A DNA stretch of 64,000 bases from a virus (taxonomy: Duplodnaviria; Heunggongvirae; Uroviricota; Caudoviricetes). The position numbers were made by a program, and so were the translations under genes. Below, piece after piece: positions 1 through 64,000 of this stretch. Positions within the stretch are counted from its first letter, which is position 1; every line of letters starts with the position of its first letter. Under the pieces are notes generated by a model. That model worked only from the letters and a program-made list of their open reading frames with translations, searched no databases and had not been told where the DNA came from. Location of the stretch: IMG/VR virus record IMGVR_UViG_3300028914_000001, positions 29,489 through 93,488 of that record, one strand, 5' to 3'.

Positions 1-138
1 GCTTCTCTCGCAAAGGAACCTGCCAAGGAAGACATCTACAACTCCAAGTGCAAGTTCTCTTGCCCCGAGCCTGATGATGATGATGAACCCACAGAAGATT
101 GGCCCGAGGAACTCGAAGGCCGTGAACTCGATATGTAA
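1..138 (+). CDS. 3' end of an upstream CDS (partial), hypothetical protein
   Basis: Open frame from the window edge ending at TAA 136-138; acidic C-terminus. Confidence 0.35.
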   Translation, partial: ASLAKEPAKEDIYNSKCKFSCPEPDDDDEPTEDWPEELEGRELDM

Positions 139-152
139 AGGGGACCCAAACC

Positions 153-614
153 ATGTGCAAAAAAATTTCTATTTTTCTCAAAGAGTGGAACGAAGCCAAG
201 GGAAACGATGATGCCCGTAGGAAGATTGCCGAAGACCTGTGGTTTGATTGGTTCTGCTCCACCAAGTCCCTCTACGGCAAGACCAAGAAAATCATCAAGC
301 CGCTCAAGACCATTCTCGCCAAGTGCAAAGATACCGAGCGCCTCGAAGTGAGCATGAAGAATAACTGCCCATGCTCGGGTCCCCTCTACGATTGCATGCG
401 CATCTACAAGGATGACGAGTTCGCTGGCTGTCTCTGCATCAACCCCGGAGAGGATGAACCCTACGAGATTATGGATGCTGACGGCAAGTCCACTTTCTTC
501 GAGGATAAGGGCAAAGCGACCGATTTCCTTGTCGAAGTAATCAACTCCGTCAAAACCCCCGAAGAGGAAGTCAATCGCCTCTGTGAAATCGAAAAGGCAA
601 ACGGAGACATTTAA
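153..614 (+). CDS. hypothetical protein, Cys-rich (153 aa)
   Basis: ATG with AAAGGGGA RBS; antisense ORF 36-659 judged spurious. Confidence 0.55.
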   Translation: MCKKISIFLKEWNEAKGNDDARRKIAEDLWFDWFCSTKSLYGKTKKIIKPLKTILAKCKDTERLEVSMKNNCPCSGPLYDCMRIYKDDEFAGCLCINPGEDEPYEIMDADGKSTFFEDKGKATDFLVEVINSVKTPEEEVNRLCEIEKANGDI

Positions 615-626
615 CTGAATCAACTT

Positions 627-696
627 GGGGGAGGGGCGGATTAACGAAACACTTCCCAAACATCCAACACTTTCCGACCCCTCCCCTCTTTTTCAA
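627..696 (+). terminator. possible intrinsic terminator or attenuator hairpin with a large loop
   Basis: GGGGGAGGGGCGG pairs with CCGACCCCTCCCC, then TCTTTTTC. Confidence 0.35.
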
Positions 697-708
697 TAGG
701 TTATCAAC

Positions 709-1047
709 ATGATTGCAAACAAGGCAAAAACAGGGATTGAACCCATTGATTACAACCGAGTCTGCGAACAGGTGGCTTCAGACCTCGTGTCCAAATTCCC
801 CGATAAGGTCAAAAGCGTGGCCAAGCCGAAACACAAGGTCAACCACGCTGTCCTGACCATAACTGCCAAAATCAAAAGGCTCGGTCCCAAAAACCAATAC
901 CTGGATGCAGGAACCATCAACACGATGGTAGACTACATCACCGCTAACCTCAAAGCGAATCAACTTATACCCAACAACTTCCAATCAACTAAGTCAATCG
1001 TACAACACCAATTCACTTCAATCATAACCATCAACCTCAAAGCATAG
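709..1047 (+). CDS. hypothetical protein
   Basis: 112-aa ORF with ATG start on the plus-strand coding block. Confidence 0.5.
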   Translation: MIANKAKTGIEPIDYNRVCEQVASDLVSKFPDKVKSVAKPKHKVNHAVLTITAKIKRLGPKNQYLDAGTINTMVDYITANLKANQLIPNNFQSTKSIVQHQFTSIITINLKA

Positions 1048-1059
1048 GAGACCACAACA

Positions 1060-1266
1060 ATGTTCAGAGTATCTGACCTTACCGAACTCTTTATCGAAAC
1101 CAGTATCCAAACCGTCGCCATTTATGACTGCGGCAAAGAAAAGGAAGTCTTCCGTGGAACAATCGACGACATTCCCGAAGACATGCAGGGACTCGAAGTT
1201 ATGTCCATAGACAACCTCGAAAAGAACAGCGATGTCTTCACCATCAATGTCGATAGCGTAAACTAA
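1060..1266 (+). CDS. hypothetical protein
   Basis: AGGAGA RBS 8 nt upstream of the ATG. Confidence 0.55.
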   Translation: MFRVSDLTELFIETSIQTVAIYDCGKEKEVFRGTIDDIPEDMQGLEVMSIDNLEKNSDVFTINVDSVN

Positions 1267-1290
1267 CCTAATCCATTTGGAGGTAAACCT

Positions 1291-1830
1291 ATGGGATGCC
1301 TTGTAAACCTTGCCAAAATCATCCTCGGCCTAATCCTTATCGTGATTATGCTTTTCACAGCCTATAAGCTAGTACACGAGCCGTATAGACCCGAGGACTT
1401 CCAACAGACTTATACACAGGAGTACCAGACCCAAGAGTCCAAAACAGACATCATCTACGAGGTTCCCATACAATCGGGTGAAACCCACGATTACATTATG
1501 GAGAACACTTTTCAAAAGCCAGGGGTCGTTATGGAGCTTACCCCAAAGCTCGAAATCGGCCTCGTGTATGTAATCAAGGTGTTCAAGTCCGTCTTCGGCA
1601 AAGACTTCACGCCCACCATCATATCAGCGCATGACTCGTTCAATAGGCACGACCAATGGTCTCCCCATCGCACGGGCAGAGCTGTCGATATCAGACTCGA
1701 TGACCTGCCCCTCAAACAGAAAAGGAAAGTGGTCCGAATCTTGCAGAACACCATCCCCGACCACTACAAAGTCCGATGGGAAAACCAGTTCCTCTCCAAC
1801 GAATACCTCCACTTCGAATCGAAAAAGTAA
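1291..1830 (+). CDS. LAS/M15-family zinc peptidase (cell-wall peptidase) with an N-terminal transmembrane anchor; candidate SAR-type endolysin
   Basis: GGAGGT RBS; N-terminal hydrophobic helix; SPHRTGRAVDI matches SxHxxGxAxD and a C-terminal HFE supplies the third zinc ligand. Confidence 0.6.
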   Translation: MGCLVNLAKIILGLILIVIMLFTAYKLVHEPYRPEDFQQTYTQEYQTQESKTDIIYEVPIQSGETHDYIMENTFQKPGVVMELTPKLEIGLVYVIKVFKSVFGKDFTPTIISAHDSFNRHDQWSPHRTGRAVDIRLDDLPLKQKRKVVRILQNTIPDHYKVRWENQFLSNEYLHFESKK

Positions 1831-1839
1831 TCCACCAGC

Positions 1840-1872
1840 GCCCGACCAACACTCGGGCTTAACTTGTTTCAG
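1840..1872 (+). terminator. rho-independent terminator
   Basis: GCCCGA/TCGGGC stem followed by a T-rich tail after the stop at 1830. Confidence 0.5.
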
Positions 1873-1880
1873 TCAAATAA

Positions 1881-1908
1881 GTTCAACTTAGGTTATCACC
1901 CCTGGCCT
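1881..1908. repeat. 28-bp exact direct repeat, copy 1 (GTTCAACTTAGGTTATCACCCCTGGCCT)
   Basis: Identical to 3456-3483; both copies lie just after terminators. Confidence 0.8.
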
Positions 1909-1962
1909 TCTTCCCGGCTCGCAACCACCCTGCTCTGTAAACATTTCTTTACACAATCCCCG

Positions 1963-1991
1963 TTGCCATCCCCTATTTAATTAACTATATT
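1963..1991 (+). promoter_or_regulatory. sigma70-type promoter
   Basis: TTGCCA-N17-TATATT with TTAATTA in the spacer. Confidence 0.55.
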
Positions 1992-2059
1992 ATACTTAGC
2001 GAAACCAGGGCTTGACCCATAGCCCAAATCAACGGTTTGATACCGAAGGAGAATCCATC

Positions 2060-2404
2060 ATGAACAGAACTACTTCCCTCATCGTGGCTAAACTCGACGA
2101 TGCCGCCAACGAGATGGCAACCACGGGTTCATCCACCTACCTTGAACAGCTGGTCAAGAAGGCCGAGTACATCAAGACCTCCGACATAGGCCGCAGACGC
2201 CGCATAGTCCTCCCGCCGGAGACACCCAACGGTGAACGCATCGTCATCGACACGGGCATCCGTACCGTCGCCTTCCTCACTGGCAAGGGCATGAATGCCA
2301 CCATCAGGTTCTCGACCTCCGCCTTCCTCCCTATCAAGACGGCAGAGGCCATCAACCACTACCTCATCGACTTCATCGAGAAGGTGGCCGCCAAACTGAA
2401 ATAA
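2060..2404 (+). CDS. hypothetical protein (114 aa)
   Basis: Track ORF begins at a TTG at 2012; the ATG at 2060 has a GAAGGAGA RBS. Confidence 0.55.
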   Translation: MNRTTSLIVAKLDDAANEMATTGSSTYLEQLVKKAEYIKTSDIGRRRRIVLPPETPNGERIVIDTGIRTVAFLTGKGMNATIRFSTSAFLPIKTAEAINHYLIDFIEKVAAKLK

Positions 2405-2460
2405 ATTTTTATTTTTAATTTTTTTATTTTTTGTTTTTCTCAAAAAATTTTCCGTTTTTT

Positions 2461-2489
2461 CTCCGCACCTCTATTTAATTATGTATATT
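2461..2489 (+). promoter_or_regulatory. putative promoter with an upstream A/T-rich UP-like tract
   Basis: TTTAATTATGTATATT -10 block; weak -35; 60-bp A/T run at 2400-2460. Confidence 0.35.
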
Positions 2490-2509
2490 TACATAAGGAG
2501 GACATAACA

Positions 2510-3385
2510 ATGTTCACTCAACAGCCGAAAGCAAAACCCGAAGCACTCACAAAGAAAATGCTCCTCGATGACAGGGCAGATTCCTTGGATTATATCAGGG
2601 AGAAACTTACCCTGAACGATTTGCGTACCGCCACGCAGAACTTGCAGGCGGTCTGTAACATCGTTCACCAAATCCTGTCAGCCCCGGCCCCGAACATTGT
2701 TGATGCCTACAAGATTGCAAACTTCGTCTCTACGGGATTCCACGACAACCTGGACATATTCCAGGAAATCAAACGTGACTCCATCGAATACCATAAAGGC
2801 CATATCTCTATCCCTAGACTTGTCAACCTCGACGATGCATACTCCTCCGAAAAAATCAGGGGTAACAAGTCGGAGTATCTAGTCAAGGCTATAGCCAATA
2901 TGCTCGAAATACTAGACCTGACAGCCCATATCCTGTCTAGGGCTAACATCACGTACTCCAACCATGTCCTGCTCGCCAAATCCATTCTAGAGAAGGCTCT
3001 CTACACATTTGGCCGTGATATCGTAGCATCGACCGATATGAACGACATCTGGCACAATCTCGTGCTGCCGAATAAGGATGCCATTACGGGACCCTCGGAT
3101 GCCTCTATAACCATGGGGGAAACCAAGTTCCATAACGGCCATACAATCTGCTTTACCCACGATGCCGTCCTAGCCGATGATACTGACCCCGCCGCCAAGA
3201 GAAGACTCAGGTACAACGGGATGCCCTTCTGCGCCCTGTTCTTCATCCCTATCAACGCATGGCTGTACATCGAACAGTCAGGCTTCTTCTCTGTCAAACC
3301 CACCAACCCTGCTGATAAACCCTCCTACGGCAAACTCGATAACAAAGACTTCGCTATGTCCCTCTACCGAGAACTCGTAGGATAA
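2510..3385 (+). CDS. hypothetical protein (291 aa)
   Basis: AAGGAGGA RBS; long ORF. Confidence 0.65.
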   Translation: MFTQQPKAKPEALTKKMLLDDRADSLDYIREKLTLNDLRTATQNLQAVCNIVHQILSAPAPNIVDAYKIANFVSTGFHDNLDIFQEIKRDSIEYHKGHISIPRLVNLDDAYSSEKIRGNKSEYLVKAIANMLEILDLTAHILSRANITYSNHVLLAKSILEKALYTFGRDIVASTDMNDIWHNLVLPNKDAITGPSDASITMGETKFHNGHTICFTHDAVLADDTDPAAKRRLRYNGMPFCALFFIPINAWLYIEQSGFFSVKPTNPADKPSYGKLDNKDFAMSLYRELVG

Positions 3386-3409
3386 CATCATCGGAATCAT
3401 GACCTTACC

Positions 3410-3443
3410 AAAGGGGGCGCCTCTGGCGCTCCCTTTCTTGTCG
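3410..3443 (+). terminator. rho-independent terminator
   Basis: AAGGGGGCGCC/GGCGCTCCCTT hairpin followed by TTCTTGT. Confidence 0.55.
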
Positions 3444-3455
3444 TATCACCCATCT

Positions 3456-3483
3456 GTTCAACTTAGGTTATCACCCCTGGCCT
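3456..3483. repeat. 28-bp exact direct repeat, copy 2
   Basis: Identical to 1881-1908; the flanking about 20 bp are also similar. Confidence 0.8.
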
Positions 3484-3521
3484 GAACCCCCGCCGCAAAC
3501 CATACCACCCCCTCCAACCAA

Positions 3522-3586
3522 TCTATCAACACCTGTTGATATCTTGTTGATATCTTAGGCGCCCGTTATCAACACCTTATCAACAT
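3522..3586. repeat. cluster of DnaA-box-like TTATCAACA/TGTTGATA sites including the palindrome TATCAACACCTGTTGATA
   Basis: At least five copies within 65 bp, each an 8/9 match to the TTATCCACA DnaA box. Confidence 0.55.
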
Positions 3587-3720
3587 CGTTTCAACATGGG
3601 TTTCATCAAGGGTTTCAACAGGGGTTTCAACACCGTTTCAACTTCGTTTCAACCTGGCTCCAATCATACGGGTTTCATCTATGGGTTCAATCAGCCCGTT
3701 CCAATCACCAGTTCAAAACC
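3587..3720. repeat. iteron array of about 11 direct repeats of (G)GTTTCAAC at roughly 11-bp spacing
   Basis: Motif repeats with helical periodicity in a non-coding region. Confidence 0.6.
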
Positions 3721-3754
3721 CACGTCGCAAACCGTAGACGAGTGGTTAACATCC

Positions 3755-3847
3755 TGTTGATAACCCGATGAAATCCCGGTGTGTGAACCCGCTGTTGAAA
3801 GGGTGGTTGAAACCCCGTCGAAACCCTGTAGAAAACCTGTTGATAAC
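3755..3847. repeat. inverted iteron array (GTTGAAAC/GTTGATAAC), reverse complement of the 3587-3720 units
   Basis: Six copies facing the direct array. Confidence 0.55.
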
Positions 3848-3919
3848 TTGTGGAGATGAACGAGGGTTAGGTCAAACCCCATCTGTTTCAACCCCGGTTT
3901 CAAATATAGTTAATTAAAA

Positions 3920-4160
3920 CGGTTCCTAAAACTTCCATTTTCTGACAGCCTCGGGCCGCCGTTACGTCCTAAAAACGTGTCGTACCGGGTAAGAACCTAT
4001 GGCGAAATTGGCGATTTTAAGCCAATTTTAAAGCACGGGTTTGAAACGGCGGTCGAAAAAATTTTTGATTTTCTCAGGGTGTCAAAATATTTTTTAATTT
4101 TTCGTGAAAGCTTGGGGGGCAGCGGAGCTGCCCCCAGGGGCGGAAAATAATTTTTAATTT
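3920..4160 (+). ncRNA. candidate small non-coding transcript between a -10-like element and a GC hairpin
   Basis: TATAGT+TTAATTA at 3905-3918; no ORF longer than 10 aa; hairpin at 4114-4135; AAATTGGC/GCCAATTT inverted repeat at 4005-4028. Confidence 0.25.
4114..4160 (+). terminator. GC-rich hairpin GGGGGCAGC-GGA-GCTGCCCCC with a distal T-tract; weak terminator
   Basis: Stem of 9 bp; the U-tract is not adjacent to the stem. Confidence 0.3.
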
Positions 4161-4174
4161 TCTGTATTGTCCTA

Positions 4175-4203
4175 TTGACAGGCGGGGGGATATTTGTTAT
4201 ATT
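4175..4203 (+). promoter_or_regulatory. sigma70-type promoter
   Basis: TTGACA-N17-TATATT, then TTAATTA and an AGGAAGG RBS. Confidence 0.6.
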
Positions 4204-4235
4204 GGCAATACAGTTAATTAAAAGGAAGGTTTCCA

Positions 4236-4463
4236 ATGGTAGATTTGAGACAGAGTGTAATCGACAGCCTGAATGTCCTGGGGGTTAAATTCGACGAGTC
4301 CAAGATAACGGTTTCAAGCACGGGGAAGATAGTGAGTCTTCCCGATACCCATATCAAGCTGATACGTCAGGAGGACCACTGGGGGATGTTTGACTGTAAG
4401 GCGGGTTCCTATGTAGGGGGTGGCGACGGCATTGACGAATGTTTGGAGGCGTTGTATGGTTAA
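4236..4463 (+). CDS. hypothetical protein (75 aa)
   Basis: AGGAAGG RBS; the stop overlaps the next start (ATGGTTAA). Confidence 0.5.
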   Translation: MVDLRQSVIDSLNVLGVKFDESKITVSSTGKIVSLPDTHIKLIRQEDHWGMFDCKAGSYVGGGDGIDECLEALYG

Positions 4464-4818
4464 GCCAACTGATAAAGAGATTAGTTCTTTTCGCAAGTAT
4501 TTGAAGAAGCAGGGGTTTATCGAGGACGGTTTATGCAAGGGAGTTTTCTACCTGTATATGAAGTACGGTTACCTCTGTGTTTCGATAGAGTATACCAAGA
4601 AGGGTGAGTTCAAGGAGGTGAGGGGTTTTCTTTCCCTCGGGTGGGAGAACAGCAAGTGCAGCCGTTTTTACATTCCTAACTACTATGAGTTGGGGAAGGG
4701 GATGAAGAAGGTGGAGTGTTCCTATGTGGACAGGGCGATAAGGTGCAGCAACATGGTCATGAACCAGATTGGGGAGTTACTGGATAACATTCCCAAGGCA
4801 GTCGGGATGATGGGTTGA
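4456..4818 (+). CDS. hypothetical protein (120 aa)
   Basis: GGAGG RBS; the ATG is inside the track ORF 4420-4818. Confidence 0.55.
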   Translation: MVKPTDKEISSFRKYLKKQGFIEDGLCKGVFYLYMKYGYLCVSIEYTKKGEFKEVRGFLSLGWENSKCSRFYIPNYYELGKGMKKVECSYVDRAIRCSNMVMNQIGELLDNIPKAVGMMG

Positions 4819-4827
4819 TGAATGAAG

Positions 4828-4860
4828 AATCCCCTGAGAGTGAGTCTCGGGGGATTTTCT
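4828..4860. terminator. bidirectional rho-independent terminator between convergent genes
   Basis: AATCCCCTGAGA/TCTCGGGGGATT hairpin flanked by T-runs on both strands. Confidence 0.6.
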
Positions 4861-5075
4861 TATAGGGGTTTGGTGCCGCCTTCTTCTATGATGCATACAT
4901 CGACAAGGATAAACACCAATGAGAGGAATGCCGATACTGCACAGATGGTAGCCGGGAGTCCTGCCGAATCCTTCTGGTCAGTCATCATGAGATAGAGGCA
5001 GATGAGGAATGTACCCCAGTCTGTTATCATGAGAATCCAGGCTATTGTATTTACGACGAGTTTTTTCATGGTCAT
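4860..5075 (-). CDS. small membrane protein (71 aa, 2 TM)
   Basis: ATGA overlap with the upstream stop; two hydrophobic helices. Confidence 0.45.
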   Translation of the reverse strand: MTMKKLVVNTIAWILMITDWGTFLICLYLMMTDQKDSAGLPATICAVSAFLSLVFILVDVCIIEEGGTKPL

Positions 5076-5692
5076 GCGAAGAAGTAGTTTCCCTTGTGTT
5101 GTGTAAGGTAATCCAGTTGGGCCTGGGACTGGTCCATATACCTGCGGTTTAGATAGAGCCATTCGTAAGCCTTGTAGGAGAGCATCCAGTCGAGGTTGTC
5201 AATCTCTTCGATTGAATCCCATCTTACATGGAGGGCATCGACATTGAATACATCCGTGATGACATAGCGGAGTTTGCTTTCGAAGTGTGCGGAGATGTAT
5301 GTGCCCTGATGTTTGAACTGGAATCCGTTTTCGCCCCATCCGTCGCAGAACTGTTCGTCGATGTTGTCGACAATCTTCTTGAGGGCATCCTTGAAGGGTT
5401 CCGGGGAGGAGTCTCGGAGGATATCGTTCTTGAAGTAGTAGCCGACGCAGAGGAGGATTCCTTCCGTGGGGGAGTAGGCGAGGTAGTGCTGGGCTGGCTT
5501 GACGCCTTCCGGGAGGTCTTCCGTCTTATGGGGGAAGTGGTTGCCCATGTATGTCATCGAGAACGCCCAGAGCAGTTCGGGGAAGTAATCCCGTTGGAGC
5601 AGGTAGGGGTCATAATCGCAGTCGTCATCCTTGCGGGATGATGTCTTGACCTTGAAGTAGAGCTTTACGAGGGAATAATCTAGTTCGTTCAT
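5072..5692 (-). CDS. hypothetical protein, DGWGENGF-motif family (paralog of 12414-13130)
   Basis: Shares DGWGENGF and the flanking about 70 aa with the other paralog. Confidence 0.6.
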   Translation of the reverse strand: MNELDYSLVKLYFKVKTSSRKDDDCDYDPYLLQRDYFPELLWAFSMTYMGNHFPHKTEDLPEGVKPAQHYLAYSPTEGILLCVGYYFKNDILRDSSPEPFKDALKKIVDNIDEQFCDGWGENGFQFKHQGTYISAHFESKLRYVITDVFNVDALHVRWDSIEEIDNLDWMLSYKAYEWLYLNRRYMDQSQAQLDYLTQHKGNYFFA

Positions 5693-5716
5693 AGGGATTA
5701 TTTTTTGATTTTTTGG

Positions 5717-6382
5717 TTACTTGATGGTTTCGGAGGTGATGACGGCGATGTTCTTTTCCCTGGCAATGTTTTGGAGACCGAGGAGGGATTCCTTTTTTAT
5801 CATGTAGGGGGAGATGGTGGCTTCCAGGGCGTCAATGACGAGGACATCTATGTGGGGATGTTCCTTGGCTTCTTCGACGAGCTTGATTGCGTTTCTTATC
5901 TCGGCGGTCATGCACATGTTTGTCCATCCGTTCCTGAGATAGATTGGTTTCTTGTCCAGGGGGAAGTCTGCCATGTTCTTCAGGCGTTCGTACAGGGTTT
6001 CCACCTTGGTCTTGGAGGAGATGAAGAATACCTTGCTGTCGGACTTGGCTGCATCGAGGGCAATCTTGCAGAGGGATTCCAGGATATTTTGGAAGGATGT
6101 ATCGGTAATGATGTGTATCTGGCCTCTTTGGAGGGAGAGGGAATCCAAGTATTCGTTTTGGAGGATGGAGCCTTCCGGGAGCTTTGCACAGTACTTGTAG
6201 TTGGATTCCTTGGTGATTACCGGGTAATCCCTATTTGGGATGTAGGCTAGGACATTTGCTATGTCAAAGGCATCTTCAGAATCGCCTACGGCCATCTGTT
6301 CTCCCTTTTCGGGGAAGACGACTGGTTCCTTTGGATTGAATACAGGGAGGGCCTTGTTTTTGTAGCTTAGGGTTTTAATCAT
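5717..6382 (-). CDS. hypothetical protein (221 aa)
   Basis: ATG start with an AAAAGGAATTAAA RBS context. Confidence 0.55.
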   Translation of the reverse strand: MIKTLSYKNKALPVFNPKEPVVFPEKGEQMAVGDSEDAFDIANVLAYIPNRDYPVITKESNYKYCAKLPEGSILQNEYLDSLSLQRGQIHIITDTSFQNILESLCKIALDAAKSDSKVFFISSKTKVETLYERLKNMADFPLDKKPIYLRNGWTNMCMTAEIRNAIKLVEEAKEHPHIDVLVIDALEATISPYMIKKESLLGLQNIAREKNIAVITSETIK

Positions 6383-6388
6383 GGTGAT

Positions 6389-6685
6389 TTAATTCCTTTT
6401 TGGTATGGTGTGTTGCACGCACTTGTATTGGATGTTCAGGTTTTTAGCCATCCAGTCCTTTGCCGGGTCGTTACGGACATATTTGTAATGTCGGTCCATG
6501 CCCTCGATAAGGACCAACGATTCCCCGCCGTCCTTCTTATAGAAATCGGTGATTTCCTTTCCGATGGCCTCGCATTCTTCCTTGGTGGAGAAGTCGATGG
6601 TTTCCGACGTGAGGCCGCCAGCACCGCCGCTACGGAATCCTCCGCCTGTCGAGAATGCAAATACAATGATAAGGGTCCAAATCAT
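6389..6685 (-). CDS. small secreted or membrane protein (98 aa)
   Basis: AGAGGT RBS; N-terminal hydrophobic segment MIWTLIIVFAFS. Confidence 0.45.
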   Translation of the reverse strand: MIWTLIIVFAFSTGGGFRSGGAGGLTSETIDFSTKEECEAIGKEITDFYKKDGGESLVLIEGMDRHYKYVRNDPAKDWMAKNLNIQYKCVQHTIPKRN

Positions 6686-6689
6686 GGGT

Positions 6690-6983
6690 TTACCTCTTGG
6701 TTGAAATAATTGCGTTGTAATGCTTTTCGAACGTGGACATGCAGCTGCCAATCTTGGTTTGGATGCCGTCTACGGACATGGGCACATCGGTGGGGTCCGC
6801 CTCGCCGTATTCGGGGTCGTCGATAGAGCATACCTTGTAGGTGTTCGGGAACAGGAAGCCCTCGCCGATTTCGACATTGAACACCATGAGCAGGTTGTGC
6901 TTTTCGAGGGTTTCTTTGAGTTCCTTGATTTTCTGGTTTACTTCAATCGCCGCTTCGGGAGAGATTACGATTGGTTTGGACAT
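6690..6983 (-). CDS. hypothetical protein (97 aa)
   Basis: AAAAGGAATTAAAcc RBS followed by ATG. Confidence 0.55.
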   Translation of the reverse strand: MSKPIVISPEAAIEVNQKIKELKETLEKHNLLMVFNVEIGEGFLFPNTYKVCSIDDPEYGEADPTDVPMSVDGIQTKIGSCMSTFEKHYNAIISTKR

Positions 6984-7005
6984 AGGTTTAATTCCTTTTG
7001 GTTGT

Positions 7006-7162
7006 TATTCCCCGTATTCTTTTTTGAATTTTTCCATTTCCTGTTCCCTGAGTTCTTCTGGGCATAGATTCTGGATACGGTATAGTTTCTTTTCCTTCTC
7101 GGACATGGTGCATTCCCATGAGCCGAGAAAGTCATATAAATCTGTTGTTTCCCAGTCTTCCA
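7006..7162 (-). CDS. small hypothetical protein (about 52 aa), not in the ORF track
   Basis: AGGTAATTAACC RBS 3 nt after the upstream stop; MEDWETTDLYDF. Confidence 0.35.
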
Positions 7163-7165
7163 TGG

Positions 7166-7678
7166 TTAATTACCTGCCAATTTAGCAAGCGCTTCAAGAT
7201 TTTCCTTGTCCGTCATGCTGATGTAGGATTTTTCAACAATCAGGTCGCCCCTGAGAGCTGTCATGGCAGCTTGCCAATGACCCCTGATAGCCAAGTCGTG
7301 GAACTTGTCGATATTCTCTTGTGCGGACATTAGTCGGAGCAGACATCCTGCATCGTCGTCATTGGTATATACCGTCTGGGCTGTTCCGTCTTCAAGCTGG
7401 AACTTAATCCTGTATTCGTACGGGATGTCCACCTCGATTGGGTCGTAACTGAGCGGGTCCTTCGGGTTAATCCTGCGGTGGACAGTTCCTTTCTGGATGA
7501 ATTTTCCCCTTTCGGTGGAGAGGATTTTAACGCTGTTCTGGCCGTGTTTAGCTTCCGAGACATTGAACGAGGGGAAGAACGGGTAGATTGGGGCGAGCTT
7601 GTAGGCGCACCAGATGCCCATGACAGGAACAGATGAAACTTGATATACTTCTTCCATGGTTATTTCACCTCGATGCAC
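7166..7678 (-). CDS. hypothetical protein (170 aa)
   Basis: Track ORF; the start appears to be a GTG. Confidence 0.5.
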   Translation of the reverse strand: MHRGEITMEEVYQVSSVPVMGIWCAYKLAPIYPFFPSFNVSEAKHGQNSVKILSTERGKFIQKGTVHRRINPKDPLSYDPIEVDIPYEYRIKFQLEDGTAQTVYTNDDDAGCLLRLMSAQENIDKFHDLAIRGHWQAAMTALRGDLIVEKSYISMTDKENLEALAKLAGN

Positions 7679-7917
7679 TGGTAGCCGTACTTTACCAAGT
7701 CGGTATATACGGTTGAATAGAGCTGGGTGGTATCCTTTCCGAACAGGGGTCTATCCGTCTGCCTGAAGAAGTACCTTGTCTCGGGGGCATTGACAACGAG
7801 TTCATATCCTGCGTTTTCGCAGTTCCTGAGGGAAGTGTAGCCTGGGATTGATGTGGAGGACAGGCCTCCTGCATTGCTTCCGTGGTAGAGTACTGTAAAT
7901 ACGATGAGTGTCCACAT
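7660..7917 (-). CDS. small secreted protein (85 aa, signal peptide)
   Basis: N-terminal hydrophobic segment; overlaps the next gene by 19 nt. Confidence 0.5.
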   Translation of the reverse strand: MWTLIVFTVLYHGSNAGGLSSTSIPGYTSLRNCENAGYELVVNAPETRYFFRQTDRPLFGKDTTQLYSTVYTDLVKYGYQCIEVK

Positions 7918-7930
7918 GGTGTTGCTTCCT

Positions 7931-8521
7931 TTAATCAGATTCAGTTAAGCCTGTAACGATGGTCTTGGATTCTTCTTTTTTGGCGAAATAGGCCGCTTTC
8001 GCCTCATGGAGTCTCTTGGCAAAGTCGGGGAAGAGTTCCTTGTAGAGTTCTACATTGTCCTTATCCTTGGCTTCGACAAGTTCTTCGAGGATAGGTGGCA
8101 TGAAGCTTTTTCCGCCGCCGAAGACGATGGGCTTGTCGGTAAAGCCGTTCTTGTCTTCCCAGCATACGAGGTCTTCGCACCATGTCTTGAACTGGATGAA
8201 CTCTGGGTCCTTTCTCAGTTCTTCCCTGGACCTGGGTTCCTTCTTTTCGTGCAAGTCCTTGCGGGCCATCTCCAGGAGGAAGTCGTCGCACATCTGATTG
8301 ATGCGTTCCTCGGTCAGGTCGGCGAGGTATCCCACGATGACATTGACATAGGGTTCATGGACATAGGGGGTAAGCGAGACGACGATATGGGTCTTTGCGT
8401 ACTTGGTCAATTTTCTGTCCAAATCTTCTTTATAGCAGGCTCTTTCAGTGATGGTTTCGAACCGTTGCTCATAACGGTGGCCTTGAATCATCTGTGAGTT
8501 GATAAATGTGTTTTCTGCCAT
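7931..8521 (-). CDS. hypothetical protein (196 aa)
   Basis: AAAGGAACTAACCC RBS, first gene after the promoter at 8552-8580. Confidence 0.6.
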   Translation of the reverse strand: MAENTFINSQMIQGHRYEQRFETITERACYKEDLDRKLTKYAKTHIVVSLTPYVHEPYVNVIVGYLADLTEERINQMCDDFLLEMARKDLHEKKEPRSREELRKDPEFIQFKTWCEDLVCWEDKNGFTDKPIVFGGGKSFMPPILEELVEAKDKDNVELYKELFPDFAKRLHEAKAAYFAKKEESKTIVTGLTESD

Positions 8522-8551
8522 GGGTTAGTTCCTTTTGTGTTTGACATGGAT

Positions 8552-8580
8552 AATATACATAAATAAATCCCCTCTGTCAA
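8552..8580 (-). promoter_or_regulatory. sigma70-type promoter; the -35 forms the loop of the hairpin CCCCTC-TTGACA-GAGGGG
   Basis: TTGACA-N17-TATATT on the minus strand; stem at 8568-8587 followed by a U-rich tract. Confidence 0.6.
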
Positions 8581-8610
8581 GAGGGGGTTGGAAATTTTTT
8601 TGTATCGGGC

Positions 8611-8814
8611 CTATAAGATACCCCGTTTTTCCACCGTTTTGGCATCCAAGGAGAAAGTGGCACCGCAAACGGAGCAACGCTTGATATAGACGAGTTTTCC
8701 TGTTAGAGGGTCCCTTCGTGGTTCCACGTCGCCCGCCAAGTTGGAAATGACGGGCTTGACGGAATCTTCCCCGTTGCACAGGGGGCATCGTGACCAGGTG
8801 TGCGTAAGTGTCAT
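8611..8814 (-). CDS. zinc-ribbon protein (67 aa)
   Basis: CPLC...CSVC pair; GGAGAT RBS. Confidence 0.5.
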   Translation of the reverse strand: MTLTHTWSRCPLCNGEDSVKPVISNLAGDVEPRRDPLTGKLVYIKRCSVCGATFSLDAKTVEKRGIL

Positions 8815-8815
8815 T

Positions 8816-9001
8816 TCATCTCCTGTATCTTTCCTTGTATATCAAATCCAGCAGGGTCCAGAAGGAAGCGGTATTGACGATGACGAAGATGACGAGGCCG
8901 ACTATATGGAGAACGGAGAGTTCTGCCGTATATAGGAGGTAGATTCCTAGTACTACGGCGACCATATTGATGAAGCAGATGTAGTCTTTATTGTGGTTCA
9001 T
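8816..9001 (-). CDS. small membrane protein (61 aa, 2 TM)
   Basis: GGAG RBS; two hydrophobic helices. Confidence 0.5.
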   Translation of the reverse strand: MNHNKDYICFINMVAVVLGIYLLYTAELSVLHIVGLVIFVIVNTASFWTLLDLIYKERYRR

Positions 9002-9016
9002 GCGGCTACTCCGTGG

Positions 9017-9589
9017 TTAGAACGGGTCGTGCATCTTCTTTTCCATAGTCCAGTAGTACTTGTGGATTGCGTTAATGAACATGGTTTCAATCAACGACCA
9101 TATCCTTTCGTTCGTGTCCTTGGAATGTCCGTAGTGTTGGAATCCTTTACGGAGGTTGCCAAGCATTATGTCGGCTGCCTTCTTTCCGTTGATATACGTA
9201 CGAATCACGTAACAGGCATGTACGCATGCCTCCTCGGGATGTGTCATATCGTCGAGCCACCTGGTAATGTGCTTTCGGTCTGTAACTCGGTTGAACCCCA
9301 TGAAGCCAGGGAAGCAGTGCCTGTGGGACTGGTACAGGAAGCGGCATAGGCTGTTGACCAGCTCCACGGGTATCATCTGCCCGTTGGATACATAGGAGAA
9401 CATCTTCTCGGTGAAACGACGTTTTTCCTCATCGTAGCATTTCCTGACCTCACGGTTGTTATTTATCTCGTCTTCGAGCGTTGCTGCTTCGCTCTTATCG
9501 AGGGTATCACGAATCTTAGCCAACTCGGCCTGACATCCGTCGTGGTTCAGTGTTCGGATATACCTTGTTATCTCGGTTACTTTCTGCAT
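9017..9589 (-). CDS. hypothetical protein (190 aa)
   Basis: Track ORF with an ATG start. Confidence 0.55.
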   Translation of the reverse strand: MQKVTEITRYIRTLNHDGCQAELAKIRDTLDKSEAATLEDEINNNREVRKCYDEEKRRFTEKMFSYVSNGQMIPVELVNSLCRFLYQSHRHCFPGFMGFNRVTDRKHITRWLDDMTHPEEACVHACYVIRTYINGKKAADIMLGNLRKGFQHYGHSKDTNERIWSLIETMFINAIHKYYWTMEKKMHDPF

Positions 9590-9609
9590 GATGTTCCAAT
9601 TAGATTTAG

Positions 9610-9798
9610 TTAGGAAATTACTAGATAATACGGGCCGACCCTATTGTGGCATACAACTTTTTGTTCAGAGTCAACATCGAAAATCGGTTCGAAATCTGGG
9701 TATAGCCAACCCTCTTCCCTGACTGGTTTCATACATTCCATGTCGCCGTGTTTCTCGATTTCGGCTTGTATCAGTTCTATCAATTCGGATGCTTTCAT
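9610..9798 (-). CDS. hypothetical protein (62 aa)
   Basis: AGGAGC RBS. Confidence 0.5.
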   Translation of the reverse strand: MKASELIELIQAEIEKHGDMECMKPVREEGWLYPDFEPIFDVDSEQKVVCHNRVGPYYLVIS

Positions 9799-9874
9799 CA
9801 GTTCGCTCCTATGACCTCTTTACCATAATATAGGTAATTAAAGGCGTGTTGTAAAGGGAAGTTGTGTAAAATTT

Positions 9875-10144
9875 CTATTTTTTCTTTTCTGCGTAAATCA
9901 TCATGCCGAAGCCGTCGCTTACTTCGTCGAGGTAGACATCGTCTTTTAGGTACTCGCTGATGCGACCGAAGAACATGAGGTCAGTTGGGGTGTTCTTGCA
10001 CCTGACGTAGCTTGAACATGCCCCTGCGCTTCTCTGCCAGTGGTTGGCGTGGGTGGTCTTCCAAGTTGGAATATCCACCTCGTAGCCGAGTTCTTTCTTG
10101 ATGCGTTCGGCGAGTTTTTCACGGAGGGTCTTGCGTTTAGGCAT
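9875..10144 (-). CDS. hypothetical basic protein (89 aa)
   Basis: AGGAGAACAACC RBS followed by ATG (MPKRK...). Confidence 0.5.
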   Translation of the reverse strand: MPKRKTLREKLAERIKKELGYEVDIPTWKTTHANHWQRSAGACSSYVRCKNTPTDLMFFGRISEYLKDDVYLDEVSDGFGMMIYAEKKK

Positions 10145-10154
10145 GGTTGTTCTC

Positions 10155-10379
10155 CTAGCAATAGTCCAGTGTCCAAATCCAGTCGGCTGTTGCGGATATC
10201 CAATTAGATTCATTTATGTATTCATCCCTCTTGGGGAATTCCTCGTCGATGGCGTACTCGTTGTTGGAAATCATTTCCTCGGCTTCGTCATCGGTGAGGT
10301 AGCCGGGGCCGTCGTCGAGGGGGAGGAGCTGGGAGGTGAGGTTCTCCTTCACCTTTTTCCTGAATGTCGCTTTATCCAT
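10155..10379 (-). CDS. hypothetical acidic protein (74 aa)
   Basis: AAAGGATG RBS. Confidence 0.5.
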   Translation of the reverse strand: MDKATFRKKVKENLTSQLLPLDDGPGYLTDDEAEEMISNNEYAIDEEFPKRDEYINESNWISATADWIWTLDYC

Positions 10380-10389
10380 AGGGCATCCT

Positions 10390-10911
10390 TTAACCGAGGA
10401 GGATTTTCGTAAGGGCTTCGGTGAACTTCTTGTCGAGCTCTACTATGGCATCCGTCACGGTAAGCACAAGGTTCATCCTTGCACGGCAGACGCTGTTCAG
10501 GTCGTACGGGCTATTGTATCTACCGTCGGAATAGCGTTCGTATTGCTCGGCCTTGCAACGGAACGAGTCGGAGCCAGCGGCGAGCTTGTCGAGTGACTTT
10601 AATGTGGTCTTGATTGCTGCGACCTTCCTTATTTCCGTCGTGGTGACTAAGCCACTCTTGGCGAGGTCGATTAGTCTGTTCATGAAGTACAGCTTGATGT
10701 CACTCATGTCCTGCAGGTATGCGTTCTGCGCCTTCACGCCGATTTCCGCATCGAGGACCTCGAAGTCTTTCTCAGTCCATGTCTCGTCGAACTTAACCTG
10801 TCCGCACAGGGTTTCGAACTCGTATGCCTCATTCGGTGTCATCTTCTTGAGTTCAGGGTTCGTACGGAGGTATTTTTCGAGAAATTCACGGGTGTTCTTA
10901 AAGTAATCCAT
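10390..10911 (-). CDS. hypothetical protein (173 aa)
   Basis: TAAGGAAACC RBS. Confidence 0.6.
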   Translation of the reverse strand: MDYFKNTREFLEKYLRTNPELKKMTPNEAYEFETLCGQVKFDETWTEKDFEVLDAEIGVKAQNAYLQDMSDIKLYFMNRLIDLAKSGLVTTTEIRKVAAIKTTLKSLDKLAAGSDSFRCKAEQYERYSDGRYNSPYDLNSVCRARMNLVLTVTDAIVELDKKFTEALTKILLG

Positions 10912-10921
10912 TTTGGTTTCC

Positions 10922-11500
10922 TTATAGTTTCAATTTGCCTCTGATTGCCTCGCACCATTCCTTGCGAAGAACCTGGAGGAGGGTCTTCTGCATCTCTATG
11001 GTATCGGGGTCGTCGGCACAGAGGTATGTCGTTCCAGACCTGTCCTGGATGAAGATGCAGTCTTCAGCCTGCTTGATTGTGCTTTTCAGCAGAGTAGTCT
11101 TCCAAGCGTCGTCGAGAACGAGTGTCTTCTCGGTTTCCTTGGCTATTTTTCGAACAAAGTCGCTTCCTTCGGTTACGACGGTTTTCCAACCGAGGGTAGG
11201 GTAGTCAACCTTGGGCTTGAACACAGGCTGTTTCTTTTTGTAATAATCATGGAAGCAGCCCTTGTAGTTCTTCCTGCGGACACAATAGCGGTGGCAGTCC
11301 CACCTGTTGCCGTGAGTGTTTTCGCATCCCATGGCCTTGCATTCGTCGAAGGTATGCTTCGGGACGAAAGCGTAGGCTTCCTCTTTGAGTTCGTCTATCT
11401 GGGCAACCAGCTCGTCGATACGCTTGCTAATTGATTTCAGTTTAGCCCAGGTCTCGTCCGAGATGGGTTCCATCTGTGGCGGTTGCGGTTTCTTATCCAT
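10922..11500 (-). CDS. hypothetical protein, Cys/His-rich central region (192 aa)
   Basis: Track ORF with an ATG start. Confidence 0.55.
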   Translation of the reverse strand: MDKKPQPPQMEPISDETWAKLKSISKRIDELVAQIDELKEEAYAFVPKHTFDECKAMGCENTHGNRWDCHRYCVRRKNYKGCFHDYYKKKQPVFKPKVDYPTLGWKTVVTEGSDFVRKIAKETEKTLVLDDAWKTTLLKSTIKQAEDCIFIQDRSGTTYLCADDPDTIEMQKTLLQVLRKEWCEAIRGKLKL

Positions 11501-11517
11501 GGGGGGAAATCCTATTG

Positions 11518-11976
11518 CTACATGATTTTCATGCGTTCTTCGATTGAACCTTCGTCATTGTCGAAGGCTGACTTTTCGAGGAGGCCCACCAGATACTTTC
11601 GCTTGGCTTCTTCGTCCTTGCTGTCCCATGCGAGGTGGCGGAACAGGTCTTCGAGCTTGTAGAAGCGGAAATACTTCTTCCATTCCTCCGGGTTCTTGTC
11701 CTTGCTGTACACCTTCTTGATGTTGAAGAGGTTGAGGTAGAGTCGCTTGATAGCCTTTTCCACTTCACGGTGGATTTCGAGCTGCATGCAGTAGGAGTAG
11801 CCCTTCATGAAGCAGTCAATGGCGAGGTCTTTGTCCGCATCATTGACGCCTGCGATGTCGGCAAGGTCCTTAGCCTGTTCTTCGACATAGTTGAACACTT
11901 CTTCTGCTTCCTTCTTGGTCTTTGCGATGGGGAAGAGCCATTTGAGGTCGTTGTGGGTCTTTGTAAACTTTCTCAT
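11518..11976 (-). CDS. hypothetical protein (152 aa)
   Basis: AAAGGATAATCCC RBS. Confidence 0.6.
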   Translation of the reverse strand: MRKFTKTHNDLKWLFPIAKTKKEAEEVFNYVEEQAKDLADIAGVNDADKDLAIDCFMKGYSYCMQLEIHREVEKAIKRLYLNLFNIKKVYSKDKNPEEWKKYFRFYKLEDLFRHLAWDSKDEEAKRKYLVGLLEKSAFDNDEGSIEERMKIM

Positions 11977-11980
11977 GGGA

Positions 11981-12325
11981 TTATCCTTTCTTTTCGAAAC
12001 AAGTTTTGATATACGCTTCCCTCATGATTCTGAGGATGGGGTTGTCTTCAATCTGGCATTCGGCTTCAATCTTTTCGAGACGGCTCCTGAGGTAAGCCTC
12101 CTTTACCGCATCGTCGATGATGATACGCTTCCATGTGCCCGTGAGGTTGAGTCTTCTGTCGCCAACTTCGAGTACCCTTCTGTAGTCGTTGAACATAAGG
12201 GGCTGTCCGCATTCTACGCAGAACTTGTCTCTACTGTAAACGGTCTTTCCGCATACGGGGCAGCAGCAGCTAATCCACGGGGAACCGTTCTGAACATATA
12301 CATGGGCTTCTTTTGGGTTTGCCAT
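11981..12325 (-). CDS. zinc-ribbon protein (114 aa)
   Basis: CCCPVCGK...CVECGQ; first gene after the promoter at 12360-12388. Confidence 0.55.
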   Translation of the reverse strand: MANPKEAHVYVQNGSPWISCCCPVCGKTVYSRDKFCVECGQPLMFNDYRRVLEVGDRRLNLTGTWKRIIIDDAVKEAYLRSRLEKIEAECQIEDNPILRIMREAYIKTCFEKKG

Positions 12326-12350
12326 TGGTTGAATCCTTTCTTGATTGGTT

Positions 12351-12390
12351 ACAAAAAACAATATAGCTAATTAAAGCTATATTGTCAAGG
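12351..12390. repeat. 38-bp duplicated promoter element containing the palindrome ATATAGCTAATTAAAGCTATAT (copy 1)
   Basis: Near-identical to 18431-18470. Confidence 0.8.
12360..12388 (-). promoter_or_regulatory. sigma70-type promoter with a palindromic, operator-like spacer
   Basis: TTGACA-N17-TATATT on the minus strand. Confidence 0.6.
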
Positions 12391-12413
12391 ATTATTTTGA
12401 TTTTTTTGATATT

Positions 12414-13130
12414 TTATGTCTCGAAGAACATGTCGAGGTGTTCCTTGATGTAGTTGAACCGTTGCATCGTGTAGTCCTTTTCAGGGGGTATGCCGAACCT
12501 CTTGAGCATATCGAGATGGTCCTGAATTTCCGCCTTGCTCTCATCGGGCCTGTACAGCATGTTGAAGGCACCGTTGCCATGGTAGAGCATCCAGTTGATG
12601 TTCTCGATTGCCTCGGTATTCTTCCACCTTACGCTGAAGTTGGCACAGTGACCCTGCACGGATGCGACGATGCCTACAAGGTTGCTCGTACTGAACTTGC
12701 AGTAGTAAGGCTTGTCTCCGCTTTCGAAAAGGAATCCGTTTTCGCCCCATCCGTCGTTGAACTGGCCGTCGATTTCGTCTTCCAGCTTGTAGAGGACTTC
12801 CTTGGTCTTCTCGGTGTCGCTGAGGATGCGGGAGTCGATGTAGACACCCATACAGAGGACGATGCCGTGGTCCTTGTCGAAGGATATGAAGTGGCCTCCC
12901 GCCTTGGTTCCTTCGGGGAACTGGTCGTCGCACAGGGGGTATGTCTTGCCCATGAATGAGGACTGGAAGGCTGAGAGCAGGTCTGGGAGCAGCTGCTTCT
13001 TTTCCTGTTCGCTGAGTTCGGTTTCATCGCCGTTCTCGTCGTTCCCGGTGAGTTCGATGCGGTAGAAGAGCTGGATGTTGTTGCTGTAATCGCAGTAGAA
13101 TGGTTTTCCTGTATGTTCGTTCTTAGACAT
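12414..13130 (-). CDS. hypothetical protein, DGWGENGF-motif family (paralog of 5072-5692)
   Basis: Conserved DGWGENGF block; ATG at track residue 22 (MSKNEH...). Confidence 0.6.
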   Translation of the reverse strand: MSKNEHTGKPFYCDYSNNIQLFYRIELTGNDENGDETELSEQEKKQLLPDLLSAFQSSFMGKTYPLCDDQFPEGTKAGGHFISFDKDHGIVLCMGVYIDSRILSDTEKTKEVLYKLEDEIDGQFNDGWGENGFLFESGDKPYYCKFSTSNLVGIVASVQGHCANFSVRWKNTEAIENINWMLYHGNGAFNMLYRPDESKAEIQDHLDMLKRFGIPPEKDYTMQRFNYIKEHLDMFFET

Positions 13131-13686
13131 TGTCTTTACCCTTGTTAGCCTTTGGAAGATAAATTCCCGCAACTTTCCTGTTGTATGGCTCAACCCCGTT
13201 GCGCCTACGGTAGCTTTGCTTCATCTTGTCGAGCCACGCTTCTGCTTCCTGTCTGCTCATGGACTTGAGGTCACCTCTCTTGATAAGGTCGGCAACTACC
13301 TGGGGACAACCAGCGACCTGTGTGAAGGTAAACTGTGTTGCAATTTCACGGGCGCCTCGGGTACCTTTGTCCTTGTCGTACCAAATCATCAGGCATACGC
13401 CGTTCATGTAGAGATATTCGTGAGTACGGTTTTCACACGAGGGGTCGAACCCACGGTAGAACAGGGTGTAACAAATCTGGTACGAATTCTCTTTCGTGAG
13501 AAGCATGAACTCGTTCTTGTGGGCAAGGTTAACTAGCGTCTTGCATGCGGCAAGCCTTGCCTTGAGAGCGGCGATTTCCTTTCGGGCGCCGTCAATATTA
13601 TATGATAAATTCCCGATGGTCTTTTCCATCTCGCCAGGGATGCGCTTCTGGCCACGCTTTACATATTTGAAATCGTATTCACTCAT
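13123..13686 (-). CDS. hypothetical protein (187 aa)
   Basis: GGAAGATTAACC RBS followed by ATG. Confidence 0.55.
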   Translation of the reverse strand: MSEYDFKYVKRGQKRIPGEMEKTIGNLSYNIDGARKEIAALKARLAACKTLVNLAHKNEFMLLTKENSYQICYTLFYRGFDPSCENRTHEYLYMNGVCLMIWYDKDKGTRGAREIATQFTFTQVAGCPQVVADLIKRGDLKSMSRQEAEAWLDKMKQSYRRRNGVEPYNRKVAGIYLPKANKGKDNV

Positions 13687-13688
13687 GG

Positions 13689-13892
13689 TTAATCTTCCTT
13701 GATATGGAGTTTCGACCAATCATCCCATCGGTCTGCACCTACTTCACGGACGAGACATCCGTCGCATTCATTGTCGGGCTTGCGGAAACGAATCCCGTTT
13801 TGACAAACATACTGGGTCTTTGTTTCACGCACTACCGTGTAAACGCTCTCTCCGCCTTTAACGAACGGATTTCTTTTAACAATAGTCTTCAT
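13689..13892 (-). CDS. small hypothetical protein (67 aa)
   Basis: TAAGGAC RBS. Confidence 0.5.
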   Translation of the reverse strand: MKTIVKRNPFVKGGESVYTVVRETKTQYVCQNGIRFRKPDNECDGCLVREVGADRWDDWSKLHIKED

Positions 13893-13894
13893 GG

Positions 13895-14488
13895 TTAGTC
13901 CTTATAAAGCTGGTACTTCTTGCTGAGCTTATGGCTCTGTTCGTCGGGGAGGGGCTTGAACCAGATTCCGACACGGCAGAACTTCTTGCCCGTTTCCGGG
14001 TCTTCGGAGTCCGGGGTCAATTCGGTGAGGCAGGCATCGTCGATGAAGTCGTAGTCGACGCCCTTAACCAGACCGAGTTCCTTGGCGGTTTCCTCGACCT
14101 TCATTAAGTGGTTGAGGTTCCTGGCTTCACAGATGGTCTTTGTGAAGATGCCCTTGACATAGTCCTCCCAGATATCCTTTGGGATGTTAACCGTAACTGA
14201 AATAGATTTGTCTGGATTCTCCCTAGGATAGGTAAACTCCTTCAGGCCAGCCTTGTGAGCTTCCTCAGCCTTCTCGAAGATTGCGGGATTCCGATACCTT
14301 ATCCAGTAGTCGGGGTCGCTCGGGATTTCCGTAGGCAGGGTCATGAACTCGTTGTCCGTGACGCCAAACAGGAGGGCGAAGTGCTTTATGAGGCTTGTCC
14401 AGTAGCCTTCGGCGCAATGGGCGACCATGGCGGCCAGCTTGCCTGGGGAGAGGTGCAAATCCTTTCTGATGATGAACAGTCTACGCAT
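13895..14488 (-). CDS. PTH2-family peptidyl-tRNA hydrolase-like protein with an internal insertion
   Basis: IRKDLHLSPGKLAAMVAHCA matches the PTH2 pattern RxDLxMxxGKxxAQxxHA; C-terminal ELGL...IDDA...TEL block. Confidence 0.5.
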   Translation of the reverse strand: MRRLFIIRKDLHLSPGKLAAMVAHCAEGYWTSLIKHFALLFGVTDNEFMTLPTEIPSDPDYWIRYRNPAIFEKAEEAHKAGLKEFTYPRENPDKSISVTVNIPKDIWEDYVKGIFTKTICEARNLNHLMKVEETAKELGLVKGVDYDFIDDACLTELTPDSEDPETGKKFCRVGIWFKPLPDEQSHKLSKKYQLYKD

Positions 14489-14515
14489 TTTCAGTTTCCT
14501 TTGGTGTTAATTTAT

Positions 14516-15580
14516 TTAATGTCTCACTTCATAGATGGTTCCGTGGTATTTAACATTGAAATACCGCAAGAGGATTGCTTCGGTCTGGTGGTGGTCCAGA
14601 TATCCGCTTTCATCATACTTGTTTTTACCGAGGGCGGCTGCCCTATATTTATCGAACTCATCGTACTGCTTATAGACAACAAGGCTCCTGTTGGCTGGAA
14701 TCCATGCTGGTTTTGTCAGGTAGTGAGTAGGGTCGTCGGTCTTTTCCATGTTGTTCTCAATGAAATCGGAAAAGTCCTTCAGGTTCATGTCGATACGGCT
14801 GATGAAAGTAAGGTAGTTGCAAACATAGAGTGCGATGTTGTTGAGAACCTCGTTTCCGCACGGAGTTATTTTGGACACGCTTTGGATACGCTGCTGTCTT
14901 ATCGGATATCGCTCACAGCAACTATACTGATATTTTTCCAGCTTTGGCTTCCATGCTTTCGGGAGATATATGGAGTCAAAGTTAACCATAATGCACCAGC
15001 TAGGACTCTTCCCCGCCTTCTCACTGGTCGTATTGAAATTGTCGTTTTCCTTGAAGTATTCCTGCCCTACACTGAATACAGTCTCCCATCCATTATCACC
15101 ACAAGGAGCAATACTGAGGCGACGCCGTTGTACCCTATATAAGGTTGACTTTTCCTTCACGATGCGGAAGTACGTCATAAAGACATCCCTCAGGCGCACA
15201 TCTTTACTGTCAATCAATTCCCTAGGAGGTTGGCCCATTGCTGTTCTAATCTGGTCTTCAATAGTTGGTGAAACCCTTATGTCACGAGCACCGAGCAAGC
15301 CCTTGGAACCACCAGTAAGCGTCCAGTCTTTCTTGAAACCAACTTCAGGCAGGTCAATCCACATGCCCTTATTACGGAAATGTCTTTCGACCATTTTTTC
15401 AAGGCGCAGGAGAGCGTACATCAGGATTCTCGGACCGCTGTTCTGGAACAGTCGGGGAGCGACACGGAACTTTGTGATAACATCATGTTCATTAAACGGA
15501 ACCCATTTTCCGTCTGGCGTCATCATCTGGCACGGTTCGCCGTTTGCGGCATGTTTCTTGCATTCGTCAAGTGACAGCAT
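14516..15580 (-). CDS. hypothetical protein (354 aa)
   Basis: AAAAGGATAAAAT RBS; long ORF. Confidence 0.6.
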   Translation of the reverse strand: MLSLDECKKHAANGEPCQMMTPDGKWVPFNEHDVITKFRVAPRLFQNSGPRILMYALLRLEKMVERHFRNKGMWIDLPEVGFKKDWTLTGGSKGLLGARDIRVSPTIEDQIRTAMGQPPRELIDSKDVRLRDVFMTYFRIVKEKSTLYRVQRRRLSIAPCGDNGWETVFSVGQEYFKENDNFNTTSEKAGKSPSWCIMVNFDSIYLPKAWKPKLEKYQYSCCERYPIRQQRIQSVSKITPCGNEVLNNIALYVCNYLTFISRIDMNLKDFSDFIENNMEKTDDPTHYLTKPAWIPANRSLVVYKQYDEFDKYRAAALGKNKYDESGYLDHHQTEAILLRYFNVKYHGTIYEVRH

Positions 15581-15644
15581 ATTTTATCCTTTTAGTTGGA
15601 GCACAACTTTCAATATAGAAAATTAAATCGGTGTTGTCAAGGGG

Positions 15645-16025
15645 TTATCGAACTTCGTATCCTACACCCTTTGTTTCAAACAGGGGGATGCAGATGCTTT
15701 CGTAGTTATCCCAGTCAGGCAAGTCGGAGAAATCGACAATCCTTAACGAGAGTCGTTCCTTCATGTATTCGAAGATGTGGTCGAAGTTGTTAGGGGTTGC
15801 TGGCCACTGGCGGTCTTCAACCTTCTTCATGACATCGTTGAGGATAGTCAGCGATGCCCACAGACGGGCGATAGGTTCCTTCAACATTTCGAGGTCTTCG
15901 TCGTTCTTCGGGTAATCGTAGGAATAGAACATCGCCGTCAGTGCGTTGGCGACGGATTCCGCAAAGCTGGTGAAGTCGTTGTCGCCGATACGGATTACGA
16001 GATAAGGTGCATTTCCTGGTTTCAT
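15645..16025 (-). CDS. hypothetical protein (126 aa)
   Basis: Track ORF with an ATG start. Confidence 0.55.
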   Translation of the reverse strand: MKPGNAPYLVIRIGDNDFTSFAESVANALTAMFYSYDYPKNDEDLEMLKEPIARLWASLTILNDVMKKVEDRQWPATPNNFDHIFEYMKERLSLRIVDFSDLPDWDNYESICIPLFETKGVGYEVR

Positions 16026-16034
16026 AGGATACCC

Positions 16035-16445
16035 CTAGTTTGTTTCGGCATAGACTTCGTCTGGGTGCTTGCCGTACTCGTAAAATGGTTCAAACGAAAT
16101 GTTCTCTTCATTGATGGGTTTAGCCATTTCGGGCGGGATATAGTCCACATTGAAGATGTAGACCTTCGTCTTGCATTCGTAGAGCTGGTCGTCATGGGGG
16201 CCGACACCCCACATGAACCGAGTCATTCCTTCGGCCTGGAAGACGCAGCCAGGATGGTACTTCTGGTCCGGGTTCTTCACATGGACATGCCAGTTCGGGA
16301 GATTATCGTCGAGACTTGCCACATTGGATTTGGCACAGGCGATAAGATGGTTCAAGTCGGGGCTGAGGGACTGGTACAGCGTCACTGTGCCAATCCCTTT
16401 CTTGGTAAGGTTCTTTTCGTGGCTGATTCTTCTGAACAGATACAT
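16035..16445 (-). CDS. hypothetical protein (136 aa)
   Basis: AAAGGAGAAACAACC RBS; first gene after the promoter at 16477-16505. Confidence 0.55.
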   Translation of the reverse strand: MYLFRRISHEKNLTKKGIGTVTLYQSLSPDLNHLIACAKSNVASLDDNLPNWHVHVKNPDQKYHPGCVFQAEGMTRFMWGVGPHDDQLYECKTKVYIFNVDYIPPEMAKPINEENISFEPFYEYGKHPDEVYAETN

Positions 16446-16476
16446 GGTTGTTTCTCCTTTGATGGTTACATCAAAG

Positions 16477-16505
16477 AATATAGATAATTAAATATCAACT
16501 GTCAA
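16477..16505 (-). promoter_or_regulatory. sigma70-type promoter
   Basis: TTGACA-N17-TATATT with TTAATTA in the spacer. Confidence 0.6.
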
Positions 16506-16522
16506 GAGGATTCGCCAAAAAT

Positions 16523-16689
16523 TATTTTTTCTTTCGCCTCGGTTCAAGGAGCTTCACTTTGAACTGATTTCCACCTGGGTCGGCCACATCTTCCATCATA
16601 GCGTCCCGCAGCATGTTGAGCGCATCTTCGCTTGTGTGCCCATGGGCATCTATTTCTATGACTCGTGTATAACTTGCTCGATAAATCAT
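16523..16689 (-). CDS. small hypothetical protein (about 55 aa), not in the ORF track
   Basis: GGAG RBS; ATGA overlap with the stop of 16686-16949. Confidence 0.4.
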
Positions 16690-16949
16690 CTTGAACTCCT
16701 TATTTTTTCTATCCAGAATGTAGCCCCGCTGCCGTCATCGGCTATGACGAATCGGTTCAGCGAGAAGTTTGTATCCATGCACATTTCTTCGAGTGCAAAC
16801 CTGTTGTTGTCCGCTCGGGTATTACCCGTGTTCCTGAGATACGTATTGAACCTTTTGAGGGGAAACGAGAAATCTTTCAGTTCGTCGAAATCCGTTTCGG
16901 CTACGTCAAGTTCAATCTTACCTTTGGTGGTGACCTTAAAACAAATCAA
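16686..16949 (-). CDS. hypothetical protein (87 aa), probable TTG start
   Basis: Strong CCAAGGAGG RBS 7 nt before the TTG. Confidence 0.45.
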   Translation of the reverse strand: MICFKVTTKGKIELDVAETDFDELKDFSFPLKRFNTYLRNTGNTRADNNRFALEEMCMDTNFSLNRFVIADDGSGATFWIEKIRSSR

Positions 16950-16950
16950 G

Positions 16951-17241
16951 TTAGGCCTCCTTGGTTTCGCCCTTCATTTTACCCCAGTCACCGAACTCGA
17001 TTACATCCTTTACCGCCGAATCAATATCGGTCACAGGCTTTGTTGCAACCAGTTCATCATCTTCATTGTACCGTTCAAAACTTTGTTTTGTGTCATCGAA
17101 TACAAGAAGACCGTCTTCGCCATAGAAAACACATCTGGGCACGTCGTTGATTACGATGGTCTCTATTTCGATGTTAACTTCATCGGCAGCAAACTTAGGG
17201 TCATTCTTGACAGCGGATGCAAGTTCTTCTTTACTTACCAT
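16951..17241 (-). CDS. hypothetical protein (96 aa)
   Basis: AAAGGAAAGCGAACAAC followed by ATG (MVSKEEL...). Confidence 0.5.
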   Translation of the reverse strand: MVSKEELASAVKNDPKFAADEVNIEIETIVINDVPRCVFYGEDGLLVFDDTKQSFERYNEDDELVATKPVTDIDSAVKDVIEFGDWGKMKGETKEA

Positions 17242-17551
17242 GTTGTTCGCTTTCCTTTGACTTTTCGTCGCATGACTTGATGAATGCTTCAACAAATTCC
17301 TTGAATTGGGTCGGGTCGGTATTCCAGCCGTACTGGAACTGGGAAACCCATAAATGGTCCTTTGCTGTGTAGAACATGGCGTTGTGGAAGTACATTGTTC
17401 CGAACTTCACATCCTTCCATGACACAATCACGTTAGACCAGCCAGTAGAATGAGGCTCGTCCAGCGGGTCCAGCGGAACCGTCCTGTCCTCCTCGAAGTC
17501 CATCGTGAATCCACGAGATTCGAGGTATTTAAACATTTCAGTGTAGTTCAT
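17231..17551 (-). CDS. hypothetical protein (106 aa)
   Basis: AGGAACG RBS. Confidence 0.55.
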   Translation of the reverse strand: MNYTEMFKYLESRGFTMDFEEDRTVPLDPLDEPHSTGWSNVIVSWKDVKFGTMYFHNAMFYTAKDHLWVSQFQYGWNTDPTQFKEFVEAFIKSCDEKSKESEQHGK

Positions 17552-17556
17552 CGTTC

Positions 17557-17985
17557 CTACTTACGGTAGCGGATATCTCCAGAGAGTGTGTTCACACTCC
17601 CCTTGACCAACCCATTTACTTCAACATCACCCGACGTGGTGTTTATGCTGCCACCAACATCACCACCGATTTCGATGTTTCCAGATGTGGTTTCAACATC
17701 GCCATTGGTCATTCCCCCTACCTTGACATTCCCAGATACCGAACTGGCTCTCTTGACATCGCCAGTGACGCTTACATTGCCAGCTGCAGTATCGACGCTC
17801 TCAACATTGCCCGTGATTGTAATTTCAATCTTACGGTCGTTGATTTTGATATCCTTGCCGTCGATGATTACGGTGTCGTTGTCCACCTGAATGCTACGGC
17901 CACCGACATAATTGCCGTTTATTGTAATAGTTGAGCCACTAGCGATGTTCTTGATAGTAGCTAGAATAGATTTAAAATGTCCCAT
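17557..17985 (-). CDS. beta-helix repeat protein (bactofilin- or DUF4097-like Gx(V/I) repeats)
   Basis: Periodic G[ND]V.V.G repeats over 100 aa; TAAGGAGAT RBS. Confidence 0.5.
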   Translation of the reverse strand: MGHFKSILATIKNIASGSTITINGNYVGGRSIQVDNDTVIIDGKDIKINDRKIEITITGNVESVDTAAGNVSVTGDVKRASSVSGNVKVGGMTNGDVETTSGNIEIGGDVGGSINTTSGDVEVNGLVKGSVNTLSGDIRYRK

Positions 17986-17995
17986 GATAATCTCC

Positions 17996-18415
17996 TTATA
18001 CGACGAGAGTCTTTACAGAAACATCTCTCTTGATTTCGTCTGCGGACACATTCTCGATTCTCTGCACGAGTACATCGACCGAGAAGTATCCATGATAGAG
18101 TTGCGCCTTCCCGTTCTTCCACGCTTCAACGACATCCTTGCTAGGTGCATGCTCATTGTAGTCCACGAGCACGTCGATGGTCATGAGGAAGCGGCCATCC
18201 TCGATGTTGGAGACCTTCCACTTGTCGATGGGGTAGTAGGTGTCCGTGGGAGATATCGCAGCAAGCAACCCGCTAATGGAATCATACTTGCCCGGATACT
18301 TAATATCGTGGCCACCTCGGCACTGGGCCTTCGGCATCCAGCCTTCCTTCGGGTCGCCAGGATAGGCTTCGAACAGGGTTATCATCGCCGTGCGGACATA
18401 GAACAGTTTCTTCAT
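17996..18415 (-). CDS. hypothetical protein (139 aa)
   Basis: TAAGGAGTCAAC RBS; first gene after the promoter at 18440-18468. Confidence 0.55.
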   Translation of the reverse strand: MKKLFYVRTAMITLFEAYPGDPKEGWMPKAQCRGGHDIKYPGKYDSISGLLAAISPTDTYYPIDKWKVSNIEDGRFLMTIDVLVDYNEHAPSKDVVEAWKNGKAQLYHGYFSVDVLVQRIENVSADEIKRDVSVKTLVV

Positions 18416-18430
18416 GTTGACTCCTTATGT

Positions 18431-18470
18431 TACAAAAACAATATAGCTAATTAAAGCTATATTGTCAAGA
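18431..18470. repeat. 38-bp duplicated promoter element with the palindrome ATATAGCTAATTAAAGCTATAT (copy 2)
   Basis: Near-identical to 12351-12390. Confidence 0.8.
18440..18468 (-). promoter_or_regulatory. sigma70-type promoter with a palindromic spacer
   Basis: TTGACA-N17-TATATT. Confidence 0.6.
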
Positions 18471-18494
18471 GGTGTAACAACAAAAATTTAATAA

Positions 18495-19244
18495 TTAGTC
18501 TTTCCAGAAGCAGTAGAGGCATCCGTGTGGACAACGTCTGGGCTTCACATTCAGTATCTGCTTCTTGGCTAGGCACTTACACTCGGCCCTCTGTTTCTTT
18601 TCTGGCTGTCCATATTCCCGGTCATCCACACCGAGGATATTGAGGTCTTTGTAGCTTGCACAACCACATTCAAGAATGTTGTATGGCAACAGCTTTGGGT
18701 CGGCACAGGCTTCGAACGTGAAGGTATGGTAGTAGGGTGCCAACAGGGCGTCTACACGCCTGAAAACGGCGTCCGGGGCGGTGAAGGTATCGTAGAACAC
18801 ATTGTATCCTGCTGCATCGAGCCTCTGTTTCACATGGGGATAGAGGTCGACGACGGAGACACGGCAACGCATGAACGCCTTCCGTTCCTGCACGACCGTC
18901 GCCCACATGGATAGCACCTTCTGGATGTTAGCCTGAGTTTCAGCCGACCAGAGGATAATCGGGTCGAGACGGAGGACGTAATGACGATAGTCGAATCCAC
19001 GGTCGAGCAGCTTCTTGAACTGTTCAAACTCATGCTCGGGAGTCTGTACGTTCGGTTCGAGTATCGTTCCGCCCTGTCCCGTTACGGTATGGTGGAATAT
19101 AACCCTGTCCTGCACGACGAGGAGCTTTTCAATCATCTCGTCGTTCAGTTCCTTTGATATGACGATGTTGGCTTCGAGCAGTTTCGTTTCCCAGTCAGGT
19201 ACGAAACATGGGTCGAAAGTTTCCGTGATACCTATTTTCTTCAT
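18495..19244 (-). CDS. hypothetical protein with a C-terminal Cys cluster (249 aa)
   Basis: AAAGGAGTAAAAT RBS; CKC...CPHGCLYC at the C-terminus. Confidence 0.6.
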   Translation of the reverse strand: MKKIGITETFDPCFVPDWETKLLEANIVISKELNDEMIEKLLVVQDRVIFHHTVTGQGGTILEPNVQTPEHEFEQFKKLLDRGFDYRHYVLRLDPIILWSAETQANIQKVLSMWATVVQERKAFMRCRVSVVDLYPHVKQRLDAAGYNVFYDTFTAPDAVFRRVDALLAPYYHTFTFEACADPKLLPYNILECGCASYKDLNILGVDDREYGQPEKKQRAECKCLAKKQILNVKPRRCPHGCLYCFWKD

Positions 19245-19250
19245 GGCATT

Positions 19251-20126
19251 TTACTCCTTTGAGGCAGCCTTCTTATTGAGCTTTTGCGTTATTCCTTCCC
19301 AGAGGAATACGTGAATAGGTACTAAGCTGATGTATGTCGAGAGAAAGCCAAGCACAGCGCAATCAAATTTCTTACCAAGATTAAAGAATATGATGAACCA
19401 CATGACCAGGAACACTTCCAACGACAGCTTTCCGACATCTTTCCAAAGTCTACGCCAATTTACTTTAGACTTGTTCTCCGATTCGACAGCCTTGGCATCG
19501 GCTTCGTCAAGAACTTCTTCAAGCGGCTTGCCTACCATGTCTTCCGTGATTTTTACACTCAGGAAGCGGTTAGTCTTCGGGTGGGTGTAGTTGTAAGTGC
19601 GGCCTACATAGTCCTCGGTAATTATCTGGCGGTCCCTAGCTTCGGTATCTGTCGCTTCCGACTCGATTGCGGAGATAGTTTTCATATAGACTACTTCGTC
19701 ATTCGTTGAGCCGCATTCTTCAAACCCTCGCTTTTCAAAGAACAGTTGAGTTAATTTGTTCTGGTTCGACTTATGCAAGGTAAAGTAGACATACGGGAGA
19801 TGTTCAGCCGTTGCCACCTCGATTGCCTTATTCAGCAGCACAGAGCCAAGCCCTTCCCCTTCCTTGATTGAACGGAGCGAGCATATCTTCAAATGATTCT
19901 CTCTTGGAATAATTGGACATATCTCGCTGTTCACATCATACCAGGATTCCCGTTTGAGAATCATCAATGCGACGATGGTTTCCCCATCCTTGACGACATA
20001 AGCATCCCGATGGGAGACTTGTAACAACCACTGGTCGAACTTCGGATAGAGTTTACGGAAGTGGTCGAATATGCCATCTCTTGCATCAAGGTCTCCGACA
20101 CGGGTTTTATCAAGTAAATAAACCAT
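19251..20126 (-). CDS. GNAT-family acetyltransferase with C-terminal transmembrane helices
   Basis: KEGEGLGSVLLNKAIEVA and FFEKRGFEE GNAT motifs; GAGGT RBS before the ATG at 20126. Confidence 0.5.
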   Translation of the reverse strand: MVYLLDKTRVGDLDARDGIFDHFRKLYPKFDQWLLQVSHRDAYVVKDGETIVALMILKRESWYDVNSEICPIIPRENHLKICSLRSIKEGEGLGSVLLNKAIEVATAEHLPYVYFTLHKSNQNKLTQLFFEKRGFEECGSTNDEVVYMKTISAIESEATDTEARDRQIITEDYVGRTYNYTHPKTNRFLSVKITEDMVGKPLEEVLDEADAKAVESENKSKVNWRRLWKDVGKLSLEVFLVMWFIIFFNLGKKFDCAVLGFLSTYISLVPIHVFLWEGITQKLNKKAASKE

Positions 20127-20134
20127 GTTTAACC

Positions 20135-20770
20135 TCACTGTTTGTCTTTAGGAAGTTCGATATTTGCAAAGTCATCGATTGACGCTTTCATGTTATCGTA
20201 GCGTTCGACCCATGCCGTCTTGTTGTTCTCCACGGCATCAGTTATGTCGGACAGCTCGCATTCCTCGAACTGTGCCATCACCTGTTCGAATTCATGCTGA
20301 TGATTCCATCTGGATACTTGTTTAAGAGGTAAGATATTAAATTCGCTATCCCTATTGTCGAACCTAGTAATGTCCTTAGCCTCGTGTTCTTCGATAATTG
20401 TTGGGCCCTCTATATGCAGAGTATCATCTAATTTTACACTGAGTATACGAATGTAGTAATGGTGTCTGCGGTTGTATAGGTACTTCCCACGGAGCCACTT
20501 GGAAAATTCGTGACGGAATTTCTCGATAAGTACAGGTTCTTTCTTTTCCAGGGCCTCCCGCATGGCTTCGGCAGTTACATTCGCCACCGTCAATTTGTCA
20601 ATAAGGTTGGTTTCCTCCTCGGTAGGGTTCATCATCCTTTTCAGATTCTGGAGAATACTGTCCCTACGCTCGGAGTCTGCCGATGAATACTTACTGCATT
20701 CATCCCAGTTATCGAAAATTGCGTTAAAGGTGTCTATTACGGAGCGTGGTATTTCGAGTTTCTTTTTCAT
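20135..20770 (-). CDS. hypothetical protein (211 aa)
   Basis: AGAAAGGTG RBS. Confidence 0.55.
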   Translation of the reverse strand: MKKKLEIPRSVIDTFNAIFDNWDECSKYSSADSERRDSILQNLKRMMNPTEEETNLIDKLTVANVTAEAMREALEKKEPVLIEKFRHEFSKWLRGKYLYNRRHHYYIRILSVKLDDTLHIEGPTIIEEHEAKDITRFDNRDSEFNILPLKQVSRWNHQHEFEQVMAQFEECELSDITDAVENNKTAWVERYDNMKASIDDFANIELPKDKQ

Positions 20771-20781
20771 GGGGCACCTTT

Positions 20782-21879
20782 CTAATTCAATCCAATTAAA
20801 TCAGGATGAACAAACTTGCCGTCTTCCTGGATGAGCTGGTCGTCGAACCATACCTTACCGCCACCGTATTCCTTGGTCATGATGAGGACCAAATCCCAGT
20901 GGATAGCAGACTGGTTACCATTGAACGCATCCTGATATGCGTTGCCCGGTGTAAAGTGGATTGAGCCAGCAATCTTCTCGTCGAAGAGGATGTCGCACAT
21001 CGGACGGTTAACCATCTTGTTGAGACCCATGGCGAACTCGCCTACGAAACGGGCTCCCTCATCCGTGTTGAAGATTGCGTCGAGAGCTGCCTGGTCGCCA
21101 GAACCGCACTTGGCTTCGACAATCTTGCCATCTTTAAAGACAAGGCTGATGTTGCTGAACGGCTTCCCGAGATACACGGTAGGCGTGTTGTAGGTGATTG
21201 TTCCGTTTACGCTGTTCTTGACCGGGGCCGTATATACTTCGCCGTCAGGGATGTTCTTTTCGCCACAGCAAGGAATAGCGGGCAACCCCTCAATGCTGAA
21301 ACGCAGGTCGGTTCCCGGTGCGACGATACGGACATTACGGGTCTTGGTCATGAGGTCAGCAAGAGGCTTGGCTGATTTTGCCATCTGAGTGTAATCCACG
21401 AGACAGGCATCGAAGTAGAAGTCCTCGAACGCATCGGTGGACATCTTTGCTTCCTGTGCCATGGCAGCGTTCGGCCAACGGGTGATGCACCACTTGGTAT
21501 GGTCAACTCGATAGCGGAGAACGGGCTTCATAATCTGCTTGTACTCCGTGAGGATTTCACTAGGCACATCCGCCATTTCGAACGCATTTTCTGCGCCACG
21601 GACTGCGATGTACGCCTGCATTTCCTTCATGAGTGAAAGTTCGAAATTAGCACGGAATTGCTTGGCTTCCTTTGATGCGTACGTCACGAACTCCCTTTCC
21701 ACACTGCTGTCATGGGTACGAACAATGGGTTTAGCACCAAGACCCGTAGCGAGGAAAGTCAACGCCTTCGAAATGCTCGACGGAGTATCGGTACATTCAA
21801 TAAGAATGTGGTCCCCTTTTTTCAAATTAACTGATTCAATGAGACGGTCGGCAAGGTTGAGAACTCTCGTATCAAACAT
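20782..21879 (-). CDS. aminopeptidase, peptidase M29 (AmpS/aminopeptidase T) family
   Basis: TDEGAR, FDEKIAGSIHF and AIHWDLV blocks match M29 signatures; AAGGAGT RBS. Confidence 0.8.
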   Translation of the reverse strand: MFDTRVLNLADRLIESVNLKKGDHILIECTDTPSSISKALTFLATGLGAKPIVRTHDSSVEREFVTYASKEAKQFRANFELSLMKEMQAYIAVRGAENAFEMADVPSEILTEYKQIMKPVLRYRVDHTKWCITRWPNAAMAQEAKMSTDAFEDFYFDACLVDYTQMAKSAKPLADLMTKTRNVRIVAPGTDLRFSIEGLPAIPCCGEKNIPDGEVYTAPVKNSVNGTITYNTPTVYLGKPFSNISLVFKDGKIVEAKCGSGDQAALDAIFNTDEGARFVGEFAMGLNKMVNRPMCDILFDEKIAGSIHFTPGNAYQDAFNGNQSAIHWDLVLIMTKEYGGGKVWFDDQLIQEDGKFVHPDLIGLN

Positions 21880-21893
21880 AAATTACTCCTTGA

Positions 21894-22061
21894 TTATTTT
21901 CGTTTATTCTTGGGTTTCCACGACTTGACCATCGAGTTCCATTCGAAATTGTCGCAACAGTCGCTGATGCACGAGTTCTTCTTTTCCTCGCCGCACCACT
22001 TCACACGGTCCTTTTTGTGGAAATGCTTGCACCAATAACATGATTTTTCAAACTCTGACAT
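21894..22061 (-). CDS. small Cys-rich protein (about 55 aa), not in the ORF track
   Basis: AAGGT RBS; CYWCKH...CISDCC. Confidence 0.4.
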   Translation of the reverse strand: MSEFEKSCYWCKHFHKKDRVKWCGEEKKNSCISDCCDNFEWNSMVKSWKPKNKRK

Positions 22062-22070
22062 GACAATACC

Positions 22071-22280
22071 TTACATGAAGATGAGGATGCCGCCAGCAAT
22101 GGCAGCGATTGGATATAGGATGGAAATGCAGATACATCCGATATTGGACCAGTGATACCACTTTGCGTAGGGATAGCCCATTCCGATGCCTAACGCCCAT
22201 GCGAACAGGGCGACGACATAGATGATGAGTGCGACTATGGTATAAATTCCGATATACAGTGCTGTCATTTCAATACCCAT
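22071..22280 (-). CDS. small membrane protein (69 aa, 2 TM)
   Basis: First gene after the promoter at 22306-22334; hydrophobic helices. Confidence 0.5.
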   Translation of the reverse strand: MGIEMTALYIGIYTIVALIIYVVALFAWALGIGMGYPYAKWYHWSNIGCICISILYPIAAIAGGILIFM

Positions 22281-22305
22281 TGGTTATGTATTGTCTACAT
22301 GCAAT

Positions 22306-22334
22306 AATGTAGGCAATTAAATCGAAATTGTCAA
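22306..22334 (-). promoter_or_regulatory. sigma70-type promoter
   Basis: TTGACA-N17-TACATT with TTAATTG in the spacer. Confidence 0.5.
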
Positions 22335-22349
22335 GAGGTTTATGAAGTT

Positions 22350-22547
22350 TTATTCCATACATTTCAGGTACAGCTTGTATGAGCCATTCACGAAAGCTTT
22401 CAATTTCATCTGGATGAAATGGTAGATACGCTGCATGATTTTATGGTCGAAGATACGGGCCTCGTATTCACGACGCTTGAATGTGTAACGGAGGTCTGCG
22501 GCCTTATGGTTAAGCCACGAAAGGACGGATGCACTAAACTTCTTCAT
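22350..22547 (-). CDS. small hypothetical protein (65 aa)
   Basis: GGGGGATAACG RBS followed by ATG inside the track ORF. Confidence 0.4.
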   Translation of the reverse strand: MKKFSASVLSWLNHKAADLRYTFKRREYEARIFDHKIMQRIYHFIQMKLKAFVNGSYKLYLKCME

Positions 22548-22701
22548 CGTTATCCCCCTTGATTGCTTCGTCATAGATGTCCGAACAGATGTCTGCCAGG
22601 TCGTTAGAGAGTTCGTTGTATGTATCCCGTCCGACGGCATCAACAAGGAGTTCCTTCATACGCTGTGCGGCGCATGTCATTACAGAAATCTTGCTGGCCA
22701 T
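22534..22701 (-). CDS. small hypothetical acidic protein (55 aa)
   Basis: GGAGGTTCT RBS followed by ATG inside the track ORF. Confidence 0.4.
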   Translation of the reverse strand: MASKISVMTCAAQRMKELLVDAVGRDTYNELSNDLADICSDIYDEAIKGDNDEEV

Positions 22702-22711
22702 AGAACCTCCG

Positions 22712-23137
22712 TTATGCCTTTGCCTTCTTGCGTTCTTCAATCTGTCGGTTAAGGGCCTCGCCAGCCTTGATGAGAACATCGGCCAAGCACTCAATTTCTG
22801 CATCGCCCTCGACAACGATTGATACTGCGTTGTCGGTATCAATTTCTTCAACATTTTCTGCATCACGAAGCATTGACTCATACGACCTAATCCCAGCTAC
22901 GCTATCGAGCTTGCTAGTCCTTGTACCCATGCAGAACCCTTCATGTCCAAACAAAGTAAGGACTGCCCTTGCACCATGGCCTGCATCACCACCATGCAAG
23001 CCGTTGGTTCCAGCAACATAGGTAAGGTAAGCGACATCTATTGCGGTATCAGTCTCGCACGGGACGGCTTCCCCATCGACCATGAGATTCATCTGGCGTT
23101 TGCCTTCAAACTCTGTATTGAATTTATGCTTTGACAT
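22712..23137 (-). CDS. hypothetical protein (141 aa)
   Basis: AAAAGGATTTAATT RBS. Confidence 0.55.
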   Translation of the reverse strand: MSKHKFNTEFEGKRQMNLMVDGEAVPCETDTAIDVAYLTYVAGTNGLHGGDAGHGARAVLTLFGHEGFCMGTRTSKLDSVAGIRSYESMLRDAENVEEIDTDNAVSIVVEGDAEIECLADVLIKAGEALNRQIEERKKAKA

Positions 23138-23149
23138 AATTAAATCCTT

Positions 23150-23533
23150 TTAGAAATGTTCGTTGTTAATGACCTTGCTGAGTGCGCTCATGTTTTCAAT
23201 GGCAGCATCTATAAGGGATTTCTGTGCGGCAGTAATTCCTTCCATCTTCCGTGCGGCATAGAGCTTATTCTTAAATTCACTGGCAGCCCTACCGAAGGCG
23301 TGGCCGACATCAGTATCCTTGGCATTAAGCCTGTCTGCTGCCTGTTGAGCAAGCAGGTAGGTGGAATAATACTTCTCGTTGCGATACCGTTCGCTTTTGA
23401 GGTCGGATTTCTTCTTGAATTGAATTGCATCGACTTTATAGCAATATGTTGCCGAACTGAAATACACATAATAGTGCATATCAGAGCGTTCGTCATATTC
23501 CTTTACCTGTTCTTCAAATGTTTTTTCGGCCAT
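23150..23533 (-). CDS. hypothetical protein (127 aa)
   Basis: AAAGGAATACAACA RBS; an upstream in-frame ATG would lie before the promoter's transcription start. Confidence 0.5.
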   Translation of the reverse strand: MAEKTFEEQVKEYDERSDMHYYVYFSSATYCYKVDAIQFKKKSDLKSERYRNEKYYSTYLLAQQAADRLNAKDTDVGHAFGRAASEFKNKLYAARKMEGITAAQKSLIDAAIENMSALSKVINNEHF

Positions 23534-23571
23534 TGTTGTATTCCTTTGCCAATAATTGGTTGGCATTATGA

Positions 23572-23600
23572 AATATAACTAATTAAACCCACTCTGTCAA
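23572..23600 (-). promoter_or_regulatory. sigma70-type promoter embedded in a short hairpin
   Basis: TTGACA-N17-TATATT; CCACT/AGTGG stem around the -35. Confidence 0.55.
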
Positions 23601-23641
23601 GTGGTTTTTTTTTATTTTTTATTCGCCTTTCATTCAGGTCC

Positions 23642-23989
23642 TTAATCGTCCATGCCGAACACAGGCCCGTAAGCCCAAGGCAGCAAGTCATTATCATCCT
23701 CTGGGCTCATGTCTTCAACCATTTCCTTCCGTTCGGTCTTGTTCAAGATGCGTTCCTTTGTAATCTTGACATCGTGACGGTATGCCGACCTGCTGTTGTC
23801 GGACGGACCTGGCTTGGAACAAGTCATGCGGATTGCCGAATGCAAGTCCTCGATTGTCATGTTATACGACCTATCCAGGTCAGCCTGTGCCGCTTTTTCC
23901 TCTGGGGTCGGCAATTTATATGTTTCGTCGTGAGCTTTCAGATAGCGTCGGCGCTTCTTGTCTCGACGGTCCTTAACTGTATTGAACAT
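23642..23989 (-). CDS. hypothetical basic protein (115 aa)
   Basis: AAGGGAATTACCG RBS. Confidence 0.55.
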   Translation of the reverse strand: MFNTVKDRRDKKRRRYLKAHDETYKLPTPEEKAAQADLDRSYNMTIEDLHSAIRMTCSKPGPSDNSRSAYRHDVKITKERILNKTERKEMVEDMSPEDDNDLLPWAYGPVFGMDD

Positions 23990-24008
23990 CGGTAATTCCC
24001 TTGATTAA

Positions 24009-24320
24009 CTACACCTGATATCCGTGGAATTTTAGAATCTTTTCGAATGCCTCTTTCAGGTCGTTGACTGTGCCCATATCAATGTTCCTGTAGTTGTCCC
24101 ACAGGCCGCTTAGACCAACTTCTTCAACCATGTCGAACACAGGGTTGTCACATTCGATGTCGCCTTCTTCGAGGTTAGCAAGTTCGTTGCATGACTCATC
24201 AATTTCATCAAGCATATTGGCAATCGTAGGAAGCTCATATTCCGGCAATGCCTTTCGGATTTTTTTGACGGTTTCCCTGATATTGTCTACTGGCGGGTCA
24301 ATCTCATCTGTATGAATCAT
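24009..24320 (-). CDS. hypothetical acidic protein (103 aa)
   Basis: TAAGGAGAATCAA RBS. Confidence 0.55.
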   Translation of the reverse strand: MIHTDEIDPPVDNIRETVKKIRKALPEYELPTIANMLDEIDESCNELANLEEGDIECDNPVFDMVEEVGLSGLWDNYRNIDMGTVNDLKEAFEKILKFHGYQV

Positions 24321-24417
24321 TTGATTCTCCTTAATTAAACTTAATCTAGTTAGGTGTGATTTCGAACGTGGCCTTGGCTGAAAGAAATTCTTCGATGTAA
24401 TCCATATTCATATAAAT

Positions 24418-24816
24418 TTATTCCTTTACTTTTACGGTCGCTTTCTTTTTCAGGAAGTTAAGCATATATTCCTTGTCTTTGGTAATGGTGCAGTCACGCC
24501 ACTGGTCATATACTGCATATTCCCCACGAGGAAGCAAGGCGACGATTGCATTGTACGGTTCAGTACCTCCACGGAAGCATATCCAGCCACAGGTACCCTC
24601 GTCCTTCATGATACATTCAGGAATGTACTTTTTGCACAGTTCGATAAACGCTTGAACTTCCATAGGAGGTTCATATTCAGCCTTCTTGTCTTTCTTGCTG
24701 CCAATGGGTTTCGGACGGAGATATGCCTGAGCCCTCTCAATCACGACATCGATTTCTTTTCGCAGTTTGATTAGACGGTCAACCTCTTCCTGAGTAAATT
24801 CTTTCTGAGGTTCCAT
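24418..24816 (-). CDS. hypothetical protein (132 aa)
   Basis: AAGGAGATAGTT RBS. Confidence 0.55.
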   Translation of the reverse strand: MEPQKEFTQEEVDRLIKLRKEIDVVIERAQAYLRPKPIGSKKDKKAEYEPPMEVQAFIELCKKYIPECIMKDEGTCGWICFRGGTEPYNAIVALLPRGEYAVYDQWRDCTITKDKEYMLNFLKKKATVKVKE

Positions 24817-24818
24817 AA

Positions 24819-24962
24819 CTATCTCCTTACGTCGATGGTAACGTCGATATGGTCAACGGTCTTCGTTCCTGTGCAATAGGCATCTATAACGAGGGTTCCG
24901 TCTGGGGTCATTCCCCTCACTTCGCTCTTTACGAGTTTCAATTCATCAGGCCATTCAGACAT
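24819..24962 (-). CDS. small hypothetical protein (about 47 aa), not in the ORF track
   Basis: GGAGGATTGAT RBS; tight packing with neighbours. Confidence 0.4.
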   Translation of the reverse strand: MSEWPDELKLVKSEVRGMTPDGTLVIDAYCTGTKTVDHIDVTIDVRR

Positions 24963-24963
24963 A

Positions 24964-25131
24964 TCAATCCTCCGCACCTTCGTGCATTTCTTTCATTTCG
25001 TATTTGAGCTTCTGCTTTTGTTTATACTGGTCCAGAGCATGATGGTAGTCACGCTTGCTGAATAGGTAGCCGTAGCTACGCTTTCCAGTCTTGGCCCAGT
25101 ACAAAAATCCCCAGAAAAAATGTTGCGCCAT
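24964..25131 (-). CDS. small hypothetical protein (about 55 aa), not in the ORF track
   Basis: GGGGGCATT RBS; stop 1 nt before the next start. Confidence 0.4.
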   Translation of the reverse strand: MAQHFFWGFLYWAKTGKRSYGYLFSKRDYHHALDQYKQKQKLKYEMKEMHEGAED

Positions 25132-25145
25132 AATGCCCCCATTTA

Positions 25146-25619
25146 TTATTTCACTTTAAATTTCTTTATCTCGGCATCAATATCGTCCAGCTTACTGTCA
25201 TATTTGGCAAGGGCGGCGTTTTTCTGTGCAAGAATCCTTTTACGCTCGTCTTTCAGAGCATTGACCTTTTCTTCAGACAGTTCTGCCAATATATCCTCTT
25301 CACTCATGGACAGGTAACGAACAGGGACTTTCACCATGGTGAACCTACACCCTTGACACATTGCAGCACAGTAGCTCGGGCGGCAGTATATCGTCTCATG
25401 CCCTTCGTTGTACTGCCACTGATAGCTCGACACCCAGCTCATCTTCTTTGCTAAGTACGGCAAAGCACCCGGCTCAGACACATTTAAACTCTGAGTATTC
25501 ACAAGAACAGTGACAATGCTTTTCAGTTTTTCGACGAGTCTTTTCTTCGCATCAAGATACTCGTCGAACACATTCTTGTCAGTGCAAGTTATGCCGTTAT
25601 CTTCTTTTGTAGTTGTCAT
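25146..25619 (-). CDS. hypothetical protein with a C-terminal coiled coil (157 aa)
   Basis: AAAGGAATTAGGTT RBS. Confidence 0.55.
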   Translation of the reverse strand: MTTTKEDNGITCTDKNVFDEYLDAKKRLVEKLKSIVTVLVNTQSLNVSEPGALPYLAKKMSWVSSYQWQYNEGHETIYCRPSYCAAMCQGCRFTMVKVPVRYLSMSEEDILAELSEEKVNALKDERKRILAQKNAALAKYDSKLDDIDAEIKKFKVK

Positions 25620-26007
25620 AACCTAATTCCTTTGCATGATTATTCAACCAAATGCTGTCAGCGACATACTGATTGCGGAGGACCGAACACCCGATATCCC
25701 CAGTCTCGCATACCGATGCAATTCTTACACCTCGATGATACAATTCAGCCGCATCGTTAACGAACTGTCGTTCACCGTACGCACGGGAATTGAACCCCCA
25801 TGCGCATATCCCTAGTAGCAGAGCCAGGGAAGCACACACCGACCACCAAGGGCAAAATCCGTATGGGTCACTGTCGTCCTTGATATCGTATTCTCGATGC
25901 TTCGCAAAAAATACTGCCAAGCAAACAAATACGATAAAGCCAACAATGCATATACACATCAGCCATGTCTGGATGGTAAACCAAGTTTCTAAACAGAGTA
26001 CGTTCAT
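25597..26007 (-). CDS. membrane protein (136 aa)
   Basis: AGGAGGAAA RBS; N-terminal TM helices. Confidence 0.55.
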   Translation of the reverse strand: MNVLCLETWFTIQTWLMCICIVGFIVFVCLAVFFAKHREYDIKDDSDPYGFCPWWSVCASLALLLGICAWGFNSRAYGERQFVNDAAELYHRGVRIASVCETGDIGCSVLRNQYVADSIWLNNHAKELGYDNYKRR

Positions 26008-26016
26008 TTTTCCTCC

Positions 26017-26195
26017 TATTTACTGTGCAACGTGATATACAGATTGGCAAACTCAACGCCCGCTTCGAATCCTTGACGGAACCCCGCCTTAAACTCGAAT
26101 TCGTCGCATTCATCGTCAAACCTACAGGATTCCAGCGCACGGTCGAGAGCACTTTTGTAGCCCTTTTCTTGTTCTTTCTCAGGTATAAAATACAT
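26017..26195 (-). CDS. small hypothetical protein (59 aa), not in the ORF track
   Basis: GGGATAAAT RBS; the start abuts the upstream stop (TAAATATG). Confidence 0.4.
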
Positions 26196-26197
26196 AT

Positions 26198-26419
26198 TTA
26201 TCCCAACAAGGCAGAAGCTTTTACTTCAACGGAGAATTTGTTTTTGCAGTCCTCTTCCGGGCACTGAACTTCAATCCAGCGTTTGCCGTTAGGACAGCGT
26301 TCGGCACAGGTTGAATACTCGTCCGTATCGAACTCGCAGCCACATTTCGGGCAAGTAAATGTTTTGACAGCCTTAGCCTTCGGTTCCGGCTTGGTTCCAT
26401 GCTTCTTGATTTCGACCAT
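26198..26419 (-). CDS. zinc-ribbon protein (73 aa)
   Basis: CPKCGC...CAERC...C; AAAGAGGTATCAT RBS. Confidence 0.5.
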   Translation of the reverse strand: MVEIKKHGTKPEPKAKAVKTFTCPKCGCEFDTDEYSTCAERCPNGKRWIEVQCPEEDCKNKFSVEVKASALLG

Positions 26420-26448
26420 ATGATACCTCTTTTAAGAATACTTAATTA

Positions 26449-26476
26449 AATATAGCATATTGCCGTAACTTGTCAA
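26449..26476 (-). promoter_or_regulatory. sigma70-type promoter heading the long minus-strand block
   Basis: TTGACA-N16-TATATT followed by TAATTAAG. Confidence 0.55.
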
Positions 26477-26536
26477 GTCATTTTCCCGGAAAAGATGAAA
26501 AATATAGTTTAATTGCAAAACATCACAGGAAACCAA

Positions 26537-26680
26537 ATGGCAGCAAGAATCGTTGATACCGTATGTGCCACGCTCGTAATGCTGGCGGTCGCACTCGTCT
26601 CCCCACTCCTCATCGCAGCATACACGGAAGCAAAGAAGGCGGAACCCTGGCTAGACAAGAATCTTGACACGCAGAAGTAA
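26537..26680 (+). CDS. small membrane protein (47 aa)
   Basis: AGGAAACC RBS; single TM helix. Confidence 0.35.
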   Translation: MAARIVDTVCATLVMLAVALVSPLLIAAYTEAKKAEPWLDKNLDTQK

Positions 26681-26717
26681 ATTGTATATCTTTTACATCA
26701 AGCTAAAAGGAAATAAT

Positions 26718-27002
26718 ATGAAAACTTATTGCGACAAAAAGCATCGAATCAAGCACAGGAAGGACGGAACATTCGCCACTCCTCAATGGAAGGGGCTTTT
26801 CTTCTGGCACAGCTACACTTACTATCCGCTAGACATGGTGATGGGCAATTTGGTCCTGTACTGCGAACCTCGCCATCCAGAGTTCGACACATTTGACCGT
26901 GCCCTCAAATTCATCCACGCTGCGATGGAAAACGAAAAGAACGGGGGCGCCAAAATCGGCGTCGTGCTAGGCCGAGAAGACGGGACAGAAGACTGGAGGT
27001 AA
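26718..27002 (+). CDS. hypothetical protein (94 aa)
   Basis: AAAGGAAATAAT RBS followed by ATG inside the track ORF. Confidence 0.5.
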   Translation: MKTYCDKKHRIKHRKDGTFATPQWKGLFFWHSYTYYPLDMVMGNLVLYCEPRHPEFDTFDRALKFIHAAMENEKNGGAKIGVVLGREDGTEDWR

Positions 27003-27009
27003 CGGCAAT

Positions 27010-27369
27010 ATGATTAAATCTACTATACAGCAACAGCTATTCGACAAATATGCACCTGACCCATCGGGTGGCACATGGAACATCCAGCGTCTTGCCGATA
27101 CAATATCCGATAGGCCATCCCCTTCTGGAGACATACTGCGAAAGTGGTTGTTCCGTCTTGATGAAACCTGTATCAAGACACGTATACACAAGGAGGGAAT
27201 TTACGAATTTATCGTGGCTAACGACTGCTGGCTCTTTATCAATGACCCCAACGATTTAAAGAATGGCGTTACATGGCGTACAAATAGCGTCGCCTGGGCC
27301 AATGCTACCGACCAAGATGTCGAACAGTGCCTGAACAACTTAACCGAGTATTTTAAAACCTTAAACTAA
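27010..27369 (+). CDS. hypothetical protein (119 aa)
   Basis: GGAGGTAACGGCAAT RBS. Confidence 0.55.
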   Translation: MIKSTIQQQLFDKYAPDPSGGTWNIQRLADTISDRPSPSGDILRKWLFRLDETCIKTRIHKEGIYEFIVANDCWLFINDPNDLKNGVTWRTNSVAWANATDQDVEQCLNNLTEYFKTLN

Positions 27370-27381
27370 ATAAAGGATACT

Positions 27382-28254
27382 ATGCTTCTAGGAGAACTTG
27401 TCCCCCTATACAAAAAACACGGCGACTTGCCCATCTACTACCGTGATTTCGACGGAATGATGATAGAGGCGGGCTGCCATTACATACACTCATCAATCCA
27501 GGGCTTCCACAAGCTGATTATCCCGTGCGACGAGATGGAAACTGTAATGCGTCTCGGCACAGGGAAGGTAGTGACCCGGCAGAAAGCCCAACCATGTACA
27601 TTAAAGACGGTTGTCGATGAAGCATCAGAGGAGTGCGACATCCCAGTCTATGTCAAGTATTTCACCGACACAGACTTCAACCCGAACAGCGCACGATGTG
27701 AAGTCATGGACGGAAAGCTGGTGTTCTACAACGACAAGGATGTCTGGGATGAATGCGAGAACTACAAGAAAAAGCGTGACGAAGCCCAGCGTGAGCGCAT
27801 GAAACAGAGCGGAGGCGCCTTCGATGTCCAGCTCCCAATCATTCGCAATGCTCAGCCTCAACTTCTCTCAACCCTACTCGTCGGGGTTGAACCGATTGAA
27901 GGCCCGCTTCCACGAGTAGACGTTACGGCAGGCGAGAAAAAAGAATCCAAAATGGAGGCCGCACACAGGCTGTACAACAGTTTCTGCGGCCCGTACAAGG
28001 AGAAACTGGATGCTGCACACAGGCTGTACAAGTCCACCGCATCTACTATAATGACCGAGCTCGAATTCTGGCAGGAGATGGCATACCGACTCGCCGAGAG
28101 CGCCGATACAGCAAGCCGAGCATCCAGAAGGGAACACGAGCATTTCCTTGCGTACCTGTCTGAACTGGATGCAAAGGAAAAGGAATTCAAGTTTCCACAC
28201 AAGTCCCCTACCGAAATCTTCAAGCAGTGGGAAGAAAAGAAGCCGTCGAAGTAA
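27382..28254 (+). CDS. hypothetical protein with an internal AAHRLY repeat (290 aa)
   Basis: AAGGATACT RBS. Confidence 0.6.
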   Translation: MLLGELVPLYKKHGDLPIYYRDFDGMMIEAGCHYIHSSIQGFHKLIIPCDEMETVMRLGTGKVVTRQKAQPCTLKTVVDEASEECDIPVYVKYFTDTDFNPNSARCEVMDGKLVFYNDKDVWDECENYKKKRDEAQRERMKQSGGAFDVQLPIIRNAQPQLLSTLLVGVEPIEGPLPRVDVTAGEKKESKMEAAHRLYNSFCGPYKEKLDAAHRLYKSTASTIMTELEFWQEMAYRLAESADTASRASRREHEHFLAYLSELDAKEKEFKFPHKSPTEIFKQWEEKKPSK

Positions 28255-28291
28255 AAATTCTGTTTACATTCATTATTTTTTCGCTCGTGTA

Positions 28292-28320
28292 TTGACACGG
28301 GCGATTTTATTATGTATATT
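28292..28320 (+). promoter_or_regulatory. sigma70-type promoter
   Basis: TTGACA-N17-TATATT followed by TAATTACGTAATTAA. Confidence 0.6.
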
Positions 28321-28349
28321 TAATTACGTAATTAAAACAAAGGAGGCCA

Positions 28350-28484
28350 CATGGCTGAGAACAATAACGAACAGGTTCAAGAAACCACACAGACCGCTTT
28401 CGAACGCAGTCTGAGTGGCGAATCCATTCAGGAAAGCATCATGGCTATGGCCCACCTCAACGACATGTCCAAGTGGGACGAATA
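28350..28484 (+). CDS. small hypothetical protein (44 aa), not in the ORF track
   Basis: GGAGG RBS 6 nt upstream of the ATG. Confidence 0.4.
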
Positions 28485-28501
28485 AATAAAAAGGAGACAT
28501 T

Positions 28502-28870
28502 ATGCCTACAATCACATCATCAGATATCATTTCCTATTACGCATCCTTGTCTGAATTCGGTCGTCACCGTCTCTTTGAAGGCATCCGATTCGATAGCGGA
28601 AAGGGAAAGTTCGTCAAACTGCCTTACCCCACTGGCAGCCACTTCGATAGCCGCATCGGTCAATTCGTCAAGGGAGAACCCGAAGCCATCGAAATTCCCG
28701 AACCCGATTGGGAAAATCGACATGGCCAGTACAGCATGGTCCTCAAAGTTGTCGACCCGTGCCATGATTTACCCGTGGAAAAAATCAGTGACAGGAATTC
28801 CAAGTTGATGTGCAACGACGATTACTACAAGGAGTCCTTGCACAAACTCTTGGCAGAACACGGCTATTAG
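28502..28870 (+). CDS. hypothetical protein (122 aa)
   Basis: AAAAGGAGACATT RBS. Confidence 0.55.
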   Translation: MPTITSSDIISYYASLSEFGRHRLFEGIRFDSGKGKFVKLPYPTGSHFDSRIGQFVKGEPEAIEIPEPDWENRHGQYSMVLKVVDPCHDLPVEKISDRNSKLMCNDDYYKESLHKLLAEHGY

Positions 28871-28880
28871 GAGACATCGT

Positions 28881-29096
28881 ATGCCCGTATATATTGGTGA
28901 AGGTCCGAGAGAGAAGTATTGGCAGGACAGTCAAGGCAAATGGCATCACGCTCTCGGGAACGGCAATTCATTCGACACAAAGGAAGCTGCCGAAGATGAT
29001 TACAAGAGCCAGGGTCATGTAGGGTGGGTAGAAACCCCGCAAGGCTTCATCTGCATGGTGGCACTATTCCTGATTCTACTATTCCTTTGTCACTAA
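28881..29096 (+). CDS. small protein with a C-terminal TM helix (71 aa)
   Basis: TAGGAGACATCGT RBS. Confidence 0.5.
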   Translation: MPVYIGEGPREKYWQDSQGKWHHALGNGNSFDTKEAAEDDYKSQGHVGWVETPQGFICMVALFLILLFLCH

Positions 29097-29106
29097 AGGA
29101 GGAACA

Positions 29107-29346
29107 ATGTATAATGAACAATTAGCAAAGATGCTGGCCGAATATCTTAAAAAAGACCTTGTTTCGGTCAGGATTAGCGGAACCAATAAGCATCTGAAAA
29201 TCATCAATGTCGAGGACAGCTGCGATGTGGGGATGCTTGATATCGTGGTAAAACCCTTTACGGATGAAATCAATTATTACTCGGAAACCCATGACTACGC
29301 AAACATAATTGAGAAGTCCGAGAAAGACGAAAACAGGATGGCTTAG
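29107..29346 (+). CDS. hypothetical protein (79 aa)
   Basis: AAAGGAGGAACA RBS. Confidence 0.5.
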   Translation: MYNEQLAKMLAEYLKKDLVSVRISGTNKHLKIINVEDSCDVGMLDIVVKPFTDEINYYSETHDYANIIEKSEKDENRMA

Positions 29347-29361
29347 CCATCCTTTATTTTA
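29335..29361. terminator. bidirectional rho-independent terminator
   Basis: AGGATGGC-TTA-GCCATCCT hairpin followed by TTATTTTAT; both stop codons lie inside the hairpin. Confidence 0.7.
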
Positions 29362-29543
29362 TCCCATCTTTTTGATAGTTCATTAACCTTGTCAGCCATC
29401 TTCTGCTCATAATAGGCGGTAGATGACACACAGGCGTCAGGATACTTGTCCACCAGAGGCTGCAGGTCAGCTTCGTCGTAGACAGGGATAGAATCCTTCG
29501 TTCCGTAACCGTTAGGATATACGATGAATACTGGACTGGACAT
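29343..29543 (-). CDS. hypothetical protein (66 aa)
   Basis: GTAGGAGGAAT RBS followed by ATG inside the track ORF. Confidence 0.45.
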   Translation of the reverse strand: MSSPVFIVYPNGYGTKDSIPVYDEADLQPLVDKYPDACVSSTAYYEQKMADKVNELSKRWDKIKDG

Positions 29544-29550
29544 ATTCCTC

Positions 29551-29871
29551 CTACGACCAGGTGATGACGTAGTACACCTTGTCCTTCTCGGCTCCCCACG
29601 CCGGGTTTCCCGTCCGCATTTCAATCTTTGGGTTCTTGAACACCATGCGGCGAGACATGTCGTCAGCCTTTGGATAACCCAGGGTAAACACAAGGGTATC
29701 AAACTCCCTCGGAACATCGGGAATGGATATGCGCCCATCGGCATAGTCAATAACTGGTCGCATCAACCGCTTGGTCCAGAACGGCTTGATTTCACGGTAC
29801 TCTTCCGTTTTCACCCCGCTCTTAATCAAGTCGAACCATTTCTTTTTCAAAGTAAGGGTAAGCGTAGCCAT
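29551..29871 (-). CDS. ASCH-domain protein (PUA-like fold)
   Basis: LKKKWFDLIKSGVKTEEYRE is a typical ASCH N-terminus; GAGAGGAAGG RBS. Confidence 0.45.
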   Translation of the reverse strand: MATLTLTLKKKWFDLIKSGVKTEEYREIKPFWTKRLMRPVIDYADGRISIPDVPREFDTLVFTLGYPKADDMSRRMVFKNPKIEMRTGNPAWGAEKDKVYYVITWS

Positions 29872-29872
29872 A

Positions 29873-30181
29873 TCAATAATCCTTCCTCTCGCTCATGTAC
29901 TTATGATAGCTGTTGATATACTTCTTGGCATATTCCAGCAAATCAAATCTAATTTCATTGACATTACATACGTGATAATTGCCACGACCCCCATATGTGT
30001 CGCCACAACCCATTTCGCCCGTATTTTTATCAAGGACGATAAAATATTCCAGCAAGGGAACATCCGGGAGCTTGAAGAGATAACTGCGGGGTTCTTTCTC
30101 CATCACCCATGTATGTTCCGTACAAATAAACCCGAGCGGTTCAAGGATTTCTTTAAGCTTATCTACATTCCACTCAGCCAT
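29873..30181 (-). CDS. hypothetical protein (102 aa)
   Basis: AAAGAAGGTCTGAT RBS. Confidence 0.55.
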   Translation of the reverse strand: MAEWNVDKLKEILEPLGFICTEHTWVMEKEPRSYLFKLPDVPLLEYFIVLDKNTGEMGCGDTYGGRGNYHVCNVNEIRFDLLEYAKKYINSYHKYMSERKDY

Positions 30182-30182
30182 A

Positions 30183-30455
30183 TCAGACCTTCTTTACCCC
30201 GAAACGCAGCATATTGTATTCCTTCAACGCCTGTCTCTCCATGCGGTTCTTACGCATTTGGAGTTCGGCGTTCTTGCCATGCCCGAGAGCGCTGATGATA
30301 AAACTGAGGTCTGTGGTGGACTTGCGGTTCCTGCTCAGCACTCGCTTGGCAAGATATATAGCATAGTCGTATTCCGTATCGAATACAAGGTTCTTCTTCT
30401 CGTCGACAAAATACGGGTTGCCGACAAGGTCCAACTGATGTTTGGCTTTTTTCAT
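30183..30455 (-). CDS. hypothetical protein (90 aa)
   Basis: AAGGATTTCAC RBS followed by ATG (MKKAKHQL...). Confidence 0.5.
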   Translation of the reverse strand: MKKAKHQLDLVGNPYFVDEKKNLVFDTEYDYAIYLAKRVLSRNRKSTTDLSFIISALGHGKNAELQMRKNRMERQALKEYNMLRFGVKKV

Positions 30456-30480
30456 GTGAAATCCTTTTATGTTTCCATTA

Positions 30481-30509
30481 AATATAGAAAATAAAAAGAC
30501 GGTTGTCAA
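30481..30509 (-). promoter_or_regulatory. sigma70-type promoter
   Basis: TTGACA-N17-TATATT. Confidence 0.55.
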
Positions 30510-30513
30510 CTTA

Positions 30514-30705
30514 TTAGATTGAACCTACGGAATCGTTCTTAAATACAGAGTATTCTCCGTGCAGCCCGTCGAGTTTCCATGATGTGACAATGGCCTTTAC
30601 ATCCTTTGTCGTATCAGCCAGTCCGAACTTAGCACCACGCTTTGTTGTGGCCCCAAGAATAACGAAATATTTAGACCCAGTATCTAGCAAATGCCCTTTG
30701 CTCAT
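30514..30705 (-). CDS. hypothetical protein (63 aa)
   Basis: TAAGGAGGTTGAC RBS. Confidence 0.5.
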   Translation of the reverse strand: MSKGHLLDTGSKYFVILGATTKRGAKFGLADTTKDVKAIVTSWKLDGLHGEYSVFKNDSVGSI

Positions 30706-30726
30706 GTCAACCTCCTTATATTAATA

Positions 30727-31320
30727 TTATATATTTTCCCTTATCTGTTTCAGGCACTCGTCGATACTCTTCATATGCTTTCGTATATTCGCAACCGACA
30801 TGCTTTTTCTTGCCATAGGGTTCCTAGCTATAAACGCATAATTAGGGTCGACTCGACAGAAGCCTTCATCCCGTTTAGCTTTTCTCAACTGGATTACGGC
30901 ATCGTCCATCAACCTCATCGCCGTACACAGGTCATATACTTCAGCCCCAAGTCCTATACCTTGCAGCATTTCCTTAAGCTCTGTCATCAGATATGTTCCG
31001 TTAGGACTATTCGACAAATTAGAATCCTCGGTTGCCATTCTGAACGGGTTAAGCATGGAGTCCACCTTATCCAGCATCCTCTTGATTCTCTGTATCTTCA
31101 GGTCTTCTTCCTTGGGTGCTTCGGTGAAGGCAGAACCCTCTGTATTAGGCTCATCAGGGCTCTCAGGAACATCCTGGATATCAGCATGGGTTTCATCATT
31201 TTCTGGGTCAAGCGTGGACTCGAACAGGGAAATGACAGTGTCTTCCTTATCTTTCGACATGCCAAGTTTATGAACGCTTTCCAAGAACAACTTTTTGCGG
31301 AATTGATTGTCGCAGAACAT
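30727..31320 (-). CDS. hypothetical acidic protein (about 197 aa)
   Basis: Track ORF; GTG at 31338 or ATG at 31320 as start. Confidence 0.5.
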   Translation of the reverse strand: MFCDNQFRKKLFLESVHKLGMSKDKEDTVISLFESTLDPENDETHADIQDVPESPDEPNTEGSAFTEAPKEEDLKIQRIKRMLDKVDSMLNPFRMATEDSNLSNSPNGTYLMTELKEMLQGIGLGAEVYDLCTAMRLMDDAVIQLRKAKRDEGFCRVDPNYAFIARNPMARKSMSVANIRKHMKSIDECLKQIRENI

Positions 31321-31347
31321 AGTATAAACCAAATTCACTTGACTATA

Positions 31348-31387
31348 GTTTATATAATAAAAACCCGCACGGAAGTTCCGTACGGGC
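31348..31387 (-). terminator. rho-independent terminator
   Basis: CCCGTACGGAA/TTCCGTGCGGG hairpin followed by TTTTTATTAT on the minus strand. Confidence 0.65.
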
Positions 31388-31401
31388 CATTTAAATTGGA
31401 T

Positions 31402-31515
31402 TTACTTGGAGTTCTTTTCCTTTCTCAGCTCATGGTTCTCTTTCAAGATGTCAATAAGCTTGCAGGTCAGGATTCCCATTAAAAATCCTACACAAACACC
31501 AATCAGTACAATCAT
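31402..31515 (-). CDS. tiny membrane protein (37 aa), coupled to the SPFH gene
   Basis: ATGA overlap with the SPFH stop; single TM helix. Confidence 0.4.
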   Translation of the reverse strand: MIVLIGVCVGFLMGILTCKLIDILKENHELRKEKNSK

Positions 31516-32459
31516 TCTTCCAACCTGCTCATGTTGATTCCCGAGAAGTTCGGCGTGATTGTGTTGGCTTCTGCGCCAGGGAACTTTCCGTTCCACCTTT
31601 CGAGACGGGCCATTGTTTCTTCATGCTTCCATGCGCTCTGTTGGATTGCATAGTTGGCTGCAATAGCCTTGTTCTTGGCAATCATAGCCTTAGCTTCGGC
31701 TTCGGCTTCCACGATGGTCGCCTGGGCGTTACGCTTAGCGATTTCGAGTTCGTTTTCGGCCTTGTTAAGAGCGTTACGGTAGGTGGCAGAGTCGGCCTGC
31801 AACTGGGCACGGGCGGTAACAACCTTCTTTTCGTTGATAGCCTTTTCGATTTCCACATCAGCCTTTGCAGTCTTTTCCTTCTGCGTCTTAATCATGGTCT
31901 CCTTAATCTGATTATCGAAGTCATCCGTCCAATCCCAGTTGGAAATGTTCACGTCCTGAATCGTAATCGGCATCTTGGCGCACTTGACTTCCATCATCCT
32001 CTTCAACTCGTCGGAAATCTTGTCGGTTTCCTTGGTCAAGTCGTAGATGGAGTACTTGCCGATGACAACCTTCAATGTGGCCTTCATGTTGGACTTGAAG
32101 AAGCTTTCCAATGAAGACTTTGTGTAGTTGCGGACGAAGTTTTCGGCTTCGTCTTCGTTGAACGCATAGATGATTGACATGGAAACGCCCACCGTCTGCA
32201 TGTCCTTAGTGATTGCACCGTCATCGCCCACGGCATAGGTGAAGTCATCCTTCTGCGGGGAGAGTTCGATTGTGGTTACACTCTGGACGACCGGAATCTT
32301 GAAGGTAACGCCGTTTCCACGGGGAATAGTGCCAGAAATCTTACCCAAGGTCTTGACGACGGCAACTTCGTTCGGTTCCACGTTCGTGAAAGAGAAGAGG
32401 GCGCCAACACCAAGTACGGCGATAACGGCGACGATGATGAATACTTTGAGCTTACTCAT
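31512..32459 (-). CDS. SPFH/band-7 (prohibitin/HflK/C-like) membrane protein
   Basis: N-terminal TM, PHB-like core and a long Ala/Glu/Lys coiled coil; AAAGGAAAACACA RBS. Confidence 0.75.
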   Translation of the reverse strand: MSKLKVFIIVAVIAVLGVGALFSFTNVEPNEVAVVKTLGKISGTIPRGNGVTFKIPVVQSVTTIELSPQKDDFTYAVGDDGAITKDMQTVGVSMSIIYAFNEDEAENFVRNYTKSSLESFFKSNMKATLKVVIGKYSIYDLTKETDKISDELKRMMEVKCAKMPITIQDVNISNWDWTDDFDNQIKETMIKTQKEKTAKADVEIEKAINEKKVVTARAQLQADSATYRNALNKAENELEIAKRNAQATIVEAEAEAKAMIAKNKAIAANYAIQQSAWKHEETMARLERWNGKFPGAEANTITPNFSGINMSRLEE

Positions 32460-32484
32460 TGTGTTTTCCTTTGTTGAGGTGATT

Positions 32485-32504
32485 GATTAGATTAGATTAG
32501 ATTA
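32485..32504. repeat. (GATTA)4 microsatellite
   Basis: gattagattagattagatta between the SPFH RBS and the upstream stop. Confidence 0.8.
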
Positions 32505-32751
32505 AACCATCGAAGGCACCTAGCCCCGCATACAAACTGATTATGCGTCTAGCATTGTTGCTTTCGGCACGCTCCAACCGGGCTGCAGCCTCTGGGTAAA
32601 TCAGTTGGTGCTCAACATTTTTCAACCCGAAGATGGCATCCCTTGTGCGGTCAAAGTGTTCCTCGTCAGATGCAAAGAATCGTTTGCACCAGCCGATATG
32701 AATCCATTTGCCACGATATTCGTATTGGAGGTAGGTGTGCTTCATGTACAA
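32497..32751 (-). CDS. hypothetical protein (84 aa)
   Basis: First gene after the promoter at 32753-32781. Confidence 0.5.
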   Translation of the reverse strand: MYMKHTYLQYEYRGKWIHIGWCKRFFASDEEHFDRTRDAIFGLKNVEHQLIYPEAAARLERAESNNARRIISLYAGLGAFDGLI

Positions 32752-32752
32752 A

Positions 32753-32781
32753 AATATAGCACATTAAAAGTCGGCTGTCAA
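32753..32781 (-). promoter_or_regulatory. sigma70-type promoter
   Basis: TTGACA-N17-TATATT. Confidence 0.55.
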
Positions 32782-32784
32782 GGG

Positions 32785-33102
32785 TTATCCCTCCTTTTCT
32801 TTAAAATCTTCTGAAGAAAATTCAGTCGACTTCGTTGGAGGATTGTCTTTCCGATTCCTTCTCTCAACAAGAAGGACATTCTCTCGGACAATGTCCACGG
32901 CATCTTCCTTAGTGTAGTAGATAGTAGTTCCACCATAGATTTCACGCTTCTTGTATTTATGTACACAGTCATAAAAGCTATAATCGACAGGAAACCACCA
33001 GAACAGGCCTTTCTCCTTGATATAGTACATCAGACGGTCGTACTCGGGACAATAAAATTCAACAACCTTGTACTTCTTAGGTTTCTTTTTAAACCATTCC
33101 AT
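32785..33102 (-). CDS. hypothetical protein (105 aa)
   Basis: AAGGGGTATGAC RBS. Confidence 0.55.
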   Translation of the reverse strand: MEWFKKKPKKYKVVEFYCPEYDRLMYYIKEKGLFWWFPVDYSFYDCVHKYKKREIYGGTTIYYTKEDAVDIVRENVLLVERRNRKDNPPTKSTEFSSEDFKEKEG

Positions 33103-33122
33103 GTCATACCCCTTGCACTTTG

Positions 33123-33491
33123 TTATCCCTTATCAGCCTCTGGTTTGAAACTGTATATAAGGGCGATATTGCCGATACGTTTCTTGAACTCGTCAAGCCC
33201 AACCCCGAGCTGCAATCTCGTGCGGTACGTGTTGAAACGGATGCTGCCGTCTTGCTCGGCAAACACGTCATCTGCCGGGATTGAAACCCATTTGCCGAAC
33301 GCCAGGTAAATCTGGCGGTGCATCATGTCGATAAATACGTCCCGACGGAAAAGGCTTTCGTGCCTCATCCTCTTGGCGACATCGACCATCGCACCGACAA
33401 TATTGTCGAACTTGCAGTTGGAGGTGTCCATCTTGGCACCAGCCCTCAGGTCTTTAAGTATTTCTTCATCAACCGCTTCTGAACTGCTCAT
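33123..33491 (-). CDS. hypothetical protein (122 aa)
   Basis: CGGAGTAAAT RBS. Confidence 0.55.
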   Translation of the reverse strand: MSSSEAVDEEILKDLRAGAKMDTSNCKFDNIVGAMVDVAKRMRHESLFRRDVFIDMMHRQIYLAFGKWVSIPADDVFAEQDGSIRFNTYRTRLQLGVGLDEFKKRIGNIALIYSFKPEADKG

Positions 33492-33493
33492 AT

Positions 33494-34687
33494 TTACTCC
33501 GATGCCTTGAAGTTATATACAGGCTTGATTGTTTCGACAATATCGCAACTGTCCTTGATGTTCTCGATGATTTCCTTTGCTGGCTTGTAAGCCATCGGGG
33601 ATTCATCCAAAGTGGATTTATTTACACATGTACTGTAAATGCCACGCATGGACTTCTGGTACGCTTCGAGCGAGATGCTTTCCTTCGCATGAGAGCGTGA
33701 CATCTTTCTTCCTGCTCCATGCGGTGCAGAGAAGTTCCAATCAGAGTTTCCCTTGCCCGTGCAAATAAGAGCCCCGTCCCTCATGTTCATAGGAATAATC
33801 AGGCGTTCGCCTTCCTGTGCGGATACAGCTCCCTTACGGAGAATCATGTGCTTCATGTCGATGTAATTATGCAAGGTGCAGAACTTGTCCACGACATGCA
33901 GACGGAGCGCCCTGACAATCTCTTCAAGCATCGCTTCACGGTTACGTGTTGCAAAGTCCTGTGCCAACGCCATGTCATGCAGATATCCGTCGAACGACTT
34001 GCCAGTGAGGTAAGACAGTTCCTTCGGGGGAGGGAAATGAGGGATGCTTGCCAACGCTGCGGGAAGCTCGTCTTCACGACCCTCACTCTTATACTTGGCT
34101 ATTATGGCACCACGCTGCTGAGTCAGGTCGTTGCATTCGTCGATTGCAACTCCCTGCCAGTAATCACAGGTTGCCAACCCAAGATGTCGGGAACCTGAGT
34201 GGATTACGATGTACAGGTTACCATGAGAATCCTTGTCGCATTCGCAGAAGTGATTGCCTCCGCCCAAACTTCCAAGCGACAACAACTCGGTATATTCCAT
34301 CTTCCCTTCCTTGTAGACAATCATATCCTCGATAGGAAAGTCCTTTGCCATCGAGTGCTTGCTTTCACGATGGGACTTCCCAGACGGAATCCTTTCACGG
34401 ATAACCTTGTCCAATTTATCAAAATCAACCGAACGGTCTTTCAACTTGGCAACAAGCATACCACACCCAATGTCCACCCCGACGAGATTAGGCACAATCT
34501 TGTCCTTAATCGTCATGGTAGTGCCAACGGTGCAGCCCTTCCCAGCATGCACATCGGGCATGATTCTAACCTGCATGTCCTTAGCCCAGCACTGACACAT
34601 CATGTTCAACAACTGTGTATATGCATCTGGGTCGATATTGTCGCTGAATACCTTGGCGGTATTAAACCTACCCTGTATATCAATCAT
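33494..34687 (-). CDS. rtcB: RtcB-family RNA 3'-phosphate/5'-OH ligase
   Basis: MPDVHAGKGCTVG, GGGNHFCE, HSGSRHLG and SAPHGAGR signature blocks; ATG at track residue 7. Confidence 0.9.
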   Translation of the reverse strand: MIDIQGRFNTAKVFSDNIDPDAYTQLLNMMCQCWAKDMQVRIMPDVHAGKGCTVGTTMTIKDKIVPNLVGVDIGCGMLVAKLKDRSVDFDKLDKVIRERIPSGKSHRESKHSMAKDFPIEDMIVYKEGKMEYTELLSLGSLGGGNHFCECDKDSHGNLYIVIHSGSRHLGLATCDYWQGVAIDECNDLTQQRGAIIAKYKSEGREDELPAALASIPHFPPPKELSYLTGKSFDGYLHDMALAQDFATRNREAMLEEIVRALRLHVVDKFCTLHNYIDMKHMILRKGAVSAQEGERLIIPMNMRDGALICTGKGNSDWNFSAPHGAGRKMSRSHAKESISLEAYQKSMRGIYSTCVNKSTLDESPMAYKPAKEIIENIKDSCDIVETIKPVYNFKASE

Positions 34688-34694
34688 AATAAAC

Positions 34695-35051
34695 CTATCT
34701 ACCAATCAATTCTTTTTTATAACCATAGGCAATATCAAATGCCTTACCCATCTCAATCGCCGCTCGGATAGCCTTCTTGATGTCATTATCCTTCACAACG
34801 CAGTCGTACAGATTTCCGAACGCAACTGGACTCGAATACTCCCGGTCACGAGTACGTATTTCACTCCACATGAGTGTATTGCCGTCATTAGTATCCTTGT
34901 CCTTGTAGAAAGACATGTTCAAAACGGTGTTATTGAACGTGATATTCAACATGCTACCGTCAGCAACTACTCCACAGTCAGGCAGATAGTGCATAGCGAA
35001 ATCAAGGTCATCCTTCTTGATTCGCAAATATTGAAGATTCCGTCGTGCCAT
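34695..35051 (-). CDS. hypothetical protein (118 aa) immediately upstream of rtcB
   Basis: GAAAAGGAATACT RBS; the track ORF N-terminus runs over the tRNA-like sequence. Confidence 0.5.
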   Translation of the reverse strand: MARRNLQYLRIKKDDLDFAMHYLPDCGVVADGSMLNITFNNTVLNMSFYKDKDTNDGNTLMWSEIRTRDREYSSPVAFGNLYDCVVKDNDIKKAIRAAIEMGKAFDIAYGYKKELIGR

Positions 35052-35071
35052 AGTATTCCTTTTCAAAAAGT

Positions 35072-35145
35072 TAATCGGGCAGGTGGGATTCGAACCCACA
35101 CTGAAGGGGGTTTAAACCCCATTCCTCTACCAGTTGGGTTACTAC
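35072..35145 (-). tRNA. tRNA-like gene (74 nt, anticodon UAA, Leu-type reading) with a weak D-arm
   Basis: 7-bp acceptor stem with one G-U; canonical GTGGG-TTCGAAT-CCCAC T-arm; anticodon loop TTTAAAC; D-stem pairs poorly. Confidence 0.45.
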
Positions 35146-35160
35146 CCGAACCAATTCAAT

Positions 35161-36309
35161 TTAGTCAGAAAGCAGACGCTTGATTCTGTCACGAGCCCGC
35201 ATGAAGTTTTCATGGTAGGTTCCGTTCAGATAAACAACATCTTCTGTGCAGTAGTGCTTACCGAGAATGCTCATCAAGACCTGATACTGCTTCTTCCTAT
35301 CTTCGAAGCTGTTCGTGAGGCAATCCCTGCTTCCGTCCTGCACCCAGCTATCTTTTTTCGGAGGCATAACGAAGATGAGGTCGTATTTCAGGAACTTCGC
35401 ATTGGCTTCGATAAGCTTATAGTCGTCTTCGGTGATGGCATACCTGTCATCCATCGAGTAATACTTAGCGTACATGAGCGTTGTCATTGCGTCACTGTCA
35501 CAGATGTTGACCTTATGCCAACTTGCCGAGTTGACTCTGTACTGCTCGTTAAGAAAACGAAGGTAGTCATTAAAGGTCAGCTTGGTATCATCAGGCTGCG
35601 GTTCCTTTCCGTTTTGAGCGGCGATGTAAGTGTGACCGTATTCCTCGGTGTACCCAACATCGAAGTATCTGGCAAGGTCTTTCGTGAGCGTGGACTTGCC
35701 TTCCGATGCCGTACCGATAATCAGGACACGCTTGGCGAACTGAGCCTTGAACTCATGCCCAATGATTTCGTCCCAATACTTCATCGGTTCCTTGCGTATC
35801 TTTGTTGCAGAAATCTGATTGAGCTCTCTCGGCAACAGATACACATTGGGGCCTTTACTGACCAACGACATGATTGCCTGTCTGTACGACGGTTCGCCAG
35901 TAAAGACAGTCGTTTTCTGAAGCAATTTCGTACACTTTCGCTTGCTGACATCAGCATTGCCGTACACGATTTCAGCGAGCTTATCGCTGAGAGCTTCCAA
36001 CCATTCAGACCATTTGTCCATGTAACCTGCAATGCCGATATCGTTATCCTTCATCATGACGACGTGAACAAGCGGGTCGCCTTCAAACATCTTCTTGATG
36101 ATTTCATAGCGACGTTCAATCGGAAGACCGATTCTCGTACCACGGTCGCCATCAAGCCCGCAAACGGCAATGATTGCACCCTTAGAGCAGAGCTTCTTCG
36201 CTGCCATTACGAGGTCAAGATGACCTGTATGCATCGGGCTGAAAGACCCGAGGACAACCCCGTATTCACGAGGGCCACCGCTGATTTGGTTAATCACGTC
36301 GTCAAGCAT
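35161..36309 (-). CDS. nadR: NadR-like bifunctional NMN adenylyltransferase/ribosylnicotinamide kinase (no HTH)
   Basis: N-terminal GSFSPMHTGHLDLV (HxGH nucleotidyltransferase motif); C-terminal Walker A GTASEGKST; GGAGG RBS. Confidence 0.75.
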   Translation of the reverse strand: MLDDVINQISGGPREYGVVLGSFSPMHTGHLDLVMAAKKLCSKGAIIAVCGLDGDRGTRIGLPIERRYEIIKKMFEGDPLVHVVMMKDNDIGIAGYMDKWSEWLEALSDKLAEIVYGNADVSKRKCTKLLQKTTVFTGEPSYRQAIMSLVSKGPNVYLLPRELNQISATKIRKEPMKYWDEIIGHEFKAQFAKRVLIIGTASEGKSTLTKDLARYFDVGYTEEYGHTYIAAQNGKEPQPDDTKLTFNDYLRFLNEQYRVNSASWHKVNICDSDAMTTLMYAKYYSMDDRYAITEDDYKLIEANAKFLKYDLIFVMPPKKDSWVQDGSRDCLTNSFEDRKKQYQVLMSILGKHYCTEDVVYLNGTYHENFMRARDRIKRLLSD

Positions 36310-36990
36310 TTAAGCCTCCACAGTGTCTGTTTCAAGCTTCTTCTCGGTATGAGACCATTCGACCCAACCGTAGATGGTGTTGATAAACCAGCAAACATAC
36401 ATCGCCACCATTGCCCATTCGCCAATGAGTGCGAAAGTCACGATGGAAATGCCATCAAGCACAAACCAGAAGAACCACTGTTCACGGTAGCAAGTGATAA
36501 TGAGAATCTGAGCAATGACCGTGAAGCTTATGCTCAACGCATCCATGTACGGAACTGCACCGTCAAGAACAAACTTGTCGAACGTACCGAAGCCAACGGT
36601 AAGAACGATTGTCGCAATAATCGAAATAACCCATGCCTTAGGAGAGAGTCGCTTCGGAATAACGTGCGTTCTGTCCTTTTCGAGCTGCTTGTACCATGCG
36701 TACAAACCATACACCATCGTCACGTTGTAGAAGATATATTCGCCAAATTCAAGCCACAGGCGGCTTTCCCAACAGATGTACATATACATGAAGTTGAAAA
36801 CGAAACTCGGTGCGTAAGCCCAGATGTTCTTCTGTGCAAACATCACGGTTGAAATCGTTCCCAGGAGTGCCGTCAGCATGGCAAACCACATTGCGGTATG
36901 GCCATCAGGCATCATGATGGTGAAGATGATGGTGAAGATGATGAACGCTGTCATGTACAGCGCACGGAATTTATTTTTGATAAAAGACAT
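36310..36990 (-). CDS. pnuC: PnuC nicotinamide riboside transporter
   Basis: Seven predicted TM helices, aromatic-rich, PnuC-like size; abuts nadR; AAAGAAGGCAAT RBS. Confidence 0.7.
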   Translation of the reverse strand: MSFIKNKFRALYMTAFIIFTIIFTIMMPDGHTAMWFAMLTALLGTISTVMFAQKNIWAYAPSFVFNFMYMYICWESRLWLEFGEYIFYNVTMVYGLYAWYKQLEKDRTHVIPKRLSPKAWVISIIATIVLTVGFGTFDKFVLDGAVPYMDALSISFTVIAQILIITCYREQWFFWFVLDGISIVTFALIGEWAMVAMYVCWFINTIYGWVEWSHTEKKLETDTVEA

Positions 36991-37028
36991 ATTGCCTTCT
37001 TTGTTGATGGTTTTTGTTGTTTGTGAAA

Positions 37029-37057
37029 AATATACTAACTTCATTCCCCTCTGTCAA
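37029..37057 (-). promoter_or_regulatory. sigma70-type promoter with the -35 in a CCCC/GGGG hairpin
   Basis: TTGACA-N17-TATATT. Confidence 0.55.
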
Positions 37058-37073
37058 GGGGGTTGCTCGATTT

Positions 37074-37802
37074 TTAACCACCTGCGGGCCAGTCAACGTA
37101 GCACTTACCCTTATTTTTCTTCACATAGGAAATAATCATGCGCTGCATCTGCTTGTACTCCTTGTCACTGCACTCGTCGGTGTTCTGAATAATGACAGCA
37201 TCATTGTCAAGGATAAAGGACGCAAGGTCGCAGAAGTCCAAGTAAGAATTGCAGCTGTCATCTACGCTCAGAATAGACAAGTCTGCATTGGGCTCGGTAA
37301 TCTTGTCAATCGTCCTGAGCATGTAGCTCATAATGATAGACTGGAAGGATTCATGCCCATAGCATCCGTTCGAAGCCCAATATTTCGGCCCAATGTATGC
37401 ACCGTTTTTCTTGGACTCTACTTTTGTATTCTTGATGGTAAGAGTGATATTCCAGTGCTTCTTGAAGCTCTTCTTCATGTAAGCAATGAACTTGCGATAT
37501 GCAGCAACAATTTCATCATTGCGCTTGATTTCCTTAGCGGTAATGTTCAGGTAGCCCTTCTTTTTCTCAGACCACTTGCCACAAGTCAACTTGTCGCACC
37601 AGTATTTCATGATGATTAGGAAGCAGTAGCTAGCCTTTTCTTCAGGCAGCTTCCTTTCGATAAGCGTTCTCTCGCTAAAATCCATCTCACCGTCAATACA
37701 GACCTTGACGGGTTCCTTGTTGAATACGCTACCCCTCGGGATGACGATTGCGTGCATCGAGGAAGAGTTCGTCTCGAATGTTGATTCTCGTATCGTTTTC
37801 AT
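37074..37802 (-). CDS. FETNSSS-motif family protein A (242 aa), unknown function
   Basis: N-terminus MKTIRESTFETNSSSMHA is shared with three paralogs; AGGAGAATGGAA RBS. Confidence 0.6.
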   Translation of the reverse strand: MKTIRESTFETNSSSMHAIVIPRGSVFNKEPVKVCIDGEMDFSERTLIERKLPEEKASYCFLIIMKYWCDKLTCGKWSEKKKGYLNITAKEIKRNDEIVAAYRKFIAYMKKSFKKHWNITLTIKNTKVESKKNGAYIGPKYWASNGCYGHESFQSIIMSYMLRTIDKITEPNADLSILSVDDSCNSYLDFCDLASFILDNDAVIIQNTDECSDKEYKQMQRMIISYVKKNKGKCYVDWPAGG

Positions 37803-37811
37803 TCCATTCTC

Positions 37812-38321
37812 CTATCTGATAATCGTGATATTACCGAAATCCTTAGCGGGATTGAGTAAAAGTATGTTGTGGTGAGGACGGGTATTGTGTTCCTCGTCCT
37901 TGACAAGGTCGTCTATGATGACATAGTCGTAACCGTCGTACCTGCTCAGGTCGTTGTTGGCAAGCTGTTCCGCCACCAGATGAATCTTACCGAGTCCGTA
38001 TGCGGCCATCATGCCTGGGTGGAGGACTTCCTCCCTGTCGGATTCCTTCAACCATTCCCGGCTGATTGCGTAATCAACCGAGTCATTCTTAGTAAAGACA
38101 CAGCCACGGGGGAACCCGTACAATCCAAACCTGTCGAAGATGCTATCGACGACATCATCACGGATATCATCCTTGGTCTTCCATCCCCATGTGAACAAAT
38201 GCACGAACAGGGGTTTGTAACGGTCGATGAACCCCTTAATCTTCTCGCAGTTTTCCTGCATGAAGTTGAGCGATGTCAGGTCATCTACGACTGTATTTTC
38301 AATATCTAATACCAGCTGCAT
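37812..38321 (-). CDS. hypothetical protein, possibly HAD-like (169 aa)
   Basis: N-terminal LVLDIENTVVDD resembles a DxDxT motif; ACAAGGAATAAAG RBS. Confidence 0.45.
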   Translation of the reverse strand: MQLVLDIENTVVDDLTSLNFMQENCEKIKGFIDRYKPLFVHLFTWGWKTKDDIRDDVVDSIFDRFGLYGFPRGCVFTKNDSVDYAISREWLKESDREEVLHPGMMAAYGLGKIHLVAEQLANNDLSRYDGYDYVIIDDLVKDEEHNTRPHHNILLLNPAKDFGNITIIR

Positions 38322-38323
38322 CT

Positions 38324-38896
38324 TTATTCCTTGTTGTAATCTCTAACTTTCTTTACATAACTGGAAATGTCGAGTTCCTCGGGGTGGAGCTTGCCTTGAC
38401 TGAAATACTCGAACTTCAGTAGCGTGGCGATTTCCCTTGGTGCGTCCTTAACGACCTCGTCGTACGCTTCGGCACTATCAATCAATTTATTCATGGCACA
38501 CTCACGGCAGTACGGGCTAACCCATCCAGTCCTCACCATGGGCACATCAAGCTTTCCACAGACGATGCAGACATTCCGTGATATCGCACAGTAGGCTTCG
38601 AGGATTTCGAAGAGTTTGTCGCTCATGGCTGACGGGTAGATACGGAGTTCGCCGAACTTCTCCTTGATGTCGCAGAAGTAGAACTCATCTCTGGCTTCCT
38701 TCTTCCAGGTGTTTACCTCGTTCTGGATATCCTCGAACATCAGGATGCCAAACGCCTTCGCCCATCCTTCAGGTAGATGGTCCATACAGGTATAGCTGTA
38801 ATCGTATCCGTCAATTACCTTTCCCGTGAACGCATTCTTCGGGAGAAGTATCGGGTACTTCTCGATGAGAGCCTTATTTTCTTCCACCGTTCGCAT
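38324..38896 (-). CDS. hypothetical protein (190 aa)
   Basis: AAAGGGAAAGAAAG RBS. Confidence 0.55.
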   Translation of the reverse strand: MRTVEENKALIEKYPILLPKNAFTGKVIDGYDYSYTCMDHLPEGWAKAFGILMFEDIQNEVNTWKKEARDEFYFCDIKEKFGELRIYPSAMSDKLFEILEAYCAISRNVCIVCGKLDVPMVRTGWVSPYCRECAMNKLIDSAEAYDEVVKDAPREIATLLKFEYFSQGKLHPEELDISSYVKKVRDYNKE

Positions 38897-39251
38897 CTTT
38901 CTTTCCCTTTATGTTGACTTCGATACACATCTTCACATAGTCCTCAATAGAACGTATCTCGTACTTCTTGCCGTTGGTTTCAACGAGGGTGGAACCACCG
39001 TGGGAAATAGTGTCCAGAGCCTCGTACATGAACCATTCGGCGCCTTCCTTGCTTTCGTAGAGGAATGCCATTAGCCAGTCGATAATGCGGTTATCAACAA
39101 GTTGAACCGGGCCAAGATACATCGAGCGGGAATCCCCTCCAAGAGCCTTGTCCATATTCGAGTTAAACTGTTCAAGTTCCTTTTCCATGCTGTCACGGAG
39201 TTCTACCAGCCGTTTAAGCAAGTCAATGAGCAATTCTTCTGTGTTTGCCAT
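38874..39251 (-). CDS. hypothetical protein (125 aa)
   Basis: AAAGAGGTTTAT RBS followed by ATG (MANTEELL...). Confidence 0.5.
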   Translation of the reverse strand: MANTEELLIDLLKRLVELRDSMEKELEQFNSNMDKALGGDSRSMYLGPVQLVDNRIIDWLMAFLYESKEGAEWFMYEALDTISHGGSTLVETNGKKYEIRSIEDYVKMCIEVNIKGKKDANGGRK

Positions 39252-39270
39252 ATAAACCTCTTTTTTCCAA

Positions 39271-39299
39271 AATATACATACTTCTTTTGAGATTGTCAA
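39271..39299 (-). promoter_or_regulatory. sigma70-type promoter (divergent from the clpX promoter)
   Basis: TTGACA-N17-TATATT. Confidence 0.55.
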
Positions 39300-39332
39300 G
39301 GGAAATACCTAATTATTTTTTCCACCAACCCC

Positions 39333-39361
39333 TTGCCACCCTATAAAAAATATACTATATT
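39333..39361 (+). promoter_or_regulatory. sigma70-type promoter for clpX
   Basis: TTGCCA-N17-TATATT, then TAATTCAAAGC and an AAAGGAA RBS. Confidence 0.55.
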
Positions 39362-39384
39362 AATTCAAAGCAAAAGGAATTACC

Positions 39385-40644
39385 ATGCCAAGCAACAAAA
39401 GACCTACACAAAACGACACCCCGGTCTGCAGCTTCTGCGGACGCCCGATTGAAGAAAACACCCTTGCCGTACGTGGCATGTCCCCGATAGGAGCATTCAT
39501 CTGCTCTGATTGCGCCAAGCTCGCCAGCAACATTATGGATGCAAGAGCAGCACAGCAACAGCAGAATGGTCGCAAGAAAGAGATGCACCTCCCGTCTCCT
39601 CATAAAATTAAAGAACACCTTGACACGTTCGTCATCGGACAGGACAAGGCCAAGGAAGCCCTTTCCATTGCGGTGTACAACCATTACAAGAGACTGGAAT
39701 ACAACGAAATCCGCTCCGACGATGATGTGGAAATCGAGAAGTCCAATGTCCTCCTCGTAGGCCCGACGGGCTGTGGAAAGACGATGCTTGCAAGGGCTAT
39801 CGCAAAGATGCTCAATGTCCCGTTCGCAATCGCCGATGCGACCGTCCTGACCGAAGCTGGCTATGTGGGCGAAGATGTGGACAGCATCATTTCCCGCCTC
39901 CTCCAAGCGGCAAACATGGACGAGAAGGAAGCCGAGCACGGCATCATCTTCCTCGACGAAATCGACAAGATTGCAAGGAAGAGTGCCAACCCGTCCATTA
40001 CCAGGGACGTATCGGGCGAAGGAGTACAGCAGGGCCTGTTGAAGCTCCTCGAAGGAACTGAGGCCAAAATCAATCCGCAGGGTGGCAGAAAGCATCCCGA
40101 ACAGAAACTGATTACCATTGACACCAGGAACATCCTCTTCATCTGCGGGGGAGCTTTCGAGGGCCTTGACGAAATCATCTCCGAACGTACTGAAAAAGGC
40201 GGCATGGGATTCGGTGCAGCCATCCACACGAGGGAAAAGAAAAGCCTCAGCGAACTGTTCGATAAGTGCGAACCTGATGACCTCGTGAGGTTCGGACTCA
40301 TGCCGGAACTCGTCGGCAGACTTCCCGTCACCGTCGCTCTTGACGAACTCGACGAGGACGCCCTCCGCAGAATCCTGACCGAACCGAAGAATGCCATCAT
40401 CAAGCAGTACACCAAGCTGCTCGAACTCGACGGAATCAAACTTTCGTTCGACGAGGAAGCGCTCGGGGAAATCGCCCGCCTGACCATCGAACGCCATACT
40501 GGTGCCCGTGGTCTCCGTTCCATCGTCGAAGAGTTGCTCCACGACGCAATGTTCATGGGTCCCGACAGCAAGGACAAGGAACTCCGCATCACGCAGGATA
40601 TGGTCATGGAACACTTCCATATTCAGGAAAGAAAGGCTTCCTAG
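39385..40644 (+). CDS. clpX: ClpX ATP-dependent Clp protease ATP-binding subunit
   Basis: N-terminal C4 zinc finger (CSFCGR...CSDCAK), Walker A GPTGCGKT, Walker [10 protein letters not shown], full-length ClpX homology. Confidence 0.95.
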
Positions 40645-40668
40645 CCATCTTTCCAACTGAATTGAAAT

Positions 40669-40700
40669 AGCCAGCGAGAACATCGCTGGCTTTCTTGTTA
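40669..40700. terminator. bidirectional rho-independent terminator
   Basis: AGCCAGCGA-gaaca-TCGCTGGCT hairpin followed by TTCTTGTTATTTCTT. Confidence 0.7.
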
Positions 40701-41135
40701 TTTCTTGTCCTTCTTATCTTCGATAATCCGAAGTACATTCCGTACCGACCGTATGACGGTATCGTCATTAACCATCTTCCTGATTATCTTCCGCAAGTCT
40801 TTCTCGTTATTGCACTTTACCACGTCGCAGTTTTCCAGTTTGAGCGGCTTGACATACGCTGGATAAAATTCGGTGTAGCTTATTGCGGCAAATTTATTAC
40901 GAACCGTAGAATTGGTCTTCGGGTTCTGATATTTGAGCAAGATATAATAGGATTCATCCTGCTCATCGCCATCAAAGAATAGTCTGGCCTCGTCCTCCGA
41001 AATAGGTTGAAGCATGACCGATGCAGTCCCTTCGGTAATACGGCAAACCTCGTTATTGAGACGGTCCAGTTCATCGTCCACCTTTTGGCTCGTCGGGGAC
41101 ATAATTTTTTCTAGGTCGAAATAATCGTTAGACAT
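40698..41135 (-). CDS. hypothetical protein (145 aa)
   Basis: GGGAGGGATAG RBS. Confidence 0.55.
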   Translation of the reverse strand: MSNDYFDLEKIMSPTSQKVDDELDRLNNEVCRITEGTASVMLQPISEDEARLFFDGDEQDESYYILLKYQNPKTNSTVRNKFAAISYTEFYPAYVKPLKLENCDVVKCNNEKDLRKIIRKMVNDDTVIRSVRNVLRIIEDKKDKK

Positions 41136-41504
41136 CTATCCCTCCCTGCGTATCACATCCTCGTAAGTCAAACATGGCTTGACCTTAGGGAGTAACGCCT
41201 TTTCCTTCATGCGGATAGTTTCCGACTTGTTCAGCTTGTTACGGAGGCGAACACACGACTGTCTCAGAGTCTTTATAGTCTTAGCATCCTTTTTTGCCTG
41301 GGCTTTGTTTCCTTTGGCCTCGTTCTGCAGCTTCGCAAGAGCAGCGGCATACTCCTCGTTCGTCATAGGACGGGCGTTCTGCTTCGTAAGCTGTTTGAGA
41401 ACCTTCTTGACATCGTCGTAACGGCACCAACGGCCATCGGAGTCATCTACGGCACGGATACCCATGTCGGTAATCTTCATCGAAAATCGTCTCAATTCAT
41501 TCAT
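41136..41504 (-). CDS. hypothetical basic protein (122 aa)
   Basis: TTGAGGTGCAAG RBS followed by ATG. Confidence 0.5.
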   Translation of the reverse strand: MNELRRFSMKITDMGIRAVDDSDGRWCRYDDVKKVLKQLTKQNARPMTNEEYAAALAKLQNEAKGNKAQAKKDAKTIKTLRQSCVRLRNKLNKSETIRMKEKALLPKVKPCLTYEDVIRREG

Positions 41505-41715
41505 CTTGCACCTCAATTTTATGGAGTTCGGCGTCGTATTCGTCCACGGTCAACTCTTTTGGTTTCAAGTGTTTAGCCTTCGCCAGCAAGGAAACGTGTA
41601 CCAGCATATTTCCATCTTTACACAGTACATAAGCCCAACTCGATTTCACTTTTCGAGTTTTCGCAACCGCCTGTCGTGCAAGCAATTTACCCAGTTCTGG
41701 AATGGAAGTCTTCAT
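41497..41715 (-). CDS. small hypothetical protein (72 aa)
   Basis: AGGAGGGAGT RBS. Confidence 0.5.
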   Translation of the reverse strand: MKTSIPELGKLLARQAVAKTRKVKSSWAYVLCKDGNMLVHVSLLAKAKHLKPKELTVDEYDAELHKIEVQDE

Positions 41716-41728
41716 ACTCCCTCCTAAG

Positions 41729-42139
41729 TTAATCCAAGTTAATTAAGTTAATGCAATCCACGATGAACTGACCGAAGTCGTCCTGAATCGCAGCAGCAAT
41801 GTTAGAGTCTAACCTTTTGGTTCCTGTGAGATATCCCCATCCACGCACGTCGAGGTCAATCTCGTCGCCGTCAGCCTTGAACCTAACCACGGCGGCACTC
41901 TGGGAGCCCAAGTACTCGGGATGCCCGAAAGACTTCTTCATAGGGGGTTCCTTACCCTCTAGGACTGCATTCATGGCATCTACAATAGCCTTGAAATGCT
42001 CATCGGCAGTACCCGTGAAGGCAGCGTCAGACATTGAACTGGTTGTACGGTTTCCGGCAGAATCCCAGATAGTATCTAGGCAAATCTGGTCGTTTTTAAA
42101 CGGGGATATAAAGTATTTTTTCCATTTGTATTCGTTCAT
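41729..42139 (-). CDS. hypothetical protein (136 aa), possibly translated from a leaderless mRNA
   Basis: The ATG lies about 7 nt after the -10 of promoter 42146-42174, with no SD. Confidence 0.5.
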   Translation of the reverse strand: MNEYKWKKYFISPFKNDQICLDTIWDSAGNRTTSSMSDAAFTGTADEHFKAIVDAMNAVLEGKEPPMKKSFGHPEYLGSQSAAVVRFKADGDEIDLDVRGWGYLTGTKRLDSNIAAAIQDDFGQFIVDCINLINLD

Positions 42140-42145
42140 AGTTAA

Positions 42146-42174
42146 AATATAGTTAAATTGTCCTGATTTGTCAA
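42146..42174 (-). promoter_or_regulatory. sigma70-type promoter
   Basis: TTGACA-N17-TATATT. Confidence 0.55.
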
Positions 42175-42175
42175 T

Positions 42176-42209
42176 TAAATAAAAGAATCGGGACTAAAAT
42201 GTCCCGATT
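42176..42209 (-). terminator. rho-independent terminator
   Basis: AATCGGGAC-taaaat-GTCCCGATT hairpin followed by TTTTATTTAA on the minus strand. Confidence 0.55.
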
Positions 42210-42229
42210 GTGTCCCGATTGTGTCCCGC
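42200..42229. repeat. tandem direct repeats TGTCCCGATTG x2 plus a partial third copy
   Basis: Overlaps the 3' arm of the terminator hairpin. Confidence 0.7.
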
Positions 42230-42365
42230 ATCACGGCGTCGGTGCGTACGTCACCGCCTTTGTTTTCAGCTTGTCCATAGGGTTTCAAGGCTTTGGGCCG
42301 CCACCTGCCGTTACGCATCCGTTCATTTAACTCCGCAAGTCCATCGTGCGGAGACGAGACAATCG

Positions 42366-42890
42366 TTATGGCTTCTCCTTGGAAGGAGGAGCGAAGATTT
42401 CATCTGATTTCTTCTCAAATTCACGAATCATGTAAGCAACGATGTTCCAGTCAGGTTCCAACAGGGATGATTCCAGTTCCTTAAACTTCGTTTTAATCCA
42501 CAGTCGCCAAGTAGCCAGTCGGCCATAGCCTTTAAACATATCATCAATCCACTTGTCGATATAAGCATCGTCCCATTCCTTGTAGTCACCAAGCAAGGAC
42601 GTACCCATCATTCCAACCGCAGACTGGGTATGGATGAACTCATACTTGTCCTTCGGAGGATACTTCTGGGTCACACAAGGAGAGTGTTCCGGGTCGTTAA
42701 CAACGCTTCTGAAAACGACGCCGAAAGCTTCCTTGTCATTTCCAGAGTAGATTTTCAATGCAATATCGGTTGGCGACGTACGTTTAAGTACGTAGCTCAA
42801 ATTACCAATAACGCATTCCTTGTAATCGCCAGCATGAGAAATTTCATCCTTGCTAGTAATTCGTTCCCACAATCTATCAATAAGGCTCAT
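42366..42890 (-). CDS. hypothetical protein (174 aa)
   Basis: ACGGAGATTGAAA RBS followed by ATG (MSLIDRL...). Confidence 0.55.
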   Translation of the reverse strand: MSLIDRLWERITSKDEISHAGDYKECVIGNLSYVLKRTSPTDIALKIYSGNDKEAFGVVFRSVVNDPEHSPCVTQKYPPKDKYEFIHTQSAVGMMGTSLLGDYKEWDDAYIDKWIDDMFKGYGRLATWRLWIKTKFKELESSLLEPDWNIVAYMIREFEKKSDEIFAPPSKEKP

Positions 42891-42908
42891 TTTCAATCTC
42901 CGTTGATT

Positions 42909-43388
42909 TTAACCATCGAACCACACAGCGTTTGCCTTCACATATATCTGACCATTCTCTTCAACCTCAGTAATGCCCGATTTATCGTAATCATAATCAC
43001 CTTCAGAGGTGAAATTGTCGGAAAGCTCCTTCATTTTAAGGTAACTGCAAGCAACATGTGATGTATTCAGATGATACATAAGAGATTCGAGCGGACCGTA
43101 ACCCTCTCCATACTTCACAGAAAGCTTGATAAATTCCACGACAAAGTCCTTAGGCAACTTGCCAATGCTTTCCGGCTCGTTCTTCATGAGGTAATCAGCA
43201 TAGTCATGTACGTCGACTATGTCATCCCTCTTATCCCACGGTCCGCTGCCACCCATCGGGTTACACAGAAGCCAAACCAAGTTCGGGTCACCTGCGACAA
43301 ACCTGTCCCATTTTTCCTTCGGCGTATACGTCAAGGCGTGTGCCGAAGACGAATTAGTTTCAAATACTGAATATCGTACTGTTTTCAT
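42909..43388 (-). CDS. FETNSSS-motif family protein B (159 aa)
   Basis: MKTVRYSVFETNSSSAHAL; TAGAGGAACTT RBS. Confidence 0.6.
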   Translation of the reverse strand: MKTVRYSVFETNSSSAHALTYTPKEKWDRFVAGDPNLVWLLCNPMGGSGPWDKRDDIVDVHDYADYLMKNEPESIGKLPKDFVVEFIKLSVKYGEGYGPLESLMYHLNTSHVACSYLKMKELSDNFTSEGDYDYDKSGITEVEENGQIYVKANAVWFDG

Positions 43389-43407
43389 AAGTTCCTCTAA
43401 TATACCA

Positions 43408-43445
43408 CAATATAACAAAAAAGCGGATGGCTGTCAACCATCCGC
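43408..43445 (-). terminator. terminator hairpin GCGGATGG-TTGACAG-CCATCCGC plus U-tract, with the -35 of the next promoter in its loop
   Basis: 8-bp stem followed by TTTTTTGTTATATT on the minus strand. Confidence 0.55.
43409..43437 (-). promoter_or_regulatory. sigma70-type promoter overlapping the terminator hairpin
   Basis: TTGACA-N17-TATATT. Confidence 0.5.
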
Positions 43446-43466
43446 AAGGCACGTAAAGAAAATTTA

Positions 43467-44063
43467 TTAGAACTTTACCGTCGGGGCCACATCAGCGCCA
43501 GTAACAGCGGAGAACGGCACCTTCGGGGTCACTCCGGCGAATCCCGCCACGAAGACACCGGGGAATGTTCTGACCTTGTTGTTAAGGTTGTTGACTGCCA
43601 CATTGAACTGGCGTCTGGACTCGGCGATACGGTTTTCGCATCCTTCAAGCTGAACACGCAGGTCACGGAAAGCGGCGTTAGCCTTCAAGTTCGGATAGTT
43701 TTCTGTAACCATCATGAGACGCTGCAATGCTCCACCGAGGCTGTTCTGTGCTTCCTGGAACTTCTTCATTGCACGTTCGTCACTGAGCATGCTTTCATCC
43801 ATCTTAATCACGCCACCCATACGGCTACGAGCCTCGATGACTTCGGTGAGCGTACTCTTCTCGAAGTTGGCTTCGCCCTTCACCGTTTCGACGATGTTCG
43901 GAATAAGGTCGTAACGACGCTGGTACTGGTTTTCGACGTTAGCCCAGCTCATCTGCACACCGTTTTCAAGAGTGCGAAGGGAGTTGAACTGGCCGATGAA
44001 AGCGCATCCGCTGATAAAGGCGAGCACGACAATGACGATAAGTACGAGTTTACCCGTAGACAT
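43467..44063 (-). CDS. lemA: LemA-family membrane protein
   Basis: N-terminal TM, then NSLRTLENGVQMSWANVENQYQRRYDLIPN, YPNLKAN and LEGCENRIAESRR blocks typical of LemA. Confidence 0.8.
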   Translation of the reverse strand: MSTGKLVLIVIVVLAFISGCAFIGQFNSLRTLENGVQMSWANVENQYQRRYDLIPNIVETVKGEANFEKSTLTEVIEARSRMGGVIKMDESMLSDERAMKKFQEAQNSLGGALQRLMMVTENYPNLKANAAFRDLRVQLEGCENRIAESRRQFNVAVNNLNNKVRTFPGVFVAGFAGVTPKVPFSAVTGADVAPTVKF

Positions 44064-44101
44064 TTTATACCTCTTTGGTTTAGATTGTTGGTTTTGTTGA
44101 A

Positions 44102-44130
44102 AATATAGCATTTAACTTGGTGCTTGTCAA
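44102..44130 (-). promoter_or_regulatory. sigma70-type promoter
   Basis: TTGACA-N17-TATATT. Confidence 0.55.
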
Positions 44131-44133
44131 GGG

Positions 44134-44874
44134 CTACCATCCGCCATGACTTCCGCCACCGCCGAAACTGCCTCCGCCGAATCCGCTGCTGCCTCCGCCA
44201 CCCTTGCCTCCGCCAAGACATGACAGTATAACGAGAACGGTACTCAACACGGGAATATCAGTGAGCGCCTCGATGATACCAAGTAGGATTAGGACGACGA
44301 TTACTATGGCTACCACGATGGCTACCGTGGTTCCGCTCACCTTCTTTTCATCGGCAGGGGCGAGCTGAGCCGTATCAAGGGTTGCCGTGAGCGTAATCTT
44401 CTTCTCTTCTTGGACCTTCGTGGCAATCATGCTTGCAAGCTTGATGATGCCCTGACCACCCTCTCCACTCTGCAATGCGGGGATAAGGGAGGTCTGCTGC
44501 ATATGTTCCACGAGGACATCAGGCAAATACCCCTCGGAACCGTAACCCACATGTACGCCTCGGTAGTGCGGGTCCATCACGACATAGATGAATACACCCT
44601 CGTTCGAATCCTTGCTGCAGATTGCCCACTTCTGGGCTACACGCAAACTGAATTGAACCGGGTCTTCACCGTCAATCGTCTTGAATGTCGCCACGGCAAG
44701 GCCGAAACGAGCGTTCTTGGCAAGGTCGGACGCAATCGAATTTAATTGGTAGACCTGGTTTGCCGACATGATTCCCGCCCCGTCGTAAACGAACGAGTTG
44801 GTTGGAATCGGTGGGACCTCGATGGCCGAAACCAACGAGACAAGTAGCACTAATATGGCTAGGATTTTCTTCAT
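44134..44874 (-). CDS. TPM-domain (YgcG-like) protein with signal peptide, TM segment and Gly-rich tail
   Basis: Signal peptide, TPM-like core, TM helix, C-terminal GGGSFGGGGSHGGW; canonical LemA partner. Confidence 0.7.
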   Translation of the reverse strand: MKKILAILVLLVSLVSAIEVPPIPTNSFVYDGAGIMSANQVYQLNSIASDLAKNARFGLAVATFKTIDGEDPVQFSLRVAQKWAICSKDSNEGVFIYVVMDPHYRGVHVGYGSEGYLPDVLVEHMQQTSLIPALQSGEGGQGIIKLASMIATKVQEEKKITLTATLDTAQLAPADEKKVSGTTVAIVVAIVIVVLILLGIIEALTDIPVLSTVLVILSCLGGGKGGGGSSGFGGGSFGGGGSHGGW

Positions 44875-44883
44875 GTTTCCCTC

Positions 44884-45597
44884 TTAGCTGTGATAGAATG
44901 TTAGGCTGATGCGTTTTCTGAGAAGGTCTCTCGGCATGTCATGCTTCTTCTCGTACAGGTCTTCTCGCCAATCCTCGGGACCGAAGAAAGTCATAGCACC
45001 TCTAAAGGAGTCACTTGTCAGACAATTACCTGTAATGCCGACGTAATGAGCAAGCTTCGGACAGTTCGGATAATCGCTGTTCTCGTTGAACCGTTTTAGC
45101 ATGTCATCGTATTCATCACGGGGCATGTCAGCAGGGTCATACTCGCAGTTCCGATAATCCTGTGGCTCATTGCCGTCGATGACAACCTTGTCGCCATCCA
45201 CGGTCAGTGCATAGCAACGATAGTCCTTGACCTCGGGAAGACCGAACTCTTTATACACATCATTGATGATGTCAAGGAAATCCTTTCGGTTCCTTTCCAT
45301 GATATCCTGACGCACGACATAGCTAACCTTCCCGTCCTTATCGACCTTTCTATCGATAAGGCAGGAGAATACAGACTGGGCGGCGAGATACTGGATAATC
45401 CTCTTGACATCGTCAGTGTCGCACTTGGAGTTGCTGGACTGCCAGAACGTATCCAGCTCGATTTCAAGCAATCCGTTCTCGTCGGGCAGCGGGAACTCCG
45501 ACTTGTCTCGAAGGGCAGGTTCAGTACCCTGTGGATAAGTGAAGGCGTGTTCAGACGAGGAGTTCGTCTCGAAAACATTCATTCTGATGGTTCTCAT
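44884..45597 (-). CDS. FETNSSS-motif family protein C (237 aa)
   Basis: MRTIRMNVFETNSSSEHAF. Confidence 0.6.
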   Translation of the reverse strand: MRTIRMNVFETNSSSEHAFTYPQGTEPALRDKSEFPLPDENGLLEIELDTFWQSSNSKCDTDDVKRIIQYLAAQSVFSCLIDRKVDKDGKVSYVVRQDIMERNRKDFLDIINDVYKEFGLPEVKDYRCYALTVDGDKVVIDGNEPQDYRNCEYDPADMPRDEYDDMLKRFNENSDYPNCPKLAHYVGITGNCLTSDSFRGAMTFFGPEDWREDLYEKKHDMPRDLLRKRISLTFYHS

Positions 45598-45606
45598 AGA
45601 GTTACC

Positions 45607-46041
45607 CTAATCGTTGTCGTTTCCCATGGAGATTACAGAGCCGCTGAACACAAAGGTGAACAGTTCCTCTGGGTCATCAAGCATGTTGCCAATGCGACGG
45701 CTATCTTCGTCTTGGGCAGGTGCGCTCTGGTGGTCGATGTAACCAGACGGTTCATCATTGAAGTCGAAATCGACGATAACGCCACGCTCTTCGAAGTATT
45801 CCTGGATTGCAGGGAGCTTTTCACGGAGGCCTTCGTGGAAGATATACTTGCCAGCCACGAGAGCATAGTCGAGGTGGTCATCAGGTGTTTCCACATCTGG
45901 GCCATACCAACCATACTCACCGCTGCCAAATACCCTGATGCGGGGATAACGCTTCGGGTCGAACTTTTGTTCAGTGACTATGCAGAACGTATGGGCACTC
46001 GAACTGTTTGTTTCAAAAACAGAATCTCTAATTGTCTTCAT
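45607..46041 (-). CDS. FETNSSS-motif family protein D (144 aa)
   Basis: MKTIRDSVFETNSSSAHTF; AAGGATGGTAAA RBS; ATG at track residue 13. Confidence 0.6.
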   Translation of the reverse strand: MKTIRDSVFETNSSSAHTFCIVTEQKFDPKRYPRIRVFGSGEYGWYGPDVETPDDHLDYALVAGKYIFHEGLREKLPAIQEYFEERGVIVDFDFNDEPSGYIDHQSAPAQDEDSRRIGNMLDDPEELFTFVFSGSVISMGNDND

Positions 46042-46042
46042 T

Positions 46043-46993
46043 TTACCATCCTTGGGTTGTAACCTGAAGCAGGTCATGAATGTTTTCCTTACCCGTGAAC
46101 GAGTAACGCTTGTCCAGAGCTGCGGTGCTCATGCGGGCTACCTGCATGTTCGGAACGTCGATGTACATCGTGGCACAGGTGATGTTCCCGTCAGCATCCT
46201 TCACATCCGTGTCGGAACCCTGGAACAGCGTATTGAAATCCTTGTCAGAGATATTGAGAGCCGTCTTCGGGTCCAACTGTTCTATGCCGAGGCAGTCGAA
46301 CGACATCACCTTAAAGGGAAGAATCGAGCGCATCATCATGAATTTCAGCCAGTTGATATTAGCCTTGATTTCATCACTGTGCTTTTCAAGCATGGCATGA
46401 CCACGACGCAAATCCTTGTAACCAAGGATAAGCACCTTCCTGTCGCTCAATGCAGGGAGGTCCTTCGCAGTCAAGATGCCCGCAATGGTATGGATTACAA
46501 CATTGTCGCCGAGCGTGTCGATGAAGTCGAAGTCTTCCTTGTTGCTGGAATCCGTAAGCGAGATGCCGATACCGTGAACGAGACCGTCGCCCACAATCTT
46601 GCAGATGATGTCCTTGTACGGTTTCAGGTGACGCTGGTTGATTGTGATGTTTGCGATTACACCCTGTTCCTTCAAGCGTTCGAGGAACCAGACGAGGTCA
46701 GGATGGGCCAAGGCGTTGCCACCACCGATAGCGCACTCGGTTCCTGAATGAAGGGTAGCAATCATCGGTTCCAATGCCCTGAGGTCGCCATGCTTGCCAT
46801 TTACCGTAGAGTTTTCATGGCAGTAAACGCATCCACCGTCGCACTGGTCGGTAATCTTGATGTCAAAGTTCTCGGGAAAATCATATGTGAAATGGTCGGC
46901 CATCGGGTCGAGCGTTTCCTTGATTTTGGTGCCATCCGAGTAGATGGTCACCATATGGTTGCCGTTTGTATATGTGTTAAGTATCGTTCGCAT
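46043..46993 (-). CDS. radical SAM enzyme (QueE-like?)
   Basis: CDGGCVYC (CxxxCxxC) cluster at residues 50-57 and GGGNALAHPDL glycine motif. Confidence 0.65.
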   Translation of the reverse strand: MRTILNTYTNGNHMVTIYSDGTKIKETLDPMADHFTYDFPENFDIKITDQCDGGCVYCHENSTVNGKHGDLRALEPMIATLHSGTECAIGGGNALAHPDLVWFLERLKEQGVIANITINQRHLKPYKDIICKIVGDGLVHGIGISLTDSSNKEDFDFIDTLGDNVVIHTIAGILTAKDLPALSDRKVLILGYKDLRRGHAMLEKHSDEIKANINWLKFMMMRSILPFKVMSFDCLGIEQLDPKTALNISDKDFNTLFQGSDTDVKDADGNITCATMYIDVPNMQVARMSTAALDKRYSFTGKENIHDLLQVTTQGW

Positions 46994-46994
46994 C

Positions 46995-47972
46995 TTAGTC
47001 TCGCCAACGGTTTCTCTTCATTTCTTCAATGAATCCTTCGGGGTAGTACAATTCGTTAGACATTCCATTGTACGTTCCCGACATGTGAATGATTTCCGAC
47101 GTAGCCTTGTCGTAAGTCTGGCATGCAACGCAATGTCCGCAACGACCCTTGTATGTCGGGCTATAACAGAAGCTGCACAGTTCGATAGGGAAATGACGGT
47201 AGTTCAAGTTACGGATAATATCCGCCTTTGTCAGGAACTGAAGGGGATAGCTGAACATGATATTCTTCTGCCCAACCACCGTCAACAGATGCTCCTGTGC
47301 GGCAAGGATATTGTGCGACCAGTTCCAGAAGTCGTCACCCTTGTGATATCCGAAGTGGTAGCAGGTCTTATTCCTGCCACACAGAGATACCATCGAGGCC
47401 ATAAAGGGTTGTTGGAAAAGAGACGGTTCCGAACCGTTCCAGTTATCCATATTCCCTTCAAGCTTAATGAAATCTCGTTTAGGTTCATAGTCGTACTTCT
47501 TAGCGAGATATTCGAGAATCTTTTCCTGAGAAGCAACTTCAGACAAATAGTGATGGGATGTGCCAAACTGTTCACACCGGAAGCTGAGCAAGCGTGGCTT
47601 GATACCCTTTTCGAGCAAATCAACGAGAATAAGCGTACTGTCAAGACCACCACTGAATACTACCGCATTGTTGATAATATCTTCAAACTTCTTTGTAATA
47701 GGCTTTACTTCATGGAGCCTATCGAAGACCTTCTCTGCGGCAGATTTGAATTGGTGGGTTTCCTCAGGCGATTCGACATCGCACAAAACTTCTTCGGGAG
47801 CGGCGTCGCACAATTCCGCTTCATCTTTCTTTTCATCCTCAGCGTCCACCTTCAATTCAGCCTTATACGGCTTCTTTTTGGCCACGAGAGCTCGCTTCAA
47901 CAGGGTGCCGTATTTCGGTTTAGACTTTGTTTCTGGACGAATCTTTTCGTTTGATTGTTTCTTTTTAGTCAT
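46995..47972 (-). CDS. queC: QueC-like PP-loop ATPase (7-cyano-7-deazaguanine synthase family) with a Lys-rich N-terminal extension of about 100 aa
   Basis: VVFSGGLDST PP-loop; C-terminal C-x8-C-x2-C-x2-C zinc motif (CYSPTYKGRCGHCVAC) as in QueC. Confidence 0.65.
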   Translation of the reverse strand: MTKKKQSNEKIRPETKSKPKYGTLLKRALVAKKKPYKAELKVDAEDEKKDEAELCDAAPEEVLCDVESPEETHQFKSAAEKVFDRLHEVKPITKKFEDIINNAVVFSGGLDSTLILVDLLEKGIKPRLLSFRCEQFGTSHHYLSEVASQEKILEYLAKKYDYEPKRDFIKLEGNMDNWNGSEPSLFQQPFMASMVSLCGRNKTCYHFGYHKGDDFWNWSHNILAAQEHLLTVVGQKNIMFSYPLQFLTKADIIRNLNYRHFPIELCSFCYSPTYKGRCGHCVACQTYDKATSEIIHMSGTYNGMSNELYYPEGFIEEMKRNRWRD

Positions 47973-48005
47973 GTGATGCCTTTTGTTGAGTTTTGTTTAA
48001 AAAAA

Positions 48006-48034
48006 AATATAGTCTTTTAAATCCTTTTTGTCAA
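48006..48034 (-). promoter_or_regulatory. sigma70-type promoter of the QueC/radical-SAM/FETNSSS operon
   Basis: TTGACA-N17-TATATT. Confidence 0.55.
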
Positions 48035-48053
48035 GCCAAACCACCGAAAGTCA

Positions 48054-48082
48054 TTGACAATTTACAAAATAATAACTATTTT
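48054..48082 (+). promoter_or_regulatory. sigma70-type promoter (divergent)
   Basis: TTGACA-N17-TATTTT. Confidence 0.5.
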
Positions 48083-48119
48083 CTACTCAAACTAAACCAG
48101 ACAACCAAAGGAGTCCACT

Positions 48120-48308
48120 ATGTATACAATTACAATAGACCAGTTCGCACTCATGGCTTATCTGGCAGCAGTCACTATGTTGCTTGTAGTCATGTCGATA
48201 CAGCTTATCAAGATAAAGAAAAAACTGAACTCAATCGAATCAAGTTGGCATTCTTTTATCCTGGGACCACACAAGCGCAAGCACAAATATCCACTGGACC
48301 ATGTATAA
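48120..48308 (+). CDS. small membrane protein (62 aa)
   Basis: CAAAGGAGTCCACT RBS; TM helix. Confidence 0.45.
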   Translation: MYTITIDQFALMAYLAAVTMLLVVMSIQLIKIKKKLNSIESSWHSFILGPHKRKHKYPLDHV

Positions 48309-48311
48309 GAT

Positions 48312-48581
48312 ATGTCTAAGCATTCCGACTTTTACGATGAGATACTAGGCCACAGCGATACCCCAGATACAAGCAGCGAGTACGACCCTTACGACCCGCT
48401 CGGGTTATCTAGCGGACGAACGTCCTGCACAATGCGACCAGTTGCCAGCCCTCTGGCGGAGGAAATGGCCGATGTGTTCATACAGGACTCCAAAGGCAAC
48501 TGGGTGGAGGACAAAGAATCCGAGGAGAAACGGGAGATTCTCATGAGACGCCTCCAGCACATGAACTATTTTAGTGACTAA
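48312..48581 (+). CDS. hypothetical acidic protein (89 aa)
   Basis: Track ORF with an ATG start. Confidence 0.5.
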   Translation: MSKHSDFYDEILGHSDTPDTSSEYDPYDPLGLSSGRTSCTMRPVASPLAEEMADVFIQDSKGNWVEDKESEEKREILMRRLQHMNYFSD

Positions 48582-48586
48582 CCATA

Positions 48587-48620
48587 TAAAAAAGACCGCC
48601 AATTAAGGCGGCCTTTTTAA
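48587..48620. terminator. bidirectional rho-independent terminator
   Basis: AAAAAGACCGCC-aattaa-GGCGGCCTTTTT. Confidence 0.7.
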
Positions 48621-48886
48621 ATCCAAGCCCAATCGTTATCCCAAATGTATTCAATAACTTCTTTTGGAGTGCATAGAATTTCCTGTTCACCATTGCCATC
48701 TATGCAGATATAGTTCTTAGCATCCTCATCGTATATGATTTGACCATCCCCAAATCGAACCACATTACATGCTCGATGAATTGCAATGCCGTATCGCCTA
48801 TATTTGCCTAATACATTCATCAAGGAATCTACACCACGAGCATATCGTGGTGCATTGATTCCATATGTCTTTCTCTGACTACGCAT
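48617..48886 (-). CDS. hypothetical protein (89 aa)
   Basis: Track ORF immediately downstream of glf. Confidence 0.5.
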   Translation of the reverse strand: MRSQRKTYGINAPRYARGVDSLMNVLGKYRRYGIAIHRACNVVRFGDGQIIYDEDAKNYICIDGNGEQEILCTPKEVIEYIWDNDWAWI

Positions 48887-50142
48887 TAGACTAAACCAAA
48901 GATGCAGCCGGGTTCGGCAGGGTGTTCCGTAATCAATCTGTCATCGACCAATGCAGCCTTAATCACGTCGTCCATGTCCATGTACTTGTACAGACCGAGA
49001 CGGCCAGTAGGGACATACTTTTTCGGCAAGTAACCAATTATCTTCTGGTACTTTTCATTCTCGCTTGCAAGAGGATAGTATCGCTCGCACTTGCCACGTT
49101 CGTACTTCACAGGGTACTCATAAGTAACAAGGGTCTTTTGTTCGTCAAGTTGTTCATTGTTGAAGAACTTGTGCTCAATGCTCCTCGTGTACGCTACTTC
49201 TGGCGAAGTGTAGTTCACAACAGCATTTCCCTGCCAGTTGTCAGTAGGAAGCAGCTTCTCTTCAAACTTCAATGAACGCCAGTCAAGCCAGTAATCTTCA
49301 AACCCGTCCTCGTGAACAAGTCCAGCAAACAATTTGCTGTCGTTCATCAAAGAGTTCAACAGGTCTGATACATCACCAGAATAGAACACCTGGTCAAACT
49401 TGTTCTTGCTCATTCCATGTACACTGTGGTTGAATATATCTTCGCAGAAATCTTCACCATAGTGAATAGGATGCCCTTCGAACATGTTCTCAATCCATGT
49501 GGTATATCCTTCCTCGGGAATACCCTGATAGATGTCATTGAAGTAGTTGTTGTCGTAGGTGAACCTAAGCGGCAAACGCTTGATTATCCACGGTTCCAAC
49601 TCTGTGCATGGCTTTCCCCACTGCTTTTCAGTGTAGTGCTTAATCAACTTTTCATACACGGTAGTTCCAACAAGGGAGATTGCCTGTTCTTCAAGGTTCC
49701 TTGGGGATTCAAACGGATGTTCCTCCTTGTACCGTTTGATTTCGGCTTGAATAATACCTTTCACAATGCTAGGAGACACAATATTCACACCAAGATTCCG
49801 TTCGAACAAGCGAACAAATGTATTCATGTTGAACGGGAGATTGTAGGTCTCCGATTCCTTACTAGCCTGATTGTAATACACGGCAATCGGACTGTTCACA
49901 AAGTTGTTGAACTTAGCGAACTTGTTCGCAAACTTCCATACAGCAGGGTCAGACGTATGGAAGATATGTGCGCCATACTTGTGAACGGTGATACCTTCTA
50001 CCTTTTCAGTATAGCAGTTACCGCCAAGGTGTTTACGCTTCTCGATAATCGTGATGTCTGCCGGATTGACACCAAACTCATTAACGAGTCGCTGATAGAT
50101 TACTGCATTGTAAAGGCCCGCACCTACGAACAGATACTTCAT
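48886..50142 (-). CDS. glf: UDP-galactopyranose mutase
   Basis: N-terminal FAD-binding GxGxxG, HKYGAHIFHT, NLEEQAISLVG and YTEKQWG blocks near-identical to E. coli Glf; GGAGG RBS. Confidence 0.95.
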   Translation of the reverse strand: MKYLFVGAGLYNAVIYQRLVNEFGVNPADITIIEKRKHLGGNCYTEKVEGITVHKYGAHIFHTSDPAVWKFANKFAKFNNFVNSPIAVYYNQASKESETYNLPFNMNTFVRLFERNLGVNIVSPSIVKGIIQAEIKRYKEEHPFESPRNLEEQAISLVGTTVYEKLIKHYTEKQWGKPCTELEPWIIKRLPLRFTYDNNYFNDIYQGIPEEGYTTWIENMFEGHPIHYGEDFCEDIFNHSVHGMSKNKFDQVFYSGDVSDLLNSLMNDSKLFAGLVHEDGFEDYWLDWRSLKFEEKLLPTDNWQGNAVVNYTSPEVAYTRSIEHKFFNNEQLDEQKTLVTYEYPVKYERGKCERYYPLASENEKYQKIIGYLPKKYVPTGRLGLYKYMDMDDVIKAALVDDRLITEHPAEPGCIFGLV

Positions 50143-51041
50143 TCTGCGGCCTCCGCATAAAGTATTGTCGGCTGGTCCTTGTGGACGCCCGCACTGAACT
50201 CACCGACCGTCATGTTGAATCCAGTTACGTCAATCTTTTCATTAACCTTTCTGTAATTCTTCTCGATACGGTCGATATCCTCTTCCGTCAAATAAAGATG
50301 GTCAGAGGTTTCTTCAAGCTGTTCCTCGGGTCGAAGGAGTTCATTCAATGTTCTGATATCAACCTTGTTCTGCATAGCCCAGACCAGCACCGCATGCAAC
50401 ATACGATACTCTTCTGTCGGCTTCACAACGGTCGTCTGGTCGATATACTTCGAAGCATTGAACGGACGGACAATCAGGTGAATGCCAGTCCTTGACGGAA
50501 CACGAGCCACAATCATGTCCTTGGGGTCAACCTTCACGTTCATACCAGGCTGCATAATCTCCGCCTCGAACGCCTTTACAATAGGGCTGTCAACCGTGCA
50601 GTCGTCAAGGTCGATAAGCCATGTGGTGGTAGCTCTCGGTTCGGAACTTACCTTTCCACATGCCGTACTCATTGCACGGAACGGGTTGCGTTGCGGGTCA
50701 AGCTGATGATGTTCGAACTGCTTGGTGTCGTTCTCCTTGGCACGGTAGATGAACTCCCGGACATAGTGCCATCCGATGGCCGTGTAGTTACGACGGTTCA
50801 AACGGATATACGCACGGGCGTTGAACTCATGGCAGAGCTTGATGATTTCGTCACGGAGCTCTTCGAGGTGGCCTTCGTGGTTCAAGAGAATCTCTCGAAT
50901 CGTGCGGTCGCCATTGTTATGCTTTCCCTGGACATTGTTTCCATCCTTGGCACGAAGCAAGATTTCAAGGTAGTAGCAGTCGCCGACTCGTTCGAATTTA
51001 AGCAGACTGCTGATTAGTTTAAAGTTGTCTATAATTTTCAT
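50139..51041 (-). CDS. hypothetical protein (300 aa), translationally coupled to glf
   Basis: ATGA overlap with the glf start; GAGGCGAAC RBS. Confidence 0.6.
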   Translation of the reverse strand: MKIIDNFKLISSLLKFERVGDCYYLEILLRAKDGNNVQGKHNNGDRTIREILLNHEGHLEELRDEIIKLCHEFNARAYIRLNRRNYTAIGWHYVREFIYRAKENDTKQFEHHQLDPQRNPFRAMSTACGKVSSEPRATTTWLIDLDDCTVDSPIVKAFEAEIMQPGMNVKVDPKDMIVARVPSRTGIHLIVRPFNASKYIDQTTVVKPTEEYRMLHAVLVWAMQNKVDIRTLNELLRPEEQLEETSDHLYLTEEDIDRIEKNYRKVNEKIDVTGFNMTVGEFSAGVHKDQPTILYAEAAE

Positions 51042-51421
51042 GTTCGCCTCACGTATTCGGTTGATAATGTAAGGTAATGGTCTGTTATGTTATACCCCGT
51101 TATGGGGAGGATGTCACAAATCCTGACCTCCTCGGTATCCCTTCTTATATAAACAAATCTTCTTTGCCCGTTCAGAGGGATGTCATACGGATGTTCATAC
51201 GGGCGTGGCGGAAGCACCAGACGATAGCCGAGAGCAGTATCCGGGTCGCTAACCTGTTCACGAACCCTTGTCGGAACATAGTTCTCGTCGGAAAGGGTTA
51301 TGTATTCAGGTTCAACGACCTCTTCCTCTTCGACAAGAGGATAGTCGTCTTCATAGCCTTCTGGGGCCTCGATGACGACGAACTCGTCATCGTCCGATGA
51401 AACTACCGTTAGTTCCCCCAT
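51038..51421 (-). CDS. hypothetical acidic protein (127 aa)
   Basis: ATGA coupling to the downstream gene. Confidence 0.5.
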   Translation of the reverse strand: MGELTVVSSDDDEFVVIEAPEGYEDDYPLVEEEEVVEPEYITLSDENYVPTRVREQVSDPDTALGYRLVLPPRPYEHPYDIPLNGQRRFVYIRRDTEEVRICDILPITGYNITDHYLTLSTEYVRRT

Positions 51422-51705
51422 GTTCGAATTTCCTGTACCTTCGGTTCACGGGGAGCTGGCACCACCGTACCATCCTTCTCGACCCTGTCGCCCTGTCCAT
51501 ACAGGATGTGGTTGACAAAATCATACCGCACATGGCTGATAGCATGGCGAGGGAAACGGATGGTCAACGTAGTGTCGTTGAACTGGTATGTACCAATGTA
51601 TCCTTCGTCCGTCTTTACACTGGATGTGCGAACACCGTACTGGATATTCGGCTCACCAGCAAAGGCAAGAGCCACTCCCAAAAGGAGTGCTGCAATCGTT
51701 TTCAT
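51409..51705 (-). CDS. secreted or lipoprotein-like small protein (98 aa)
   Basis: Signal peptide MKTIAALLLGVALAFA. Confidence 0.5.
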   Translation of the reverse strand: MKTIAALLLGVALAFAGEPNIQYGVRTSSVKTDEGYIGTYQFNDTTLTIRFPRHAISHVRYDFVNHILYGQGDRVEKDGTVVPAPREPKVQEIRTWGN

Positions 51706-51884
51706 TACGCCCCCTTCTTCTTTGAACGGGATTCCGCCCTTTCCTTGGCCATCTTGGCTAGGCCCTTGTTCAATGCCTTCATGGAACGGTCGATACGACC
51801 AACGCTTGCGGCAGACTTCTTTTCACGGAATGTCTGGGTGGGTGCGAACTTTCCTGCTGTCTTTATATCATAGATGCTTTTCAT
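51705..51884 (-). CDS. small basic protein (about 59 aa), not in the ORF track
   Basis: AAGAGGAAAAT RBS; TAATG overlap with the next gene; follows the promoter at 51911-51939. Confidence 0.4.
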   Translation of the reverse strand: MKSIYDIKTAGKFAPTQTFREKKSAASVGRIDRSMKALNKGLAKMAKERAESRSKKKGA

Positions 51885-51910
51885 ATTTTCCTCTTATTTT
51901 ATCGCCCCAA

Positions 51911-51939
51911 AATATAGTACATTATTAACTACTTGGCAA
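51911..51939 (-). promoter_or_regulatory. sigma70-type promoter
   Basis: TTGCCA-N17-TATATT. Confidence 0.5.
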
Positions 51940-52396
51940 GAGGGGCGTCCATAAAATATAATTTTGTGCGGTCTTCTTTCATTTCATCGAACTGGGTAAA
52001 CAGGATTCGTTTAACCTCGTCTGGAGAGACTTTCCTAATACCTGGCCCGCTCACTTTCTCCATTTCCCCAGGATGACGGTTGCTTCTCCGATAAGTCTGC
52101 ATCGTCCACGGATTGTTTCCATCATGATTGGCGTCCTCGGCAATCTTCATGTACAGTTCCCATCGCAACGGATATGACGTACGGTAGAGCACACGGCCAT
52201 CCACGACCAGCGTGTAGTGGACATTCACCATGTCGTTCATGGGCTCTATACGGACATCCATCACCCGGATAACATGGTCAATCATGCTTGACGCACCTTC
52301 CTTATGCTCAATGTACTCGGCGACCGCATCGACGCCTTGATACTGATTGAAGAGTTCGTTACTCATCTTTCTTATAAATGCTTCATCCATACGCAT
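51929..52396 (-). CDS. hypothetical protein (155 aa)
   Basis: ATG (MRMDEAF...) 3 nt after the upstream stop. Confidence 0.5.
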   Translation of the reverse strand: MRMDEAFIRKMSNELFNQYQGVDAVAEYIEHKEGASSMIDHVIRVMDVRIEPMNDMVNVHYTLVVDGRVLYRTSYPLRWELYMKIAEDANHDGNNPWTMQTYRRSNRHPGEMEKVSGPGIRKVSPDEVKRILFTQFDEMKEDRTKLYFMDAPLAK

Positions 52397-52398
52397 CC

Positions 52399-52860
52399 CT
52401 AATGAATAAAATCGCAACTGTCAACAACGGCTTCCATAATCTTGGCCTTTTCTTCGTCGCTCAGCTTGGGCAAGTCATGATACGCATTGTCGATTTTCCA
52501 TTTGGCCTTCAACATCCAGTAGAAATCCCTCATGCGGTAGTCCATGTCTTCGAGGAGTTCTTTATCCTTTCCATCTTCGAAGAAAGCCAGCATTTCGGAA
52601 TTCAGGCTACCCTTTGAGGCAGTGTATCCTTCCTTCAACTGATTGCACTTCTGGGCGTGAACATACGCATCCTCTCGGTTGAGAAACACGATTTTACCAT
52701 CGACATTTGCGGCAAATCCATCCGTACCCAGATTATACACCCCATACACCTGCAGCAGGTGCTTGAAAGCCTCGCCATGGTCGTGACCATGTCCGAACGG
52801 GCACATTATCGGCTTTCCCGATTGAGTGAACTTGGATAGAGAAACGGCAGCGATAATCAT
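52399..52860 (-). CDS. hypothetical protein with a CxxxHGH motif (weak QueD/PTPS-like hint)
   Basis: CPFGHGHDHGE; TGGAGGAAATA RBS before the ATG at 52860. Confidence 0.45.
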   Translation of the reverse strand: MIIAAVSLSKFTQSGKPIMCPFGHGHDHGEAFKHLLQVYGVYNLGTDGFAANVDGKIVFLNREDAYVHAQKCNQLKEGYTASKGSLNSEMLAFFEDGKDKELLEDMDYRMRDFYWMLKAKWKIDNAYHDLPKLSDEEKAKIMEAVVDSCDFIH

Positions 52861-52872
52861 TATTTCCTCCAA

Positions 52873-53712
52873 TTAAATCGGCTTAGAACCGCACGCTCTG
52901 TATTGTTCGCTTCTGCACTTGTCGAAACAATTACCATTCATCATGAGTTCATCCCAAAGCTTAGTGAAGAATCCAGTTTCCTCTTCACAGGTCATCGCAC
53001 ACAGGCCGACACTATGTTTGGAAGCACACTTATGCCATACCGCAAGCTTCGGGGCGATTTCTTTCATGTGCCTTTTACGCTCCTCTTCCCGTTGCAGTTC
53101 AGCTGCGAGGAGGTCGTTACGGCCACTCATCCAACAGGTCACATTACCTTCCTCGTCGAAACATTTGGTCACGTCATCGACTTTCCAACGCTGCACCTCA
53201 CCCGTCGGATAGTACCATGTTTCTCGCCAAGTCTTCTCGTAAGGTTCCTTGACATAGACGGTCTTACCTTCAAGGTTATACACGAACTCCACATTGTCCT
53301 TGAACTCGTGTACCTTGGTTCCGTTAATGTACTCGCTATGGTCGTTATAGTTTCGCCAGTACACGATACCTTTACGGCGTTCGGCAATGATACGGCGACC
53401 AAGGTCGATAAGGGTAGTATCCTTCTTTTCGATGACTCGGTAGATATCGTTCCCGATATACTTTCCGCCTTTCATCTGCATGGTTTGAAGAACTGCAACC
53501 CATTCGGTCATCTTGTAGATTTCAAGATGCTGAGCTTCCAGGTCGTCAATACGGGAGTTCAACTCGTTGTTCATCTGAATGATGGTCGCTCTCGTCTGTT
53601 CTATCTTGTAATAGTTATCCAGAGCCTGACCCTTGAGGGCCGACACATCACCACGAATACCCGTTGTTGCGACATAGGCGCCAAAGGCACCAAGGAAAAG
53701 TTCAAAAAGCAT
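52873..53712 (-). CDS. membrane-anchored coiled-coil protein (279 aa)
   Basis: N-terminal TM; GGAGGCAGATAAAT RBS. Confidence 0.55.
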   Translation of the reverse strand: MLFELFLGAFGAYVATTGIRGDVSALKGQALDNYYKIEQTRATIIQMNNELNSRIDDLEAQHLEIYKMTEWVAVLQTMQMKGGKYIGNDIYRVIEKKDTTLIDLGRRIIAERRKGIVYWRNYNDHSEYINGTKVHEFKDNVEFVYNLEGKTVYVKEPYEKTWRETWYYPTGEVQRWKVDDVTKCFDEEGNVTCWMSGRNDLLAAELQREEERKRHMKEIAPKLAVWHKCASKHSVGLCAMTCEEETGFFTKLWDELMMNGNCFDKCRSEQYRACGSKPI

Positions 53713-53750
53713 ATTTATCTGCCTCCATGCAGTTGATTGTTACATGGATA

Positions 53751-53779
53751 AATATACATAATTAAATAACGCCTGTCAA
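53751..53779 (-). promoter_or_regulatory. sigma70-type promoter
   Basis: TTGACA-N17-TATATT with TTTAATTA in the spacer. Confidence 0.55.
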
Positions 53780-53790
53780 GGGGGTCATTC

Positions 53791-53959
53791 AAATTTAATG
53801 CAATTTTCTTTTAAACTTTCTGGATATTTCTAAATGAGCCAAGGGGTTGACGCCCTTTATGTGGGTAGACAGCAGCATATCGTCGTTGGAAACGGCATTC
53901 TCTTTCTTGAACCGTTCCTCAGCGGCAATAGCCTTTGCCCAGGTGTTCTTTCTTTTCAT
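53791..53959 (-). CDS. small basic protein (about 56 aa), not in the ORF track
   Basis: Open frame with ATG; weak RBS. Confidence 0.3.
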
Positions 53960-53965
53960 AACAAC

Positions 53966-54190
53966 TCATTTCAGTTTGAACCCAGTATGCTTAAACCTGT
54001 ATCCGAACGCCTTTCCGTCGTTAGCACATCCGACATCGCCAGACATGATATACATGCGCTCCTGTATCGAATGCTCTAAATCCTTCTCGACCGCTTTAAC
54101 GAGGGCATCGTCAGCAAGACCGAAGCTGCTGTAAGTTTCGACTTCCAGGTCTATTACCAGTTTTTTCTTAATCAAAATCTTGTTAGGCAT
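53966..54190 (-). CDS. hypothetical protein (74 aa)
   Basis: Track ORF with an ATG start. Confidence 0.45.
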   Translation of the reverse strand: MPNKILIKKKLVIDLEVETYSSFGLADDALVKAVEKDLEHSIQERMYIMSGDVGCANDGKAFGYRFKHTGFKLK

Positions 54191-54346
54191 CTTCTTCCTT
54201 TAAGATATGGATAGTTTCAATGTTTTCACCGAACTTGCTGTAAATCCAGTCAAGGAGTGACTTGCGGTCCTCGGCTTCATGCTCCATGTTGTGAACGAAC
54301 TTCTCGTTCTTGAAGTTCTCTATAACCACGAAAAAGTACGCTTTCA
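54185..54346 (-). CDS. small hypothetical protein (about 54 aa), not in the ORF track
   Basis: GAGGTAGAAG RBS; the stop overlaps the next start codon. Confidence 0.35.
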
Positions 54347-54350
54347 TCTT

Positions 54351-54722
54351 CTACCTCGAATTAGGTTTAATTTTACACTTGTTCTTCTTGACTGAATAGA
54401 TTGCACCCGATTCAAGAGGGATTGTCGTAACCTCGTCCTCCTGCATAAACCTGCATACCATCGAATAGTGTACCGTCATCACAGTGCCCGTATAATCAGT
54501 AGTCGTACTCACGCATGCCCCGCATGGCGTAGTCACGATTACCTCATTGTTCTTGAATATCTTAATGGAATGTCCATCCTCCCAGAACTCCTCGGGATGT
54601 TCCTTGCGGTATTTTTCACGAGACTCGTGATATTTTTGTAAACAAGTAAGTACGAACCCGGCAATAAATACCAGCCCAATAACAAACAAGATTAACCAAT
54701 AATAACGCTTTATGAAACTCAT
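54351..54722 (-). CDS. membrane protein (123 aa)
   Basis: N-terminal TM; ATGA overlap upstream. Confidence 0.5.
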   Translation of the reverse strand: MSFIKRYYWLILFVIGLVFIAGFVLTCLQKYHESREKYRKEHPEEFWEDGHSIKIFKNNEVIVTTPCGACVSTTTDYTGTVMTVHYSMVCRFMQEDEVTTIPLESGAIYSVKKNKCKIKPNSR

Positions 54723-55201
54723 GCCAACCTCATGTTATAGTCGATAATTTTATCCTTCAAGCGTTCTATCATGCGATTTCGCACGATTTCCAGTTCGAAC
54801 GGGCTTCTCGACTTATCTTCGTATCCAGCAAGAAGATTGTCGATATCCTTGATTGTATGGACATCGTTCAACATATTGTCAAAATACCCAAGGTTCAGCA
54901 TATCGGTAAGGCTAGGGCTTGCCATCTTGCTCAGCCTAATCGCATTATCGGTATCGGAAAGCCACTTCCACCCCTGAGGCGTAAGGTAGCCTTTTACCAC
55001 ATCACATGACGCAACTATCAGATGGCTGCCCCTTTCCCAAATCAATTCAATCAGCTCTTCACGATTCATCGAAGTGGCCACCATCCACATATTTTCAATA
55101 TAATGGGACCAGTGTTCGCAAACCCGCTTTATGATTCCGTGAATTTTATCTGTATTTTGTGCATCGGTAACGATGATGTAGAAGTTAAGTTCCTTAGTCA
55201 T
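54719..55201 (-). CDS. hypothetical protein (160 aa)
   Basis: CCGAGGCTAAGCAAA RBS. Confidence 0.55.
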   Translation of the reverse strand: MTKELNFYIIVTDAQNTDKIHGIIKRVCEHWSHYIENMWMVATSMNREELIELIWERGSHLIVASCDVVKGYLTPQGWKWLSDTDNAIRLSKMASPSLTDMLNLGYFDNMLNDVHTIKDIDNLLAGYEDKSRSPFELEIVRNRMIERLKDKIIDYNMRLA

Positions 55202-55511
55202 TTTGCTTAGCCTCGGGACTTTTATTCATGATTAAGTGCGGATAGAGACGTTCCTTGTTCTCATCAATCCACTCCAACAGTTCTGCAATCGCAGAAACCT
55301 CGGTTTCCGTAAATTCCTTTATGGGTTTCTTTTTGAATTTGTCGAGAAACACATAGGTGATATGGTTGTCAGGATGAAACTTCTGGATAATGCGTATCCT
55401 GGAACCAGAAAGTTCGTACTCCCTGATTTTGCAACCAGTTGATACTTCGCCATGCCAGAAACTCTTCTTGGTTTCGCTATACCATGAACTCATATAAGAA
55501 AAACTAATCAT
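55194..55511 (-). CDS. hypothetical protein (105 aa)
   Basis: GAAGGAATAATG RBS. Confidence 0.5.
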   Translation of the reverse strand: MISFSYMSSWYSETKKSFWHGEVSTGCKIREYELSGSRIRIIQKFHPDNHITYVFLDKFKKKPIKEFTETEVSAIAELLEWIDENKERLYPHLIMNKSPEAKQND

Positions 55512-55517
55512 GCTGCA

Positions 55518-56063
55518 TTATTCCTTCGGTGATGGTTTCAGTTTTTCCAACTCCATGATAATGGAATCAGTGGTCCTGAAATCCGTCCCATCGTAAATAT
55601 CGCACAAGAGACCCGCTCTACTTGGCGACCAATATTCTTTGTAAACCTCTTCCCAGAATGACTCACGAAGCTCCCAGTCAGGCAAGTCAAACCCATCATC
55701 AGTCTGGTTTTGATACCAGAACTCTCGAAGTTCAACATTTTCCTTCAAGAACTTAGCCGTCGCATTGCTCGGAAAGAACTGCAAGGCGATGTAGTTAACC
55801 CCGTTCACTTCCCGTGCGAACAAGGTACACTGAAGTTGATAATCCCAGAGCCCACCTTTTTCTGGACACTTGGTATCATCTTCCAACTGTTTTAGACGCC
55901 CAAAATTGTCCAGCTCCAACAGCTTAGGCCATTTCAACATGTCGTTCGGGACCCACTTGATGAACTTCTGGCGCAATTCGTTGACATATTTAGTCGCTTC
56001 GTAAATGTCCTTAAACTCTGCATTTTCCTTGAAGAGATATGCGTAAAACACTCTCATGCTCAT
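55518..56063 (-). CDS. hypothetical protein (181 aa)
   Basis: AAAGAGGAAACCAT RBS. Confidence 0.55.
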   Translation of the reverse strand: MSMRVFYAYLFKENAEFKDIYEATKYVNELRQKFIKWVPNDMLKWPKLLELDNFGRLKQLEDDTKCPEKGGLWDYQLQCTLFAREVNGVNYIALQFFPSNATAKFLKENVELREFWYQNQTDDGFDLPDWELRESFWEEVYKEYWSPSRAGLLCDIYDGTDFRTTDSIIMELEKLKPSPKE

Positions 56064-56353
56064 ATGGTTTCCTCTTTGTTAAATAAGTTTGCGATTTCAG
56101 GAAAGTCCTCTAATTTCACACTCCTCTTAGGGAACATGTGGTCTAACAACATTGTCACGCATTCACGTCTGTCAGACGGCAACGAATCAGTCAAGATGTC
56201 GTACGTCGGCGCATTTTTTCCAGTGAAGTGTATGGCTGCACCTACCGTATAATGCTCAACAGAAACATCCATCTGGTTTAGTCCGGCAACTGCAACAAAC
56301 GCACAGGCAATGCGATGCCCAAGCAATCCTTCTAATACTTTAAGTGCATCCAT
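56060..56353 (-). CDS. hypothetical protein (97 aa)
   Basis: AAAGGGGTCCCG RBS. Confidence 0.5.
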   Translation of the reverse strand: MDALKVLEGLLGHRIACAFVAVAGLNQMDVSVEHYTVGAAIHFTGKNAPTYDILTDSLPSDRRECVTMLLDHMFPKRSVKLEDFPEIANLFNKEETI

Positions 56354-56355
56354 AT

Positions 56356-56474
56356 TACGGGACCCCTTTTACGATATAGGTTACAATAGCAATGAGTATA
56401 CCCCAGGACACCACACACGCCGACATGATGCTCACCAGGCATACCGCAGGACTGTATCTTTCTTTGGCTTTCAT
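56356..56474 (-). CDS. tiny membrane protein (about 39 aa), not in the ORF track
   Basis: GGAGGTTTAGCG RBS; single TM helix. Confidence 0.35.
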
Positions 56475-56476
56475 CG

Positions 56477-57250
56477 CTAAACCTCCACGGTAAAATCGTC
56501 TGCGGTCAAATTGTGCAAAGCGAACGGAGTTTCCCGGTCGCTGCCATAGCCAAGCGGATTCAACATGACCTGTGTATCGCCAATCATCAGCTTATGAGCA
56601 TCGTGAGTATGACCACAGCCCCAGTATTTGATTCCCGCATAGTCGAACTGTCCAATGTTGAAATAGAAAAACTTATTCTTATCAGAACCACGGTATTTCG
56701 GATTAATGTTACATTGCCACGGTGCAAAATGGCTCAACACAATAGTCGGCTTAGCACCCGTGACAATTTCAAGCTTACGCCTTTCGTTATAGGCAACGTC
56801 CTCAATATCGGCATCCTTTCCCCAATATTTACCGTCATACCATGTAGTCTCCCATTCATATTCAGTGTGAAGGTCATACTTTACGTAATCCCAAATTCCC
56901 ATCGTACCACCAATGAGAATATTGTCAACCATGGTAAGGTTCTGACTGGTTCCCAACAGGGTAGCATTGTTTAACTTAGACGCAAAGTCTTCAATACGCT
57001 TTATCTTTTCCGCAGTAGTCTTAATATCGGGGTCCCATTCCACAGTCAAGTCGTGGTTGCCAAGGACAAAGACGAACTGCTTGCATGAGTTCGATATAAA
57101 CGACAGGCATTGCTGGATTGTCGCTAGGTTGTCCCCATAGTCCCCAGAAAGCACAAGTAAGTCAGCGCCCTTACCATACGCCTCAATCTGTTTTCTTTTT
57201 TCCTCAGTAGCATATTCATAATGAATGTCTGACAGAAACTTCACTTTCAT
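56477..57250 (-). CDS. calcineurin-like metallophosphoesterase
   Basis: DxH (LSDIHYE), GDxxD (LSGDYGD), GNHD (VLGNHD) and GHxH (CGHTHD) motifs; CTGGAGATAAAT RBS. Confidence 0.8.
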   Translation of the reverse strand: MKVKFLSDIHYEYATEEKRKQIEAYGKGADLLVLSGDYGDNLATIQQCLSFISNSCKQFVFVLGNHDLTVEWDPDIKTTAEKIKRIEDFASKLNNATLLGTSQNLTMVDNILIGGTMGIWDYVKYDLHTEYEWETTWYDGKYWGKDADIEDVAYNERRKLEIVTGAKPTIVLSHFAPWQCNINPKYRGSDKNKFFYFNIGQFDYAGIKYWGCGHTHDAHKLMIGDTQVMLNPLGYGSDRETPFALHNLTADDFTVEV

Positions 57251-57598
57251 ATTTATCTCCAGGTGGATGTCTATAATAAAAAATATAAATAAATAAACAA
57301 TTTGTCAATAGGCGCTTCAATATTTTTAATTAAATTGATTGTAAATACTTTTTTACATAAATCATCCACAATAACCTTATAGACTTAGTACAATAAACTA
57401 TATGTATGGACCATGGAAAGACTATCATGAAAATTCAGATGTTGGTTATAGGAGCCCACATACTGAGAAAACGAGAAGAAGGCGTAGATGAATCATCTAA
57501 CGTCCTCGCTAGGCAGTGGATTGACGAACACGGCCTAGAATTCAGGAAGCTTTTCCAAACCGTCAGCAGCATAGTGAAATAATTATTTATATTGCCCC

Positions 57599-57627
57599 TT
57601 GACAACCCGTTTTTAATTTTGTATATT
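57599..57627 (+). promoter_or_regulatory. sigma70-type promoter
   Basis: TTGACA-N17-TATATT with TTTTAATTTTG in the spacer. Confidence 0.6.
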
Positions 57628-57657
57628 AGAGGGTAAACGTATAAAATGAGGTACACT

Positions 57658-58221
57658 ATGCAAACTGAACCTAATATCAAAGATACAGATATGGCTGGTA
57701 CCGCTGATGTATCAAGCGGAGCAGAAAATATGGTCAATCAATCTGCTGCACCAGCCCAAGAAACAACTACAACACCCAAAAAGCGTGGACGCAAGAAAGG
57801 ATACCACCATTCAGAAGCGACCAAAGCCCAAATGAGACGAGCACGCATTGGTGTACATCCATCGGAAGAAACGAAGGAAAAGATTTCCAAATCCAAGGAA
57901 GGCAAGACTCAGTCGGAAACGGCGAAGCTCAAAATGAGCGACACCCGTCGTTACAACTTCCTCCGAAAGAAGATTGAATCCGCCTTACACGGAACGTCAA
58001 CAATAGTTGATGTCGTTGCGCTTTTCAACCGAAAGGACGCAATCACTGTAACCATGTCAGAGTTCGCAGAGAACATATACAAAATCGCACACGACAAGGT
58101 CGATGGACTCATTAACACAAAGGCTGACCGAAAGGCACAAAATGCCGCCTATAAGGAAATCCTCAGACAAATCAAGGAGCTTTACAATGAGCGAATCAAA
58201 GAACTCTCAAACGCAAACTAA
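57658..58221 (+). CDS. NUMOD3-repeat DNA-binding protein (no nuclease domain detected)
   Basis: Two G..H(S)E(E/A)TK..(I/M)...G NUMOD3 motifs; GAGGT RBS. Confidence 0.5.
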   Translation: MQTEPNIKDTDMAGTADVSSGAENMVNQSAAPAQETTTTPKKRGRKKGYHHSEATKAQMRRARIGVHPSEETKEKISKSKEGKTQSETAKLKMSDTRRYNFLRKKIESALHGTSTIVDVVALFNRKDAITVTMSEFAENIYKIAHDKVDGLINTKADRKAQNAAYKEILRQIKELYNERIKELSNAN

Positions 58222-58855
58222 CGAAGAAGAGGCCGAACACGAAAAGGTTGTATTCGACGAAATGGGGTTCCCGGAGCGTGAACGCCCGAAATCGTTGAGC
58301 GACCTGATACGGTTCTGCAAGAACCGCCTAGGGAAGAATGCCGAGTTCGGGTATTGGGACGATAAAGGGTTTCCTGCATGCACTTACTACAAGGCGTTCC
58401 TTGGCCTCCTAGGGAATGGTATTCTTGCATACGATAGCGAGGAAATGATTGCACAATGCGCAGAAGATTGCGACATGTCGTATGAAGAGGCGATGGAGGC
58501 TCTCGACTACAACACATTCTGCTGCTACATGGGCCCCCAGACTCCTAAGCACATCACTCCTGTCAAGTTCCCCGAGAATCCCGAAGAGGAATTCAAAGAG
58601 ATGGAAGGAGACATGCTCACGTACATTCCTGACTGCGACAACGCCCTTGTCGGATTCATGGAAACACCTACCGGGCTTTGCTGCGTTTACAACATGAAGC
58701 TTCTTCCTGACTCTGTGAAGAACTGCAAGTACATGAGACGAGACCTACTGCTCGACCCGTACGAAAAGATTCCGTTCGACCGACAGGCCTTGAAAAAGAA
58801 GCTCGAAGCCGCAAAGGCAAAAAAGGCTAAGAAGAAGGCTAAGCATAGACGCTGA
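58187..58855 (+). CDS. hypothetical protein with a Lys-rich tail (222 aa)
   Basis: AAGGAG RBS; overlaps the previous gene by 35 nt. Confidence 0.5.
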   Translation: MSESKNSQTQTNEEEAEHEKVVFDEMGFPERERPKSLSDLIRFCKNRLGKNAEFGYWDDKGFPACTYYKAFLGLLGNGILAYDSEEMIAQCAEDCDMSYEEAMEALDYNTFCCYMGPQTPKHITPVKFPENPEEEFKEMEGDMLTYIPDCDNALVGFMETPTGLCCVYNMKLLPDSVKNCKYMRRDLLLDPYEKIPFDRQALKKKLEAAKAKKAKKKAKHRR

Positions 58856-58905
58856 CGCCTCTTCCTACCTTGATAAACTTTATGCGAATTGGGCAGGTAA
58901 CTAAA

Positions 58906-59301
58906 ATGACTTACGAGAAATTTTGCAACATAATGAGAAAGAGCAGACTGCTTTCAAAGGTCAGCGTAATCAATTCTGACAGGCAGTATTGCATCATCGA
59001 CAGAAAATGCCCCGAGCGGAAAGTAATCATCGCCCCGTCGGACAACGGAGGCGTTACGGTTGCTTTCAACAAGGTCGGCATTGGCAGCTACCCGTTCAAG
59101 TCACTTCACCTGACCCTATCCGCAAATGCGGTTTTCGACATCCCGCCTCAGGAGATGCAAACGAGCATTGACGTAAATATTCTTTTACATTGGGCAATAT
59201 CCGAATGTTTCCTCGGAAAGCCAGAACGTCCGTTACTGAAACGGATGTGGATAAAGATGATAAGGACGTGGCAGCACTTCCTTATCAGGTTCAGACATTA
59301 A
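58906..59301 (+). CDS. hypothetical protein (131 aa)
   Basis: ATG inside the track ORF. Confidence 0.45.
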   Translation: MTYEKFCNIMRKSRLLSKVSVINSDRQYCIIDRKCPERKVIIAPSDNGGVTVAFNKVGIGSYPFKSLHLTLSANAVFDIPPQEMQTSIDVNILLHWAISECFLGKPERPLLKRMWIKMIRTWQHFLIRFRH

Positions 59302-59966
59302 GCCCAGCTGGGCAGTTTATCCGTCAATGTCTTGTCGAAGACGGTACGCTTTGCGTCATATATCCTGAATCCATTGTATCTAAACCACGGTTCCATGAAG
59401 TATTCGCAAATATACCCATCAATTCGTGGGCTTTTAAACTTATGGATTTCATCAAAGTCTTTAAGAACCCCATTGAATATAAAATCAAAGAACATATTGG
59501 CAAGTCCCTTACGGCAAATAAACATGTTTCCAAGGTAAATATGGTCACCAATAAAGTTCGTTTTAAAATAGTTCGCCATATCTTTGCCGAAATTCACCTG
59601 GACGACGGCCAAGCCTAGTGCAAGTTCATTGCGCTTCCCGGTCATAGTCATGTGTTCCATGGCGTTCTGTTTCAATTCACTCCTGAACATGATGACATCA
59701 TTCTTTTTAAGGATGCCACGTATTTCGAAATCAGAAAGCAGGGTTCCGTTATCGTTGGTGAAGTACCTTCTATAATGTTCAAGGCCTACGATATCGTCAT
59801 TACAATGCTTCCATAGGTAATACATGCCCGTAAGCTCACTATACCAAGGGTTGAGCGAATCTATATTATCGCCATCATGGTCAACATCGACCAAGAACTT
59901 CTCCCTAATATCATCAAGAGGTCGAAACTTGGTTTTGCTGCTTCCTACAACATATATCTTAGTCAT
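59298..59966 (-). CDS. DUF4422-family protein (putative glycosyltransferase of polysaccharide loci)
   Basis: MTKIYVVGSSK...NPWYSELTGMYYLWKH matches the DUF4422 signature; start overlaps the GT2 stop. Confidence 0.6.
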   Translation of the reverse strand: MTKIYVVGSSKTKFRPLDDIREKFLVDVDHDGDNIDSLNPWYSELTGMYYLWKHCNDDIVGLEHYRRYFTNDNGTLLSDFEIRGILKKNDVIMFRSELKQNAMEHMTMTGKRNELALGLAVVQVNFGKDMANYFKTNFIGDHIYLGNMFICRKGLANMFFDFIFNGVLKDFDEIHKFKSPRIDGYICEYFMEPWFRYNGFRIYDAKRTVFDKTLTDKLPSWA

Positions 59967-61104
59967 GGGCCAACCCAGCCTTCTTTTCTTCCAGTTTCTT
60001 GACAAATCTCTGAACATCGGCGTCAAATGAATTTAATTCAGGTACATCACCGACATCCCCAAAGAACGCCTCATTGTTCTGTACCGTCCGAGAATCTGGA
60101 TGTATAGCCTTCGCCATCTCATGATACCGCTTTCCAGTCAGCTTGTCTCCAGTGTACCAGTAGCAGCAGCTGAGCCAAATCAGGCTCAAGAAATTGAATT
60201 CGGTATCCTCCTTGAAATACTCGCTAGTGTGGCCAAGACCGTTCACGATGGCAAGGAAATACATAGCCGCCTCCTTGTACTTCTTCGTGTTGTACAAGGC
60301 CAATGCGCAGTTGTATAGAAGACGGTTGCTCATCCCGTACTTGACGATGGACCGGGCCAGGAAGGAAATCATGTCCTCAGTCATTCCGGCATTGCCGATG
60401 ATTTCTGCGGACATCCGTGTAGCCTCGATACAGTCCTCAACCCAAGAATCATTCTGCTTGAAGAACTTGGAAAACCATTCGAGAGCCTCCTCGTTTTCTC
60501 CATTCCAATACAGCTCCTTAGCAAAGTAGAGCATATCCCTCGTGTTGAACTTTACATTCTCCTTCAACTTTTCTTTGAAGATTGCCAGGTTCCTTCCCGA
60601 ATCACGAGCAATGCTGTTTGCGGGCTTGCTATGAGTAACAGTGAAGTCCAAAGTTATTCTGGGTGTAGTCGATGCCAGATACTCATGAACGAATCCTGCC
60701 CATCGGCATGAACCTCTCTTAATGATACGTGTTACCGTAGTCGTCAGGTCATTACCTACATAGTACTTCGCCATGAAGGCGTCGCACACAAATGAGGACA
60801 AGGTATGTTTATACTCATTGATAGCTCTCTGGTTAGCCTCGTCAATGACATCGTCACAATCCAGCCACATCACATAGTCCTGTGTAGCTTTGTCGAAACT
60901 AAAATTCCTTGCTGCGGAAAAATCATTTATCCACTTGAAGTCGAATACCTTGTCAGTATACTTGGATGCGATTTCCTTTGTGTTGTCGGTCGAACCCGTA
61001 TCAACAACGACAATCTCGTCAGCGAACGACTTTACACATTCAAGACACCTTCCTATAACCTCGGATTCATTCTTAGCAATGATGCAAACGCTCAATGTAC
61101 TCAT
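59959..61104 (-). CDS. family-2 glycosyltransferase with C-terminal TPR-like repeats
   Basis: CIIAKNESEVIGRCL...DEIVVVDTGSTD...DDFSAARN...DCDD GT-A fold motifs. Confidence 0.85.
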   Translation of the reverse strand: MSTLSVCIIAKNESEVIGRCLECVKSFADEIVVVDTGSTDNTKEIASKYTDKVFDFKWINDFSAARNFSFDKATQDYVMWLDCDDVIDEANQRAINEYKHTLSSFVCDAFMAKYYVGNDLTTTVTRIIKRGSCRWAGFVHEYLASTTPRITLDFTVTHSKPANSIARDSGRNLAIFKEKLKENVKFNTRDMLYFAKELYWNGENEEALEWFSKFFKQNDSWVEDCIEATRMSAEIIGNAGMTEDMISFLARSIVKYGMSNRLLYNCALALYNTKKYKEAAMYFLAIVNGLGHTSEYFKEDTEFNFLSLIWLSCCYWYTGDKLTGKRYHEMAKAIHPDSRTVQNNEAFFGDVGDVPELNSFDADVQRFVKKLEEKKAGLAHD

Positions 61105-61186
61105 GTTAATCTAATTAGTTTCAATCTATCAGTAAAATACATTTTTTAACTTTTTACATTTTTTGTACTTTTTTTCAAAACCCTCT

Positions 61187-61214
61187 TGACAATCATGTTT
61201 TAATTATGTATATT
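61187..61214 (+). promoter_or_regulatory. sigma70-type promoter
   Basis: TTGACA-N16-TATATT with TTTTAATTATG in the spacer. Confidence 0.6.
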
Positions 61215-61242
61215 AGTATCGTAAACCAAAAGGAGTATAACC

Positions 61243-61905
61243 ATGAAAAAAACAATCATCCTCATCATCTGCATCTTGGCGACCGCCCTGTTCGCTAACC
61301 AAGAAAAGCATAACATCACAAAACTATACGGAACAGGCATTGCATTCAACGAACACTACATCGTCACCACAGGCGATATTGCTCGCCATACAAAGAAACT
61401 GGATTCCATCGTCGTTATGGTAAACGACGAGCCAATTATCGCCAGAGTAGAACATTCGGCAGACACCCTGCTCGATAGTACAAAGAATGAATATGTCAAT
61501 TTGGCTATTATCCAAGTTGACAACAAGGTATGGCTCAACTCGTGCAAAATCGAAGACCGAGCAATTCGAACAGGTGAGCCCGTCACCGTAACTGGATATC
61601 TCGAAACAAATCCAAAAGTTCAGCCAAATGCGTTCCCTGCGAAGGTTATTACCGACACGAATTTCCCGGAGTATGTCGCCCGTGCGATTGACACCCGATT
61701 GCCAGGTGGGTTCAGCGGTTCCGCAATATCTAGTCACGGAAAGGTAATCGGATTGGGTTTCCGAAACGGCACGAACAACCAAGGCAAGTCATTCTTCTAT
61801 GACGGAATGCTATTATCAAGATACATCTTGAACCAAAACAGGCCGTCAACGACCGATGTATCAAAATGCACATACCAAGTGCGAAGCTACGTTACCGTGA
61901 AGTAA
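61243..61905 (+). CDS. secreted trypsin-like (S1-family) serine protease
   Basis: Signal peptide; IVTTGDIARH (His region) and PGGFSGSAI (GxSGS catalytic Ser motif); AAAGGAG RBS. Confidence 0.55.
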   Translation: MKKTIILIICILATALFANQEKHNITKLYGTGIAFNEHYIVTTGDIARHTKKLDSIVVMVNDEPIIARVEHSADTLLDSTKNEYVNLAIIQVDNKVWLNSCKIEDRAIRTGEPVTVTGYLETNPKVQPNAFPAKVITDTNFPEYVARAIDTRLPGGFSGSAISSHGKVIGLGFRNGTNNQGKSFFYDGMLLSRYILNQNRPSTTDVSKCTYQVRSYVTVK

Positions 61906-61908
61906 CTC

Positions 61909-61940
61909 AAAAAGCCCCTCGCATTGAGGGGCTTTTATAT
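61909..61940. terminator. bidirectional rho-independent terminator
   Basis: AAAAAGCCCCTC-gcatt-GAGGGGCTTTTAT. Confidence 0.75.
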
Positions 61941-61956
61941 ATGGATAATTTCTTGG

Positions 61957-62460
61957 TTAAGCCTGTTTCTTGCTTGCCAGGTACTGTTGATATGCTGCAG
62001 CGGTTTTCGGGCCCCACTTGCCATCCACATCAAGATTTGCGCCAAGCTGCTTGTTCAGGAACGTCTGCCAACGCTGGATGCGCCCCCTCTGCTCTTCATT
62101 GTAAACAACATTGTGGTAATTACCACCAGCGACAGACTTTCCGGCATCGGTCATCGCTTTTAAATCGCCACGAGTCGCTTTGCCTGCACTGTTCTTTGTG
62201 TTCATCATCTTTTGAAGCATCTTATCATCCGTCTTCATGAGGTCCTTCATGCTCTGTTCTGCGAACATGTTGTTATCCTGGAAAGATGCGTTCTGCGTCC
62301 TATCTTGCGATGGAGCAGTTTGCTCAGGCTGTTCGTTACCGACAGGTTCTCCTTCGTCAGCTTCAAGGCAAGCCTTGAAACAATTCGTAACCGCTTCCAG
62401 CTGAGGTTTGCTCAAATTCAGTTGGGACGCATAATAATTAAACATATCTACATTGGACAT
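61957..62460 (-). CDS. protein with a C-terminal peptidoglycan-binding domain (PG_binding_1-like)
   Basis: LDVDGKWGPKTAAAYQQYL; GAAGGATACAACA RBS before the ATG at 62460. Confidence 0.55.
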   Translation of the reverse strand: MSNVDMFNYYASQLNLSKPQLEAVTNCFKACLEADEGEPVGNEQPEQTAPSQDRTQNASFQDNNMFAEQSMKDLMKTDDKMLQKMMNTKNSAGKATRGDLKAMTDAGKSVAGGNYHNVVYNEEQRGRIQRWQTFLNKQLGANLDVDGKWGPKTAAAYQQYLASKKQA

Positions 62461-62567
62461 TGTTGTATCCTTCAAGTGTAATTCTGCATATAGTTTATAT
62501 CATCGAAACATTCACCCAATATGCAAAAAAGGTTATAAACTATTGGTGAATATCACAATGGTATATT

Positions 62568-63401
62568 ATGGATTTCATTGAAGATTACAAAAATATGTTC
62601 GACCTGGTAGCAGACCTCCCAGAAGACGACCCTTGCGGCAGTTATACGAGCCTCATGAGGCCCGTCGAACTGAAAGAGACAGCGGAAGCAAAGAAGTTTA
62701 CTGGTGGGAAGGATGACGACAATCCAGCCAGCGCATCGTTCGTTGAAACCGAAGAAAAGAAGGATTTCAAGGAAGTGAAACCCAGCAAGGACACCGCCCT
62801 TAAACCAAAGGTGTCTGGTGCAGCTGAGGTCATGAAGAAGAACGGCGTTGTCACCGAAGTCGATATGCCCGAGGCTACAAAAGAAACTGTCAAAGAAGAA
62901 CTCACCAAAATCCGCAATGGCAATTCAGACGAAGCTTCGTGGGACAAGAAGGCAAATCAAGTCAAGAACATGTTCAACAACAATGTTGCAAAGATAGCAA
63001 AGCCTAGACAAACAAGAAACATCATCAACGCAGTCGCTGACCCCACTACCGACGACAAAAAGTTTCCGAAAATAAAGAACAACCCAGAATTCCTGAAAGT
63101 CAAGGACATACAGCCAGTAACCAAGGTGAAGGTTGAAAAGGTGAAGGCCGTGAACAACAATACGGTGGGCTATGACGAGCTTGATATCCCAGTCAACACT
63201 AAGTTCGTCTGCGACGACTGGGACGAGAACGCCGACGAGGCACTCCAGAAGTTCAGGGACATGGTGGACAAGATGAAGGGCATGGGAAAGTACACGGACG
63301 AATACAAAAACCGTTGTGCATCGCTCCTCCGCAAGTACAAGGACCTCCCGAAGCCTCAGTTCGAATCCCTCTGCAAGATGATGGAAAACGTAAACCGATA
63401 A
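62568..63401 (+). CDS. hypothetical Lys-rich protein (277 aa)
   Basis: Track ORF; TATATT lies immediately before the ATG. Confidence 0.5.
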   Translation: MDFIEDYKNMFDLVADLPEDDPCGSYTSLMRPVELKETAEAKKFTGGKDDDNPASASFVETEEKKDFKEVKPSKDTALKPKVSGAAEVMKKNGVVTEVDMPEATKETVKEELTKIRNGNSDEASWDKKANQVKNMFNNNVAKIAKPRQTRNIINAVADPTTDDKKFPKIKNNPEFLKVKDIQPVTKVKVEKVKAVNNNTVGYDELDIPVNTKFVCDDWDENADEALQKFRDMVDKMKGMGKYTDEYKNRCASLLRKYKDLPKPQFESLCKMMENVNR

Positions 63402-63421
63402 TCTAATTTACATTGGATAAA

Positions 63422-63455
63422 ACAAAAGCAATCGGATTTCCGATTGCTTTTTCAT
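63422..63455. terminator. bidirectional rho-independent terminator
   Basis: AAAAGCAATCGGA-tt-TCCGATTGCTTTTT. Confidence 0.7.
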
Positions 63456-63872
63456 TTAGGTTTGACTTGAACTCGTGTCGGCACAGATGTTTTCGTTTGA
63501 CAGCGCCGAACTCTTTCCGAGGACTGTACGTCCGGGTCCGCCCCAAGTTCCCACACGATATCCCATCTGGCTTTCCTTCGATGACGCAATCAAGTTCTTG
63601 ACCGTGGGGTCACCCGAAGCGATTTTGCTTTCTGGGAACCACTCTGAGTCGAAGTTGCCGTATCCAACTTCCTTCTTGCCCATAAGGCTAGGAAGGCGGT
63701 TTATCTGGCCCGTATGACGCCAGGGAATAGGAGACTCCGGGTTAGGCTTTGCGTTTACGTCGAAAGCAACCTGTTCAAAGCACGCCTTGTGTAGGCCAGC
63801 AATGCACTCGAACACGGCTGAATCCAGTCCTAGCGACTGTATTGTGTTGACGAATAATGAATGCCTACTCAT
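63456..63872 (-). CDS. hypothetical protein (138 aa)
   Basis: GGGGAAACCAA RBS followed by ATG (MSRHSLF...). Confidence 0.45.
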   Translation of the reverse strand: MSRHSLFVNTIQSLGLDSAVFECIAGLHKACFEQVAFDVNAKPNPESPIPWRHTGQINRLPSLMGKKEVGYGNFDSEWFPESKIASGDPTVKNLIASSKESQMGYRVGTWGGPGRTVLGKSSALSNENICADTSSSQT

Positions 63873-64000
63873 TTGGTTTCCCCTAGAAGCTGGAACCAGC
63901 ATCAGAAGTGTTAAACTGGAAGTTAACCGTGTCAAGACCTTCCGAATCAGATATGTTTCCACGGATATCGTGTATATGGCCGCACTTAGGGCCGTTGTTC

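Follow-up and report, generated by a model that had tools for sequence, protein, structure and literature searches.

I found that a radical-SAM gene and the small genes beside it, whose products share an N-terminal FETNSSS tag, form a widespread phage module which was not found in the literature searched, and that a QueC-like gene has joined this module in one phage lineage only. This is the rumen huge-phage lineage of the window, i.e., the whole stretch of 64,000 nucleotides analyzed here, which lies in a contig of approximately 422 kb. No 7-deazaguanine DNA-modification pathway is encoded at the locus within the 64-kb window inspected. I propose with moderate confidence that a radical-SAM maturase and the FETNSSS proteins constitute the functional core, that the QueC-like protein is a late addition, and that the 7-deazaguanine pathway plays no part. 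The original prediction was a partial 7-deazaguanine module, in which a QueC-like ATPase was coupled to a radical-SAM enzyme reminiscent of QueE. The two ORFs lie on the minus strand exactly as it described, with a TAA-G-ATG junction, and the downstream FETNSSS proteins that it mentioned are real. The features of the locus are as follows.

48006–48034, minus strand: promoter-like site, TTGACA-N17-TATATT, 34 nt 5′ of the start codon of the QueC-like gene
46995–47972, minus strand: PP-loop/zinc ATP-pyrophosphatase of the QueC family, 325 aa, phage clade phrog_1550
47688–47972, minus strand: N-terminal extension of the QueC-like protein, approximately 95 aa, Lys/Glu-rich, lineage-specific
47637–47654, minus strand: PP-loop SGGLDS, residues 107–112 (within VVFSGGLDST)
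47121–47168, minus strand: zinc motif C269-x8-C278-x2-C281-x2-C284
46043–46993, minus strand: signature gene of the module, encoding a radical-SAM enzyme of 316 aa (phrog_16999) with one [4Fe-4S] site predicted
46820–46843, minus strand: CxxxCxxC cluster motif CDGGCVYC (C51, C55, C58)
46715–46726, minus strand: glycine motif GGGN, residues 90–93
45607–46041, minus strand: FETNSSS protein 1, 144 aa, pI 4.4, with the tag FETNSSSAH at nt 45991–46017
44884–45597, minus strand: FETNSSS protein 2, 237 aa, pI 4.8, with the tag at nt 45547–45573
44134–44874, minus strand: TPM-domain protein (Pfam TPM_phosphatase, E 2e-22) with a C-terminal membrane/Gly-rich tail
44102–44130, minus strand: promoter-like site of the LemA-family gene
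43467–44111, minus strand: LemA-family protein (Pfam LemA, E 2.5e-52)
43423–43445, minus strand: terminator-like hairpin with a stem of 10 pairs and a T-run after it; it overlaps the next promoter-like site
42909–43388, minus strand: FETNSSS protein 3, 159 aa, pI 4.8, with the tag at nt 43338–43364
37074–37802, minus strand: dispersed FETNSSS paralogue, 242 aa, pI 8.8, with the tag at nt 37752–37778

The promoter-like site at 48006–48034 matches 11 of the 12 consensus positions, and its sequence occurs in 19 exact copies in the window, while none is expected by chance. This site is the predicted operon start. The QueC-like gene, the radical-SAM gene, two FETNSSS genes, and the TPM-domain gene are predicted to follow it in a single operon, with further FETNSSS genes located downstream. 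Both the junction of the QueC-like and radical-SAM genes (gac TAA g ATG cga) and that of the radical-SAM gene and the first FETNSSS gene (TAA-a-ATG) have a spacer of 1 nt. The TPM-domain gene is the last one ahead of the next promoter-like site, and the synteny is retained in the related locus L003. A near-identity DNA search of positions 44000–50200 against GenBank phages gave no match.

The radical-SAM protein has the CDGGCVYC and GGGN motifs noted in the original prediction. It scores 33.8 bits against Pfam Radical_SAM (gathering score 29.5), and one source labels it an "organic radical activating enzyme". Among 16 aligned homologues, C51, C55, and C58 are the sole invariant Cys residues, and no cysteines for auxiliary [4Fe-4S] or SPASM/twitch clusters are conserved; C234 is replaced by Asn in the Lak megaphages and the Microcystis phage Ma-LMM01, whose radical-SAM proteins are approximately 40% identical to that of the window. 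A conserved N-terminal beta-domain (Y8, N10, G11, D20, G21, and T27) precedes the core. The NCBIfam matches at E ≤ 0.1 include MoaA, tungsten-cofactor maturase, NrdG2, HxsC, and KamA, among others, and no QueE model is found among them. A structure model (pLDDT 86.7) has radical-SAM fold neighbours and a partial TIM-barrel core. Its nearest PDB folds are the peptide- or protein-modifying maturases SuiB (17.9), SkfB (16.5), ChlB (14.9), PqqE (14.4), EpeE/YydG (14.2), and anSME (14.0), while small-molecule enzymes are nearly as close (BlsE 15.4, viperin 15.0, and MoaA 13.8). QueE ranks only 25th by fold (9.1) and shares just the generic radical-SAM core, that is, the CxxxCxxC site and the glycine-rich SAM motif. 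Thus, the supposed likeness to QueE does not amount to a specific relationship, either by HMM or by fold.

What accompanies this radical-SAM gene elsewhere? One to eight FETNSSS genes were found in 81–82 of 84 radical-SAM loci, and clustering grouped 181 FETNSSS proteins from 82 of these loci. No other neighbour family occurs in more than 24 of the 84 loci, except for a cluster of antisense ORFs in 32. All of the 185 FETNSSS genes are codirectional with the radical-SAM gene, and the nearest of them is separated from it by a median of 23 nt and by no more than 100 nt in 64 of 81 loci. The gene order is variable (upstream in 65 loci and downstream in 11). In the reciprocal search with a FETNSSS profile, a radical-SAM gene lies within 10 kb in 73 of 80 loci; in one of the seven exceptions (L128), it is located elsewhere on the contig. 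Lak megaphages have four FETNSSS paralogues directly after the radical-SAM gene, and gp128 and gp130 of Ma-LMM01 are such a pair. The pair is also present in 24 of 33 loci from GTDB genomes and MAGs, and more than 500 stretches in IMG/VR have a radical-SAM relative. These results show that the conserved partner of the radical-SAM protein over approximately 200 loci is the FETNSSS family and not any queuosine gene. Literature searches for the motif, for phage QueC-like proteins with radical SAM, and for the Ma-LMM01 Fe-S oxidoreductase gave nothing relevant.

No fusion of the radical-SAM and FETNSSS proteins was present in the loci examined. The long radical-SAM ORFs were ascribed to an intein inserted immediately before the GGGN motif (L181) or to read-through of an upstream homing-endonuclease ORF (L147). 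The single match in a complete bacterial chromosome, that of Breznakiella, is a frameshifted radical-SAM gene beside ankyrin-repeat genes and says little about a cellular context.

The FETNSSS proteins are small, mostly acidic, and fast-diverging phage proteins. The only universally conserved part is the tag, with the consensus M-K-x-x-R-x-x-[VT]-F-E-T-N-S-S-S-x-H, which lies at a constant offset of approximately 9–10 residues after the start Met. Among 136 unique proteins, no variation is seen at R(-5), E, N, S, S, S, and H, F is found in 130 (otherwise Y), and T is found in 134 (otherwise S), although the search pattern itself fixed SSS and H and constrained the E, T, and N positions. When the tag is trimmed, the proteins fall into 20 groups unconnected by BLAST. 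No Pfam domain was found in 13 members of several subfamilies (three from the window and ten from the window and other loci), nor in the dispersed paralogue, and FETNSSS protein 2 has no match in Pfam, NCBIfam, PHROG, or PADLOC. The modelled protein, the 144-aa FETNSSS protein (AF2, pLDDT 89), has no PDB neighbour and no likeness to any known enzyme, and its residues 1–14 form a low-confidence coil. Between the window paralogues, 7–12 of 13–15 identical tag residues per pair are encoded by different codons, including AGY and TCN for Ser. Thus, the tag is conserved at the protein level, and a DNA repeat or recombination site was rejected. A glycyl-radical motif (R-x-G-V-F) was also rejected, since only 66 of the 136 proteins have the Gly. 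In these respects, the tag has the character of a site of recognition or modification.

From the gene content, families, co-occurrence, and fold neighbours, all of which were obtained directly, I infer a substrate relationship and a chemistry. The most probable role of the radical-SAM enzyme is that of a maturase whose target is the invariant N-terminal tag. It would recognize the tag and mature proteins in the manner of RiPP maturases or anSME, and its 5′-deoxyadenosyl radical may modify one tag residue, for example by the epimerization, cross-linking, or oxidation of a Thr, Asn, Ser, or His. A single enzyme would thus act on all of the one to eight paralogous substrates in a genome. There are differences from the known maturases. 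SuiB, SkfB, PqqE, and anSME have auxiliary SPASM/twitch cysteines, which this family lacks. The putative substrates here are folded proteins of 100–260 aa rather than short peptides. In addition, the FETNSSS motif does not correspond to a recognition or modification motif described so far, and a full-text search for it gave nothing relevant.

Alternatively, the FETNSSS proteins may not be substrates. In the 144-aa subfamily, GEYGW, GYIDHQS, and DNDNH at the C-terminus are additional invariant polar motifs, and many subfamilies share C-terminal features, such as YGHD or a last strand that closes with GxYGW, F[WY]H[ST], or DNDNH. Thus, the tag could be part of an active or ligand-binding site formed by both termini. 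The FETNSSS proteins would then be enzymes or ligand binders in which the tag loop and C-terminal His/Asp residues make a metal or ligand site, and the radical-SAM enzyme, in this phage together with the QueC-like protein, would produce or alter a small molecule which they bind, carry, or process. The closeness in fold to BlsE, viperin, and MoaA and the lack of auxiliary clusters are consistent with this, as is the fact that two types of PP-loop enzymes, QueC-like and PAPS-reductase-like, adjoin the radical-SAM gene in unrelated lineages. I nevertheless consider it rather unlikely. The tag is the sole universal motif (GYIDH is found in only 24 of the 136 proteins, and the trimmed proteins remain unconnected), it is unpacked in the AF2 model, and the fold resembles that of no known enzyme. 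One to eight divergent paralogues per radical-SAM gene fit better with one maturase for many substrates.

Internal proteins of phage T4 have a 10-residue capsid-targeting signal, MKTYQEFIAE, with (L/I)xE cleavage, which I take the FETNSSS N-terminus to resemble. The part before the Glu is 9–10 residues in length, starts with MKT, and ends with a hydrophobic residue, any residue, and Glu. Could the N-terminus be a capsid-targeting and prohead-protease signal (…V-F-E|T…)? The genes would then encode hypervariable injected internal proteins, in keeping with the hypervariable bodies and the tandem arrays of variable copy number, and the radical-SAM linkage would have another cause. This is very improbable; it leaves unexplained both the near-obligate same-strand adjacency of the radical-SAM gene and the invariance of T-N-S-S-S-x-H past the putative cut site. 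Moreover, the tag is identical in Lak, Ma-LMM01, and gut phages, for which a shared head-protease specificity is not expected. The maturase–substrate reading is preferred here.

Does the QueC-like protein make a 7-deazaguanine? Judged by its sequence, the PP-loop protein belongs to the QueC superfamily without being a canonical QueC. Like QueC, it has the PP-loop SGGxDS, a conserved Lys (K249), and the C-x8-C-x2-C-x2-C zinc motif; S107, G108, G109, D111, and S112 as well as all four zinc-motif Cys residues are invariant in family alignments. It scores 47.8 bits against Pfam QueC (gathering score 22), and one source names an identical protein 7-cyano-7-deazaguanine synthase. The family profile hits PDB sequences of QueC (1.8e-9), Cap9 (1.2e-8), and QatC (1.9e-4) ahead of LarE (0.024), TilS (0.12), and an asparagine-synthetase-domain protein (0.67), so that the kinship to QueC over other PP-loop groups holds. 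However, it reaches only 39.2 bits against the equivalog TIGR00364, far below the cut-off of 150.3 bits, and the best E-value among 55 relatives is just 1.3e-12. Instead, it matches phrog_1550 (E 7.3e-24, 85.3 bits, residues 43–297), as do all of the 55 sampled relatives.

The protein also does not fit the canonical QueC signature. The YxQxHxxE region reads FRCEQFGTSHHYLSE, where the family shows no conservation of the aligned residues and E145 alone is invariant. The Arg-Asn pair of VPxRN is replaced by Q188-P189 in the alignment with Cap9, Q188 being invariant in the close family. At the YPDC position, the invariant F215 is aligned to the Tyr that stacks on the deazaguanine in Cap9 and QueC, while N217, which is variable in the family, occupies the position of the guanine-edge Asp; the invariant D213-D214 are the two residues ahead of F215. 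The protein has invariant motifs of its own, Q187-Q188-P189 and G-Y-H-K-G-D-D-F. Mutagenesis of E. coli QueC showed that Y35 of YxQxHxxE is essential (PMC13082051). R99 of VPxRN is needed as well, and both motifs are missing in the window protein.

The reading of the pair as part of a 7-deazaguanine (preQ0/ADG) pathway for DNA or tRNA, with QueC and a QueE analogue here and FolE, QueD, and DpdA encoded elsewhere or supplied by the host, is therefore hardly probable. It could draw on the above-threshold Pfam score, the intact PP-loop and zinc motif, the aromatic F215, the database name, and the fact that the inspection covered 64 kb of the contig. Against it stand the equivalog score, the missing motifs, the lack of a QueE match in the radical-SAM protein, and the finding that radical-SAM homologues almost never adjoin any QueC-type gene. 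As the original prediction had noted, FolE, QueD, and DpdA are absent from the window; 90 ORFs (10 neighbours at E ≤ 0.1 and 80 further ones at E ≤ 1e-4) gave no Pfam match to GTP_cyclohydroI, PTPS, or TGT, and the same was true of QueF. The CxxxHGH protein at 52399–52872, once taken as a hint of QueD, has no match in Pfam, NCBIfam, or PDB sequences and was rejected. The phrog_1550 members are likewise solitary in the inspected loci, without queuosine genes, and no common partner family was found among the neighbourhoods of 12 loci compared; a scan of IMG/VR with a broad alignment confirmed only six loci. They include the "QueC-like queuosine biosynthesis" proteins of the jumbo phages Bacillus phage SP-15 (gp114) and Pseudomonas phage PS119XW (gp244), with which the window protein has a signature in common (VxWSGGxDSTL … FGYxxGDDFW … CExP…CGxCxPC). 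Typical members differ in being approximately 200–280 aa in length, without the extension, and not adjoining a radical-SAM gene.

The N-terminal extension had been described as basic and approximately 100 aa in length; its ~95 residues include K20, R3, E14, and D6, and thus it is basic/acidic in composition, with no counterpart in canonical QueC. It is confined to homologues of at least 60% identity, which are those encoded beside the radical-SAM gene, and the more distant family members (228–236 aa) lack it. The QueC-like gene adjoins the radical-SAM/FETNSSS pair only in the rumen huge-phage lineage of the window (L003, L007, L008, L090, L125, and L126). It was not found in the other approximately 190 surveyed loci with a radical-SAM or FETNSSS gene. 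Since the adjacency is limited to one lineage, it represents a single evolutionary event. The nearest outgroup protein (P0025, 53% identity) is encoded beside a Thg1-like gene instead. Other PP-loop genes near the module were rejected as QueC-like; they encode NadE (NAD synthase) or a PAPS-reductase-like protein, the latter beside the radical-SAM gene in L108 and L110. The QueC-like gene entered the operon in the same lineage that gained the basic N-terminal extension. The participation of its product in the module is uncertain. The earlier suggestion that the pair works with the FETNSSS proteins in another modification, dependent on ATP and SAM, points in the right direction for the radical-SAM enzyme, while the part assigned to the QueC-like protein is in doubt.

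Any role that I infer for the QueC-like protein starts from its likely nature as an enzyme that forms adenylates from ATP and belongs to a QueC clade specific to phages. QueC-family enzymes act on flexible N-terminal protein tails in type IV CBASS (Cap9; doi 10.1101/2025.04.06.647259) and in QatABCD (QatC; PMC13279940). Cap9 (9nto_B) is the top single-sequence PDB match of the window protein and the sole end-to-end alignment (36.6 bits). The window protein keeps the QueC core with its ATP site and has weak QatC matches. QatC too has an N-terminal extension before the PP-loop, with its deazaguanine-recognition residues replaced, and the neighbours of the window gene encode proteins whose invariant N-terminal tag is apparently flexible. 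Working in the manner of Cap9 or QatC, the QueC-like protein might perform a second, ATP-dependent ligation on the same acidic proteins, or it might act independently. On the other hand, Cap9/QatC-type conjugation needs Met-Gly (partner N-termini M(G/S)G), while all FETNSSS proteins start with M-[KR]-x-x-R, with no Gly after the Met and Lys as the typical second residue. No CD-NTase, Cap10, QatA, QatB, or QatD was found at the window locus (PADLOC, ten neighbours). The window gene is phage-encoded, in contrast to a bacterial defence system, and its link with FETNSSS comes from one lineage only. Membership in Qat, CBASS, or viperin systems was rejected, as PADLOC gave only weak QueC, QatC, and pVip matches. 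The full version of the proposal, in which a single-cluster radical-SAM maturase modifies the tag on arrays of candidate effectors of host takeover or anti-defence and a recruited QueC-family ligase with a new basic extension adds a second ATP-dependent modification, is accordingly no better than a long shot.

These findings correct a likely mis-annotation: phrog_1550-type proteins and adjoining radical-SAM genes are not evidence of 7-deazaguanine DNA modification in phages. They also define a compact two-gene module of a radical-SAM enzyme and FETNSSS proteins. Neither a Pfam family nor a mention in the literature searched exists for it, the modelled FETNSSS protein lacks a PDB fold neighbour, and the module is also present in a cultivable phage, Ma-LMM01. 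The tandem and rapidly diverging FETNSSS paralogues suggest an arms-race function. The family of the QueC-like enzyme comprises several thousand sequence clusters (3456 representatives at E ≤ 1e-3), a size that is relevant since QueC relatives have proved to be protein modifiers in anti-phage defence. If the maturase–substrate reading is true, the module would represent a new phage protein modification and a new class of radical-SAM substrates. If the QueC-like protein also proves to be a ligase, it would be the first protein-modifying QueC encoded by a phage, a counterpart of Cap9 and QatC in bacteria.

The genes considered here form a compact minus-strand row spanning 42.3-48.0 kb of the window. 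They include members of the FETNSSS proteins, which are small, mostly acidic phage proteins with an N-terminal FETNSSSxH tag.

Genes and promoter-like sites of the locus
46995-47972, minus: PP-loop (QueC-like) protein, 325 aa
46043-46993, minus: radical-SAM protein, 316 aa
45607-46041, minus: FET144, a FETNSSS protein of 144 aa, N-terminus M-[KR]-T-I-R-x-x-V-F-E-T-N-S-S-S-x-H
44884-45597, minus: FET237, a FETNSSS protein of 237 aa, with the same N-terminus
N-terminal peptide of FET144 or FET237: MKTIRDSVFETNSSSAHTF…
44134-44874, minus: TPM-domain protein
43467-44111, minus: LemA protein
42909-43388, minus: third FETNSSS protein
last in the row, minus: 176-aa protein without assigned function
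37074-37802: fourth FETNSSS gene
48006-48034, 44102-44130, 43409-43437, 42146-42174, 53751-53779: examples of TTGACA-N17-TATATT (19 sites, mostly minus)

The motifs quoted in the original prediction (VVFSGGLDST, C-x8-C-x2-C-x2-C, CDGGCVYC, and GGGN) were all found in the sequence, as was the TAA-G-ATG junction from the PP-loop gene to the radical-SAM gene. The junction from the radical-SAM gene to the first FETNSSS gene is of the same style (TAA-A-ATG). A promoter-like TTGACA-N17-TATATT site (11/12 match) lies 34 nt upstream of the PP-loop gene, and more copies stand ahead of LemA and the third FETNSSS gene, the latter being also preceded by a strong hairpin terminator. Since 19 exact copies were observed in the window versus 0 expected, TTGACA-N17-TATATT probably represents a sigma-70-type promoter family of this phage. 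Many of the 19 sites have an internal TTTAATTA-like block in common, and those examined around the locus occupy intergenic gaps directly upstream of genes. From the placement of the promoter-like sites and the hairpin terminator, the QueC-like, radical-SAM, FET144, FET237, and TPM genes are thus predicted to be one transcription unit. The LemA gene has a promoter-like site of its own; the TPM-domain and LemA genes (43467-44874) sit within the FETNSSS array, an order kept in a 64%-identical relative, L003. On the plus strand at 48054-48581, there are two small divergent ORFs, a hydrophobic one of 62 aa and an acidic one of 89 aa, flanked by the operon promoter on one side and a terminator-like hairpin (48596-48611) on the other; they have their own TTGACA-N17-TATTTT site.

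Is the neighborhood of the radical-SAM and FETNSSS genes common? A FETNSSS cluster was found in 82 of the 84 radical-SAM loci surveyed; other neighbor families reach at most 24 of the 84, save one antisense-ORF cluster in 32. All FETNSSS genes (185/185) are on the strand of the radical-SAM gene, with one to eight copies per locus and a median gap of 23 nt to the nearest copy. In the reciprocal search with the FETNSSS profile, 73 of the 80 loci had a radical-SAM gene within 10 kb, and one of the seven exceptions has such a gene at another place on the contig. The pair is also present in 24 of 33 GTDB genome matches, mostly gut and rumen MAG contigs. In the Lak-B5 phage, the radical-SAM gene is directly followed by four FETNSSS paralogues, and in Ma-LMM01, gp130 (FETNSSS) is just upstream of gp128 (radical-SAM). 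No QueC-like gene was detectable in these two phages, and among the surveyed loci it stands beside the pair in the window lineage only. The most that can be said from the data is that the radical-SAM and FETNSSS genes are one functional unit travelling together. No description of this module was found in the searchable literature, and it appears to be undescribed.

Several loci have a variant organization. The L010 locus (12269-20988 of its stretch, IMGVR_UViG_3300037512_000782) has an array of eight FETNSSS paralogues, and a gene for a 649-aa CN-hydrolase/NAD-synthase (NadE) is embedded between the sixth and seventh copies. In the distant L108 (1192-2178) and L110 (4039-5025) lineage, whose radical-SAM protein is 35% identical, a PAPS-reductase-like PP-loop enzyme of 328 aa is encoded between the FETNSSS and radical-SAM genes, meaning that adenine-nucleotide alpha-hydrolases have come to adjoin the module twice independently. 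In 16 loci of 100-180-kb gut phages, the module radical-SAM gene is preceded, at a distance of about 2 kb, by a second radical-SAM-like ORF, a small one (210-250 aa, CDCHCKYC; e.g. L033, 7313-8065). The chromosome of Breznakiella homolactica RmG30 (L115, 7579-8875) has a FETNSSS gene followed by a radical-SAM gene that is broken into two reading frames (7854-8369 and 8429-8875). The neighbors of this pair are two ankyrin-repeat genes, an AraC regulator, and an MCRA oleate hydratase. In this bacterial chromosome, the two-gene cassette appears to have decayed.

At E<=0.1, there are 422 FETNSSS homologues; the 120 matches listed carry no Pfam domain and no source name beyond 'hypothetical protein'. 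In 136 unique sequences, the tag positions R(-5), E, N, S, S, S, and H are invariant, under a search pattern in which SSS and H were fixed and the E, T, and N positions were restricted; F is kept in 130 and T in 134 of them. The tag lies at a constant distance from the start Met, and a codon comparison of the FETNSSS genes within the window indicated that selection acts at the amino-acid level. Once stripped of the tag, the proteins split into 20 groups between which BLAST finds no connection. The pI is below 5.5 in 97%, and aromatic residues make up 14.6%. The 144-aa subfamily has extra invariant motifs (GEYGW, GYIDHQS, and a C-terminal DNDNH), and its AF2 model (pLDDT 89, pTM 0.85) is confident outside the tag (residues 1-14). 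In many other subfamilies, the C-terminus consists of a strand and then GxYGW, F[WY]H[ST], or YGHD.

The radical-SAM family comprises 1101 clusters at E<=1e-3, the best 120 of which are at least 60% identical, and it matches at least 518 IMG/VR stretches; the homologues in Lak megaphages and Microcystis phages are only about 40% identical. The protein has the cluster triad and the Gly-rich motif, and the family alignment has no further conserved Cys. In the L181 homologue (12581-14710, IMGVR_UViG_3300013947_000022), an intein of about 400 aa, which includes a LAGLIDADG-type endonuclease, interrupts the protein precisely at the glycine-rich motif, separating ...TECA from CGGGN; this position fits a functionally critical site.

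A relationship of maturase and substrate between the radical-SAM enzyme and the FETNSSS proteins is tentatively proposed, at slightly under an even chance, because a single enzyme gene serves divergent paralogues whose number varies, the short terminal tag is the sole part that these have in common and appears unpacked in the model, and the nearest folds of the enzyme are peptide and protein maturases. In the main rival reading, which I consider improbable, a catalytic or ligand site is made up of the tag and the C-terminal residues, and the substrate of the radical-SAM enzyme is a small molecule. As for the chemistry of a maturase, missing auxiliary clusters argue against two-electron oxidations of the anSME or sactisynthase type. 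Since the enzyme lacks such clusters, epimerisation or a redox-neutral rearrangement would be somewhat more plausible.

The PP-loop protein belongs, by its sequence, to the QueC superfamily (47.8 bits with Pfam QueC). Against PDB sequences, the family profile matched QueC (1.8e-9 and 2.7e-9), Cap9 of type IV CBASS (1.2e-8), and QatC of QatABCD (1.9e-4). Thus, it is nearer to QueC than to LarE (0.024) or TilS (0.12), two enzymes whose closer alignment was to speak against the original prediction. The protein is not a QueC orthologue; TIGR00364 gives 39 bits versus a cut-off of 150. The canonical QueC signature comprises YxQxHxxE, VPxRN, YPDC, and K165 with the PP-loop and the zinc site, according to a family analysis with mutagenesis (PMC13082051). 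YxQxHxxE and VPxRN are both missing, the Arg-Asn pair aligning with Q188-P189, and only the aromatic position of YPDC is kept (F215). In Cap9 and QueC, it is the Asp of YPDC that reads the guanine edge (PMC13279940); its position is N217 here and varies across the family.

The pair had been read as part of a 7-deazaguanine pathway, with a radical-SAM enzyme reminiscent of QueE. This reading is not supported: besides the missing QueC signature, the NCBIfam matches of the radical-SAM protein are weak ones (MoaA at 27 bits, NrdG2, HxsC, KamA, and others) and include no QueE model. As had been noted for FolE and DpdA, neither these nor QueD, QueF, or TGT was found in the window, which covers 64 kb of a contig of about 422 kb, and the hint of QueD in a CxxxHGH protein at 52399-52860 is without support. 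On the other hand, the reading retains a small probability: the window is a fraction of the contig, and QatC shows that lost canonical residues do not alone prove lost deazaguanine chemistry (PMC13082051, PMC13279940).

The PP-loop protein rather matches phrog_1550, a phage QueC-like clade (E 7e-24), and the invariant motifs QQP and GYHKGDDF are common to it and a large phage clade. A full-library profile search gave 3456 representatives at E<=1e-3 and 1155 at E<=1e-10; all 55 sampled members matched phrog_1550, and their best QueC equivalog match (E 1.3e-12) is far from the cut-off range. Members of this type stand singly in jumbo phages (SP-15, PS119XW) amid hypothetical genes, and no conserved neighbor common to 12 family loci was found. 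The predicted basic N-terminal extension is present (95 aa, Lys/Glu-rich). It is limited to the closest relatives, which adjoin a radical-SAM gene wherever this could be checked (L003, L007, L008, L090, L125, L126). The nearest outgroup, P0025 (53% identity), has a short extension, and its gene starts 2 nt past the end of a Thg1-like gene of the tRNA-His guanylyltransferase family (L121, 2196-3841). From this adjacency, a role related to tRNA may be suspected for some phrog_1550 members. In summary, the PP-loop protein adds a new member, with a novel extension, to a phage family that has been annotated but is still uncharacterised.

Identical PP-loop and radical-SAM proteins are known from a contig of about 422 kb, and close relatives from 370-420-kb viral contigs and rumen MAG contigs; therefore, the window belongs to a huge phage whose origin is probably the rumen. 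In a near-identity DNA search, GenBank phages gave no match to 44000-50200 of the window. Just upstream of the operon, a Glf (UDP-galactopyranose mutase) gene overlaps a 300-aa phrog_14949 gene by 4 nt (48886-51041), a pair syntenic in L003 too. Since GT2 and DUF4422 glycosyltransferases are encoded elsewhere in the window, the gene content suggests synthesis of a galactofuranose-containing glycan by the phage. The window also has genes for RtcB RNA ligase, PTH2 peptidyl-tRNA hydrolase, M29 aminopeptidase, DUF1848, a Band_7/SPFH protein, a GNAT acetyltransferase, and metallophosphoesterases, and a single tRNA-Leu(TAA) (35074-35149).

The QueC-like enzyme may have been recruited into this module, as suggested by its predicted co-transcription with the radical-SAM/FETNSSS pair, by the basic extension that it gained in the lineage where its gene adjoins acidic FETNSSS proteins, and by the precedent of Cap9 and QatC, QueC-family enzymes that act on flexible N-terminal tails of partner proteins. 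Counting against recruitment, the adjacency of the QueC-like and radical-SAM genes is a single evolutionary event, the PP-loop family otherwise stands alone, and the FETNSSS tails have no N-terminal Gly, in contrast to the Cap9/QatC precedent. If the proposed relationship is true, the radical-SAM/FETNSSS pair would be a variant of the known theme of a radical-SAM maturase plus its cognate protein. The original hypothesis falls, yet the locus exposes a widespread, testable, and unexplained phage module.

Follow-up and report, generated by a model that had tools for sequence, protein, structure and literature searches.

Locus structure and gene content

The window, by which we mean the whole 64-kb stretch of DNA that was analysed, is a piece of a ~422-kb megaphage. 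The same genes, identical in sequence, were found on a 422,009-bp contig rich in small phage-type genes, which supports the earlier assignment of this DNA to a phage. The four open reading frames that a sequence-only reading of the window had grouped as glycan-modification genes are all present, and all lie on the minus strand:

48886..50142, minus strand: UDP-galactopyranose mutase (UGM/Glf), 418 aa (Pfam GLF, PDB UGMs, motif blocks)
50139..50142, minus strand: ATGA overlap of the 300-aa gene's stop with the UGM start, the TGA stop overlapping the ATG (read from the sequence)
50139..51041, minus strand: 300-aa protein, probable AEP (primase-polymerase-like) fold nucleotidyltransferase with a ~85-aa helical insertion
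59298..59966, minus strand: DUF4422/GT111-family glycosyltransferase, 222 aa, candidate galactofuranosyltransferase (Pfam DUF4422, 3.4e-31)
59959..59966, minus strand: 8-nt overlap of the GT2-TPR and DUF4422 genes, ATGACTAA (read directly from the sequence)
59959..61104, minus strand: GT2 (GT-A) glycosyltransferase of 381 aa, C-terminal domain helical and TPR-like (Pfam Glycos_transf_2, 2.2e-22)

All the genes are intact, and comparison with their counterparts in related phages indicates purifying selection (dN/dS 0.08-0.20; 0.16-0.20 for UGM). Phage-encoded glycosylation genes are already a known kind, and the present set is a fairly ordinary sugar-modification kit. In this array neighbouring genes usually overlap slightly, as they do at 9 of 15 consecutive junctions; the ATGA junction is therefore real but says little about the functional partnership between UGM and the 300-aa gene that had been read into it, and the overlap of the GT2-TPR and DUF4422 genes is likewise weak evidence of partnership. 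This second overlap is also genuine, measuring 8 nt from the likely DUF4422 start, an ATG at 59966 (MTKIYVV..., giving 222 aa), and 68 nt if the longest ORF (59298-60026) is taken; either start is picked by gene callers on identical contigs.

UDP-galactopyranose mutase and the gene packed against it

By homology, the gene at 48886-50142 is an intact UGM. Its product matches Pfam GLF across the whole model (3e-48), NAD_binding_8 (4.6e-16), the PDB UGMs 4mo2 and 1i8t (E 1e-85 to 1e-88), and the PHROG family phrog_9677 (7.6e-95), while its score against TIGR00031, 271 bits, is under the cut-off of 303.75. The motif blocks NLEEQAISLVG, YTEKQWG, IIKRLPLRFTYDNNYF, YQGIP, YTRSIEHK, YYP, and GRLGLYKYMDM are all kept, making it fair to call the signature blocks almost identical to those of bacterial UGM. 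Other phage UGMs, from Streptococcus suis and Lactobacillus prophages, Rhizobium/Agrobacterium Pootjesviridae, and Aeromonas phages, share 37-47% identity with the window UGM, which, through several insertions, is longer than they are (418 aa vs about 362-368 aa).

The 300-aa protein was described as unannotatable, and indeed neither Pfam nor NCBIfam matches it. Its family carries invariant DxD and G-x-H motifs, and in five unrelated phage contexts its neighbours are RNA ligases, polynucleotide-kinase-like proteins, Thg1, the CCA-adding enzyme, or DNA ligase; in none of them is UGM a neighbour. These observations speak against the proposal that it is the galactofuranose (Galf) transferase or an acceptor-specific factor, and we rejected it as a glycosyltransferase given the probable AEP fold, the DxD/His motifs, and the RNA-repair neighbours in other phages. 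The gene stands outside the glycan system as an unrelated AEP-like gene merely packed against UGM; the role of Galf transferase fits instead the DUF4422 protein, which had been overlooked for it.

A candidate galactofuranosyltransferase

[quoted passage not shown] A PDB search with a profile of the DUF4422 clade returned WbbM (6u4b) as its sole match (E 3.9e-21). Membership in the family of WbbM, together with the placement of UGM within 5 kb of the closest phage relatives, makes the phage protein a Galf-transferase candidate. WbbM of Klebsiella pneumoniae O2a, which works with Glf, belongs to the same Pfam family, but the phage protein differs in being a stand-alone 222-aa domain with no GT8 fusion, in lying ~9 kb from its own UGM and outside any O-antigen locus with an ABC exporter, and in having pairwise similarity to WbbM confined to two blocks. 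The pamA-pamB arrangement of Kingella kingae is the same GT111 and UGM gene pairing as in the phage relatives, where UGM lies at most 5 kb from DUF4422 in all huge-phage relatives of at least 43% identity:

L006, 68% identity to the window DUF4422 protein
L016, 60%
L014, 59%
L015, 51%
L021, 45%
L017/18, 43%

The GT2-TPR and DUF4422 genes are distributed independently. Five close relatives (L007, L008, L087-L089), covered as fragments or 20-kb stretches only, keep GT2-TPR and UGM without DUF4422, and other megaphage Galf clusters have DUF4422 and lack GT2-TPR. Since these five relatives do without it, DUF4422 is best read as a sub-lineage add-on, and it looks like a recent addition to a lineage already having GT2-TPR and UGM. 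It seems to derive from Galf clusters with a UGM in other megaphages; the DUF4422 proteins of the window and L006 are 68% identical but their UGMs just 47%, as would fit a laterally acquired transferase. In the relatives that lack DUF4422, the user of UDP-Galf must be another enzyme, which could be GT2-TPR or the product of a gene beyond the DNA covered. Across bacterial genomes, UGM was found within 10 kb at only 3 of 39 DUF4422 loci, so the donor specificity of GT111 may exceed Galf.

A probable protein-directed glycosyltransferase

The TPR repeats attributed to the GT2 enzyme draw weak Pfam support (ANAPC3, 0.0069), but the AF2 model (pLDDT 91.4) shows a repeat domain made entirely of helices that starts near residue 171. 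By sequence, the best PDB comparisons were with GmaR (3.6e-32), a flagellin O-GlcNAc transferase (PMC9638930), and SunS (1.2e-19), and the top NCBIfam match was the SunS family, at 71 bits against an equivalog cut-off of 350. Foldseek placed SunS/ThuS (E ~1e-18, TM 0.61, full-length fold) ten orders of magnitude ahead of other GT-A enzymes, and the invariant D82-x-D84-D85 is retained. This nearness to GmaR, SunS, and ThuS, in sequence as well as in fold, favours a protein acceptor, and the enzyme is probably a protein-directed glycosyltransferase of this type. With the glycocin S-glycosyltransferases SunS and ThuS (7msn, 7msk) and Listeria GmaR it shares a GT-A GT2 domain followed by TPR-like helices, but no genes for a glycocin precursor, an exporter, or a thiol-disulfide oxidoreductase lie near it, and it is without the anti-repressor domain of GmaR. 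At 381 aa it is closer to Firmicute GT2-TPR proteins (~355 aa, 36-40% identity) encoded beside spore-surface genes, one for a BclA-like collagen protein of the exosporium and one for an Ena spore appendage, a setting that also speaks for the protein-directed class.

Proposed function and alternatives

That a phage encoding UGM could add Galf to a target is a reasonable reading, as two glycosyltransferases are encoded with it. We tentatively favour a small soluble Galf kit acting on protein, in which GT2-TPR primes and the GT111 enzyme adds Galf, altering recognition of the particle or target. Homology supports the component steps: UGM would convert host UDP-galactopyranose to UDP-galactofuranose, GT2-TPR falls in the GmaR/SunS/ThuS class, with a GT-A catalytic domain and then helical repeats that recognise a protein or peptide substrate, and the DUF4422 protein belongs with the Galf-transferase domain of WbbM in GT111. 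GT2-TPR would then attach an initial sugar to a Ser, Thr, or Cys residue of a cytoplasmic protein acceptor, most likely a phage virion protein, and the co-translated GT111 enzyme would extend that sugar with Galf; the resulting glycan coat would change recognition of the particle or target protein.

The earlier suggestion of virion proteins as acceptors gains from the resemblance of GT2-TPR to GmaR, SunS, and ThuS, but no acceptor was identified: the 64-kb window, which does not include the structural genes, holds no credible Ser/Thr-rich or collagen-like candidate. Virion glycosylation has precedent in mycobacteriophages, which are reported to encode soluble glycosyltransferases that act in the cytoplasm on the capsid and tail proteins of the phage itself (Freeman et al. 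2023, cited in PMC12619734). This is our favoured acceptor model, as a functional analogy only.

A possible but doubtful alternative is remodelling of the host cell surface, whereby Galf units would be added to host lipid-linked capsule, LPS, or teichoic-type intermediates and exported by host flippases, blocking superinfection or altering recognition. In megaphages, the nearest relatives of the DUF4422 protein share their clusters with LicD, Stealth, a TagF-like glycerophosphotransferase, and cytidylyltransferases, which are classic surface-polymer enzymes and count against a protein acceptor. So does the activity of WbbM, the only characterised GT111, which builds undecaprenyl-linked O-antigen rather than a glycoprotein (PMC12269835), and jumbo-phage glycosyltransferase clusters were read as surface-modifying by Iyer et al. 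2021 (PMC7824862). The weak GtrB-like O-antigen-conversion match among the PHROG annotations of GT2-TPR (3e-07) also points this way but is far weaker than phrog_13126 (7e-39), and the match of the enzyme to protein/peptide glycosyltransferases is better by 10 orders of magnitude than that to TarP/TarS-type polymer ones. Moreover, none of UGM, DUF4422, and GT2-TPR has a transmembrane segment; the 64-kb window contains no flippase, polymerase, ABC exporter, or priming phosphoglycosyltransferase; and the window and four related clusters alike lack a GtrA-type flippase, GtrC-type membrane transferase, Wzx/Wzy, ABC exporter, and priming enzyme.

It is unlikely that GT2-TPR is itself the Galf transferase, attaching Galf straight to protein with DUF4422 as an optional second transferase for the same or another donor. 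GT2-TPR and UGM are the pair conserved in all close relatives, five of which have no DUF4422 beside GT2-TPR; a further DUF4422 copy could lie elsewhere in these partially covered genomes, as megaphages often hold several dispersed copies. SunS and ThuS take UDP-GlcNAc or UDP-Glc as donors. The GmaR donor is likewise among these (PMC9638930), but the GT2 family does include the Galf transferases GlfT2 and PamC (PMC12269835).

Least probable, and very unlikely in our estimation, is the suggested use of UDP-Galf to glycosylate a hydroxylated or hydroxymethylated base in phage DNA and so evade restriction: among the ~90 ORFs of the 64-kb window (15% of the genome) there is no ThyA-like 5-hydroxy-/hydroxymethyl-pyrimidine synthase, 5mC dioxygenase, C5-methyltransferase, DpdA/TGT, or T4/JGT-type DNA glycosyltransferase, both glycosyltransferases fall in other classes, and the relatives' Galf clusters hold polymer-type phosphotransferases, not nucleotide-metabolism genes. 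The published precedent stands, in that RL38J1 DNA has galactose-first hexosylated 5-hydroxycytosine, with UDP-Galf from a phage UGM proposed as part of the pathway, and the Pootjesviridae UGM sits in a hypermodification cluster with a ThyA-like 5hodCMP synthase, a partner not seen in the window (PMC13326640). DNA glycosyltransferases of GT-A fold exist (10.1101/2023.12.21.572611), Rhizobium/Agrobacterium phage UGMs are among the tblastn matches of the window UGM (37-38% identity), and genes of QueC-like and radical-SAM type are found 1-3 kb away from UGM.

Genomic setting

The flagged interval lies within a long array of small genes, mostly on the minus strand, and most ORFs of the window have no Pfam match. 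Several ENA and Logan contigs, as well as the 422,009-bp JGI contig 3300037453 Ga0394155_0000002, encode proteins identical to those of the window, and a megablast search of 50,697 phage records found no DNA near-identical to the UDP-galactopyranose mutase (UGM) region; we therefore take the window to be a stretch of accessory genes from an uncultured megaphage. A scan for sigma-70 promoters and terminators found nothing above shuffled expectation. The genes considered here are the following:

48886-50142 (-), UGM (glf), 418 aa
50139-51041 (-), 300-aa protein, directly upstream of UGM
59298-59966 (-), DUF4422 protein (glycosyltransferase family GT111)
59959-61104 (-), GT2 glycosyltransferase with a TPR-like helical domain (GT2-TPR), 381 aa

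UGM and the 300-aa gene

UGM matched the Pfam GLF domain (3e-48) across model positions 1-203 of 203 and has an N-terminal FAD/NAD Rossmann domain (NAD_binding_8, 4.6e-16); its dinucleotide motif reads G-A-G-L-Y-N, an Asn replacing the third Gly, as is also the case in the UGM of the megaphage contig L006. The structures of the Campylobacter jejuni (E 1e-88) and Escherichia coli (E 1e-85) enzymes were matched in the PDB. The sequence-only reading had described the signature blocks as almost identical to those of bacterial UGM, and alignment with 1i8t and 4mo2 bears this out, as HKYGAHIFHT, NLEEQAISLVG, YTEKQWG, IIKRLPLRFTYDNNYF, YQGIP, YTRSIEHK, YYP, and GRLGLYKYMDM are kept and all conserved blocks of the E. 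coli and C. jejuni enzymes are present. At the position of C. jejuni Arg59, which we take to be linked to UDP-GalNAc use, the window enzyme has His, as in E. coli. The score against TIGR00031 was 271.4 bits and did not reach the equivalog cut-off of 303.75 bits, probably because several insertions make the protein ~50 residues longer than canonical UGMs. Judged by its sequence, membership of the UGM family is secure, exact substrate equivalence is not proven, and homology supports a predicted interconversion of UDP-Galp and UDP-Galf by which the enzyme would supply UDP-galactofuranose (UDP-Galf). Compared with relatives at 88-90% identity, UGM had a dN/dS of 0.16-0.20 and no disruptions, and thus the loss-of-function alleles that the earlier reading had named as contrary evidence were not seen among natural variants. 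Phage UGMs are already catalogued as phrog_9677.

The TGA of the 300-aa gene overlaps the ATG of UGM as ATGA, as had been reported; the special coupling read into it does not stand, since overlaps of 1-19 nt occur at nine of the array's 15 consecutive junctions and this one is thus ordinary packing. The protein had no sequence match in Pfam, NCBIfam, or the PDB, and it falls in phrog_14949. Its family numbers at least 140 metagenomic and phage proteins, mostly ~200 aa long, and R76, Y78, N82, D144, D146, G186, and H188 are among the invariant residues. In a confident AlphaFold model derived from 52 sequences (pLDDT 86.9), its D-x-D and G-x-H motifs fall on predicted strands, as do motifs I and II of the archaeo-eukaryotic primases (AEPs), and a Foldseek search of the model against the PDB returned nothing significant; an AEP (primase-polymerase) fold is probable, though not certain. 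Members of the family were located on the following loci:

L001, 4007-4615
L002, 3998-4624
L009 and L010, 5001-5978
L011, 5001-5891
L012 and L013, 5001-5726

In Cellulophaga phage phi17:2, the crAss-like cr116_1, and three other huge contigs, the family's neighbours are CCA-adding enzyme, PARP, DNA and RNA ligases (Rnl1/RNA ligase among them), KTI12/AAA_33 kinases, Thg1, and TROVE-like DUF2828 proteins, and no UGM was found beside the family members in these five contexts. Adjacency to UGM is limited to close, near-identical relatives of the window phage, and we rejected the gene as a conserved UGM partner. The suggestion that it might encode the galactofuranose (Galf) transferase or an acceptor-specific factor is likewise abandoned in view of the probable fold and the RNA-repair neighbourhoods; on this evidence the gene does not encode a glycosyltransferase, and its family may consist of AEP-type enzymes of tRNA/RNA repair rather than of DNA priming.

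A candidate Galf transferase

The longest DUF4422 ORF begins at a TTG (60026) and the conserved protein at the ATG at 59966 (MTKIYVV...), from which the gene shares 8 nt (ATGACTAA) with the GT2-TPR gene, in agreement with the overlap reported earlier. The domain scored 109 bits against a Pfam cut-off of 25, the only PDB match was Klebsiella WbbM (6u4b; E 7e-06 pairwise and 3.9e-21 with a phage-clade profile), and all members of the clade share an unchanged signature, GDNI..NPWY.ELT..YY.WK...VGLEHYRR. [quoted passage not shown] The pairing of UGM with GT111 is already known in bacteria.

The nearest homologs (43-82% identity, ~220 aa) include many on phage contigs of 130-424 kb. UGM lies ~9 kb from the window's DUF4422 gene and within 5 kb of it in all phage relatives that reach 43% identity, being 361-362 aa long in L006, L014, L015, L016, L017/18, and L021. 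More distant phage copies (at most 42% identity) and bacterial copies usually have no UGM within 10 kb, and overall, such linkage within 10 kb was found at nine of 33 viral and three of 39 bacterial-genome loci. The prediction of Galf specificity therefore has good support in the window's clade and not in GT111 as a whole, and on these comparisons the window protein is the best candidate for Galf transfer. The clade is widespread in phage contigs of 200-420 kb, often clustered with UGM, and is absent from PHROGs v4. Between the window and L006, the DUF4422 proteins are 68% identical and the UGMs only 47%, which suggests that the transferase was acquired from a Galf cluster of the L006 type.

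Four such clusters are compact and lie on phage contigs of 130-424 kb:

L006, 8510-16673
L014, 4970-11661
L015, 5132-12799
L016, 7328-14274

Each holds two to four DUF4422/GT111 paralogs together with UGM and a cytidylyltransferase, and LicD, Stealth, TagF-like glycerophosphotransferase, and TOD1/MUCI70-like or GT92-like genes also occur in them; no exporter or priming enzyme was visible in the four clusters. The UGM-linked loci (L006, L014-L018, and L021) usually include a cytidylyltransferase, a LicD/Stealth/TagF-like phosphotransferase, and between one and three additional DUF4422 paralogs. The content of the four clusters suggests Galf-containing polymers with phosphodiester-linked substituents.

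A scan of bacterial genomes returned mostly Lachnospiraceae fragments and partial matches to DUF4422. The top matches to the phage clade lay on long contigs in rumen metagenome-assembled genomes (MAGs) labelled Bacteroidaceae, Fibrobacter, and Prevotella, the rumen habitat being indicated by the record titles:

L048, JAFXNA010000004.1, 317 kb
L049 and L050, NZ_JBGUHR010000060.1
L051 and L052, JBGVBD01

The copies on these contigs match IMG/VR megaphage copies (e.g., L048 and L020), and the contigs are thus probably mis-binned phage DNA.

A probable protein-directed glycosyltransferase

GT2-TPR has an N-terminal GT-A domain (Pfam GT2, 2.2e-22) in which D-x-D-D is kept, with D82, D84, and D85 invariant. 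Among solved structures, it comes closest to Listeria GmaR (3.6e-32), SunS (1.2e-19), and ThuS (9e-16). GmaR places GlcNAc on flagellin and carries a TPR domain, presumably for recognition of the substrate protein (PMC9638930). The AF2 model (pLDDT 91.4) places a helical repeat domain at residues 171 to 380; its full-length Foldseek matches were SunS/ThuS (7msn, 7msk; E ~1e-18, TM 0.61), with TarP, TarS, RmlT, and other GT-A enzymes trailing at about 1e-8. In Firmicutes, TPR-containing GT2 proteins of ~355 aa form a very large family, to which the window protein belongs (36-40% identity). In one of two bacterial contexts inspected, the gene adjoins that of a BclA-like collagen exosporium protein, with many sugar-modification genes, and in the other an Ena spore-appendage gene. 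Since the characterised and context-informative relatives all indicate that proteins or peptides are glycosylated in the cytoplasm, homology supports placing GT2-TPR in the SunS/ThuS/GmaR-type, protein-directed class, with a protein or peptide as the predicted acceptor. GT2-TPR proteins are already catalogued as phrog_13126, to which the window protein matched at 7e-39.

SunS and ThuS share the GT-A plus TPR-like architecture, but the window has no glycocin gene cluster. The SunS family TIGR04195 was the best NCBIfam model for GT2-TPR, although its 71 bits fall far short of the 350-bit cut-off, and no genes for a Cys-bearing precursor peptide, an exporter, or a thiol-disulfide oxidoreductase were found among the window ORFs, and a role as glycocin synthase was therefore ruled out.

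The overlapping DUF4422 gene is an insertion of a sub-lineage. At least five lineage variants (the close relatives L007, L008, and L087-L089) have a 351-aa GT2-TPR (72-76% identity), with the AEP-like gene and UGM ~8.5 kb away and an unrelated reverse-strand ORF in the DUF4422 place downstream of GT2-TPR. The 381-aa form occurs only in the DUF4422-bearing lineage, the DUF4422 gene and the 30-residue C-terminal extension occurring together in the window and in two contigs whose proteins are 82-99% identical:

59959-60051 (-), C-terminal extension of GT2-TPR, corresponding to the region around 11056 in the DUF4422-less relatives

This added helix is modelled at low pLDDT and seems to have come in together with DUF4422. 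As the relatives without DUF4422 keep GT2-TPR and UGM, these two form the conserved pair, and the user of UDP-Galf in those relatives may be GT2-TPR or else an enzyme encoded beyond the visible DNA. In L087-L089, an 86-aa Tad2-like (PF11195) gene (9642-9902) lies ~100 bp upstream of GT2-TPR.

Proposed pathway and alternatives

Our tentative proposal is that GT2-TPR carries out the priming step on a protein, in the most plausible case one of the virion, and that the GT111 enzyme then adds Galf. No membrane segment was found in UGM, DUF4422, or GT2-TPR, and the window contains no export or priming genes. Mycobacteriophages are cited as a precedent for phage virion glycosylation (Freeman et al. 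2023, as cited in PMC12619734). The acceptor candidates in the window, sought as Ser/Thr-rich or collagen-like proteins, were only two spurious-looking short ORFs and a TPM-domain protein.

The main rival, which we hold to be somewhat less likely, is that these enzymes remodel the host surface: the characterised GT111 enzyme acts on a lipid-linked glycan, the clusters of the relatives look like surface-polymer pathways, and jumbo-phage glycosyltransferase clusters were read in this way by Iyer et al. (PMC7824862). A Gtr-type seroconversion module would call for partners that the window lacks, namely a GtrA flippase and a GtrC membrane transferase, and GT2-TPR itself has no transmembrane segment and only weak GtrB-like PHROG matches (3e-07, against 7e-39 for phrog_13126). 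Glycosylation of DNA fed by UGM has a real precedent among phage UGMs (PMC13326640) but is very improbable here, as Pfam searches of ~90 ORFs found neither a hydroxy- or hydroxymethyl-base synthase (ThyA-like, 5mC dioxygenase) nor a DNA glycosyltransferase in the 64 kb of the window, beyond which the genome extends for another ~358 kb.

Phage-borne UGMs and glycosyltransferases are already known, and no new kind of system is described here; the novelty lies in the assignment of a GT111 clade specific to phages and often linked to UGM in megaphages, and in the combination with a SunS/GmaR-type enzyme. Our literature search found no paper describing GT111/DUF4422 in phages. The predicted role of Galf transferase passes to the DUF4422/GT111 protein, the 300-aa gene is removed as a false partner, and the kinship of GT2-TPR to protein glycosyltransferases yields the prediction of Galf on megaphage proteins. 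A broader and rather unlikely conjecture is that rumen and gut megaphages as a group carry cytoplasmic Galf-glycan pathways with the phage-specific GT111 clade and attach the glycans to their own virion proteins, through a SunS/GmaR-type enzyme in the present case, with phosphodiester-linked, teichoic-acid-like glycans also made in relatives. If this held, these would be the first Galf-glycosylated phage particles, and GT111 would be extended from lipid-linked O-antigen to protein glycan synthesis. To our knowledge, mammals lack Galf, which is immunogenic, and Galf-coated gut or rumen phage particles would therefore bear on phage-host-immune interactions.

Other genes of the window

A search for glycan, DNA-modification, or exporter genes among 58 further window ORFs found only DUF1848, PTH2 (peptidyl-tRNA hydrolase), and NUMOD3 proteins; an M29 peptidase, an SPFH protein, and a GNAT protein are also encoded, together with the following:

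33494-34705 (-), RtcB RNA ligase
35074-35149 (-), one tRNA-Leu(taa)
43467-44874 (-), LemA-TPM domain pair
46043-47972 (-), QueC-like PP-loop protein (325 aa) abutting a radical-SAM protein (316 aa)
56477-57250 (-), metallophosphoesterase

RtcB, tRNA-Leu, the LemA-TPM pair, the metallophosphoesterase, PTH2, DUF1848, and the AEP-like gene together look like a translation/RNA-repair accessory region. No DpdA/TGT, QueD, QueE, or FolE was found in the window, and the QueC-like/radical-SAM pair is thus unlike the standard 7-deazaguanine pathway. Similarity to QueC is confined to the C-terminus of the first protein, which matches QatC weakly, and the second has weak MoaA-like matches and belongs to phrog_16999; the pair is kept in the identical contigs.
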